From the NCBI GenBank assembly GCA_041659445.1, contig JBAZYG010000001.1, forward strand, positions 1 through 32,000: a stretch of DNA of 32,000 nt, in the 5' to 3' direction. Each line of letters begins with the position of its first letter. Positions within the stretch are counted from its first letter, which is position 1. The notes under the pieces are model-generated. The model had not been told where the DNA came from and did not search any database. It was given only the letters and a program-made list of their open reading frames with translations. The stretch comes from Candidatus Saccharimonadota bacterium. GTDB lineage: Archaea; Nanobdellota; Nanobdellia; Pacearchaeales; GW2011-AR1. Positions 1-32,000 of the stretch are shown here, piece by piece. A program made the translations under genes and the position numbers.

Positions 1-462
1 GCTTACATTTCAGATATTAATAGCAATTCTGGAATAAATGATTCTCAGAAATTTTCTGTTGGAACAACAGCTGGTTTTCAAGTAACACCTTCTTCTTTAA
101 CATTCTCGAGCATTAGTCCAGGTGCAATAAATACTGAATCTAATAAAATTATTCTTTTGAATAATACGGGTAATGACGAAGTAAGTATTGAAGTAAATGC
201 AACAAATCTTTATGGAGAACAAAATAATGCTTATGCTTTGTATGCTGAAAATTTTTCAGTGTCTACTTCTTCTGGTTGTGGTGGAACAGCAATGGTTTCA
301 CAAACTTATACTTCTATTTCAGGAGCATCATTACCAATAGGAAACTATACAATTAACGACGGAACTGCTCAAGAGCAATTGTATTTTTGTTTGAAATCTG
401 CAAATTCAAATTTAATTTCACAATCTTATTCAACTTCAGACGCAGGGGCTTGGATAATTCGA
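1..462 (+). repeat. Tandem gene-segment duplication: 1-462 is collinear with 1555-2019
   Basis: nt 1-126 equal 1555-1680 exactly. A divergent block with a 3-nt indel follows. After that, near-identical blocks alternate with divergent ones. Confidence 0.9.
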
Positions 463-1071
463 ATTTTCTTTGTTGCAATTTCAGGTACTTCAAGAATTAG
501 GAAAAAAATTAAGAATAAAAATAAATCTCTTAACGACGATAAATTACTTGAAGCATTAAGTTTGATTTCAGAAGAATTAAAACAAGAATATTCATTAAAT
601 AAGAAACAATTAGTTGAAGTTATTTTGGAAAAATTAAGTGATAAGCATAATATTTTAAAATCTGAAATTTTAAAAATTTTGAAATCAAGCGAGAAAAATA
701 ATTATGAAATTCCATTAGGAATTTTTTCCAGAGATTTAGGAGCTCTTGAAAGTGTGGTTAAATATTTAAAAGAAAATTTAAAAATGAGTTATAAGGAAAT
801 TTCGGAAAAATTAAATAGAGATGAAAGAACAATTTGGAATGTTTATGCAAATGCAATTAAAAAATCGAAAAAGGTATTTTCTTTTGATTCAAATAACTTA
901 GAAAAGGTTCCATTATCTATTTTTGATAATAAAAATTTAACAATCTTGGAGTCATTGATAATTTATCTTAAGGATAAAAGAAATTTAAAATATACTGAAA
1001 TTTCAAAATTAATTGATAGAGATCAAAGGAATGTTTGGACTGTTTATACTCGGGCAAAACATAAGCTCTAG
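1..1071 (+). CDS. Surface-protein paralogue (5' partial, enters from upstream) continuing into a weak TM segment, a Lys-rich tail and two tandem HTH-like repeats
   Basis: Frame 1 is open from nt 1; the listed 157 start is only an internal TTG. nt 1-126 are identical to 1555-1680 of the next gene, in the same frame. After ...AGAWIIRIFFVAISG comes RIRKKIKNKNK. Two repeats follow, of the form IF..L..LES...YLK...L.Y.EIS.L..RD.R..W.VY..A..K, which resemble sigma70-r4/LuxR/Bat-type HTHs. Confidence 0.6.
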   Translation, partial: AYISDINSNSGINDSQKFSVGTTAGFQVTPSSLTFSSISPGAINTESNKIILLNNTGNDEVSIEVNATNLYGEQNNAYALYAENFSVSTSSGCGGTAMVSQTYTSISGASLPIGNYTINDGTAQEQLYFCLKSANSNLISQSYSTSDAGAWIIRIFFVAISGTSRIRKKIKNKNKSLNDDKLLEALSLISEELKQEYSLNKKQLVEVILEKLSDKHNILKSEILKILKSSEKNNYEIPLGIFSRDLGALESVVKYLKENLKMSYKEISEKLNRDERTIWNVYANAIKKSKKVFSFDSNNLEKVPLSIFDNKNLTILESLIIYLKDKRNLKYTEISKLIDRDQRNVWTVYTRAKHKL

Positions 1072-1110
1072 TGAAGAAATGTTTAAAAAGGATTTTGTAT
1101 TATTAAGGTA

Positions 1111-2031
1111 ATGAAAAAAGAGGCAAGCTTAACTTTTGTTTTTTTGTTTGCATTAATAATTATTTCTCTACCTTTGATATCTGCAGGCTTTCCAGAATTC
1201 TGGAATAAAGTAACAGGAAAAGTTACAACTTCGCCTGTTGATTTGAATATTACTGTTACTTCTGGTTCAGCTCCTTTAATTTATTCTGTTCAAAATTCTA
1301 CAATGACTGATGTTTCTTCTGGTTTGAATGAAGGACCAAATCCAACATATATAACTATTAATTTTTCAGTTAGCGATACAGATGGTAATGCGAACATAAA
1401 TGATTCTAGTGCAAGAATTAATTTTACAAAAACAGGTGAAACAACAAGAGAAAATTTAACTTGTACTGAATCTGGAAGTTCTGGAAATTATGCAAATTAT
1501 ACTTGTAATGTTACAATGTGGTGGTGGGATGGAGCAGGGCTTTGGAATATAACTGCTTACATTTCAGATATTAATAGCAATTCTGGAATAAATGATTCTC
1601 AGAAATTTTCTGTTGGAACAACAGCTGGTTTTCAAGTAACACCTTCTTCTTTAACATTCTCGAGCATTAGTCCAGGTGCAACAAACCAACAAGCAACAAA
1701 TGATCCTATGAGTTTGAATAATACAGGTAATTTAGTAAGAAATGTACAAATTAATGCAACAAATCTTTATGGAGAACAAAATAATGTTTATGCTTTAGGA
1801 GCAAGTAATTTTAGTGTAAATACTGCTGATGCATGTGCAGGAACAGCAATGGTTTCACAAACATATACCTCTATTTCAGGAGCATCATTACCAATAGGAA
1901 ATTATACTATTAACGACGGAACTGCTCAAGAACAATTGTATTTTTGTTTGGATAGTTCTAATTCAAATTTAATTTCACAATCTTATTCAACTTCAGAAGC
2001 AGGAGCTTGGACAATTAAAATAATCGCATAA
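1111..2031 (+). CDS. Secreted protein rich in N-glycosylation sequons; paralogue of the preceding gene
   Basis: N-terminal hydrophobic signal (LTFVFLFALIIISLPLISA). Many N-x-S/T sequons (NITVT, NSTMT, NFSVS, NLTC, NYTC, NVTM). The C-terminal ~155 aa are collinear with 1-462. Confidence 0.7.
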   Translation: MKKEASLTFVFLFALIIISLPLISAGFPEFWNKVTGKVTTSPVDLNITVTSGSAPLIYSVQNSTMTDVSSGLNEGPNPTYITINFSVSDTDGNANINDSSARINFTKTGETTRENLTCTESGSSGNYANYTCNVTMWWWDGAGLWNITAYISDINSNSGINDSQKFSVGTTAGFQVTPSSLTFSSISPGATNQQATNDPMSLNNTGNLVRNVQINATNLYGEQNNVYALGASNFSVNTADACAGTAMVSQTYTSISGASLPIGNYTINDGTAQEQLYFCLDSSNSNLISQSYSTSEAGAWTIKIIA

Positions 2032-2097
2032 AACTAAAATGAAAAAACTCAAAATAAATTTTGGTATATATTTATTTTAAAAAACAATAAAACTAAA

Positions 2098-2640
2098 ATG
2101 AAAAAAGAAATGATCAAACTTGCAGGGGTTTTTGGGATTTTTGTATTCTTGATTTCTGCAGTTTCTGCTTTTGCAGTTTCTTCAAAATATTGGGAAGAAA
2201 ATCCTTTAACAATTTCTCCTGGTGAAACAATTGAAACATATCTTGTTTTACAAAATCTTGCAGGAGAAAGTGACTTGACTGTTGAAGCAACAATTACTGA
2301 AGGAAATGAATTTGCAAGTCTTATTGGTGATTCAAATATTTTTATTGTTCCTCTTGGGCAAAAAATTGAAGTTCCTTTTTCAGTTAGTATTCCTGAAGAT
2401 GCAGTAATTGGAGATTCAAAAAATATAATTTTTTCATTTAGAACTTTATCAAATCCTGAATCAGGAGAATTTGGTTTTGGTAGTGGTGTTGAAAGAGAAA
2501 TTCCTTTATTAATAATTACTGAACAAAAATCAACAAGTCCATTTTCATGGTGGGTTTATTTAGTCATTGTTTTAGCAGGAATTTTATTAATCTTTGGTAT
2601 TATTGAACTCTTTAAGAAAGAAAAGAAAAAAAAGAAATAA
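2098..2640 (+). CDS. Small surface protein with a signal peptide and a C-terminal TM anchor
   Basis: N-terminal signal (KLAGVFGIFVFLISAVSAFA). Beta-rich middle that resembles CARDB/NEW3-type adhesion folds (weak call). C-terminal WWVYLVIVLAGILLIFGII followed by KKEKKKKK. Confidence 0.6.
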   Translation: MKKEMIKLAGVFGIFVFLISAVSAFAVSSKYWEENPLTISPGETIETYLVLQNLAGESDLTVEATITEGNEFASLIGDSNIFIVPLGQKIEVPFSVSIPEDAVIGDSKNIIFSFRTLSNPESGEFGFGSGVEREIPLLIITEQKSTSPFSWWVYLVIVLAGILLIFGIIELFKKEKKKKK

Positions 2641-2688
2641 ATCTGTATTTCAAGCAAGTTTTAAATAGTTCTTTTTGTTTTTTTTGAA

Positions 2689-4365
2689 ATGATAAAAAAA
2701 GAGATATTTTTCTGCTTAATTTTTATTTTTCTGCTGAATTTTTCAAGTGCAATAACTGGAGAATCTATTACTGGAAATGTTACAAGTCAAGGTTTTAGTT
2801 TAAGTATTTCTGTTGTTTTGAATACACCTTCTTTAGAAATAAATTCTCCTACAAATGGAACTTTTTTAACTACATTAAATTTACCATTGAATTATTCTGT
2901 TTCAAATGCTAACGCTGTTTGGTATAATTTAGATAATTCATTGAATACTTCGCTTTCTAATTTATCATCAATTATTTATTTTAATACTAGTTCAGGTTTT
3001 CATACACTTTATTTATATGCAAACAATTCAGATGGTTTAATTTCTAAAAATATTAGTTTCACTGTAGATTCTACAAAATTTATAATTCATTATAATGAAC
3101 GTAATTCTAATAACTTTGTTTCAACTGAGTTTAATTCATCAAGTTATGAAGATTTACAAAATATTTCAGGGGTTTTTTTTGAACAATTAAATTATGGTAG
3201 GATTTATTTTTTGGAATCTTTGAATGTTACAAATACTTCTACAGGGAATAATTCTATTAATTTAAATAATTATATTAATATTTCTTTTAACAGAATTGAA
3301 ATAAATTCAACAGCATTGCCAAATTTCAATAAATCTGCTCAATTAAAATTTTATAGTTTAAGTTTTAGTAATCCAAGAATTTTGAAAGATGGAAATGTTT
3401 GCTCAAGTGAAGAATGTTCAATAGTTGGATATTCTTCGGGAATTTTAACTTTTAATGTTGACGATTTTAGTGTTTATTCTTCAGAAGAAACTCCCTCTGA
3501 AGTAGTTTCTTCTGGTGGTGGGGGTGGAGGTTCATCAAAAGTGAGATTAAAAGAAAGTGATTTAGTTTTTGATAAAGATATTCTTAAAATTGATTTGAGA
3601 CAAGGTCAAAGTATTCTTACTAATTTAAGTTTAACAAATGTTGGTAATGAAGTTTTTGATGTTGAAATTGTCGTCGATGAAAAAATAGATTTTTTAATAG
3701 ATATTGATGAAAAAACTTTTATTATGAACTCTAATGGGCAGAAAGAAATTCCAATTTCGTTTTTTTCAAATGAAGAAACAATTCCAGATGTTTATTTCGG
3801 AGAGTTAATGATAAATTATGGTGATTTTAATAAAGAAATTCCAGTTATTATTGATATTGATTCTTTGCAATCTTTATTGGATGTTGAATTGGTTTTACCT
3901 AATCCTTCTAATATTTATTCTCCTGGTAGTGATTTAACTGTTGTATCTAAAATAACTAATTTTGGAGAAGTTGGAAGATTTGATGTAATTCTCGAATATG
4001 AAATAACTGATTTAGAAGGAAATATTATTTTGTCTAATAGCGATTCAATGGCTGTTGAAACCCAATTTAGTAATGTTCAAATTTTTACAATTCCAGATTA
4101 TTTAAAAAGAGGAAGATATCTTGTTTCTGTCAAAGCAAAATATAATGGGGAAGTTGCTGTTGCAAGTCATGAATTTTTTGTTGATAGAGGATTAAGAACA
4201 GTTCTCTTAGATAATTTAACTTTAGTTGTCATATTTATTCTTCTTGGTATTCTTCTGATTTTGATTTTTTTAATAATTATTAAATGTTTTTTTCAGAGGA
4301 TGTTAAATCATGCTATAAGCAAAGAGAAAAAGCATATTTCTCTATCTAAAAAAAATAAAAAATAA
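2689..4365 (+). CDS. Large cell-surface protein (signal peptide, sequon-rich, Gly linker, C-terminal TM anchor)
   Basis: Signal FFCLIFIFLLNFSSA, dozens of N-x-S/T sequons and an SSGGGGGGSS linker. Two CARDB-like segments (LTNVGNEVFDVEI...; ITNFGEVGRFDV...). C-terminal TM LVVIFILLGILLILIFLIII plus a basic tail. Confidence 0.7.
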   Translation: MIKKEIFFCLIFIFLLNFSSAITGESITGNVTSQGFSLSISVVLNTPSLEINSPTNGTFLTTLNLPLNYSVSNANAVWYNLDNSLNTSLSNLSSIIYFNTSSGFHTLYLYANNSDGLISKNISFTVDSTKFIIHYNERNSNNFVSTEFNSSSYEDLQNISGVFFEQLNYGRIYFLESLNVTNTSTGNNSINLNNYINISFNRIEINSTALPNFNKSAQLKFYSLSFSNPRILKDGNVCSSEECSIVGYSSGILTFNVDDFSVYSSEETPSEVVSSGGGGGGSSKVRLKESDLVFDKDILKIDLRQGQSILTNLSLTNVGNEVFDVEIVVDEKIDFLIDIDEKTFIMNSNGQKEIPISFFSNEETIPDVYFGELMINYGDFNKEIPVIIDIDSLQSLLDVELVLPNPSNIYSPGSDLTVVSKITNFGEVGRFDVILEYEITDLEGNIILSNSDSMAVETQFSNVQIFTIPDYLKRGRYLVSVKAKYNGEVAVASHEFFVDRGLRTVLLDNLTLVVIFILLGILLILIFLIIIKCFFQRMLNHAISKEKKHISLSKKNKK

Positions 4366-4390
4366 ATATGAATACTGTCTTTTTACCTTA

Positions 4391-4452
4391 GTTTTTATCA
4401 GTACTTAAAAATGTTTATAAATAACTGTTGTTTTTCATCAGTACTTAAAATG
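4391..4452 (+). promoter_or_regulatory. Promoter region of the trx operon: TATA-like TTTATAAATA (4414-4423) bracketed by a ~22-nt direct repeat
   Basis: GTTTTT-ATCAGTACTTAAAA-(A)TG occurs at 4391-4413 and again at 4430-4452, with a 14-nt perfect core at 4397-4410 and 4437-4450. The core contains the palindrome AGTACT. Confidence 0.5.
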
Positions 4453-4467
4453 GTTATTTAATATAAA

Positions 4468-4800
4468 ATGGCACTAAAACATTTAACTTTAGAAAATTAT
4501 GAAAGGGAAATTGAAAATTCAAAACTTCCTGTAGTTGTAGATTTTTATGCAGATTGGTGTGGACCTTGTCAAATGATGGCTCCTGTTTTTGAATCTTTAA
4601 GCACAGAATTTAAAGGAAAAATGAATTTTTTAAAATTGGACACTTCTGAAGAAGAAATGCTTTCTGTTAAATTTGGAGTTCAAGGAATTCCAACTTTGGT
4701 TTTTATGAATAAAGGAAAAGAAATTTCGAGACATGTTGGTTATGCTCCTGGGCAAATGCTTAAATCAAAAATTTCAGAAGTTCTTAAAAAAATAAAATGA
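4468..4800 (+). CDS. trxA: Thioredoxin
   Basis: VVVDFYADWCGPCQMMAP active-site motif (WCGPC), ~110 aa, GIPTL cis-Pro loop. Confidence 0.9.
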   Translation: MALKHLTLENYEREIENSKLPVVVDFYADWCGPCQMMAPVFESLSTEFKGKMNFLKLDTSEEEMLSVKFGVQGIPTLVFMNKGKEISRHVGYAPGQMLKSKISEVLKKIK

Positions 4801-5144
4801 TTGATTTTGCGTGTAAAAAATTTGATGTATCTGATATTGTTAAATGTAGTTTAAACTTGACTAAATCTGATTTTAATGTCTTGAAATTTCTTTTAAAAAA
4901 TAATTCTGAAAAATTAAATACTGAAGAATTATCAAAAAAATTAAATTTAGATAAATCTACAATTCAAAGAACAGTAAAAAGACTTTATGAAAAAAATTTA
5001 ATTTCAAGGTCGCAAATAAATTCAAGTATCGGCGGATATTCTTACGTCTATAAAATAAAAAATAAATCTGAAATCAATTCAATTATCTTGAAAATTTTAG
5101 ATGATTGGCATGAAACAGTTAAAGAAAATATAAAGAAGTGGTGA
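4797..5144 (+). CDS. Small winged-helix (MarR/TrmB-like) transcription regulator
   Basis: ATGA start/stop overlap with trx. The segment EELSKKLNLDKSTIQRTVKRLYEKNLISR looks like an HTH plus wing. Two N-terminal Cys residues (C6, C17). Confidence 0.55.
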   Translation: MIDFACKKFDVSDIVKCSLNLTKSDFNVLKFLLKNNSEKLNTEELSKKLNLDKSTIQRTVKRLYEKNLISRSQINSSIGGYSYVYKIKNKSEINSIILKILDDWHETVKENIKKW

Positions 5145-5146
5145 GA

Positions 5147-5479
5147 TTATATTTTTTTAATATTATTATTTCCAATAAACCATAGTATAAAAGAAATTAA
5201 AACAAAAATTGCTCCAATTATAAAAAACCAAATCCAGAGCTGTAAATTATTATTTGTTAAATTTCCGTAAATTTGTATGAAATTCTTATATAAATCTGTC
5301 TTTTCCATTGTCAAATTTTCAGAATTTAAAGCAAGGGAAACGGCTTTATCAAAATTATTATTTGCAGAATTGTAAGCAATCCCGCCAGAGGCAAATAAAA
5401 ATCCTGCAAAGATAATTGAAATTTGAGCCAATACAAAATAACTTTTTGCAATTTCTAATTTTTTTATTTCATTGTTCAT
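5147..5479 (-). CDS. Small membrane protein (2 TM), unknown function
   Basis: Two long hydrophobic segments (AQISIIFAGFLFASGGIA; WIWFFIIGAIFVLISFILWFI). Confidence 0.45.
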   Translation of the reverse strand: MNNEIKKLEIAKSYFVLAQISIIFAGFLFASGGIAYNSANNNFDKAVSLALNSENLTMEKTDLYKNFIQIYGNLTNNNLQLWIWFFIIGAIFVLISFILWFIGNNNIKKI

Positions 5480-5669
5480 TTTAATTTTAAAGCCTAGCTC
5501 AAAATCAAAGATTTTGGCTTGAGTCTTTTTCTCACTTCGTTCGAAAAAGTCTAGACTAAAAATTACAAAGTAATTTTTGTCAGGTGTCTTTGTTTCAGAT
5601 TTTGAAGTTGAAGCAAAGCCTCCAGACTGAAAATAAATTTTCGTAAATGTCGGCTTTAAAGAAAAAAAA

Positions 5670-5783
5670 AGCCTCCAGAGAGATTTGAACTCCCGACCTA
5701 CTGCTCTCTTACCAATCCGCTTTCACGAAGCGCCTATGCGTTATGGCTACAAGGCAGCCGCTCTGCCACTGAGCTATGGAGGC
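5670..5783 (-). tRNA. tRNA-Thr(TGT) with a 42-nt intron at 37/38 (intron 5706-5747)
   Basis: Reverse complement reads GCCTCCA-TA-GCTC..GAGC-G-GCTGC-CTTGTA|intron|A-GCAGT-AGGTC-GGGAG-TTCAAAT-CTCTC-TGGAGGC-T. CTTG pairs with TAAG at the intron 3' end, followed by a 3-nt AGA bulge, which is BHB-like. Confidence 0.8.
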
Positions 5784-5837
5784 TTGATTACAATGAAAGG
5801 TAGAAATCTGCGTTTTTAAAATTTGTTCTTATTGATT

Positions 5838-6374
5838 TTATAACTCTTTTTCAACTTCTAGAACTCTAATTTCACAAAGAGACAAAGGATATATCTTTTT
5901 TAATTTCATACTTAAATTTTTTTGCAATGAATTTTTTAGTATTTCATCAAAAACTTCTTCAAAGTTTTTTTGTTTAATATATTCTATTAATTCTTGTTTT
6001 GCTTTATCTCTTAATGCTTTTCTAATTTTTCTTGGAACTTTTCTTCTTGTAATTAAAAAAGGTTTTATTCTTAATTGTGCATTTTTGCAATTTGCAGAAA
6101 AAGAATCTTCAACATAATCTGTTCCTTTTCTCATCATCCTTCTTAAATAATATGGCATTAATTTTATTTCTTTTGGAACTGTTATAGCTTCGTCGTTTTT
6201 TACAAGGACTTTTATAGTTAATAAAATACTTTTTCCTTTGAGGATTCTTGTTAAATCATATTTGATATATCTATTGTTTAAATCTTTTGATTCATAAGCT
6301 TGTAGCTGTGTAGACTTTTTTATTAAAGGTATTTCAATGTTAAAAAATTTCTTTTTTCTTTTTGCTTCTGCCAT
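5838..6374 (-). CDS. rps3ae: 30S ribosomal protein S3Ae (eS1)
   Basis: KKKFFNIEIPL..., YDLTRILKGKS and KIYPLSLCEIRVLEV match the eS1 family pattern. A GGTG SD lies 8 nt upstream of the ATG. Confidence 0.9.
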   Translation of the reverse strand: MAEAKRKKKFFNIEIPLIKKSTQLQAYESKDLNNRYIKYDLTRILKGKSILLTIKVLVKNDEAITVPKEIKLMPYYLRRMMRKGTDYVEDSFSANCKNAQLRIKPFLITRRKVPRKIRKALRDKAKQELIEYIKQKNFEEVFDEILKNSLQKNLSMKLKKIYPLSLCEIRVLEVEKEL

Positions 6375-6484
6375 CTTAAGACACCTACGGTTTCTTTACG
6401 TTCAACTTCCCTCTAAGCACTGAAAAGCAATTTCTTTCTTTGCCTTCGACGGAAATTGTAAATTTAATTTTTTGAATTTTCATT

Positions 6485-6799
6485 TTATTCTTGTACTTGT
6501 TTTCCTGCTCTTATTCCTTTTTTTTGATATTTTGATTTTCCACAAGTTTTACAAGTGTACATGATATTTGTTTTTTTAGTTGTTTTTGCTTTTCTTTTGA
6601 ATTTTGATACAGCTGGTTTTGAACCCCATTTACCTTTATTTCCAATTCCTCTTCCTAATCCTCTTAATTTTGCACGAGAGATACCTCCTCGTTTTAAAGT
6701 CCCTCTTTTACCTCCTGTTGAAACTAACTTTATTTTTTGTTCAGTTCTTTTTTTACAGTAAGGACAATATCTTTTTGTTGTCTTTGGGATTTTTGCCAT
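6485..6799 (-). CDS. rpl44e: 50S ribosomal protein L44e (eL42)
   Basis: CPYCKKRT...CKTCGK zinc-ribbon pairs, very basic, ~100 aa, typical eL42 layout. A TATA-like TTTATAAAC (on the minus strand) sits ~26 nt upstream. Confidence 0.9.
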   Translation of the reverse strand: MAKIPKTTKRYCPYCKKRTEQKIKLVSTGGKRGTLKRGGISRAKLRGLGRGIGNKGKWGSKPAVSKFKRKAKTTKKTNIMYTCKTCGKSKYQKKGIRAGKQVQE

Positions 6800-6873
6800 A
6801 GATTTTAGTCGAAAAATTAGTTTATAAAGTTTTTTATAGTTTAGTGCCGCAGCTATATTTATAAAATATCAAA

Positions 6874-7179
6874 ATGGTAAGGATAAAATTTTCTAAAGGA
6901 AAACAAAGAAAATTTTTTGATAGAGTTTTGGAATTGTTAAATTGTCCTTCTTTAAGAGAATTAATTGCTCGTGGAATTGATGCAGACTATTCATCATTAA
7001 AAAATTATTATTCTGAGAGAAGAACAATTCCAGAAAATTTATTTAATAGTTTATGTGAGATTTCTAAATTAGACAAAACTTCTTTTTCATCCAAGAAGAT
7101 TTCTGAGCATTGGGGACAAATTAAAGGAGGAAAAATTAGTAAAAGAAAAAAAATTAAACATGGCCCTGCGAAGAATTGA
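6874..7179 (+). CDS. Small basic hypothetical protein, possibly HTH-like
   Basis: ORF only. The segment SLRELIARGIDADYSSLKNYYSERRTIPENLF looks HTH-like. The 3' end overlaps the convergent tRNA-Val by 19 nt, and promoter geometry is unclear. Confidence 0.4.
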   Translation: MVRIKFSKGKQRKFFDRVLELLNCPSLRELIARGIDADYSSLKNYYSERRTIPENLFNSLCEISKLDKTSFSSKKISEHWGQIKGGKISKRKKIKHGPAKN

Positions 7180-7277
7180 ACTCCGGTCTCATCCATTTTG
7201 AGAGTTTAACTCTTAAAACTATTCTTCTAAAGTTATATCGCGTCAAGGATACGTCTTAGCCATTGGACTACAGGGCC
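7161..7277 (-). tRNA. tRNA-Val(GAC) with a 45-nt AT-rich intron at 37/38
   Basis: Reverse complement reads GGCCCTG-TA-GTCC..GAC-G-TATCC-TTGACG|intron|T-GGATG-AGAC-CGGAG-TTCAATT-CTTCG-CAGGGCC-A. TTGA pairs with TCAA, followed by a 3-nt AAT bulge. Confidence 0.8.
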
Positions 7278-7300
7278 TATTTATATAAATGATTTTAGAA

Positions 7301-7312
7301 ATATTTAAATAT
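7301..7312. promoter_or_regulatory. Perfectly palindromic TATA-like element ATATTTAAATAT between divergent tRNA-Val and ORF 7333
   Basis: Its centre is ~30 nt from the tRNA-Val 5' end (7277, minus strand) and ~26 nt from the ATG at 7333 (plus strand). Confidence 0.45.
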
Positions 7313-7332
7313 GTACTTTATTAAGTATATTC

Positions 7333-7530
7333 ATGAGAAGAGGAATGAAAGCATTTTGGTTTTTACTGCATCTTATTTTTGGATTATATCTTATAAATGT
7401 TCCTATACAATTTGTTAAAATTCCAGCATCTTTTTCAGTTGTTAACACATGGATAATTTTTGTTGGGGGAATTTTGGTTCTTTTTGGCGGAATTAATTAT
7501 TTGAGAGCTTCTAGATATAGTAATTTTTAA
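7333..7530 (+). CDS. Small membrane protein (2 TM)
   Basis: Hydrophobic segments FWFLLHLIFGLYLI and WIIFVGGILVLFGGI. Confidence 0.45.
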   Translation: MRRGMKAFWFLLHLIFGLYLINVPIQFVKIPASFSVVNTWIIFVGGILVLFGGINYLRASRYSNF

Positions 7531-7598
7531 TTAAATAAAAAATTTATTTGTTTGTTAAATATAGAAATCTATTTAAATATTAATTTTTTCTTTTATAT

Positions 7599-7904
7599 AT
7601 GGGTAATTTTTTAGATGAATTTGATAACCTAGAAAAAAAACAAAAAGAAATTAACAAGGATTTGCAGGAATATAAAAAAGGTTATAAGCATGGGAGAAAT
7701 TCGACAAGAAATCCAGAATATAAAAAATATGGTTTGCATCAAGACATTAAAACTTTTTCAGGTATTAATAAAGGAGTATATGATTCAATGCCTCAACTAA
7801 AAGGAAATAGGGCATCTTATGCTAGTGCAGGAATGAGCCATGCAGATGAAACAGGAGATATTTCTTTAATGAAAGATAGCCCCTCAAGTTATATGAAGAA
7901 TTAA
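7599..7904 (+). CDS. Hydrophilic hypothetical protein
   Basis: ORF only; no recognisable motif. Confidence 0.4.
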   Translation: MGNFLDEFDNLEKKQKEINKDLQEYKKGYKHGRNSTRNPEYKKYGLHQDIKTFSGINKGVYDSMPQLKGNRASYASAGMSHADETGDISLMKDSPSSYMKN

Positions 7905-7906
7905 AT

Positions 7907-8218
7907 ATGGGAACAAGGAATGTTGTTCAAAAAAGATTAATGAAATTTGTTAAAAAGTATTATAATCATCTTTCTTTAGAGGATAAAAAAGAATTTAAGG
8001 AATTTTTTATTCGAAATGAAAAAAAAGAAAATGGTTTAGAAAAAAGTTTAGTTTCCAGTGTTTTTCTTATGATTTTTATTGCAGGCTTATTTTTTTCAGT
8101 TCCAAAAATTACAGGGGGAGTTATCGGCGTTTCTAAATTTGGTTCAAGTATTATTGGAAGTATCTTAATGATTATTGGTATTGTTGGTTCTTTTTTTTAT
8201 ATGTTTTTTAATAAATGA
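7907..8218 (+). CDS. Hypothetical membrane protein (basic N-terminus, 2 C-terminal TM)
   Basis: Starts 3 nt after the previous stop. Hydrophobic segments SVFLMIFIAGLFFSV and IIGSILMIIGIVGSFFYMFF. Confidence 0.45.
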   Translation: MGTRNVVQKRLMKFVKKYYNHLSLEDKKEFKEFFIRNEKKENGLEKSLVSSVFLMIFIAGLFFSVPKITGGVIGVSKFGSSIIGSILMIIGIVGSFFYMFFNK

Positions 8219-8277
8219 TTTTTAATTTTATCTTCATATAAACAAATATTTATATACATTATTTTTCTAATTTTGTT

Positions 8278-10137
8278 ATGGTTATGTTAACAAGAAAAAG
8301 AGGACAAGTTACAATTTTTGTGATTATTGCTTTGGTGTTAATTTTAGCTGTTGGAGGTTTTTTTTTAATTAAAAGTCAACTTCAAAAAAAGACAAGTTTT
8401 CCTGCTTTTGCCGAACCTATTGAAACAACTTTTTTAGATTGCTTAGAACAAAGAACATTAGACGGAATTTCAATTTTAGAAACCAATGGAGGTTCTCTTT
8501 ATTTTGATGATTTTGAAATTGGTTCAAGATACATGCCTTTTTCATCACATTTGAGTTTTATGGGAAATGAAATTCCTTATTGGTTTTATATTTCTGGAAA
8601 TAATATTCCAAGAGAAAATATTCCTACAAAAGAAAGTATGCAACAAGATTTAGAAAGATTTATTGAGAATAGTATTTCTAAATGTGATTTGACTTCATAT
8701 TATGATCAAGGATTTATTTTATCAAAAGGAGTTCCAGAAGCAACAGTTAAAATTAACGAAGGTTCAATTAATGTTGTTTTAAATATGGATTTAGAAATAT
8801 CTAAAGGTGCAGAAAATTATCTTATTAAAGAACATTCAGTAGAAGTTAAATCAAACTTGAAAAAATTATATGAAGATGCTGTTGATGTTTATAATTTTGA
8901 GCAAAAAGAATTTTTCTTAGAAAATTATTCTGTTGATTTTTTGAGATTGTATGCTCCTGTCGACGGAGTTGAAATTAGTTGTTCACCAAAAGTTTGGAGC
9001 GCAAGTAATGTTTCTGAAACTTTGAGAGATGCAGTAGAGCTAAACACTTTTGCTTTGAAAAATAAAGGAGATAAAAATGATTATTTTGCATTGAATTTGC
9101 CTGTTGAAAGTGAAGTTAGGTTTATTACATCAAAGACTTGGCCTTATTCTTTTGAAGTTTCACCTAACGAAGGAGATTCTTTAGTTGCAAAGCCTGTCGG
9201 AAATCAAGAAGGTTTGGGAGTTCTTGGATTTTGTTATGTCCCTTATCATTTTGTTTATAATTTTGCTTACCCTGTTTTAATTCAAGTTTTAGATGAGCAA
9301 ACAAATGAAGTTTTTCAATTCCCTGTTGCAGTTATTTTACATGGGAACAAACCAAGAGAATCCCTTGATGGGACTTCTTCTGCTCAAGAGTCATCTCAAG
9401 TTTGTGAATATGCAAATACTGAAGCAACAATAACTGTGAAAGATATAAATTCAAAACCAGTTAGCGTCGATGTTTCATATGAATGTTTTGTTTCTTCTAG
9501 TTGTTATCTTGGTCAAACTAATATTAACAATGGTAGTTTAACTGCACTTCTTCCACAATGTATCAATGGAAATTTTATTATTGAATCTCCTGATTATAAA
9601 AATCAAAAGATTATTTATTCAAGTGTTAATCCTGGAAGTTTAATTGTTTCTTTAGACAGAGAATATGAAAAAGAAGTTTCTCTTAAAATTGATGGGATAC
9701 CTTCAAGTAAAAATGCAGTAATTAGTTTTATTTCTTCAGATGGTGAATCTCAAACAATTGTTTATCCAGAATCTAATAAAATTAAATTAAGTTCTGGAAG
9801 TTATCAAATTAAAGTTTATGTTTATGAAAATTCTTCAATTAAATTAGGAGAAACTACAAGTCAACAATGTATTAAAGTTCCAACTGCTTTTGGAAGTATA
9901 ATTGGTATAGAAATAAATAGAAAAGAATGTTATGAAGTAAAAGTTCCAGAACAAATTATTTCAAATGTCCTTGCTGGTGGAGGAGTAACAAGTTATTATT
10001 TTGATGAAGAAGTTTTGTCTGGAAATAATGAGATTATAATCAATTCTCCAAATTTACCTACTCCTACAACAATCGAAGAATTACAGTTGAACTATATTTT
10101 ATATGAAAGTAATGGATTGGAGGTTTCAATTCAATGA
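8278..10137 (+). CDS. Secreted 619-aa protein with a type IV pilin-like (class III) signal peptide
   Basis: The N-terminus MVMLTRKRGQ|VTIFVIIALVLILAVGGFFLI has a basic stretch, then G-Q, then a ~20-aa hydrophobic helix. That is the archaeal prepilin-peptidase substrate pattern. A TATA-like ATATTTATATA lies ~25 nt upstream. The 3' end overlaps the next gene by ATGA. Confidence 0.7.
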   Translation: MVMLTRKRGQVTIFVIIALVLILAVGGFFLIKSQLQKKTSFPAFAEPIETTFLDCLEQRTLDGISILETNGGSLYFDDFEIGSRYMPFSSHLSFMGNEIPYWFYISGNNIPRENIPTKESMQQDLERFIENSISKCDLTSYYDQGFILSKGVPEATVKINEGSINVVLNMDLEISKGAENYLIKEHSVEVKSNLKKLYEDAVDVYNFEQKEFFLENYSVDFLRLYAPVDGVEISCSPKVWSASNVSETLRDAVELNTFALKNKGDKNDYFALNLPVESEVRFITSKTWPYSFEVSPNEGDSLVAKPVGNQEGLGVLGFCYVPYHFVYNFAYPVLIQVLDEQTNEVFQFPVAVILHGNKPRESLDGTSSAQESSQVCEYANTEATITVKDINSKPVSVDVSYECFVSSSCYLGQTNINNGSLTALLPQCINGNFIIESPDYKNQKIIYSSVNPGSLIVSLDREYEKEVSLKIDGIPSSKNAVISFISSDGESQTIVYPESNKIKLSSGSYQIKVYVYENSSIKLGETTSQQCIKVPTAFGSIIGIEINRKECYEVKVPEQIISNVLAGGGVTSYYFDEEVLSGNNEIIINSPNLPTPTTIEELQLNYILYESNGLEVSIQ

Positions 10138-13100
10138 TAAAAAATAAAAGCAAGAAATATTTTGCATTTTTTGCAATGTTTTTTTTAATTAGTATTTTTT
10201 TAATTTCTTTTTCTTTAGCTTCTTATACAGAGAGCAATATAAAATATTATTATGGTGGTTCTTCATTTTCAACTTCAAATATTGCAGATATTTATAATAC
10301 TGAATTATGCACAGAAGGAACAGATTTTATTTTGCAAATAGATCCTGCTGGTTGCACTCCTGCTGTTATAAGAAGTGATTTATTAGAAGAACAAAATGTT
10401 CCTGTATTTTGTCCAATTCGAGCAATTAAGGTAAATCCTCTAATTGACGTCGATGCGATTAGTTCTATGACTTTTTCAGGAGAATATTCTTCAAGTCAAG
10501 TAAGCACTGTTGGGTTTTATGGTTCTCGTTCTGCTTTAGGTTATAATGAAGAAATAAACTCTTTCAATTATCAAACTGTAGGATATGCTGTTATAATTTT
10601 AAGAAGTCAACCAAATGAATCTGCTCTTGAAAATTGTGAAAAAGAAACATTAGGAGAAGTTTGTTGGGTTGAAGGAAATCTTACTGCACTTATTTCTTAT
10701 GATATTGAAAATGCTTTTGGATTAAGAACCAGTCAATTTTATTTGCCTGTATTAAGCGACAGCGAATGGAATCTTCAAAAAAATAAATATTATTTTTGGG
10801 ATGCAAGAGGATATTTAAGAGCAGAAGAAATTGGCGATGATAGTGCAAAAATAACTATTTATTCAGATGTTTCAAAAACAACATTTGAAGGGAACACTGG
10901 TGAAAAAAGAAAAGTTGGAAGTGAAACATTAAATGTTGGAGAAAGTTCTGATGTATATTATCTTCCTGGTTTAGGGTGTTTTGCAAGTTTAAGATTAAAA
11001 TTAAAAGATATTCAAGGTATGGATACTTATGCAAATTTAAAAATAAATTCAGAATATTATAACGCTGTTGAAGGAGAATATTTTTTAGATAATAAATGTA
11101 GAGTTATAGATTTATCAAATGAAGGAATTAATCAAAGAGCAACAATAAAATGTAATGAAGATAGAGAAGAAGGTTCATTTAGTTTATTTGGTAGTTCAGG
11201 TACTTATAATTTAGAAGTTGTTCCAAGACTTTCAATAATTGTTGGAGAAAATGGGAATGATGTTCTTAAAAAAGTTCAAATAGGTGATTTATTATATAAT
11301 TCAGGTTCGAGATCTATTTACTTAGGTTATGCTAATGAAGTTTTTAATGATGAAAATCCCGATGGTGTTCTTAAAGCTTATTTAATTTCAATTACAGATT
11401 CTGAAGCAAAAAAATTGAAAGACCCTAATAAATTAGATGCAGATTTAATTCAATATGTTAAAGAAATTGTTGAAGGATTAAATGTTCAAGATAGAGAAGG
11501 TGTTTCAACTTTGGGAGATGCAGTTTCTAAAGGAATTAATTGGGTTTCTTCAGGTTTTAGAAAACAATGGGCTTCATTAATCGACGGAGATTCATATGCT
11601 ACTTTAGAAATGGGGCAAATAGAAGAATTTGAAGGAAAAGAATTTGAATTACTTAATTTTGCAGAAGGAGATAATTTTGATTTATATGACGATGTTCAGG
11701 CATATTATGACAAAGCAATTATAGATTATAATACTCTTATAGAAAATTATATTAATGAAAAATACCCAACAGATGCACAAAAAACACTTGCAGAACAAGC
11801 ATCTGAAAATAAAATACTTTTAGCAGATTATCTCAAGCAAAATTATGATGTGAGAGAGTTTTGTCAAGAATATCAATCTTATTATCCTAATTCTGAGATT
11901 CCAGAAATTTGCACAGACCTTGAAAGAAATTCAAATGAAGGAATTTCTGAAATGAGCGTTTTAATCGACGGAAGAGTAAAATCTATTTCTTTAGTTAGTG
12001 TTCATGAACCAACTTATAATGATTATGGTGTGGATTTATTAGTTAGAAATTCAGATGGAACAGTTAATGAATATTATTTGACAAAAAATAAGAAAATTTA
12101 TATCAATACTACAAGTGATGAATTTGTAAAGCTTCTTTCAATCGACGACAAAGAAACAGTTAAGATTCAAATTTCTGCAAATAAAAATGACCGTCTTTCA
12201 AAATCAGAAGATTTCTTTTTAGGAGATTATCAAACTATGAAAAAAGATGTTTCATATGAATTTGGAACTAATTATGTTTTTTCTGTTCAAGATATTAATT
12301 TAAGAGAATATGCAAAAGTTGAAGTTGTTCCAGATATAGAACATTCGCGTTCTGAAGCAAGTTTTAAATTTAAAATTGGTGTTGAAAAAAGAGGAATTCA
12401 ACTTTCTCCTGAAGTCACAAAAAATAAAATTGACTCTTTGAATAAAACTATAGAACAATGGACAAAGATTTCTGATGATTTAGGAAGTGTTATTACAACT
12501 ATGAAAAGCGCTTGTTTGCTTACAGGAAGTTATTTGACTGTTAAAAATCTTTTAGAAAATTCAGACGGAAAATCAATAGCAAGGCAAAATGTAATGCAAG
12601 GAGAAGGTGGCTGGAATGAAAGATGTGCTGATTTTGTTTCATCTGGAAAATATTCTTCTAAAGAAAAATGTTTTTTGGAAAATTCAGATCAAATTGAAAA
12701 AGATGTTGACGAATATTATCAAGCAATGTCTGAACAAAATGGGGAAATTAAAAAATTACAAGAGGAATATATAATTGATAAAGGATTTTTAGGAGAAACA
12801 AGAATTGATACTGATGCATTTTTAAAAAATTATTCTAATAAAGTTGGAGAAAGTTTAAGTGGAGATATAACTGATGAAGAAGGGAATACAATAAATTTAA
12901 ATGAATTTAGTAATCTTTTTACTTCTTCAAATGCTTCTGATTTAGGTTTGTATAATATAGAAGAAGTAAGAGAAATTGAATTGAATTATAATTTGTGGAA
13001 AGAAACAGGAAATGATATTTATCAGCAAAGATTATATCATGCAATTTATGATGTTAATGAAAACTCTTTAGAATATAAAAAAGTATTACAAGCACAATCT

Positions 13101-16100
13101 AGTGCAAACAGCGACGGTTTTGAAGGAATGAATTTTCCAGTTTATTCTGATAAAAATAAAAAACAAGAAACTTATCAAGGATTTGTAACAAAAAATTCTG
13201 GTTGGTGGGGAGATGCTGGAACTCTAATTCAAGGAATAACTTATAATGGAAAACAATATTATGTCACATTGAAGGATGTTGGAAATAATCAATATGTTAT
13301 AATTGATGTTTATGATTTAGATGGGATAAAAACTGATGAATATAATTACATAAAAGATAAATATTCTTATTTTAAGAGATATGATTCTTCAAGTTATCAA
13401 AATGAATATAAAAATTATGAAGTTAGATTTTATGAATCAGAACCTTATACTGGGTTACCTGCAATAATTCCTTTAAGTATTTCAAAAGGATGGTATGTTT
13501 ACATTGAGCAAGCACTTCCTTTTGCAGGAGAAATAGCAAGTTATGATTTATCTGGTGCAGTTAATAGTTATTGGCTTTGTAACGTCGGAGAAAATGGATT
13601 AGAAGAATTTAATTCAGGAATTAACGACGATATTTGTCAACTTATAAATAAAGGAACACACCAACCATATGACCAATTTTCAGGGCTTAGTGAAAAGGAG
13701 GCTTCAGAATTAGTGAATTTTGCAGAGTCAAGTATTGAATCTGTTTCAAGGCAATATGAAAGTGCTCTTAAATCTAGAAGAGTTAGCGTTGAATTAATTG
13801 AAGGTGGTTCCCCTAAAACAATTATAGTTGGAGAACCTGAAACAAATGTCCCTGGTTTTGAATGTAGTGATTACATGTCTGTTAAAGATTGTCAATTATT
13901 ATTTAATGTTTGTGACCCTGTTGTGTGTCCTAGTTCAAGATGTGATTTTGGAGGACAATATCCTGTAAAAGATGTTATTCAATCTGGAATTATTGGAAGT
14001 ATTGCTTTGTGTTTGCCAAATTATAAAGAAGGAATTTATATGCCTGTTTGTTTAACTGGTTTGAAATCTGGAATTGATAGTTGGCTTTCAGTTTCAAAAT
14101 CTTATCAAGATTGTTTGCAAACAAGTTTAGATAGTGGTGAAACTGTTGGAGTTTGCGACGAGATTAATAGTATTTATATGTGTGAATTTTTTTGGAGACA
14201 AGCATTGCCTTTAGCAAAATTAACTATTCCAAAAATAATAACTGCTTTAACAGGAGAAAATGTTAGAGGTGGAGGAGAATATTTGGGTCTTGAAAGTGCT
14301 TGGCAAAATGCACAAGACTCTGTCGATTATTTAACAGATTATTATGCAGTTAATACTTTTAATGCATTTAAATTTAGGGATACTGATCAAGTTGGAAGTG
14401 CAGTTTGTAAAAACTTTGTTTCTTTAACATATCCTGAAGGAGCAAGTTTGCTTGAATCTTTGACAACTCCTGATTCTCCTGCTCAATTTTATGGAAGGTT
14501 TGATGAAATTCCGTTGACAACTGCAACAAATCCTCCAATTTCTCAATATAAAGTTTATTATCATATTTATGCAGGAACTGATAGAGGTGCTTATTATCAG
14601 GTTTATCTTCGAGGAGAACTTGAAAGTTCATTTTATCAATCAGGTGTTGGAAGATTAATTAATTCTGGATATATTGCTAAAGGAGAATATGCAAGTGAGA
14701 CAAGAGATATTACTGGACCAGAAGGATTTACAGAATTATGTATAAACGTTAATGGTCAAGAAGAATGCGGTTTTGGAGAAGTCACAACTAGTTTTGCTTT
14801 TGATTATATAAAAGATCAATATTTGAAAGGACAAGTAACAGAAAGTAATATTACATCGCAAAAAGAATGTATTTCTGGAAGTGCAGATATTTACAGTTTG
14901 CTTAATCCAAATGTGCAAGAAGGAGTTGATAATTTAATTAATCCACAAATTTACAATAAAGGAATTACAAGAATTTGTGCAACAGATAACCCTGGAAGTT
15001 CTTCAGATATTTCTGTTGGTTCTTCTGATCAAAGATGGATTGAAGTTGGTTATTGCGACGATGTAAATGTTAAATGTTGGTTGGACACAGAAACACTTTC
15101 AGATGCATTTAATTTTGAAACAACTTCAAATCAAGCATTAGGAGAGGTTATTGATGATTATGTACAAACATTATTAAATAATAATTCAAATTACATAGAC
15201 TCAAATGAATTTAAAGAAGAGTTGTCTAAAATAGAAAATGTCGACGATCCTAAAGAAAAAATTAATCATATAAATACAATCCTTAATAAAATATTTTTCA
15301 ATAATGAAAAAGCTTATTTATACTTTTTACGAGGAGAAAATAATGGGCTTTTAGCAAAGGCTTATTTTTTTACTTTTACAGAACCTTTACAAGACCATGT
15401 TCAATCTTATTACAAAGATAATTATTATTGTGAAGATTTTAGTGTAGAAGAAAAGAAAGATTTAATTGAAGAAGAATTGGGAGAAGGTTCTACTAATAAT
15501 TTTACAGAATATCAAATTGAAACAACATTTCGTAATGAAGTGGAAATTCCTTTTATTGAAGATGTTTTTAATGCAAATGAAATAGATACTAGTAATTTAA
15601 CAACTGCACAAATTTATGATAAATATAGAAATGAATTTTGTGATACTTATGAAATAGAATATGAAGAACCATTTGAAAATCAATTTAAAGAAGTTTCTCC
15701 AAAATTTGAATTTGAAAATGGATTTAATTATAGAGGTAATTTGTGTTATCAATATGCTGATGGACAATGGTATTGGACAAAGAATTGTGATTCTGTAGGA
15801 GATATTGTAGTAAGTGGTATAACACCAACATTATTTTATCCTCAGATATATACTGTTGATTGGATTCCAACTTCAAGTATAATTAATCCTTATGGAAATG
15901 AACCAAGTGACGACGATGCTGTATTTATTCAACAATTAAATTCAGCGTCTATGGAAGAAGGTGTTGATTTACTTGTTAAAAGAACATTAGCAGATAATGA
16001 AAATTATACTTGGTTTTGGGGACTTTTCACTACTGGAAATTCTTTTGGAGATACAAAATTAATTACTAAAAATGTTGAATTAACTTCAGATGGGATTTTT

Positions 16101-17666
16101 TTAGTTGATACTGACGGATGGAGAGAAGAACTTGAATTTTATTTTAAAAAACCTTCTTCTGATTCTTATTCTTATTATTGGTATTGGAAATTTTCAGATC
16201 TTGGAGATGAAGGTGAAAATTGGATAAGAGTAACTGAAACTACTCATCCAAAAAAAACTTATGCTTCATTGACAACACTTGAAAAAAATATTTTAAATGG
16301 TTTGAATGGAATTGAATTTTTAAATGGGGCAAGATTTTTATTTTTAGAGGTTCAATCATTGCCTAGTTATGATGGGGGAAATGAATCTGCTATCAATATT
16401 ACAGAGAAAAATAAAGATTTGATAAAGGCAATGAAAGATGCTTCGGGATTAACGGGAAAAGCATATATTTCTATTGGAGGAAAAGATATTGAAGAAAATA
16501 TCGCTTTTGTTGATAAACTTTGTTCAGGTTATTATGTTGTAGATATTTCTGTTGAACAATGTGAAGATATTAAAGGACATAGTTCTAGTGCAAATGCATG
16601 GACTAATACTTGGAATGGCGTGGAAGAAATGTCTTTTGTTAAAAGTATTTTAATCTCGCTCAGCGACCAGACTTATGGAAAATGGATACATGAATCTGCA
16701 TTATTAGAAGTTGAAAATCTTAAAGAAGACGGGGGATATCTATCTTATGATGCTTATAATGATTTTGTTTTAGAATTGTATGACGACGGAGTTATTAATC
16801 AAGAATTTTATGAATTTCAAAAAGAGAAAGAACATTTAGAGAAAATAAATCTTTTGTATGATTATTTGACTAAAGGAAGCGTACCTATTGTTCTTACAGA
16901 TAAAGATTATCAATGCAAGGAATTAGGCGGGGAATGCAAATATACTTCTCTTTATAAATGTAGTAAATCATGGGTAACAGGTAAATGTTTGGCTGATCAA
17001 AGTAGTGATTATTTATGTTGTACAGGAATAACAAGTGAAAAAGATTTTGATTTTGATTTTGTAAAAAGAGATCCTGCAGTTTTAACAGAGATGATAAAAT
17101 ATTTAAAAGATTCTGGAACAAAAGTAGTTAGTAGAAGTTGTGTTTGTGGAAGTGATAGTAGATGTAGCACATATGCAAAATTAATTTCTGAACAAACTGC
17201 TTCAAACGGACTTCCTGATGAATTATTGTTTTTATCTTTAATAATGCAAGAATCTTCTTGCATTTCTACAAGCGTTAGTTCTTCAGGTGCTATTGGATTA
17301 ACTCAAATTATGCCGTCGACATTCAAAGATTTTTGTGCAGGAAAATCTGGATTTGAATTTATCAATGATGTTTCTCAAATTAAAAATGATCCTCAAGCTC
17401 AATTAAAATGTGGGGCAATTATTTTTAGAGGAAAATATAATTCTTATAAAAATGGGTTGAGTTCTACCACAATTTCAAAGTATTGTAGTAATGTTGCTTT
17501 AATTAATAAATATGCAAGTTATACTGACTGGGATGCTGCTTTAAGAGGATATAATGGTTGGGGTTGTACAACTGGTGCAGATACGGAGTATGTTGAAAAT
17601 GTCATGACAAGATATAATTCTCTTGTTTCAATTTATGAAGAAAAACCTTGGGAAAGTGTTGCTTAA
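10134..17666 (+). CDS. Giant (2510 aa) secreted or membrane-anchored protein with a Cys-rich central module, a C-terminal Cys-knot-like module and an SLT lytic-transglycosylase domain
   Basis: Uninterrupted ORF. A GGAGGT SD at 10119-10124 lies 9 nt upstream of the ATG, inside the upstream gene. N-terminal signal/anchor FAFFAMFFLISIFLISFSLA. The C-terminal motifs are listed under the SLT feature. Confidence 0.85.
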   Translation: MIKNKSKKYFAFFAMFFLISIFLISFSLASYTESNIKYYYGGSSFSTSNIADIYNTELCTEGTDFILQIDPAGCTPAVIRSDLLEEQNVPVFCPIRAIKVNPLIDVDAISSMTFSGEYSSSQVSTVGFYGSRSALGYNEEINSFNYQTVGYAVIILRSQPNESALENCEKETLGEVCWVEGNLTALISYDIENAFGLRTSQFYLPVLSDSEWNLQKNKYYFWDARGYLRAEEIGDDSAKITIYSDVSKTTFEGNTGEKRKVGSETLNVGESSDVYYLPGLGCFASLRLKLKDIQGMDTYANLKINSEYYNAVEGEYFLDNKCRVIDLSNEGINQRATIKCNEDREEGSFSLFGSSGTYNLEVVPRLSIIVGENGNDVLKKVQIGDLLYNSGSRSIYLGYANEVFNDENPDGVLKAYLISITDSEAKKLKDPNKLDADLIQYVKEIVEGLNVQDREGVSTLGDAVSKGINWVSSGFRKQWASLIDGDSYATLEMGQIEEFEGKEFELLNFAEGDNFDLYDDVQAYYDKAIIDYNTLIENYINEKYPTDAQKTLAEQASENKILLADYLKQNYDVREFCQEYQSYYPNSEIPEICTDLERNSNEGISEMSVLIDGRVKSISLVSVHEPTYNDYGVDLLVRNSDGTVNEYYLTKNKKIYINTTSDEFVKLLSIDDKETVKIQISANKNDRLSKSEDFFLGDYQTMKKDVSYEFGTNYVFSVQDINLREYAKVEVVPDIEHSRSEASFKFKIGVEKRGIQLSPEVTKNKIDSLNKTIEQWTKISDDLGSVITTMKSACLLTGSYLTVKNLLENSDGKSIARQNVMQGEGGWNERCADFVSSGKYSSKEKCFLENSDQIEKDVDEYYQAMSEQNGEIKKLQEEYIIDKGFLGETRIDTDAFLKNYSNKVGESLSGDITDEEGNTINLNEFSNLFTSSNASDLGLYNIEEVREIELNYNLWKETGNDIYQQRLYHAIYDVNENSLEYKKVLQAQSSANSDGFEGMNFPVYSDKNKKQETYQGFVTKNSGWWGDAGTLIQGITYNGKQYYVTLKDVGNNQYVIIDVYDLDGIKTDEYNYIKDKYSYFKRYDSSSYQNEYKNYEVRFYESEPYTGLPAIIPLSISKGWYVYIEQALPFAGEIASYDLSGAVNSYWLCNVGENGLEEFNSGINDDICQLINKGTHQPYDQFSGLSEKEASELVNFAESSIESVSRQYESALKSRRVSVELIEGGSPKTIIVGEPETNVPGFECSDYMSVKDCQLLFNVCDPVVCPSSRCDFGGQYPVKDVIQSGIIGSIALCLPNYKEGIYMPVCLTGLKSGIDSWLSVSKSYQDCLQTSLDSGETVGVCDEINSIYMCEFFWRQALPLAKLTIPKIITALTGENVRGGGEYLGLESAWQNAQDSVDYLTDYYAVNTFNAFKFRDTDQVGSAVCKNFVSLTYPEGASLLESLTTPDSPAQFYGRFDEIPLTTATNPPISQYKVYYHIYAGTDRGAYYQVYLRGELESSFYQSGVGRLINSGYIAKGEYASETRDITGPEGFTELCINVNGQEECGFGEVTTSFAFDYIKDQYLKGQVTESNITSQKECISGSADIYSLLNPNVQEGVDNLINPQIYNKGITRICATDNPGSSSDISVGSSDQRWIEVGYCDDVNVKCWLDTETLSDAFNFETTSNQALGEVIDDYVQTLLNNNSNYIDSNEFKEELSKIENVDDPKEKINHINTILNKIFFNNEKAYLYFLRGENNGLLAKAYFFTFTEPLQDHVQSYYKDNYYCEDFSVEEKKDLIEEELGEGSTNNFTEYQIETTFRNEVEIPFIEDVFNANEIDTSNLTTAQIYDKYRNEFCDTYEIEYEEPFENQFKEVSPKFEFENGFNYRGNLCYQYADGQWYWTKNCDSVGDIVVSGITPTLFYPQIYTVDWIPTSSIINPYGNEPSDDDAVFIQQLNSASMEEGVDLLVKRTLADNENYTWFWGLFTTGNSFGDTKLITKNVELTSDGIFLVDTDGWREELEFYFKKPSSDSYSYYWYWKFSDLGDEGENWIRVTETTHPKKTYASLTTLEKNILNGLNGIEFLNGARFLFLEVQSLPSYDGGNESAINITEKNKDLIKAMKDASGLTGKAYISIGGKDIEENIAFVDKLCSGYYVVDISVEQCEDIKGHSSSANAWTNTWNGVEEMSFVKSILISLSDQTYGKWIHESALLEVENLKEDGGYLSYDAYNDFVLELYDDGVINQEFYEFQKEKEHLEKINLLYDYLTKGSVPIVLTDKDYQCKELGGECKYTSLYKCSKSWVTGKCLADQSSDYLCCTGITSEKDFDFDFVKRDPAVLTEMIKYLKDSGTKVVSRSCVCGSDSRCSTYAKLISEQTASNGLPDELLFLSLIMQESSCISTSVSSSGAIGLTQIMPSTFKDFCAGKSGFEFINDVSQIKNDPQAQLKCGAIIFRGKYNSYKNGLSSTTISKYCSNVALINKYASYTDWDAALRGYNGWGCTTGADTEYVENVMTRYNSLVSIYEEKPWESVA
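17160..17630 (+). other. SLT / GH23 lytic-transglycosylase (goose-lysozyme-like) domain at the C-terminus of the giant protein
   Basis: LFLSLIMQESSC (catalytic Glu-Ser; Glu codon at 17250-17252), GAIGLTQIMPSTF (GLxQ motif) and ALRGYNGWG (AYNxG-type motif). Order and spacing match SLT domain 1 enzymes. Confidence 0.75.
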
Positions 17667-17672
17667 TTTTTT
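17667..17672 (+). terminator. Oligo-T tract directly after the giant-gene stop codon
   Basis: TAA at 17664-17666 is followed by TTTTTT. Archaeal terminators are oligo-T runs. Confidence 0.35.
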
Positions 17673-17692
17673 AATTAATTTTTATCTAAAGG

Positions 17693-17702
17693 TTTTTATA
17701 TG
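17693..17702 (+). promoter_or_regulatory. TATA-like box TTTTTATATG for the tRNA-Leu transcription unit
   Basis: Its centre is ~26 nt upstream of 17724, the first copy of the tRNA 5' end. No TATA-like element precedes the intact tRNA at 17824. Confidence 0.45.
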
Positions 17703-17723
17703 AAGATTTTTTAGTTTTTTCAT

Positions 17724-17823
17724 GCAGGAATGCCGGAGAACTCACACACTCGCTCACATCAAGGGCGATTTGGTTGGTTCGCGAATATGTTCGGGTCAAA
17801 CGAGTTTTCCAACGTCCTCATAT
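17724..17823 (+). pseudogene. Decayed tRNA-Leu copy serving as a 100-nt GC-rich leader of the intact tRNA-Leu
   Basis: The first 15 nt (GCAGGAATGCCGGAG) are identical to tRNA positions 1-15. Collinear fragments follow: TCAAGGGCGATTTGG vs TCAAACGGGCGAGATTTAGG, and GGTTCGCGAAT vs GGTTCGAAT. There is no 3' acceptor strand. Confidence 0.4.
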
Positions 17824-17907
17824 GCAGGAATGCCGGAGTGGTCAAACGGGCGAGATTTAGGCTCTCGTAGCTTAGTGCTTGCGAAGGTTCGAATCCTTCT
17901 TCCTGCA
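17824..17907 (+). tRNA. tRNA-Leu(TAG), class II with a long variable arm, no intron
   Basis: GCAGGAA-TG-CCG..CGG-G-CGAGA-TTTAGGC-TCTCG-TAGCTTAGTGCTTGC-GAAGG-TTCGAAT-CCTTC-TTCCTGC-A. Confidence 0.9.
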
Positions 17908-17946
17908 CTCGTGGGCAACCAATGGTTTCCCGAACGTTCTCCCTTC

Positions 17947-17953
17947 TTTTTTT
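17947..17953 (+). terminator. T7 tract ending the tRNA-Leu unit
   Basis: CCCTTC-TTTTTTT lies 40 nt past the tRNA 3' end, after the GC-rich trailer. Confidence 0.4.
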
Positions 17954-18716
17954 AATGTATCAAATCAAAAGATTTTTTAGAATTGTAAAATTTTAATGCT
18001 GTTAAGTAATGTCCTATATTTTTATTTGTATAAACTTTAGGGTAAATTCTTTTTTTGTGCATTTCTTTAATTAAATTATAACTTCTTTTATAAGGAATTA
18101 TTAAATCAGATTTTGAGTTAAATATAATAATTTTAGTTTTTTCTAAATTTTTTAAATTATTTTGTGGTTCAAGTTCTTTCCAGAGAATTTTTAATTTTTT
18201 CAATTTTATTCCTTGTTTTATAAAAGATTTTTTAATATTTTGTGTTCTAAGCCCTTCCCAAACTCCTTGGGCAAGACTATCTGATGGCATTAATAAAATT
18301 AATTTATTTACTCTTAATTCATTAGTAATCATAAAAGAAGGAATTCCACCTAAACTTGTTCCAATAATTATTTTTTCATTTTTTGTGTTCTTTAAATCTT
18401 TAATAATTTTATTTTTTATTTCTTTCATATATTCTTTGACTTGATTTGCTCTAGAAGATAAAATATCTTTAGAAAGTTGATAAAAAATATAAGAATTTTT
18501 TTGCTTTTTTATTCTTTTTTTAAATTTTTTTGAATGATTTGAACTTTCATACCATCCAGATAATATAAAATAAGTTTTATTTGAATTTGGATTAATTTGC
18601 TCTTCTATTTTTGTAAATGCAGATACTTTTTTTACAAATAAATTTGTTTCAATTTCTTTATAATTCTTTTTTCTTATTAAACTAAAAATAAATAAAATTA
18701 TTTTATCAAGTTTCAT
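17952..18716 (-). CDS. Alpha/beta-hydrolase-fold protein (esterase-like)
   Basis: IIIGTSLGG nucleophile-elbow-like motif (G-x-S-x-G), a later SKSDLIIP (Asp) and NIGHY (His), in the order expected for a Ser-Asp-His triad. Confidence 0.5.
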   Translation of the reverse strand: MKLDKIILFIFSLIRKKNYKEIETNLFVKKVSAFTKIEEQINPNSNKTYFILSGWYESSNHSKKFKKRIKKQKNSYIFYQLSKDILSSRANQVKEYMKEIKNKIIKDLKNTKNEKIIIGTSLGGIPSFMITNELRVNKLILLMPSDSLAQGVWEGLRTQNIKKSFIKQGIKLKKLKILWKELEPQNNLKNLEKTKIIIFNSKSDLIIPYKRSYNLIKEMHKKRIYPKVYTNKNIGHYLTALKFYNSKKSFDLIH

Positions 18717-18746
18717 AAATAATAGAATTAAAAATTATTTTTAAAA

Positions 18747-19676
18747 TTAATCTTTTTTCTTTTTTGATTCAGCTTCTTTTTGTTTTATTTTGTCTTCAAG
18801 TTTTAATCTTTCAATTAATTCTTTGTAACGATTTCTGATTGTAACTTCTGTTATTCCTGCAATATCTGCAACTTCTCTTTGTGTTTTTTTCTCGTCGTTC
18901 ATTAAAGCAGCGACGTATAAAGCAGCTGCTGCAATTCCTGCTGGACCTCTTCCTGAAGTTAATTCAACGTCTTTTGCTTGATCTAAAATTTTCAAAGCAT
19001 CATTTTGTGTTTTTGGTGAGAGTTTTAAAACTGATGAGAATCTTGAAATATAATCTTTTGGTGAGGATTGCTTGACTTTTATTCCTAATTTTCTAATAAT
19101 AAATCTATAAGTTCTTCCTATTTCTTTTCTTTCTACATCTGAAGCAGTTGCCATTTCATCTAAAGTTCTTGGGATATTGTATGAACGACATGCTGCATAC
19201 AAGCAAGCAGCAATTACTGATTCCATACTTCTTCCTCTAACTAATCCTCTTTGTAAAACATAATTATAAATTCTTGAAGCTTCGTCTCTGACAACATTTG
19301 GTAAATTCAAATAAGAAGCAATAACTCTTAATTCAGCCATTGCAAGTCTTAAATTTCTTTCAATACTTGTTGAAACTCTTTCTTGCCATTTTTTTAATCT
19401 TAAGAATTTTCTAGTTTGTTTTGGTTCTAATCTATAAATATCTGAGATTTCACCGACGTTAGTTGTTAAACCTTTGTCAAATTTTTGCATAGAAATTGGT
19501 GCACCACCTCGTCCTTTTTTTTCAGATTTGTCGAATTTTCCTTGAAGGTCAACTCCTGTGTCAACCATTTTGTCTTCTATAACTAAACCACAATCATTAC
19601 AGATTATTTCACCGAGGTGAGAATCAAAAGTTAAGTGAACACTTCCACATTCCGGACATTTTTTGATGTTACTCAT
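18747..19676 (-). CDS. tfb: Transcription initiation factor B (TFB/TFIIB)
   Basis: N-terminal zinc ribbon CPECGS...CNDCGLV. Two cyclin-like repeats follow (RNLRLAMAELRVIASYLNLP...; GRGPAGIAAAALYVAA...TQREVADIAGITEVTIRNRYKEL). Confidence 0.95.
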   Translation of the reverse strand: MSNIKKCPECGSVHLTFDSHLGEIICNDCGLVIEDKMVDTGVDLQGKFDKSEKKGRGGAPISMQKFDKGLTTNVGEISDIYRLEPKQTRKFLRLKKWQERVSTSIERNLRLAMAELRVIASYLNLPNVVRDEASRIYNYVLQRGLVRGRSMESVIAACLYAACRSYNIPRTLDEMATASDVERKEIGRTYRFIIRKLGIKVKQSSPKDYISRFSSVLKLSPKTQNDALKILDQAKDVELTSGRGPAGIAAAALYVAALMNDEKKTQREVADIAGITEVTIRNRYKELIERLKLEDKIKQKEAESKKKKD

Positions 19677-19780
19677 TTTAAGATTTATAAAGGGTTAACG
19701 TAAGATTTAAAAATGTTTTGCCTTTAAAAACCTTTTGGTTAGTCTTATTTTGCTCGAGGATAAAAATTAATTAAAAAAAT

Positions 19781-20080
19781 TTAATTTTTTGATGAAAGAA
19801 TTTTTTCAAGAAGTTTGTTATGGTTATTTATTTGTTCAATAGTTAAAATTTTAGACGCTTTTTCGATAAAAGGATATAAACAGCCTCTTGCAACAGCTTT
19901 CATATAAGCGCTATTTGGTAAATGTTTTTGATATTTTCCTGCAGCAATGATGATTCCATTTTCATTTAATGCAATATAAACTTCAGATGGCCAATTGATT
20001 TGCATTCCTTCTTCTATCATATCGGAAAAATTCATAAGTTTGTAAATTTCATCTTTAGTCATGTCTTTTGTTTGCATCAT
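19781..20080 (-). CDS. Hypothetical protein
   Basis: ORF with a GAGGT SD ~9 nt upstream; no recognisable motif. Confidence 0.45.
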   Translation of the reverse strand: MMQTKDMTKDEIYKLMNFSDMIEEGMQINWPSEVYIALNENGIIIAAGKYQKHLPNSAYMKAVARGCLYPFIEKASKILTIEQINNHNKLLEKILSSKN

Positions 20081-20134
20081 AAATTAACTACCTCAAATTA
20101 TTTTTTAAATATTATTATATTAGAAAGCATATGT

Positions 20135-20500
20135 TTATTCAATTAAAATACCATTAATCATTCCTTCTTGAGTTGGACGATTTGTTATTTTTACTTTTCC
20201 CAATTCTGTATCAACAATTGTTCCTTTTGTTAAAACATTTTGTCTTGCTAAGAATCTGTTTGATGGAGTTTCAAGAACATTTTTTATTTCTGTTTTTTTT
20301 ATTTTTCCTTTTGATTGAACGTTAATTATTTTTCCTTTAAGCAAAAAAGTTTTAATGTTTTTTCCTCTTGTTCTAACTGTTTTTAATTTTTGCTCTCCAA
20401 GTTTTATTGTTCTTTTTTGTCCAGGTCTTTCATAAGATTTCTTTTTTCTACTTTTGATATATCTTCCGCCTGAAATTTTTTTTCCTTTTTTAGTAGCCAT
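20135..20500 (-). CDS. rps8e: 30S ribosomal protein S8e (eS8)
   Basis: GKKISGGRY..SRKKKSYE..G, VRTRGKN.K, NRFLARQNVLTKGTIVDTELGKVKITNRPTQEGMINGILI: eS8 family pattern. Confidence 0.9.
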   Translation of the reverse strand: MATKKGKKISGGRYIKSRKKKSYERPGQKRTIKLGEQKLKTVRTRGKNIKTFLLKGKIINVQSKGKIKKTEIKNVLETPSNRFLARQNVLTKGTIVDTELGKVKITNRPTQEGMINGILIE

Positions 20501-20521
20501 GATAATAAAACTTATTTTTTG

Positions 20522-20597
20522 ATTTATAAAGTTTTGCTTAAAAAGATTTTTTAAAATTTTCGGATTTCTCTTGTGTAATATAAAAAAATTTATAAAG
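20522..20597. promoter_or_regulatory. Divergent promoter region with two TATA-like boxes (20522-20531 for rps8e, 20588-20597 for the Sm gene)
   Basis: Each TTTATAAA-type box is centred ~26 nt from its ATG, which suggests leaderless mRNAs. Confidence 0.5.
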
Positions 20598-20617
20598 CAA
20601 TTAAAATCAATTACAAT

Positions 20618-20857
20618 ATGGCTAATGGAATTGAAAGACCTTTGGATTTGTTAAACAATTCTAAAGGAAAGGAAGTGTTAGTGCATTTAAAAGGCGACAA
20701 ACAAGTTGTTGGAACATTGTTAGCATTTGATATCCACATTAACTTAGTGTTGGATCGTGTAAAACAAATTGAAAACAACGAAGTTACCAAAAGTTTAGGC
20801 TTGACTTTTTTAAGAGGAGATACAATAATTTATATCTCTCCTTCATCAACAAAATAA
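20618..20857 (+). CDS. Sm-like archaeal protein (SmAP/LSm)
   Basis: PLDLL...VLVHLKGDKQVVGTLLAFDIHINLVLD....LGLTFLRGDTIIYI shows the Sm1 and Sm2 motifs. Confidence 0.9.
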   Translation: MANGIERPLDLLNNSKGKEVLVHLKGDKQVVGTLLAFDIHINLVLDRVKQIENNEVTKSLGLTFLRGDTIIYISPSSTK

Positions 20858-20954
20858 GCGTTTTTGCCTTAATTTCGCACGGCAGAATTCTTTGAAAGTT
20901 TTGTCTAGTTGATACTTTAAGAAATTATTTAAATGATGATTTGTATTTATTCTT

Positions 20955-21860
20955 ATGTCAGAAAAAATAAAATTAACTTTTTTAGGGACTTCAGGAGCAA
21001 TTCCAACTGAGACAAGAAATCATACAGCTATATTACTTGCATATGGTTCTGAAAATATTTTAGTTGATTGTGGTGAAGGAACTCAAAGACAATTTAGAAA
21101 AGCAAAATTAAATCCATGTAAATTAACAAGAATTTTAATTACTCATTGGCACGGAGATCATGTTTTAGGACTTCCAGGATTATTTCAAACACTTGCATTT
21201 AATGATTATAAAAAAGAGTTGTTAATTTATGGTCCGAAAGGAACTAAAAATTTTATAAATAAAATATTTGAAACTTTTGTTTTTGTAAATAATCTTAAAT
21301 TAAAAGTATTTGAAGTTGAAAATGGAAAAATTTTTGAAAATGAAGATTTTTTGATTGAATCAAGAAGGATGGTGCATAATGCTCCTTGTAATGCCTATTG
21401 CTTTGTTAGAAAAGGAGAATTAAGAATTGATAAAAATAAATTGAAAAAATTAAAAATATCTGAAGGACCTTTTTTATCTGATTTAAAGAAAGGAAAATCT
21501 ATTACTTTTAAAAATAAAAAATATTATTCTAAAGATTTGACTTTTAAAGAAGATGATTTTAAAATAAGTTTTGTTTTGGATACCAAATTGAATGAAAAAA
21601 TTATTCCCTTTGTTAATAATTCAGAAATTTTAGTTTGTGAAGCAACTTTTGAATCTGGAAAAGAATCTCTTGCAGAAACAAGATTTCATTTAACTGCTAA
21701 ACAAGCTGCAGAAATTGCAAAAAAAGCAAAAATCAAGAAATTAATTTTAACGCATATTTCTCAGAGATATGAAAAAAATAGTGACGATGTTTTAAAGCAA
21801 TCTATTAAAATTTTCAAAAATACTGAATTAGTTGATGATTTGTATGAAATCGTGGCTTGA
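20955..21860 (+). CDS. rnz: Ribonuclease Z (tRNA 3' endonuclease)
   Basis: LTFLGTSGAIPT..RN, VDCGEGTQRQ and ITHWHGDHVLGLPGL (HxHxDH metallo-beta-lactamase motif); ~300 aa short form. Confidence 0.9.
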   Translation: MSEKIKLTFLGTSGAIPTETRNHTAILLAYGSENILVDCGEGTQRQFRKAKLNPCKLTRILITHWHGDHVLGLPGLFQTLAFNDYKKELLIYGPKGTKNFINKIFETFVFVNNLKLKVFEVENGKIFENEDFLIESRRMVHNAPCNAYCFVRKGELRIDKNKLKKLKISEGPFLSDLKKGKSITFKNKKYYSKDLTFKEDDFKISFVLDTKLNEKIIPFVNNSEILVCEATFESGKESLAETRFHLTAKQAAEIAKKAKIKKLILTHISQRYEKNSDDVLKQSIKIFKNTELVDDLYEIVA

Positions 21861-21911
21861 ACAAACTTTTTAAATAGTTCTTTTGATATGTTATTGTACA
21901 AATTCAATTAT

Positions 21912-22026
21912 GCCCTGGTAGCTCAGCCTGGATAGAGCACCTGCCTTCTAGCCATACGCATAGGCTTTGTGAGGCGCAGAAAGGGAAGGGAGCAGGGGGT
22001 CGCAGGTTCAAATCCTGTCTAGGGCA
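21912..22026 (+). tRNA. tRNA-Arg(TCT) with a 40-nt intron at 37/38 (21951-21990)
   Basis: GCCCTGG-TA-GCTC..GAGC-A-CCTGC-CTTCTA|intron|A-GCAGG-GGGTC-GCAGG-TTCAAAT-CCTGT-CTAGGGC-A. CTTC pairs with GAAG, followed by a GGA bulge. Confidence 0.85.
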
Positions 22027-22058
22027 TATTTTTAAACTTACTTAAATTATTTTATTCA

Positions 22059-23135
22059 ATGAAAAAGAGTGAAGATATTCCTAAAGTTTCAATCGTGCAT
22101 TGTTCTTCATATAATCAAAAAAAAGTCGATAAAGCAATTAAAACTGCTTTAAAATTTGCAGATTTGGAAATTCCTTTTAGTAAAACTGTTTTAATAAAAC
22201 CAAATATTATCGGAAGTTTTCCTAAAAAGCAAAAAATAGCGACGACAAATCCATCAATTATTGAAGCTATTTGTAAAATTCTTAAAAAAAATAAATGTAA
22301 AATAATTATTGGAGAATCCTCTTTTACAAATACTGTTGATGCATTTAAGGATTCTGGAATTGAAAAAATTGCTAAGAAATATAATGCAGAAATTTTAATT
22401 TTTGAACAAGATAAACTTAAACGAATTAAAAATGAAAATGGAAAGATTTTGAAAGAATTTTATGTTTCAAGAAAATTTTTAGAAGCAGATTTAATAATAA
22501 ATGTTCCTAAATTGAAAACACATTTATTAATGAAATATACTGGAGCAATTAAAAATTTGTATGGGGTTATTCCTGGAGGAATTAAGCAAAAACTTCATGC
22601 AAAAGCACCCACAGAAAAAAAGTTTTCTTCTTTATTAGTTGACATTTATGAAAAAATTCAACCTGAAATTAATATTATGGATGGTGTTGTGGGAATGGAA
22701 GGAAAAGGTCCAAGTGCAGGAGATGAAAAAAAATCTGAGTATATTCTTGCAAGTTCAAATGCTGTTGCTTTGGATATTGTTTGTTCTAAATTAATTGGTT
22801 ATAATCCTAAAAAAATTCTTTATTTAAAAGAAGTTTTGAAAAGAAAAATATTTCATGGAGAATTTGTTTTAGTTGGACAAGAAAAAATTCCGAATTTGAA
22901 ATTCAAGAAACCTACTATTTATGATAAATTGACTGTTGGATTGAAAGAATTATTAAATATTAGAAAATCAATTGTTGTTGACAAAGAAAAATGTGTTAAG
23001 TGTGGTTTGTGCTCGAGAAAATGTCCTCAAGGAGCAATAACTCTTTGTCCTTATCCCATTATTGATAAAAAGAAATGCATTAGGTGTTTTTGTTGCATGG
23101 AAATTTGTCCCCATCATGCCTTGAGTTTGAAATAA
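22059..23135 (+). CDS. DUF362-type protein with a C-terminal 2x[4Fe-4S] ferredoxin domain
   Basis: VLIKPNIIG...TTNPSIIEAI...IIIGESS resembles DUF362. C-terminal CVKCGLCSRKCP and CIRCFCCMEICP cluster motifs. Confidence 0.7.
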   Translation: MKKSEDIPKVSIVHCSSYNQKKVDKAIKTALKFADLEIPFSKTVLIKPNIIGSFPKKQKIATTNPSIIEAICKILKKNKCKIIIGESSFTNTVDAFKDSGIEKIAKKYNAEILIFEQDKLKRIKNENGKILKEFYVSRKFLEADLIINVPKLKTHLLMKYTGAIKNLYGVIPGGIKQKLHAKAPTEKKFSSLLVDIYEKIQPEINIMDGVVGMEGKGPSAGDEKKSEYILASSNAVALDIVCSKLIGYNPKKILYLKEVLKRKIFHGEFVLVGQEKIPNLKFKKPTIYDKLTVGLKELLNIRKSIVVDKEKCVKCGLCSRKCPQGAITLCPYPIIDKKKCIRCFCCMEICPHHALSLK

Positions 23136-23171
23136 ATACTTTTAAATAATTATAGAATTCTTTATTTTTAT

Positions 23172-23244
23172 GCGGAGGTGGCACAGCGGCTACTGCAGTC
23201 GGCCGCAGCCCGACTATTCCTGGGTTCGAGTCCCAGCCTCCGCT
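23172..23244 (+). tRNA. tRNA-Cys(GCA), no intron
   Basis: GCGGAGG-TG-GCA..TGC-A-GTCGG-CCGCAGC-CCGAC-TATTC-CTGGG-TTCGAGT-CCCAG-CCTCCGC-T. U73 is the discriminator typical of tRNA-Cys. A TATA-like CTTTTAAATAA lies ~28 nt upstream. Confidence 0.9.
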
Positions 23245-23255
23245 TTTAATTTAAA

Positions 23256-23816
23256 ATGAAAAAAACAATATATTTAGTTCATGGATGGGGTGGAAGTGAT
23301 TCTAATGAAGGTTGGTTTGGTTGGTTAAAAAAAGAACTTCCAAAAAAAGGATTTGAAGTAGTTTCTTTTAACATGCCTAATAGTGATGAACCTAAAATTG
23401 AAGAATGGGTTGGATATCTTGAAAAAAATATTTCTTTAGACGACATCAACGAAAATACTTATTTTGTGGGGCATAGTATTGGATGTCAAACAATAATTCG
23501 ACTTTTGGAAAAATTGCATAAACATAAAAAAATTGCAGGTTGCGTTTTTGTTGCAGGTTGGTTTGATTTAATTAATCTTGAACCTGAAGAAATGGAAATA
23601 GCTCATCCTTGGATAAATAATAAAATTGATTTTGAAAGAGCTCTTGATCATTGTAATAATTTTTTAGCAATTTTTTCAGACAATGATCCTTTTGTGCATT
23701 TAGATGAAGTTAAAAAATTTAAAAATGATTTGAATGCAAAAACAATTATTAAACACCATGAAGAGCATTTTAATTTAACAGAAAAAATTCCAGAAATTTT
23801 AAAATTTATAAAATGA
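23256..23816 (+). CDS. YdeN/RBBP9-like serine hydrolase (alpha/beta fold)
   Basis: [17 protein letters not shown] (nucleophile elbow), FSDNDPFV (Asp) and HHEEHF (His); ~185 aa. Starts 11 nt after tRNA-Cys. Confidence 0.65.
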
Positions 23817-24229
23817 CAAAAGTTTATTCAAAAAAAATAGTTGTGAATACAAAAAATAAAATTGATTTTGTTAATATAACAAATGAAGTTAAGAGAGCTG
23901 TCCAAGAATCGGGGATTCAAGATGGAATTGTTTTAGTCAATTCAATGCACATTACTTCAAGTGTTTTTATAAATGATAATGAAGCAGGTTTATTAAGAGA
24001 TTTTAAAAATTGGTTAGAAGAGCTTGCTCCTCAAGAGAGAAGTTATTTTCATAATCAAACTGGTGAACACAATGGATTTGCTCATTTGTGGAGAACTATA
24101 ATGGGACGAGAAACAGTTATTGCAATTAGTGATTGGGAATTGGATTTAGGGCCTTATGAAGAAGTTTTTTATGGTGAATTTGATGGGCAAAGAGATAAAA
24201 AAATTTTATTTAAAGTAATTGGGGAGTAA
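23813..24229 (+). CDS. YjbQ/UPF0047 family protein (secondary thiamine-phosphate synthase-like)
   Basis: [20 protein letters not shown]..., [20 protein letters not shown] and [18 protein letters not shown] follow the UPF0047 pattern. ATGA overlap with the previous gene. Confidence 0.75.
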
Positions 24230-24306
24230 TGTAGTGCCTAAATATAACTTCAATTAAATTAGGCACTACAAAGAAAAAAGTTTATAAATAATTGTGTAGT
24301 GCCTAA
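24230..24306. promoter_or_regulatory. Three copies of the 12-nt motif TGTAGTGCCTAA around the glyS TATA box
   Basis: Direct copies at 24230-24241 and 24295-24306, inverted copy at 24259-24270. The TATA-like TTTATAAATA at 24281-24290 is centred ~28 nt from the ATG at 24313. Confidence 0.5.
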
Positions 24307-24312
24307 TGTATA

Positions 24313-26010
24313 ATGGCATTTATTGTTAAAAAGAAAATTTCAGGAAAAGATTATTATTACTTAAATGAAAACAAAAGAGAAGAAGGAAAAGTAAAAACAA
24401 AAACACTTGCATATTTAGGAAAAAATAAAAAAGTTGCACAAGAAAAAATGAAAAAAGTTTTGACAGAAATTGAAAGAGAAAAAGAAATAACAATTAAGAA
24501 TACATTCAAAAATGAAATAAAAGATTCTGAAAAATCAAAAGAAAAAAATAAAAATTCAATTTCAAATATAAAACCAATTTCAATTGAAGAGTTAACAATG
24601 TTTTGCAAAAGAAAAGGATTTGTTTATCCTTCTTCAGAAATTTATGGTGGACTTGCGGGTTTTTGGGATTTTGGTCCTTTAGGTGTAGAATTATTAAATA
24701 ACATAAAAAAAGATTGGTGGAATTATTTTGTTTCTTCAAGAAATGATATAGTCGGTGTTGAAGCAAGTGTGATAAGTCATCCTCGAGTATGGGTTGCATC
24801 TGGTCATGTTGCAAATTTTACAGATGTTTTTGTCAAATGTAAAAAATGCGGAAAAACAAATAAAATAGACGAATCTGAGTTGGAAAAAGTAAAATGCATT
24901 TTTTGTAATGGCGATTATGAAAATTTAGGGAAATTTAATTTAATGTTTGAAACAAAAGTTGGTGCTTATGAACCAATGAATGTTTATTTAAGAGGAGAAA
25001 CTGCACAAGGAATGTTTATTAATTTTAAATTAGTTCAACAAACTTCAAGAATGCAATTACCTTTTGGTATTGCTCAGATTGGAAGATGTTTTAGAAATGA
25101 AATTGCTCCAAGAGATTTTTTATTTAGAAGCAGAGAATTTCATATTGGTGAATTTGAATTTTTTATAAATCCTGAAGAGAAAAAATGTTCTTTGTTATCG
25201 GATAAACAATTAAAATTGAAAATTAAATTTCTTGATTCTGAAAATCAAAAAAATGGAAATAATATTTTGAGAGAAATAACAATTGAAGAGATGATAAAAG
25301 AAAGAAGATTAGAAGAATGGCATGCTTATTGGTTAGCTGAGCAAATTTTATGGTTTAATTCAATTGGATTAACAGAAATAAAAATTCGAGAACATACTAA
25401 AGAGGAATTATCTCATTATAGCTCTGCAACATTTGATATTGATTATGAATATGTTTTTGGTAGCAAAGAAATTGCAGGCAATGCGAATCGTGGTCAATAT
25501 GATTTAACTCAACATGAAAAGGAAAGTAAACAATCAATGGAAATTTTTGATGAAAAGTATAAAAATAAAATAATTCCTAAAGTTATTGAACCTACTTTTG
25601 GAATTGAAAGAATTTTTTTGGGAATTTTAACAAAAGCATATTTTTACGACGATAAAAGACAAAATATTGTTTTAAAACTTCCTGCAAAACTTGCACCAAT
25701 AAAGATTGCTATTTTTCCTTTAGTTAGAAATAATCCTGAAATAATGAAATTATCCAATGAAATTTATGAAATTTTAAGAAAAGATTTTAATGTAGAATAT
25801 GATGAATCTGGTTCAATAGGTAGAAGATATGCTCGTAATGATGAAATTGGAACTCCGTTTTGTGTTACAATTGATGAGGAAAGTTTGAAAAAAAAAGATG
25901 TTACTATTAGAGATAGAGATACAACAAAACAAATAAGAATTAAAATAAAAGATTTGAAAAATATTCTAAAAGAATTTATTGACGGTAAAAAGGAATTTAA
26001 TGAAATTTAA
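24313..26010 (+). CDS. glyS: Glycyl-tRNA synthetase (archaeal/eukaryotic alpha2 type) with a 95-aa Lys-rich N-terminal extension
   Basis: KRKGFVYPSSEIYGGLAGFWDFGPLGVELLNNIKKDWW, FNLMFETKVG, YLRGETAQGMF, RCFRNEIAPR, EPTFGIERIF. A C-terminal anticodon-binding-like segment is present (APIKIAIFPL...GRRYARNDEIGTPFCVTID). Confidence 0.9.
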   Translation: MAFIVKKKISGKDYYYLNENKREEGKVKTKTLAYLGKNKKVAQEKMKKVLTEIEREKEITIKNTFKNEIKDSEKSKEKNKNSISNIKPISIEELTMFCKRKGFVYPSSEIYGGLAGFWDFGPLGVELLNNIKKDWWNYFVSSRNDIVGVEASVISHPRVWVASGHVANFTDVFVKCKKCGKTNKIDESELEKVKCIFCNGDYENLGKFNLMFETKVGAYEPMNVYLRGETAQGMFINFKLVQQTSRMQLPFGIAQIGRCFRNEIAPRDFLFRSREFHIGEFEFFINPEEKKCSLLSDKQLKLKIKFLDSENQKNGNNILREITIEEMIKERRLEEWHAYWLAEQILWFNSIGLTEIKIREHTKEELSHYSSATFDIDYEYVFGSKEIAGNANRGQYDLTQHEKESKQSMEIFDEKYKNKIIPKVIEPTFGIERIFLGILTKAYFYDDKRQNIVLKLPAKLAPIKIAIFPLVRNNPEIMKLSNEIYEILRKDFNVEYDESGSIGRRYARNDEIGTPFCVTIDEESLKKKDVTIRDRDTTKQIRIKIKDLKNILKEFIDGKKEFNEI

Positions 26011-26091
26011 TTTTTTGAAATTTAAAAATTATAAAAAGATATTTAAATGAACTTTTCTTTATGGTATTAATTAAAAGAGGAGGTTTTTATA

Positions 26092-26163
26092 ATGGCTGCT
26101 AAAAAAAAATCAGTAAAGAAGAAAACTACAAAGAAGAAAACTACATCAAAAAAGAAAAGATAA
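26092..26163 (+). CDS. Candidate 23-aa highly basic micro-protein (MAAKKKSVKKKTTKKKTTSKKKR)
   Basis: A strong SD, GAGGAGGT (26077-26084), lies 7 nt upstream of the ATG. A TATA-like ATATTTAAAT sits ~45 nt upstream. The ORF is below the track's length cut-off. Confidence 0.4.
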   Translation: MAAKKKSVKKKTTKKKTTSKKKR

Positions 26164-26234
26164 GTTTTCAGTAAATAGTATTTTATTTTTTATTTTTTAA
26201 TTAAATTTATAAATTCTGCTTTTTTTAAAACCTA

Positions 26235-26585
26235 ATGGAGGATTGTATTTTTTGTAAAATGTCTCGAGGAGAGATTTTATGCAAAAAAGTTTATGAAAAT
26301 GATAATTTTTTTTCTATTTTTGATATAAATCCGCGAAGTTTGGGGCATTCTTTAGTTATTTCTAAAAAACATTTTAATAATATTTTAGAGCTTCCTTTAA
26401 CATCTTGTCAAGAATTATTAGATTGTATAAAAAATACATCTTTAATTGTTTTAAAAGAAAAAAATGCTACGGGCTTTAATGTCCTTGTAAACACATTTAA
26501 GTCAGCAGATCAAGCTATAAATCATCTTCATGTCCATATTATTCCACGTAGAGAAAATGATAAATTAAGGCTTAATGATAATTAA
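26235..26585 (+). CDS. HIT-family (histidine triad) nucleotide hydrolase/transferase
   Basis: CIFCKM..GE, GHSLVISKKH and the NHLHVHIIPR histidine triad. Confidence 0.85.
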   Translation: MEDCIFCKMSRGEILCKKVYENDNFFSIFDINPRSLGHSLVISKKHFNNILELPLTSCQELLDCIKNTSLIVLKEKNATGFNVLVNTFKSADQAINHLHVHIIPRRENDKLRLNDN

Positions 26586-26655
26586 TTTAATATAAATTTT
26601 GTTATTTCTTATAGTGGTAATAATTCTTTAAATATTATTTAATTTAAACACCTAA

Positions 26656-26877
26656 ATGAACTTAGATGAAAAAGCGATTTTTTTTGAAAGTCATTCTGAC
26701 GAAAGTAAGAAAGCAAAAAAACTTTTAGATAAAAATAATTTAAATTTTGTAAGTATTTATATTTCAAATTATGAAAAACCAATATTAATTTCATCAGATT
26801 CTGCTTATAGTTTTAAAGGAATTTCAAGCATCAAAAGTCACATAAAATTTTTATTTAATTTTAAAAAATGTCTCTGA
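26656..26877 (+). CDS. Hypothetical small protein, glutaredoxin-like layout without a CxxC
   Basis: The arrangement IFFESHSDESKKAKKLLDKNNLNF resembles Grx, with the CPYC position replaced by SHSD. The 3' end overlaps tRNA-Met by 9 nt. Confidence 0.35.
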   Translation: MNLDEKAIFFESHSDESKKAKKLLDKNNLNFVSIYISNYEKPILISSDSAYSFKGISSIKSHIKFLFNFKKCL

Positions 26878-27014
26878 GGGGAATTTAACCCCCGACCTCT
26901 GCCTCTCTCAAAATTTCTTGTTTTGATTTTCAGGCTCAAAATAAATTTTGGCCAGATTCATATTCGCAAGCGAATATTCATGAGAGCAGCGCTCTAACCC
27001 TGAGCTACAGAGAC
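26869..27014 (-). tRNA. Elongator-type tRNA(CAT) (Met, or Ile2 if C34 is modified) with a 72-nt intron at 37/38
   Basis: Reverse complement reads GTCTCTG-TA-GCTC..GAGC-G-CTGCT-CTCATG|intron|A-GGCAG-AGGTC-GGGGG-TTAAATT-CCCCT-CAGAGAC-A. CTCA pairs with TGAG, followed by an AGA bulge. It is not initiator-like: no A1-U72 pair and no GGG/CCC in the anticodon stem. Confidence 0.8.
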
Positions 27015-27059
27015 AAAATTAATAGAATTAGTTCATTTAAAAGTGTTAAGGTTTTAGAA

Positions 27060-27266
27060 TTAATCTGTTTTTAACTTGGCTTTTTCAGCTTTTTCTTTTT
27101 TCATATACCTTGTTAAATATCCTGCCATTTGATTTCTCATTTTTTTACTAGGCATTTCTTTTCCAAGTATTTTTTTGTTTTTTTCAAAATTATCTGAAAA
27201 ATCTATTCCATCTTTGATAATTTCTTGTGAATATCTTTTTACTTGCTTTGATTTTATTTTTCCCAT
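27060..27266 (-). CDS. rps17e: 30S ribosomal protein S17e (eS17)
   Basis: MGKIKSKQVKRYSQEII......F..NFEKNKKIL....MPSKKMRNQMAGYLTRYMK follows the eS17 pattern. Confidence 0.85.
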   Translation of the reverse strand: MGKIKSKQVKRYSQEIIKDGIDFSDNFEKNKKILGKEMPSKKMRNQMAGYLTRYMKKEKAEKAKLKTD

Positions 27267-27300
27267 GTTAGATTTACTTTTTGAGGTTTTTTAAAGGTTT

Positions 27301-28173
27301 TTATTCTAATTTATAAATATTTGAGAGATTTTTAGAAGCAGCAATAATTGCTTCTAACTTTTTTGGAAATTCCCCTAAACTTAAAATAATAAATGGCAAA
27401 TTTTCTTCTTTTGATGTTTTATAAGATTTTATTAATTCATTCTCAGAAATTCTTTTTTTGTTTATTGCAATAAGTATTTTTTTTTCAGAATTTTCAATTA
27501 CTTTTAAAGAAAGTTCATTTTTTGTAGCACCCATTATGTCAAGTATTTCTATTTTTTTTGAGAAAAGAAAATCTTTAACATTATTGAAAAATTTATCATT
27601 TTTATCTGTAGGTTTTTTCTTTATCTTTTTTAAAACTTTTTTTGGTTTTTCTTTAATTTCTCTCTGAATTTCTTTTATTTGTTCTTTAATTTTTTCAGGA
27701 ACTTTTTCTTTAATAATTTCTTTAATTAAAATTGGTTCTTCTTTTATTTCTAACTTTTCGTTTTCAGGAATTTCTAAAAAATATCTCCAAAAAATTTCAT
27801 CGTTTTTTTGAAAGGGTATTGAAAAGTCTTTTATACTTCTTAATGCAATTCTCATTACTGGAGATTGTTCTTTATCTTTTAATATTTTTTTTTCTTTTAA
27901 TAAAAGGAATGCTTCTTTTTCTTTATCTTTTAAGTATTGGGAAAATTTTTCTAATTGATCTTTTTTTTCTTCGAGAAAATATATTGGAGAACTTCCAACT
28001 CTCATATTACTTATTTTAATTCTTTTTTCAGATGCAAGTTCAGAAAGAAATGCTGATGCAAATAAACTTTCCATTCCAATATCTTTTGCAATTTGCATAG
28101 GAAGACTTGGGCCTTTGGCTTTTAATATATTAATTATTCTTTCTTTAATTTCTATAGGGTTTTTTGAAGACAT
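27301..28173 (-). CDS. Hypothetical protein with an N-terminal winged-helix-like domain and a Lys/Glu-rich linker
   Basis: GPSLPMQIAKDIGMESLFASAFLSELASEKRIKISNMRVGSSPIYFL looks like a wHTH. The gene starts immediately after the endA stop, so the two are probably co-transcribed. Confidence 0.5.
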   Translation of the reverse strand: MSSKNPIEIKERIINILKAKGPSLPMQIAKDIGMESLFASAFLSELASEKRIKISNMRVGSSPIYFLEEKKDQLEKFSQYLKDKEKEAFLLLKEKKILKDKEQSPVMRIALRSIKDFSIPFQKNDEIFWRYFLEIPENEKLEIKEEPILIKEIIKEKVPEKIKEQIKEIQREIKEKPKKVLKKIKKKPTDKNDKFFNNVKDFLFSKKIEILDIMGATKNELSLKVIENSEKKILIAINKKRISENELIKSYKTSKEENLPFIILSLGEFPKKLEAIIAASKNLSNIYKLE

Positions 28174-28692
28174 TTACATTTTCATCCATTTAATTTCATA
28201 ATATAAAATTCCGCCTTCTTCATCAACTATTGCAATAAGAAGATTCTTTTTTGTTGAATGTGCAACACGATTTTTTGAAGAAAATTCATTCCAGTTTATT
28301 TTAAAGTTTGATTTTTGTACAGACACTACCCATTTAGCATGTTCTGTCACAGGGTTTTTACCTTTTTCATAAACTCGAAAATCTGTTCCAAATTTTAATG
28401 CAGTTTTAACAATATTTCCTTTATTTCTTAAATCTTCAAAAACAAGATATTTCATCATAAAATTTTTATCTAATTTTTCAAATTTTTTTATTAATTCTTC
28501 TTTAGAAATAATTTTGTTTTTCTGGATAATTTCCATTTTGTTTTTTTTGACTAAATAAAATGCTTCTAATAAATTGTACTGAACTTTTTCATCTTTTCTC
28601 TCACCGAAGTAACTTTTTTTTATTAAAGTATATGCTTCTTTTGAATTAGAATAAACAAGATTTCCGATTAATTGAGATTTTATCATTTCCAT
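28174..28692 (-). CDS. endA: tRNA-splicing endonuclease EndA (short, homotetramer-type size)
   Basis: YLVFEDLRNKGNIVKTALKFGTDFRVYEKG....HAKWVVSV....RVAHSTKKNLLIAIVD matches the EndA catalytic-domain pattern; 172 aa. Confidence 0.85.
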   Translation of the reverse strand: MEMIKSQLIGNLVYSNSKEAYTLIKKSYFGERKDEKVQYNLLEAFYLVKKNKMEIIQKNKIISKEELIKKFEKLDKNFMMKYLVFEDLRNKGNIVKTALKFGTDFRVYEKGKNPVTEHAKWVVSVQKSNFKINWNEFSSKNRVAHSTKKNLLIAIVDEEGGILYYEIKWMKM

Positions 28693-28789
28693 GTTCTTTT
28701 AAGATAATGAGAATATTTAAAAGTTCTTTCTTATAATTGTATATGCAATAGATATAAATCTTTATAAATTGATATGCTTTTTTTAAATC

Positions 28790-29128
28790 ATGAATCTTCA
28801 ATATCTCTTGGCTGAAGATAAAATGTCAGAAAAAGAATTAGATTCTTTATCTAAAATAATTACTAATGAAAATGCTGAGGGAAAAATTTGTTTTATAGAG
28901 GGCTTAGAGGTTCCAACTTTTCAAATTTCTATAAATAAAAATTTTGGAATTAAAAGTTTTGTAAAAGATTTTACTTATTTGAATACTAGTAAGGAAGGTC
29001 AGAGATCTTATTATTCACAGGTTTTTGTATCTAAAAAAGTGAGATATATTTTTTTAGATAAAAGGCCCGATTCTATTTATCGTTCTGAAGAAGCAAAAAA
29101 GACCTATCAACCCGCAGTATTAATGTAG
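28790..29128 (+). CDS. Hypothetical protein
   Basis: ORF with a TATA-like CTTTATAAATT ~26 nt upstream; no recognisable motif. Confidence 0.4.
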   Translation: MNLQYLLAEDKMSEKELDSLSKIITNENAEGKICFIEGLEVPTFQISINKNFGIKSFVKDFTYLNTSKEGQRSYYSQVFVSKKVRYIFLDKRPDSIYRSEEAKKTYQPAVLM

Positions 29129-29175
29129 AAGTTATCTATCAATAATTTATTAAAACCATATTTCTTACTTAATAA

Positions 29176-32000
29176 ATGGTTATCTATCATGAACTTAATT
29201 TTCAAAAAATTGAGCAAAAGTGGCAGAAGAAATGGGAAGAGAAAAAAATCTTTGAAGTCAATGAAAATTTTAAAAAGCCCAAGTTTTACAATCTTGAAAT
29301 GTTTCCTTATCCTTCTGCATCTGGTTTGCATATAGGGCATGCTTTGAATTATACTATTGGAGATATTTATGCTAGATTTAAGAGAATGCAGGGATTCAAT
29401 GTTCTTTATCCAATGGGTTATGATGCTTTGGGACTTCCTGCAGAAAATGCAGCAATAAAAGATAAAACTCATCCTGAAGATTATACTAAAAAATCAACTA
29501 CAAATTTTATGAAGCAACAAAAAATGCTTGGTTTGAGTTATGATTGGTCAAGGCTCATAAATACTTCTGATTCAGATTATTACAAATGGGACCAGTGGAT
29601 TTTTCTTAAAATGCTTGAAAAAGGAATTGCTTATAAAAAAAGTGCATCTGTTAATTGGTGTCCTTCTTGTAAAACTGTTTTAGCTAATGAACAAGCACAA
29701 GGGGGAATATGCGAAAGATGTAAAACAACTTTGGAAATTAAAAATTTAGCACAATGGTTTTTTAAGATAACAAATTATGCAGAAGAACTTTTTGATAAAA
29801 TTGATTCTTTGGATTGGCCTGCACGAACAAAAGCAATGCAGAAAAATTGGATTGGAAAATCTTATGGAACTGAAATTGATTTTGAAATTTCAAAAGAGAA
29901 TAAAATTTCGAACGTTATAGTTGTTCATGGAGGAGATTTAGGAGAGAAAGATAATTCTTATTTTAAACATTGGATGCCTTGGTTAAAAAAGAAATTAAAC
30001 GAAAATAAAATTCATTCAGAATTTCCTTTAATGCCTGTTGATGTTAAAACAACTTATAATGACTGGAAAAAAATATTTGATAAGTTTGAAATTAATGATG
30101 AAAGTATTTTAATTGGTCATAGTAGGGGCACTGCTTTTTTGGTAAAATGGTTGGGAGAAACTAAAAAGAAAGTTAAAAAATTAATTCTTGTTGCTCCTTG
30201 GAAATTTGCAGATAAAAAACATAAAGAAACTTTTTATGATTTTAAAATTGATAATGAAATTAAAAATAGAATTAATGAAATAATAATTTTTACTTCAAAC
30301 GATGAAGAAAAAGATGGAAAAAACAGTGTAAAAATTTTTTATGATTCTTTAGGCGGAAAAAAAATTGAATTAAAAAATCACGGACATTTTACTTTAGAAG
30401 ATATGAAAACTGAAGAATTTCCTGAATTATTGAATGAAATTATAAAAAATCAGAAATGGCCAATTTTTACAACTCGTCCTGATACTATTTTTGGAGTTAC
30501 TTTTTTAGTTATTTCAGCACAGCATCCTAGACTTTTTGAAATTGTTACTAAAGAACAAAAAAAAGAAGTTGAGAATTTTTTGAAAAAATTAAAATCTGTT
30601 AGTGAAAAAGAGTTGCATCGAATCGAAGTCTCAGGAACAGAGTTCCTGGACTCGTCCTCGGAAGACCGAGAACGAAAGGAAGGGGTTTTCACAGGAAGTT
30701 ATGCAATTAATCCTATTAATAATGAAAAAGTTCCAGTTTATGCTGGAAATTTTGTCGTCGCTGATTATGGCTGTGGAATGGTTATGGCTGTTCCTGCTCA
30801 TGATCAAAGAGATTTTGAATTTGCAAAAAAATATAATTTAAAAATAAATCCTGTGATAATTCCTAGGCAAGATTATATAGATAGTTCTATTTTTAAATAC
30901 TCTAAGTTTATTCCAAAATATTCTAATAAGCATTTTAGATTACCTTTTATTACAAATGAAGAAGAAAGAGAGGCTTGGGATTTTTTAAATGATCTTACAA
31001 AGAAGATTAAGAAAGGAGAAATTTGTTATACTGATGAAGAAGGTATATTAATCAATTCCGATAAATTTAATAATATATTTCAAGACCCTGCGATTGTAGA
31101 AATTCCTTTGTTTTTACAAAAAAAAGGTTTGGCAAAACATAATGTTTGTCAATATAAATTAAGAGATTGGTTAATTTCGCGTCAGAGATATTGGGGAACA
31201 CCCATACCTATTGTTTATTGTGATAAATGTGGAATTGTTCCAGTTTTGGAAAAAGACTTGCCTGTTAAATTACCTAAAGAGGTAAAGTTTGGAAAAGGAA
31301 ATCCTTTAGAGACAAATGAAAAATGGATAAATACAAAGTGTCCTAAATGTAAAGGAAAGGCAAGAAGAGAAACAGATACAATGGATACTTTTGTAAATTC
31401 TTCTTGGTATTTTTTAAGATATTGTGATTTTAATAATTCTAAAAAAATATTCGACGAGAAAAAAGTGAAATATTGGATGCCTATTGATTTGTATATTGGT
31501 GGAGCAGAACATGCTTGTATGCATTTAATTTATTGCAGATTTTATACTAAATTTTTGAGAGACTTGGGTTTATTGAATTTTGATGAACCTGCTAAAAAAT
31601 TATTTCATCAGGGAATGTTGCACGGAGAAGATGGAGAAAAAATGAGTAAGTCAAGTGGAAATACTGTTGATCCTATTGATGTTATTAAAAAATATTCTGC
31701 TGATTCTTTGAGGTTAGCTCTTATGAGTTTTGCTTCTCCAGATTCAGATACTAATTGGGATGAAAATGTTTTAATTGGAAATTACAAATTTTTGAATAAA
31801 GTTTATAGTAAGTTTGAAAACATTAAATTTGAAAAATCAGACGCAAAAACAGAAAGCAAATTAAATCAAACAATAAAAAAAGTTTCAGAAAATATTGAAA
31901 ATTTAAAATATAATCTAGCAATAATTTCTCTTCGTTCTTTTTTTGAAGGTTTGCCTGAAAAAACAAGCAAAGATGTTATTGAGAAGTTCTTGAAACTTTT
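29176..32000 (+). CDS. leuS: Leucyl-tRNA synthetase, bacterial-type architecture, 3' partial (runs off the window), with an inserted hydrolase domain
   Basis: Not in the ORF track because there is no stop in the window. ATG at 29176 follows an in-frame TAA, and frame 1 is open to 32000. Motifs: FPYPSASGLHIGHALNY (HIGH), WCPSCKTVLANEQ..CERCK (Zn module), MQKNWIGKS, FTTRPDTIFG and MAVPAHDQRDFEFA (CP1 editing), LRDWLISRQRYWGTPIP, KMSKSSGN. Confidence 0.9.
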   Translation, partial: MVIYHELNFQKIEQKWQKKWEEKKIFEVNENFKKPKFYNLEMFPYPSASGLHIGHALNYTIGDIYARFKRMQGFNVLYPMGYDALGLPAENAAIKDKTHPEDYTKKSTTNFMKQQKMLGLSYDWSRLINTSDSDYYKWDQWIFLKMLEKGIAYKKSASVNWCPSCKTVLANEQAQGGICERCKTTLEIKNLAQWFFKITNYAEELFDKIDSLDWPARTKAMQKNWIGKSYGTEIDFEISKENKISNVIVVHGGDLGEKDNSYFKHWMPWLKKKLNENKIHSEFPLMPVDVKTTYNDWKKIFDKFEINDESILIGHSRGTAFLVKWLGETKKKVKKLILVAPWKFADKKHKETFYDFKIDNEIKNRINEIIIFTSNDEEKDGKNSVKIFYDSLGGKKIELKNHGHFTLEDMKTEEFPELLNEIIKNQKWPIFTTRPDTIFGVTFLVISAQHPRLFEIVTKEQKKEVENFLKKLKSVSEKELHRIEVSGTEFLDSSSEDRERKEGVFTGSYAINPINNEKVPVYAGNFVVADYGCGMVMAVPAHDQRDFEFAKKYNLKINPVIIPRQDYIDSSIFKYSKFIPKYSNKHFRLPFITNEEEREAWDFLNDLTKKIKKGEICYTDEEGILINSDKFNNIFQDPAIVEIPLFLQKKGLAKHNVCQYKLRDWLISRQRYWGTPIPIVYCDKCGIVPVLEKDLPVKLPKEVKFGKGNPLETNEKWINTKCPKCKGKARRETDTMDTFVNSSWYFLRYCDFNNSKKIFDEKKVKYWMPIDLYIGGAEHACMHLIYCRFYTKFLRDLGLLNFDEPAKKLFHQGMLHGEDGEKMSKSSGNTVDPIDVIKKYSADSLRLALMSFASPDSDTNWDENVLIGNYKFLNKVYSKFENIKFEKSDAKTESKLNQTIKKVSENIENLKYNLAIISLRSFFEGLPEKTSKDVIEKFLKL
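29890..30455 (+). other. In-frame ~185-aa YdeN/RBBP9-like alpha/beta serine-hydrolase domain inserted in LeuRS just before the CP1 editing domain
   Basis: VIVVHGG, ILIGHSRGTAF (Ser codon 30121-30123), LILVAPW, IIFTSNDEEKDG and KNHGHF, in the same order as in the stand-alone gene 23256-23816. Flanked by NWIGKSYGTEIDFEI and WPIFTTRPDT. Confidence 0.7.
30615..30690 (+). other. GC-rich island with two adjacent stable hairpins inside the LeuRS coding sequence
   Basis: Hairpin 1 (30624-30654): 13 bp with two 1-nt bulges, core CAGGAAC-AGA-GTTCCTG. Hairpin 2 (30657-30670): CTCGG-AAGA-CCGAG. Codons here (CGA x3, CTG, GAC, TCG x2, TCC, GTC, ATC) are atypical for this AT3-biased genome. Confidence 0.6.

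Follow-up and report, generated by a model that had tools for sequence, protein, structure and literature searches.

A co-translated gene pair of Pacearchaeota-type archaea, encoding a class III-signal protein and a secreted giant with exchangeable C-terminal domains, as a candidate surface complex directed at bacterial murein

Why should an archaeon encode a very large secreted protein that ends in a murein-type lytic transglycosylase, and why should its gene be joined to one whose product begins like a prepilin? The locus that raises this question lies in a 32,000-nucleotide stretch of DNA, the whole of which we call the window. An earlier note, made from the letters of the window alone, had ascribed it to a small-genome archaeon, and this was borne out: the organism belongs to the DPANN archaea, the NCBI name being Candidatus Pacearchaeota. 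The two genes and the elements around them are as follows.

8278..10137, + strand: ORF of the 619-aa partner gene
10134..17666, + strand: 7.5-kb ORF, the gene for the 2510-aa secreted giant
10134..10137, + strand: ATGA start/stop overlap of the partner and giant genes, indicating translational coupling
10119..10124, + strand: GGAGGT Shine-Dalgarno (SD)-like element within the 3' end of the 619-aa gene
8249..8256, + strand: TATA-like box TTTATATA, lying 29 nt ahead of the start codon (ATG) of the 619-aa gene, a putative promoter of a leaderless operon
7333..7530, + strand: small ORF of 65 aa with two TM segments, a frequent conserved upstream neighbor of the pair
17824..17908, + strand: tRNA-Leu immediately downstream of the giant gene, the end of the unit

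Both the ATGA overlap and the GGAGGT element from which coupling of the two genes had been proposed are present, and comparison of related loci substantiates the coupling. A 619-like gene lies directly upstream of the giant gene in every locus having upstream DNA; the synteny check that the earlier note had called for found the same gene order in all 84 loci read, and the 4-nt overlap recurs at 47 of 71 partner/giant junctions. The distant pairs L085 and L086 likewise retain adjacency and the same overlap. An SD-like sequence is found at 32 of the 71 junctions. However, the GGAGGT at 10119-10124 doubles as codons for a conserved Leu-Glu-Val, so its conservation is ambiguous and weak as an independent argument, and we dropped it as a separate proof of coupling. 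At least 508 stretches of GTDB species-representative genomes contain a relative of the giant, and the pair is flanked by ribosomal-protein and TFB genes (L44e-S3Ae and TFB-S8e). The partner and the giant are a strictly conserved, co-translated two-gene module, vertically inherited in Pacearchaeota-type DPANN archaea. A viral or mobile origin was rejected, as 2.9 million viral contigs (IMG/VR) contained no relative and the surroundings of the pair are core genome.

The placement of this TATA-like box suggests that the operon begins there with a putative promoter; 25 of 55 related loci have such an element at precisely -29. Three small ORFs upstream had previously been set beside the pair. The 65-aa ORF is indeed conserved: of 54 loci with at least 1 kb of upstream DNA each, 31 have a homolog in the same orientation, 34-551 nt ahead of the pair, whereas the ORFs at 7599-7904 and 7907-8218 are lineage specific. 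As members of the operon, the three were rejected, two of them being unconserved and the TATA-like box separating them from the 619-aa gene; the 65-aa two-TM ORF is probably outside it. On the other side of the unit, tRNA-Leu is followed by convergent hydrolase and TFB genes; no immunity-type ORF was found downstream of the giant gene in the window, and no conserved small downstream ORF or cassette array was found across the related loci.

The N terminus of the partner gives the first indication of where the pair resides.

8278..8304, + strand: basic leader MVMLTRKRG, predicted to be cut by a prepilin peptidase after Gly9
8305..8370, + strand: mature N-terminal hydrophobic helix QVTIFVIIALVLILAVGGFFLI, a membrane anchor or filament-core segment as judged by hydropathy and an AF2 model

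The leader MVMLTRKRG runs into QVTIF, with R8-G9 before and Q10 after the predicted cut, and 22 hydrophobic residues follow. In 119 of 120 homologs, a basic leader, which varies from 5 to 34 aa, precedes the pattern K-[RK]-[GAS]-Q(100%)-V-T-I-F(100%)-I-I(100%)-I-A. Across the family, K or R occupies -2 in 79% of cases, G, A, or S occupies -1 in 100%, and Q occupies +1 in 100%; Q10, F14, and I16 are invariant, and the motif is kept in relatives at only 21-29% identity. A class III signal is defined by a short basic leader having a basic residue at -2, G or A (or S) at -1, and a conserved +1 residue, with some 20 hydrophobic residues behind it (PMC3387779), and the partner has this arrangement in its leader, in its -2, -1, and +1 residues, and in the hydrophobic stretch. 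The prepilin-like signal that had been recognized on the 619-aa ORF is thereby upheld. Curated pilin and class III Pfam models gave no match other than a subthreshold one to Tad (PF13400; E 0.48), which recurs in 2 of 73 family members, and searches against Pfam, NCBIfam, and PDB sequences, including one with the family profile against PDB, returned nothing for the partner. At least 2155 full-length homologs are present at 46-57% identity, and clustering at 50% identity gives 807, 3139, and 6327 clusters at E<=1e-30, 1e-10, and 1e-3, respectively. The protein is composed of the class III signal, the N-terminal hydrophobic helix, an alpha/beta domain, and three beta-sandwich domains (AF2 model, pLDDT 80.6), and its only anchor, by hydropathy, is N terminal.

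The giant divides into an N-terminal signal, a long conserved core, and a C-terminal portion that we take up below.

10134..10220, + strand: Sec-type signal peptide, with predicted cleavage between SLA and SY
10221..15383, + strand: conserved core, aa 30-1750, with occupancy of 0.8-1.0 and 14-81% column identity among 119 homologs
13857..15083, + strand: most conserved block, aa 1242-1650, with invariant Cys, a GGGEY motif, and the short hydrophobic stretch VIQSGIIGSIALCLP

A single hydrophobic segment (aa 10-28) is present in the giant, at its N terminus. In 105 of 120 sequences, the residue at -1 before a conserved Tyr is small and that at -3 is small or aliphatic (V/S/A/L/T), a pattern that favors a Sec/SPase I signal over an anchor. 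It indicates that the giant carries a predicted Sec/SPase I signal and lacks an anchor of its own; of the signal or anchor suggested in the earlier note, the former stands and the latter does not. The dense Cys cluster seen previously proved to be a family trait, comprising 11 Cys between aa 1244 and 1425 that are all invariant in 36-69 homologs. It falls in the block of aa 1242-1650, where identity is 51-81% per 50-aa bin and which is retained in the distant L086 giant at 29% overall identity. The core matched no Pfam model, its family profile retrieved no PDB sequence, and Foldseek against PDB and BFVD returned no credible match. Structure prediction in segments, as had been proposed, gave a pLDDT of 65 for aa 551-1750, with values below 50 for aa 1266-1470, and a fold unmatched by Foldseek. 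The two proteins have 52 and 10 Cys, both even numbers, and acidic pI values, and N-glycosylation sequons are depleted (14 versus 25.5 expected); from these properties, the pair reads as extracellular and disulfide stabilized and probably not as a typical glycoprotein coat.

The C-terminal portion of the giant holds the domain that first drew attention to the locus.

15384..17138, + strand: variable tail before the enzyme, aa 1751-2335, with modules common to some orthologs only
16914..17021, + strand: 6-Cys module CKELGGEC...DYLCC (Cys 2261, 2268, 2276, 2285, 2295, and 2296)
17139..17663, + strand: C-terminal lytic transglycosylase module SLT/GH23, with the Pfam match at 17190-17555
17250-17252, + strand: codon of the catalytic Glu2373, by alignment with MltC

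The SLT-like end predicted for the giant is confirmed by PF01464, which matches aa 2353-2474 with an E value of 3.8e-9 and 36.6 bits, above the gathering score of 21.3 (38.7 bits with the tail alone), and NCBIfam and PHROG lytic transglycosylase/endolysin models also match the C terminus. Apart from this domain, Pfam, NCBIfam, and PHROGs found nothing in either protein. The alignment places Glu2373 (in IMQESS) on the Glu of IMQ(I/T)ESS in MltC (9vi7_A and 4c5f_A), which answers the question of whether the catalytic Glu is properly aligned; the motifs GLTQIM (aa 2388) and RGYNGWG (aa 2471) follow it. By these matches, the C terminus is an SLT/GH23 domain with its catalytic Glu intact and is predicted to cleave murein. 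With its ES, GLxQ, and YNxG motifs and with MltC and BB0259 as its best sequence matches, it resembles VirB1, flagellar BB0259/FlgJ-type enzymes, and MltC. Those enzymes, however, open the sacculus of the producer, whereas the archaeal producer has none, so the target of this SLT domain must be foreign. Ahead of the enzyme, the variable tail (aa 1751-2335) has no Pfam match; aa 1850-2050 are common to approximately 30 of 119 homologs, aa 2091-2250 to approximately 8, and the module at aa 2261-2296, in which we count six Cys rather than the eight reported before, to approximately 1.

Comparison across orthologs changes the standing of the transglycosylase. The N-terminal ~1750 aa are the conserved part of the giant, and the C terminus is exchanged among lineages. 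SLT is present in 25-42% of orthologs (18 of 72 species by Pfam and 30 of 72 with a family HMM), most of these tails keeping the E-S motif, and its distribution over the core tree is patchy (19 Fitch changes versus a permuted mean of 23.2). The other tails in these 72 species include VanY (2), glucosaminidase (2), ankyrin (2), a lysozyme-like domain (1), and PT-HINT (1); LRR is also found among ortholog tails, and YkuD, amidase_3, and DUF1615 lie at the extreme C termini of P0005, P0016, and P0020. Half or more of the ortholog tails have no recognizable murein-active domain, and those with ankyrin or LRR suggest protein targets. On this comparison of sequences, SLT belongs to a large set of modules that replace one another at the C terminus of a conserved 1750-aa core, and to treat it as the defining function of the module, as was done at first, was misplaced. 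Murein-specific catalytic domains of at least five different folds are found at this one terminal position. The D-amino-acid or MurNAc chemistry on which VanY, amidase_3, and YkuD act is peculiar to bacterial murein, and for this reason the tail set points to bacteria. Pseudomurein is disfavored as a target by the D-Ala-D-Ala carboxypeptidase, MurNAc-L-Ala amidase, and L,D-transpeptidase folds among the tails. Diversification by a diversity-generating retroelement (DGR) was also rejected: a repeat search across the window found no template/variable repeat in the giant, and the sole long repeat in the window (1-455 versus 1555-2012) has mismatches that are not adenine specific.

With a confidence slightly better than even, we infer that the pair forms an anchored surface complex directed at bacterial murein. 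A prepilin-type peptidase would cut the 619-aa protein after Gly9, and the processed protein would stay in the membrane, or on a type-IV-pilus-like fiber, through its QVTIF helix. Its beta-sandwich stalk may bind the Sec-exported giant, itself anchorless, in a noncovalent manner, and the giant core would point the C-terminal enzyme outward. The SLT domain could then cleave the MurNAc-(beta-1,4)-GlcNAc bond of bacterial peptidoglycan and so allow the archaeon to hold on to the wall of a bacterial host or prey, to thin it, or to perforate it; in other lineages, the same scaffold would bear an amidase, a D-Ala-D-Ala carboxypeptidase, an L,D-transpeptidase fold, a glucosaminidase, or protein-binding repeats. 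As it lacks murein, the archaeon would be intrinsically immune to such hydrolases and would need no immunity protein. The role at a host envelope is strengthened by the presence of several unrelated murein-specific domains at one terminal position in orthologs. To our knowledge, no host is known for any member of the Pacearchaeota, and the SLT domain could serve in the scavenging of wall fragments rather than in host contact. Set against the surface complex are the unmatched pilin and class III Pfam models, the absence of a pilus-assembly ATPase, platform protein, and prepilin peptidase from the window and from the 86 loci examined, the lack of any fold match for the core, the many tails without a murein-active domain, and a report of Pacearchaeota genomes without the transglycosylase (PMC11537232). 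Large class III surface proteins that are not pilins have a precedent in the Sulfolobus bindosome, where large secreted proteins with class III processing are retained or assembled at the surface (PMC3387779); those proteins are nevertheless unrelated to ours, serve solute uptake, and have no giant partner.

Part of this picture has appeared in publications spanning 2013-2024, and the supposition that the module was undescribed has to be withdrawn. Castelle et al. 2021 (PMC8204110; fam00969) and Vigneron et al. 2022 (PMC9723730) describe extracellular proteins of Pacearchaeota and Woesearchaeota, of up to 3000 aa and with a murein lytic transglycosylase domain, and put forward bacterial hosts as their target; both proteins and idea recur in PMC10936187 and PMC11537232. 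The giant, named by NCBI as a Pacearchaeota SLT-domain protein, fits the description of fam00969 in size, extracellular location, SLT domain, restriction to these DPANN lineages, and the proposed binding or degradation of bacterial walls, the comparison being one of descriptions only. The published family is defined by SLT, whereas here SLT is an accessory on a conserved core. The accessible portions of Castelle 2021, Vigneron 2022, and PMC10936187 contain no mention of a class III-signal partner, of an operon with 4-nt coupling, or of tail swapping; relative to them, the pilin-type partner, the operon, and the polymorphic tip are new. The published clue treats the big murein transglycosylase as an occasional feature of some genomes, and one study found Pacearchaeota genomes without it (PMC11537232). 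The occurrence of the pair in at least 508 species-representative genomes, its core-genome setting, and the five or more murein folds point instead to a lineage-wide apparatus against bacterial walls, not to a patchy annotation, and the genomes reported to lack the transglycosylase probably carry the same machine with another tip. The wall-cutting enzyme at the tip in this genome suggests that these archaea attack bacteria or attach to them. The invariant core, the predicted processed N terminus, the defined gene pair, and a tail type that may predict host wall chemistry offer experimental handles. We know of no cultured member of the Pacearchaeota.

The giant could instead be released, acting at a distance as a bacteriolytic or scavenging exoenzyme or as a polymorphic-toxin-like effector that yields sugars and peptides, with the 619-aa protein as only an export or maturation helper. 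Polymorphic toxin/effector systems (CdiA, Rhs, and PT-HINT-containing toxins) are reportedly those treated by Zhang et al. in Biol Direct in 2012, and variable C termini on a conserved trunk are their hallmark. The giant shares this design, its C-terminal domains varying out of step with the phylogeny of its N-terminal trunk; one ortholog, L062, carries a pretoxin-HINT (PT-HINT) domain (E 1.8e-11) followed by ~300 aa with no recognized domain, although Pfam finds no PT-HINT in the giant of the window. The Sec signal and the absence of an anchor are in keeping with release, and "vampiristic" or predatory hypotheses appear in PMC9723730. Nevertheless, the trunk is unrelated to FHA, RHS, and LXG-type trunks, immunity genes and orphan cassettes are absent downstream, and the tails are mostly wall hydrolases and not nucleases or deaminases. 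Further, an invariant trunk of 1750 aa with an obligatory stoichiometric partner would be costly in a genome of ~0.5 Mb, and the conserved class III N terminus of the partner favors assembly at the surface over a chaperone role. We therefore regard a released enzyme as unlikely.

Several observations bring to mind a two-component S-layer-like envelope, in which the 619-aa protein would be the anchored stalk, the giant the canopy, and the enzymes decorations. The pair is universal, apparently single copy, vertically inherited, and located beside ribosomal-protein genes. As in SlaA/SlaB of Sulfolobales, adjacent (and here co-translated) genes encode a small anchored subunit of tandem beta-sandwiches and a large one without its own anchor, and Foldseek matches the partner to SlaB (8qox_B) with an E value of 5e-6. 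Yet this match, like those to SpaA/BcpA pilins and CnaB2, arises only from generic beta-sandwich repeats (TM 0.12-0.16), and the giant resembles neither SlaA nor any solved S-layer protein in PDB sequence and fold searches. Known S-layer subunits have SPase I signals and C-terminal anchors (PMC3387779); SlaB combines beta-sandwiches with a coiled coil and a C-terminal TM anchor, whereas the anchor of the partner is N terminal and of class III. The pair is, moreover, Cys rich and highly conserved, and 40-80% identity over hundreds of species with many invariant Cys is atypical of an S-layer. It is also sequon poor, and the neighboring secreted ORFs at 1111-2031 and 2689-4365, which are sequon rich and have C-terminal anchors, look more like coat glycoproteins. 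An S-layer role is accordingly quite unlikely in our estimate.

A variant of the surface complex would place the 619-aa protein, as a modular minor pilin, at the tip of a type-IV-like filament that presents the giant away from the cell. The class III motif and the invariant N-terminal helix of the partner accord with such a role, and its AF2 model has helices at aa 8-35 and 46-69 and strands at aa 146-191, with a four-stranded antiparallel sheet within aa 46-191, before the extra modules begin. Modular pilins with adhesion modules are known, such as S. sanguinis PilB (as given in the accessible part of PMC8179133), and together with PilC and PilY1 they share with the partner a prepilin signal, a hydrophobic helix, and large extra modules at the surface. 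The partner has no sequence similarity to them, however; Foldseek on its model returned no type IV pilin and so did not confirm a pilin fold, and the functional module is here a separate, co-translated protein of 2000-3000 aa. No pilus-assembly ATPase, platform protein, or prepilin peptidase was found in the 32-kb window, part of a 486-kb contig, or in the 86 loci examined, nor any other pilin gene near the pair in those loci, and class III signals occur on nonfilament surface proteins too (PMC3387779). A pilus tip seems to us about as improbable as the S-layer.

We attach very little credence to the furthest-reaching proposal, that the pair is a conserved host-contact or penetration machine of Pacearchaeales-type and Woesearchaeales-type archaea living on bacteria, in which the enzyme would open the murein, the invariant disulfide-locked core would be a membrane-active (pore-forming or fusogenic) module making a cross-domain feeding connection, and the tail type would predict the wall chemistry of the host. 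It leans on the core, the most conserved part, with a short Gly/Ile-rich hydrophobic stretch and long helices, on which AF2 modeling fails. Lastly, SLT is normally a bacterial domain, and joining of an archaeal gene to a bacterial SLT gene during assembly had to be considered; this has practically no chance of being right and is refuted by the recurrence of the core-plus-SLT architecture in at least 25 independent 90%-identity clusters and in 18-30 of 72 species representatives, and is contradicted by the identical giant on two contigs and in four databases (NCBI, JGI, Logan, and ENA) and by uniform GC content across the core/SLT junction. The giant thus stands as the single uninterrupted ORF, 10134-17666, that it had first been taken to be.

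The window is rich in AT (GC, about 27%). Its content is archaeal and includes genes for TFB, ribosomal proteins (S3Ae, L44e and S8e) and tRNAs with introns. In NCBI, its proteins carry the name Candidatus Pacearchaeota, and the contig measures 486,529 bp. Both ORFs of the pair described in the earlier note are present, as are the ATGA overlap and the GGAGGT motif at their junction. The features of the locus are as follows.

7333-7530, ORF of 65 aa with two transmembrane segments
7599-7904, small ORF
7907-8218, small ORF with two C-terminal transmembrane segments
8249-8256, TATA-like box
8278-10137, plus strand, 619-aa protein with a class III (prepilin-type) signal (the partner)
10119-10124, GGAGGT
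10134-17666, plus strand, 2510-aa protein (the giant)
17722-17955, ORF of 77 aa
17824-17908, tRNA-Leu

The partner and the giant are both acidic, with a single, N-terminal hydrophobic segment each and an even number of Cys residues (10 and 52, respectively). The TATA-like box is placed at exactly -29 relative to the ATG of the partner gene, a position kept in 25 of 55 related loci, which suggests a leaderless two-gene operon with a putative promoter. The three small upstream ORFs, noted earlier beside the pair, proved to be of different kinds: the 65-aa ORF is conserved (31 of 54 loci have a homologue just 5' of the pair), and the other two, between it and the pair, are not, having no counterpart in related loci. 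The latter look like a lineage-specific insertion. Its overlap with the tRNA-Leu gene marks the 77-aa ORF 3' of the giant as spurious. An origin of the giant ORF as an assembly chimera was excluded.

A profile of the giant core, run against one genome of each GTDB species, recovered 508 stretches encoding a relative of the giant; their records bear the labels Pacearchaeota, Woesearchaeota or Nanoarchaeota. Of the 84 loci that were read, every one with upstream DNA has a gene resembling that of the partner directly 5' of the giant and in the same orientation, which bears out the pairing proposed earlier. The same 4-nt overlap occurs at 47 of 71 junctions, most of the others being gaps of 1 to 41 nt, and the pair is universal and translationally coupled. 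In most loci it is flanked by L44e-S3Ae and TFB-S8e, and it therefore belongs to the core, vertically inherited DNA rather than to an island; no relative was found among 2.9 million viral contigs. A profile of the partner family retrieved 807, 3,139 and 6,327 clusters (50% identity) at E values of ≤1e-30, ≤1e-10 and ≤1e-3, respectively. A more distant tier comprises partner-like proteins of 640 to 670 aa followed, with a 4-nt overlap, by a giant. In one such locus (L086) the giant retains the Cys-rich block (29% identity over 1,111 aa) and has an SLT-like end; in another (L085) it is barely recognizable as a relative. In L085, a third gene (17874-18653; 259 aa, no Pfam match) overlaps the giant stop by 4 nt, suggesting an operon of three genes in that lineage.

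The partner homologues share a basic leader of 5 to 34 residues, ending in K-[RK]-[G/A/S] in 119 of 120, followed by Q-V-T-I-F-I-I-I-A, in which the Q, the F and the second I of the I-I pair are found in 100%. This motif is kept in relatives of 700 to 800 aa with only 21 to 29% identity. It fits the archaeal class III rule (basic residue at -2, G or A at -1 and a conserved +1; PMC3387779), in agreement with the signal assigned earlier, and cleavage is predicted; as read from the family motif, the partner is a class III-type protein. Curated pilin models gave no match to the partner family. A short paralogue of this family, a 249-aa ORF that has the same class III-type N terminus (KKAQISIFIIISILLIG) and whose N-domain begins similarly, lies 3' of TFB in another locus (L052, 16654-17403), whose synteny is archaeal although its record is titled "bacterium." The giant family instead carries a Sec-type signal, in which a conserved Tyr is preceded by residues at -3 and -1 that are small or aliphatic.

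The first ~1,750 aa of the giant are conserved across 119 homologues, with identity peaking at 51 to 81% per 50-aa bin between aa 1251 and 1650, where every Cys is invariant. Past aa 1750, occupancy drops to 0.2 to 0.5; aa 1850 to 2050 of the window giant are common to about 30 of the 119 relatives, and a small Cys module, earlier counted as having eight Cys residues but in fact having six, to about one. At the C terminus, the predicted SLT domain (GH23 lytic transglycosylase) was recovered with PF01464 at aa 2353 to 2474 (E value, 3.8e-9; 36.6 bits versus a threshold of 21.3), and NCBIfam and PHROG matches are to lytic transglycosylases and endolysins. Glu2373 of an IMQESS motif aligns with the catalytic Glu of MltC and is followed by GLTQ and GYNGWG motifs. 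Judged by its sequence, the tip here is a GH23 enzyme whose active site is intact. Other tails differ.

Pfam domains in the giant tails of 72 species representatives
SLT: 18 by Pfam; provisionally 30 with a family-specific HMM
VanY: 2
Glucosaminidase: 2
DUF1615: 2
Ankyrin: 2
Lysozyme-like, DUF2272, peptidase M10, CAP, PT-HINT: 1 each
No Pfam match: remainder

Among protein-database matches of the giant, YkuD (aa 2741 to 2902 of 2,904), amidase_3 (aa 2507 to 2700 of 2,707) and DUF1615 likewise occupy the extreme C terminus, and LRR tails are also present. The distribution of SLT on the core tree is near random (19 Fitch changes versus 23.2 with permuted labels), indicating that the tip has been swapped often and the trunk inherited. 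The giant is a predicted Sec-exported protein without an anchor, in which an invariant trunk carries a polymorphic terminal domain. One tail (L062, 13670-16207) has a pretoxin-HINT domain (E value, 1.8e-11) and then ~300 aa without a family match, the classic polymorphic-toxin layout on a giant trunk.

The AF2 model of the partner (73 sequences; pLDDT, 80.6) comprises an N-terminal helix (aa 8 to 35), a second helix with a four-stranded sheet, an additional α/β region and three β-sandwich domains (aa 375 to 575). Foldseek relates it to the sandwich-built proteins TIE, SpyCEP, SlaB, SpaA/BcpA and CnaB2, all with TM scores of ≤0.16. The invariant residues 227 to 230 and 306 to 320 sit in segments that AF2 cannot place and are read as a candidate partner interface. 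The giant model (aa 551 to 1750; 36 sequences) reached a pLDDT of only 65, its best-conserved block staying below 50, and had no credible match in PDB or BFVD; sequence profiles likewise found nothing in PDB. By these methods, the core counts as an orphan fold. Only one segment, at aa ~747 to 820 (window 12372-12600), can still be aligned with the most divergent giant, that of L085 (30% over 158 aa). It consists of KIGVEKRGIQLSPE and then a predicted helix of ~50 residues, includes the invariant Arg753, within a stretch that AF2 cannot model, and may serve in processing or interaction.

We propose that the partner holds the giant at the cell surface, anchored either to the membrane or to a pilus-like fibre, and that the terminal domain would act on foreign cell walls. 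The same scaffold position is occupied by a lytic transglycosylase, a MurNAc-L-Ala amidase, a D-Ala-D-Ala carboxypeptidase, an L,D-transpeptidase fold or a glucosaminidase, all specific for murein chemistry, and to our knowledge the archaeon has no murein substrate of its own. The case for bacterial murein as the target rests most strongly on this recruitment of unrelated murein-specific folds, rather than on SLT alone. The orthologue with PT-HINT supports a released lytic exoenzyme or polymorphic-toxin-like effector, but the costly trunk and the obligatory partner make this unlikely. A two-component S-layer, with which the β-sandwich stalk of the partner and the anchorless large subunit would be compatible, is improbable, given that the pair is highly conserved, Cys-rich and depleted in N-glycosylation sequons, that no SlaA-like match was found and that ORFs 1111-2031 and 2689-4365 are better candidates for coat glycoproteins. 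The pair is akin both to polymorphic C-terminal effectors and to modular pilin-associated surface proteins.

The module had been thought undescribed, but the giant family and the idea of a bacterial host are already published. Castelle et al. 2021 (PMC8204110) report from Pacearchaeota and Woesearchaeota the family fam00969, whose proteins reach 3,000 aa and bear a murein lytic transglycosylase domain, crediting earlier sightings to Rinke 2013 and Castelle 2015; Vigneron et al. 2022 (PMC9723730) proposed predation; and two 2024 papers (PMC10936187 and PMC11537232) restate the point, the latter adding that some Pacearchaeota genomes lack the enzyme. The passages of these papers that were covered do not refer to a class III partner, to an operon or to a tip that is exchanged.

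Elsewhere in the window, ORFs 1111-2031, 2098-2640 and 2689-4365 encode three secreted proteins with Sec signals, two of which have a C-terminal transmembrane anchor and then a Lys-rich tail; N-glycosylation sequons are strongly enriched in the first (14 versus 8 expected) and the third (19 versus 10). A duplicated segment (1-455 and 1555-2012; 99% identity over 131 nt and then 84% over 300 nt) represents the C-terminal parts of paralogous secreted proteins, namely, ORF 1111-2031 and a truncated ORF with which the window opens; it is not a DGR template/variable pair, since the mismatches are not adenine-specific. Rfam identified four long tRNA genes of 114 to 146 nt (5670-5783, 7161-7277, 21912-22026 and 26869-27014) that were missed by ARAGORN and presumably contain introns; a tRNA-splicing endonuclease gene is present at 28174-28692.

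Follow-up and report, generated by a model that had tools for sequence, protein, structure and literature searches.

The window analysed here, a stretch of 32,000 nucleotides, ends inside a gene for a bacterial-type leucyl-tRNA synthetase (LeuRS), and a second enzyme is embedded in the coding frame of this gene. Translation of the plus strand gives a single unbroken frame of 941 amino acids from the ATG at 29176 to the window end. The full-length product has 1065 amino acids (P0121, which is NCBI MFA5952990.1) and is encoded on a 486-kb Pacearchaeota contig, where it matches the window frame at 100%. The features of the gene, together with those of a separate hydrolase gene further upstream, are listed in Table 1.

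Table 1. Features of the leuS locus and of the free-standing hydrolase gene (positions in the window)
Feature	Coordinates	Strand	Residues of LeuRS	Basis or remark
Free-standing paralogue, "type A," YdeN-like, of a different subfamily	23256..23816	+		PF06821, 85 bits
Bacterial-type leucyl-tRNA synthetase gene	29176..32000	+	first 941 codons	continues past the window end
HIGH, synthetic-site signature	29329..29340	+	52-55	motif search; HxGH in 120/120 relatives
First strand of host hairpin, GTEIDFEI...	29857..29892	+	228-239	directly upstream of the insert
RBBP9/YdeN-family ("type B") alpha/beta serine-hydrolase insert	29887..30456	+	238-427	PF06821, alignments, AF2
VIVVHGG, first beta-strand and HG motif	29914..29934	+	from 247	conservation; predicted oxyanion-hole region
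GHSRG nucleophile elbow, Ser316 predicted nucleophile	30115..30129	+	from 314	conservation; alignment to RBBP9 Ser75
FTSNDE, triad acid (Asp376/Glu377)	30289..30306	+	from 372	conservation; profile alignment
NHGHF, predicted catalytic His404	30376..30390	+	from 401	conservation
TTRPDT, threonine-rich CP1 editing-site peptide	30469..30486	+	432-437	TTRxDT in 120/120 relatives
HDQRD of the CP1 editing site, including the conserved Asp residues	30799..30813	+	542-546	HDxRD in 120/120 relatives
Site 2, second variable CP1 loop	30853..31011	+		alignment; about 40 additional residues here
KMSKS, synthetic-site signature	31639..31653	+	from 822	motif search and 120 relatives

The host protein scored 862 bits against the NCBIfam model TIGR00396 (leuS_bact), for which the cut-off is 548, and the whole protein was matched as two stretches. 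The flanks of the insert match the Pfam families tRNA-synt_1 and PF13603, the LeuRS editing domain, the latter at 168 bits. A full-length AF2 model matched the LeuRS structures of T. thermophilus, N. gonorrhoeae, and E. coli (1H3N, 2BTE, 6YKS, and 4AQ7) with target-normalised TM scores of 0.73 to 0.80. The frame also contains NWIGKS at residue 224, WPIFTTRPDT at 428, and AVPAHDQRD at 538. We compared the best 120 LeuRS relatives, which were drawn from different sources and counted as 90%-identity clusters, and the synthetic and editing motifs are undamaged in insert-bearing and insert-less proteins alike. The role of the conserved Asp in the CP1 editing site of bacterial LeuRS is established. 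EndA is the upstream neighbour of both insert-bearing and insert-less leuS genes, which argues for these genes being orthologues. In the second variable loop of CP1 (site 2), the extra residues gave no Pfam match and no recognisable domain, and residues 573 to 592 have a pLDDT below 50 in the full-length model; in relatives this loop is occupied by a NUDIX domain, by the same hydrolase, or by other modules.

The boundaries of the insert were set with the 120-sequence alignment and with a nucleotide alignment against the closest leuS that lacks the insert, the latter placing the indel at 29887-30441. The insert comprises 190 residues (S238 to K427) at a point where insert-less relatives have a hairpin loop of four to five residues (...GTEINFEI-NGEK-WPIFTTRPDT, with GTEINFEI aligned to the GTEIDFEI of our protein). 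The full-length model shows the two strands of this host hairpin at residues 228-239 and 426-432, and the ends of the hydrolase must be close in space to fit such a loop. TTRPDT begins five residues past the final insert residue, with the four residues WPIF in between; the C-terminal end of the insert falls inside the Pfam-defined editing domain. The earlier note had described an alpha/beta serine-hydrolase domain inserted in frame where CP1 begins, at 29890-30455, with a continuous frame and with HIGH, KMSKS, TTRPDT, and AVPAHDQRD all intact. Frame, family match, and alignment bear this out, and its coordinates were right to within one codon.

Several searches agree on the identity of the insert. 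PF06821 (Ser_hydrolase) matched the segment 29890-30455 with an E value of 2e-13 and 51.1 bits (cut-off 22), and it scored 46.6 bits inside the whole protein. The AF2 model of the insert has a pLDDT of 91 and a pTM of 0.89, and the domain also folds confidently within the full-length model. With the insert model as the query, the seven best Foldseek matches were all RBBP9 or YdeN (E values of about 1e-9 to 1e-11, TM scores of 0.77 to 0.84; RBBP9 structures 2QS9, 7OEX, and 9FCR and YdeN structure 1UXO on top), and a profile search against solved structures returned YdeN at 1e-19 and RBBP9 at 1e-14. The triad residues follow the order Ser-acid-His (S316, D376/E377, H404). Ser316 falls in a column that is Ser in 79/80 LeuRS hydrolase inserts and in 116/116 free-standing relatives, and the His404 column is His in 80/80 and 116/116, respectively; both columns are invariant in alignment A1. 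The H and G of the HG motif, which judging from the alpha/beta-hydrolase fold is likely the oxyanion-hole region, are kept in 79-80 of the 82 segments at the site 1 loop and in 113-114 of the 116 free-standing forms. The acid is ambiguous by one alignment register. The Glu377 column holds E or D in 77/82 site 1 segments and 114/116 free forms, while the Asp376 column has 45 D and 29 N among the site 1 segments, with Asn in about one third of relatives; RBBP9 Asp138 falls on Glu377 in the profile alignment, where a shift of one residue is possible. The earlier note had named the Asp of FTSNDE as the triad acid, but the near-invariant acid of the subfamily is the neighbouring E377. The hydrolase-family assignment holds as proposed, and nucleophile and His are conserved in orthologous inserts. 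We conclude that the first CP1 beta-hairpin contains a complete RBBP9/YdeN-type serine hydrolase that is predicted to be catalytically competent. An intein or Hint-type insertion was also considered, and no Hint or intein family was found among the Pfam matches of the protein or the insert; an alpha/beta-hydrolase fold and a position in a variable surface loop, rather than in a conserved active-site motif, also speak against it.

The insert belongs to a subfamily of DPANN archaea and Patescibacteria whose members are separate proteins, parts of fusions, or inserts. The true free-standing counterparts of the insert are 55-61% identical to it, with a consensus such as HGCPS...GHSCGCAFLVRWLGETK...LILVAPW, and they are of another subfamily than the hydrolase gene at 23256-23816. 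The latter, which overlaps a UPF0047/YjbQ gene by 4 nt, had been likened to the insert in layout; it is of the same Pfam family, but with 26% identity it is no near counterpart. It is 46% identical to the N-terminal half of P0024, a tandem protein of type A and type B. Another relative, P0089, appears from its sequence to carry a putative membrane anchor or signal sequence.

The insertion recurs widely among related, uncultured archaea. A hydrolase occupies the same loop (site 1) in 80 of the best 120 LeuRS relatives, all from DPANN archaea, and the architecture is present in 12 GTDB species-representative genomes. On the other hand, the closest relatives of this very LeuRS have no insert and intact motifs, and the insert is likewise absent from the solved bacterial LeuRS structures and from close 824-amino-acid relatives. 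The segment is thus not common in ordinary LeuRS. The earlier note knew of no described LeuRS with this insertion, and our search of the accessible literature likewise found no published account of a serine hydrolase inserted in LeuRS. The window does come from a metagenome-assembled genome, and an artefact of assembly or gene calling, or a decayed and non-catalytic spacer, had to be considered. We regard either as extremely improbable and the idea as effectively refuted. An identical protein on a 486-kb contig is recorded at NCBI, JGI, and ENA, the frame is unbroken, and the 80 separate clusters, on contigs of up to 710 kb, and the 12 species representatives share the architecture, which is not what an artefact would give. 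A decayed spacer would not be expected to conserve Ser and His or to be confidently folded in the full-length model.

The same hydrolase is tied to leuS in other ways as well. It sits at site 2, with site 1 empty, in P0216, P0228, L067, P0262, and P0327, and at a third LeuRS site in P0184 and P0315. It is also found at site 1 of a bacterial LeuRS (L062) whose core is just 39-52% identical. In five genomes a separate hydrolase gene abuts or overlaps an insert-less leuS on the same strand, either downstream (L013, L060, and L064) or upstream (L009 and L044); taking 25 loci and genomes of about 600 genes each, the binomial probability of such adjacency at random is about 2e-8. Among the best 80 loci in GTDB species representatives, 17 of the 37 archaeal ones are physically linked to leuS, and the link is absent from the other 20 and from 42 of the 43 bacterial ones. 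Because there are several distinct ways in which this subfamily is connected to LeuRS, a functional link between hydrolase and LeuRS is likely.

In fold, size (about 190 amino acids), GHSxG elbow, and Ser-acid-His order, the insert resembles RBBP9 and YdeN (PF06821; 2QS9, 7OEX, and 1UXO). It differs from them in being only about 20% identical to each, in forming a distinct DPANN/Patescibacteria subfamily, and in being nested inside another enzyme. In addition, RBBP9 Glu108, the alpha-amine anchor, has no clearly conserved counterpart in the insert subfamily in the profile alignment. The host shares the TIGR00396 match, HIGH, KMSKS, TTRPDT, HDQRD, and the fold with LeuRS of E. coli, T. thermophilus, and N. 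gonorrhoeae, but it is encoded by an archaeon and adds a 190-residue enzyme in the first CP1 hairpin and about 40 residues in the second loop. The YbaK/INS editing domain of ProRS is a protein of its own in some species; other species have it fused to or inserted into the synthetase. YbaK/ProXp/INS with ProRS, AlaX with AlaRS, and the free-standing ThrRS editing domains are proven aminoacyl-tRNA deacylases with folds of their own. The parallel lies in a hydrolytic domain that is free, fused, or inserted depending on the lineage, just as the present hydrolase is seen as a free protein, as the product of a gene next to leuS, and as an insert at several sites. The difference is that our domain is an alpha/beta hydrolase with a predicted Ser-His-acid triad that also occurs in proteins outside translation. 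The NCBIfam listing of an IleRS with an N-acetyltransferase (NF040702, ileS_w_GNAT) offers another class I synthetase with an extra catalytic domain, but both the synthetase and the added domain are different. Homocysteine thiolactone is an editing product of class I synthetases. BPHL (valacyclovirase), an alpha-amino-acid ester hydrolase that acts on aminoacyl esters of nucleoside analogues and is also a homocysteine thiolactonase (PMC4198189, PMC10261862), is likewise an alpha/beta serine hydrolase but of a different family, and the likeness is one of possible chemistry alone. In a 2026 survey, the PF13603 editing domain was always the insert and never the host (PMC13114784); here, in contrast, it hosts a nested insertion.

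We tentatively propose that the insert is an accessory hydrolase coupled to LeuRS that would cleave aminoacyl esters or amides beside the CP1 editing site, a reading that we consider quite possible without calling it probable. From its position five residues away from the threonines of the editing site, it would act on aminoacyl esters that LeuRS makes or releases, and candidate targets would be the 3' end of mischarged tRNA-Leu and stray aminoacyl by-products. The CP1 site would thereby gain a second deacylation activity with a distinct, Ser-His-acid mechanism. The predicted substrate is an alpha-aminoacyl ester or amide in which the amino group is free, as for RBBP9. We infer both the substrate and any action on tRNA, the type of substrate because RBBP9 is the only member of the wider family with characterised biochemistry. 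Valacyclovir is the L-valyl ester of a nucleoside analogue. By the title of Shenoy 2020, as cited in PMC7730578, it is activated by RBBP9. RBBP9 itself is a serine aminopeptidase; it cuts off N-terminal amino acids and depends on a free alpha-amine (PMC8866121). The retention of the catalytic Ser, His, and acid, the repeated linkage to leuS, and the nearness to TTRPDT all favour this proposal. Against it are the occurrence of the hydrolase in hosts other than LeuRS, the lack of a leuS link in most family members, the other modules carried by the same CP1 loops, and an insert that appears dispensable or loosely constrained.

These last points would fit another possibility, which we take seriously if with some doubt: the insert may be an autonomous housekeeping or "housecleaning" hydrolase acting on a substrate unrelated to LeuRS. 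A tolerant surface loop in an essential, well-expressed gene of a tiny genome would then simply host it; it would keep its own activity, LeuRS would gain nothing, and the CP1 loops would be insertion hot spots through tolerance. The same hydrolase is indeed inserted, rarely, in UvrB (3 clusters), in the Der/EngA GTPase, and in a GT2 glycosyltransferase, and it is fused to YdjC and to NUDIX (the Der, GT2, and YdjC cases are single-member clusters each). In LeuRS, these two CP1 loops are also used by NUDIX and by no fewer than three unrelated modules, one of which varies in presence between alleles with 96.7% DNA identity. The trees of insert and host are weakly correlated (Mantel r = 0.12), and several non-triad positions that scarcely vary among the free forms are less constrained in many of the embedded copies. 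Because of these other hosts and fusions, because unrelated modules use the same loops, and because the closest relatives of this LeuRS manage without an insert, a reading specific to editing is weakened, and a moonlighting enzyme tethered to the synthetase, as the earlier note had also suggested, is therefore possible. However, LeuRS is by far the commonest host (80 of the top 120 LeuRS clusters versus 3 of the top 120 UvrB clusters). Mere tolerance does not predict five free genes abutting insert-less leuS on either side. Nor does it predict that the hydrolase would enter LeuRS independently at three sites, and an unrelated bacterial LeuRS as well.

DPANN archaea and Patescibacteria, the two groups to which the subfamily is confined, are small-genome symbionts with poor biosynthesis. 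In such an auxotroph the hydrolase might trim N-terminal hydrophobic residues from scavenged peptides or cleave amino-acid esters, and so feed leucine to the synthetase with the highest demand without any contact with tRNA. The aminopeptidase activity of RBBP9 with its need for a free alpha-amine, the linkage to leuS, whether fused or neighbouring, and the putative anchor or signal sequence of P0089, which fits peptide scavenging, would agree with this. We nevertheless judge it unlikely, as it leaves unexplained the recurrent partnership with NUDIX and the choice of internal CP1 loops over termini, and as there is little obvious gain in channelling a freely diffusing amino acid.

Returning to an accessory hydrolase coupled to LeuRS, the insert may give LeuRS another hydrolytic activity next to the proofreading site already known. 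A broader and rather improbable version is that CP1 of DPANN LeuRS is an expandable platform for proofreading or clean-up, where portable hydrolases in two loops next to the editing pocket would act on the 3' end of aminoacyl-tRNA or on by-products derived from aminoacyl-adenylate; the modules found there are the Ser-His-acid esterase, a NUDIX pyrophosphatase whose Nudix box is intact, and others. As a variant, these modules might destroy aminoacyl-nucleotide antibiotic mimics aimed at LeuRS. If the platform does exist, the insert would be the first editing domain of the alpha/beta-hydrolase type, with a serine nucleophile, in any aminoacyl-tRNA synthetase, and the free-standing proteins related to it in DPANN and Patescibacteria would be a new family of trans-editing factors.

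The window leuS is an unbroken + strand ORF of 941 codons, and every motif that the earlier note had listed was located in this frame (see the table of coordinates). The encoded enzyme is identical to P0121, a protein of 1065 aa (NCBI MFA5952990.1) on a 486-kb contig (P-numbers denote 90%-identity clusters of related proteins and L-numbers related genomic loci). As a whole it is matched by NCBIfam TIGR00396 (bacterial-type leuS), the match being split into two pieces, and HMM, motifs, and fold all place it among the bacterial-type LeuRS. At NCBI it is labelled merely 'class I tRNA ligase family protein [Candidatus Pacearchaeota archaeon]'. The insert-bearing P0130, P0179, P0193, P0213, and P0216 likewise bear only the name 'class I tRNA ligase family protein', and 'leucine--tRNA ligase' is the name given to certain others that carry the insert. 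We consider this an annotation gap, and the vague naming is likely because the insertion splits the equivalog match. In the window, as in the retrieved relatives (some insert-less, others module-bearing), leuS is preceded by an EndA gene, which argues that these leuS genes are orthologous housekeeping genes. The window has a G+C content of 27% and also encodes TFIIB and a tRNA-splicing endonuclease, features in keeping with a DPANN archaeon. It holds a very long ORF as well; at a comparable position in the syntenic locus L003, upstream of TFIIB, there is a giant protein (>2242 aa) that includes an SLT (lytic transglycosylase) domain.

Coordinates of features in the window and its LeuRS, and relatives with NUDIX at site 2
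Feature	Window nt	LeuRS aa	Remark
ORF of 2510 aa	10134-17666		+ strand
Free-standing hydrolase	23256-23816		type A, YdeN-like
Type A hydrolase and YjbQ region	23256-24229
GlyRS	24313-26010
HIT-family gene	26235-26585
leuS	29176 (ATG) to window end		+ strand
HIGH		52	LeuRS
NWIGKS		224	LeuRS
Insert	29887-30456	S238-K427	site 1, type B
VIVVHGG		247	insert
GHSRG		314	insert
FTSNDE		372	insert
NHGHF		401	insert
WPIFTTRPDT		428	LeuRS
CP1 stretch, pLDDT <50	30625-30669	484-498
AVPAHDQRD		538	LeuRS
Site 2	~30853-31011		second CP1 loop
CP1 stretch, pLDDT <50	30892-30951	573-592
KMSKS		822	LeuRS
NUDIX at site 2			P0126, P0141, P0148, P0154, P0180, P0184, P0198, P0208, P0224, P0229, P0238

Alignment of the 120 best LeuRS relatives defined the boundaries of the insert, which comprises 190 residues. 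In insert-less LeuRS (~824 aa), the sequence reads GTEINFEI-NGEK-WPIFTTRPDT at this place and a 4-5-residue turn joins the two strands; DNA alignment with the nearest insert-less leuS (79% nucleotide identity) yields the same indel. The insert therefore occupies the first hairpin loop (site 1) of the editing domain CP1, and the TTRPDT motif of the editing site begins five residues past its final residue. Pfam matches to the class I synthetase and to the LeuRS editing domain flank a match to PF06821 (Ser_hydrolase). The editing-domain profile, PF13603, begins ahead of the insert and picks up again at profile position 20 after it, so the hydrolase is nested within CP1, which is itself inserted in the catalytic domain. 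A full-length AF2 model (pLDDT 85.8, pTM 0.75) has a folded alpha/beta domain between strands 228-239 and 426-432, and its remainder matches solved bacterial LeuRS with a target-normalised TM of 0.73-0.80. CP1 holds two more lineage-specific stretches of low pLDDT, one a 16-aa Ser/Asp/Glu-rich insert and the other part of an expansion at site 2. According to a 2026 survey (PMC13114784), PF13603 invariably occurs as an insertion in other domains and does not itself host any; the window LeuRS is a counter-example to this generalisation.

The insert is a serine hydrolase, as the segment alone matches PF06821 with 51 bits (cut-off, 22), and fold and catalytic residues agree with membership of that family. 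Modelled alone with 109 homologues (pLDDT 91, pTM 0.89), it is closest to human RBBP9 (2QS9, 9FCR, and 7OEX, the last with phenylalanine bound) and to B. subtilis YdeN (1UXO), with TM values of 0.77-0.84. The insert profile compared with the sequences of solved structures gave 1e-19 for YdeN and 1e-14 for RBBP9. Of the Ser-Asp-His triad claimed in the earlier note, the Ser and the His stand, as Ser316 aligns on Ser75 of RBBP9 and His404 on its catalytic His. The predicted acid is either D376 or E377: E377 falls on RBBP9 Asp138 and is near-invariant in the insert's subfamily, here called type B, and the D376 position is Asn in about one-third of relatives. Hundreds of free-standing proteins (~185 aa) from Pacearchaeota, Woesearchaeota, Nanoarchaeota, and Patescibacteria are 55-61% identical to the insert, and at E ≤ 1e-3 type B falls into 1066 50%-identity clusters (297 at E ≤ 1e-10).

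The likeness that had been seen between the insert and the free-standing hydrolase of the window holds in that both belong to PF06821. The latter belongs to a separate subfamily (type A) and is 26% identical to the insert, which rules it out as the insert's origin. In fusions that join type A and type B in tandem, such as P0024, the first half is 46% identical to this window hydrolase. Similar tandems occur in L045:1874-3073, P0382, and P0224, where the pair is placed at site 1 of LeuRS, and these fusions suggest that the two subfamilies work together. In the window, the type A gene overlaps a UPF0047/YjbQ gene by 4 nt, with GlyRS and HIT-family genes downstream of YjbQ; in L003, from another Pacearchaeote, the type B hydrolase P0057 takes the place of type A before YjbQ.

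The architecture is widespread among related sequences. More than 100 residues are present at the site 1 loop in 82 of the 120 best LeuRS matches, a list that is biased towards insert-bearing sequences because the query itself carries the insert, and in 80 of these 82 the segment is the hydrolase. The insert-bearing enzymes are drawn from NCBI, JGI, ENA, and Logan assemblies, and the longest contig among them measures 710 kb. A DPANN leuS frame encloses 12 of the best 80 type B loci from GTDB species representatives. Misassembly or a chimeric join is effectively ruled out: the identical protein is recorded in three sources and on a long contig, and the same architecture recurs across 80 distinct clusters and in 12 representative genomes of GTDB. 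The triad is conserved in the orthologous inserts, with the nucleophile Ser kept in 79 of the 80 embedded hydrolases, the His in all 80, and E or D in the acid column of 77 of the 82 site 1 segments. These catalytic residues have been retained long-term. The HIGH, KMSKS, and editing motifs, described earlier as intact in the window, are indeed so, and HxGH, KMSKS, TTRxDT, and HDxRD are intact in 120/120 LeuRS, whether the insert is present or absent. Therefore, the hydrolase supplements the CP1 site and does not replace it, which rules out substitution for a dead CP1 site. An intein-like element is also ruled out by the lack of Hint families, the alpha/beta hydrolase fold, and the variable-loop site. 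No convincing flanking repeats were found around the window insert, and no relatives of the module in the viral contig collection. The insert is slightly AT-richer (24% GC versus 30% for the rest of the gene), which is not informative. Embedded copies carry a net charge per 100 aa of +1.5, compared with -0.1 for free copies, a difference too slight to be taken as a sign of RNA binding. Several positions (e.g., the Trp of APW), near-invariant among free-standing copies, have changed in many of the embedded ones; the window insert retains them.

The genomic linkage of type B hydrolases to leuS is repeated and varied. Besides site 1 of DPANN LeuRS, as in the window, the hydrolase is found at site 2, which lies ~15 residues beyond HDQRD, in enzymes whose site 1 is empty (P0216, P0228, L067, P0262, and P0327), and, accompanied by another hydrolase, at a third site that follows KMSKS (P0184 and P0315). 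It also occupies site 1 of a bacterial LeuRS (L062), an enzyme whose LeuRS core is only 39-52% identical to those of the DPANN enzymes. At five loci it is a separate gene on the same strand that abuts or overlaps an insert-less leuS; three of these genes lie downstream of leuS (L013, L060, and L064) and two lie upstream (L009 and L044). Physical linkage to leuS was observed for 17 of the 37 archaeal loci among the best 80 GTDB type B loci. The leuS adjacency of free archaeal copies is far beyond chance (binomial p ~2e-8, assuming ~25 free archaeal loci and a genome of ~600 genes). The most frequent neighbour is leuS in the census of free-standing type B copies; any other family occurs at no more than 3 loci, the number reached by NUDIX, His_Phos_1, and a second PF06821 gene.

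LeuRS is not the only host of this hydrolase, and the hydrolase is not the only cargo of the LeuRS loops. Type B is inserted internally in UvrB, between SATPG..E and RPTGLLDP (P0271), in Der/EngA, where it separates the two GTPase domains (P0314), and within a GT2 glycosyltransferase (P0250), and it is fused to the C-terminus of YdjC (P0332), to NUDIX domains, and to type A hydrolases. Such other hosts are rare: of the 120 best UvrB clusters, three (P0271, P0390, and P0392) have the module, and the Der, GT2, and YdjC hosts are single-member clusters each. Together these cases show that type B is a general insertion module. NUDIX domains occupy site 2 in 11 of the 120 LeuRS, usually alongside a site 1 hydrolase, and the Nudix box is intact in P0126 (GGIEENEEIEKAAEREVLEETGY); stand-alone hydrolase and NUDIX fusions are found in Patescibacteria (L065, L085, P0247, and P0256). 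The window LeuRS has only ~40 unassignable residues at site 2. An unannotated ~115-aa module (IEKS...WGKFFRVKVD...WY.DS.G...EYGR..G.P.EQLD) occupies site 1 of P0230 and site 2 of P0134, P0187, and P0209; P0232 and P0179 are grouped with the relatives concerned. It had no match in Pfam or in a profile search against PDB sequences. The syntenic alleles P0230 and P0240 (L001:6718-7084 versus L002; 96.7% identical DNA) differ at site 1 by a clean in-frame indel of 357 nt, the presence or absence of this module, with only a weak 7-nt repeat in L001. Both alleles carry another LeuRS insertion of 129 aa, downstream of CP1 (P0142 position ~444). The P0230 segment (~125-136 aa) is not a decayed hydrolase, as it is an unrelated module that is also present at site 2 elsewhere. 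The site 1 segment of P0239, in the same size range, differs from it and matched no family. P0135 and P0152 also have unassigned modules, of 94-129 aa, near site 2.

Thus, a folded hydrolase with conserved catalytic residues is nested in a LeuRS that is itself complete, next to the peptide of the editing site. Our best explanation, which we put forward tentatively, is that the insert is an accessory hydrolase functionally coupled to LeuRS. It may also be a passenger enzyme housed at a permissive loop, a reading that we consider quite possible although somewhat doubtful. The passenger reading draws on the UvrB, Der, and GT2 hosts, on the unrelated modules in the same LeuRS loops, on the presence or absence of modules between near-identical alleles, and on the insert-less close relatives of the window LeuRS. 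In a neighbour-joining tree, made without support values from a bit-score-biased sample, the window LeuRS core groups among insert-less enzymes. Distances among inserts show only a weak correlation with those among hosts (Mantel r = 0.12, p = 0.004).

If the hydrolase is coupled to LeuRS, it would cleave an aminoacyl ester or amide tied to LeuRS chemistry, and the leading candidate would be auxiliary deacylation of mischarged tRNA-Leu or stray aminoacyl by-products. In valacyclovir, a nucleoside analogue is esterified with an amino acid. RBBP9, the characterised relative, activates valacyclovir, according to the title of Shenoy et al. 2020 (cited in PMC7730578), and it requires a free alpha-amine and removes N-terminal aromatic residues (PMC8866121). 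That the insert is an aminopeptidase that supplies leucine seems unlikely to us. As for the NUDIX partnership, we can only speculate that the two enzymes share a substrate or a clean-up role, in which the hydrolase might take the aminoacyl esters and NUDIX the dinucleotide by-products. YbaK/INS domains are free, fused, or inserted with respect to ProRS, depending on the lineage, and the relation proposed here between the hydrolase and LeuRS would parallel this.

As the earlier note had supposed, no description of a LeuRS with such a hydrolase was found in the searchable literature (open-access papers and bioRxiv). We rate the window LeuRS as joining a known kind, the synthetases with an added catalytic domain, and there is a real chance that the insert is a new type of editing module. 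To our knowledge, none of the described synthetase editing sites uses a classical Ser-His-acid esterase. Whatever the function of the insert, this LeuRS offers a clear example from nature of one domain nested in another that is itself an insertion. Near-identical strains differ in the whole enzyme modules that the two CP1 loops have gained or lost, and these loops are therefore useful for studies of multidomain-enzyme assembly and as insertion points for engineering. DPANN archaea and Patescibacteria are major uncultured lineages. Should its activity prove to be deacylation of tRNA or removal of aminoacyl by-products, the domain would be a new chemical solution for translational quality control, and a hydrolase subfamily of roughly a thousand sequence clusters would gain a function.
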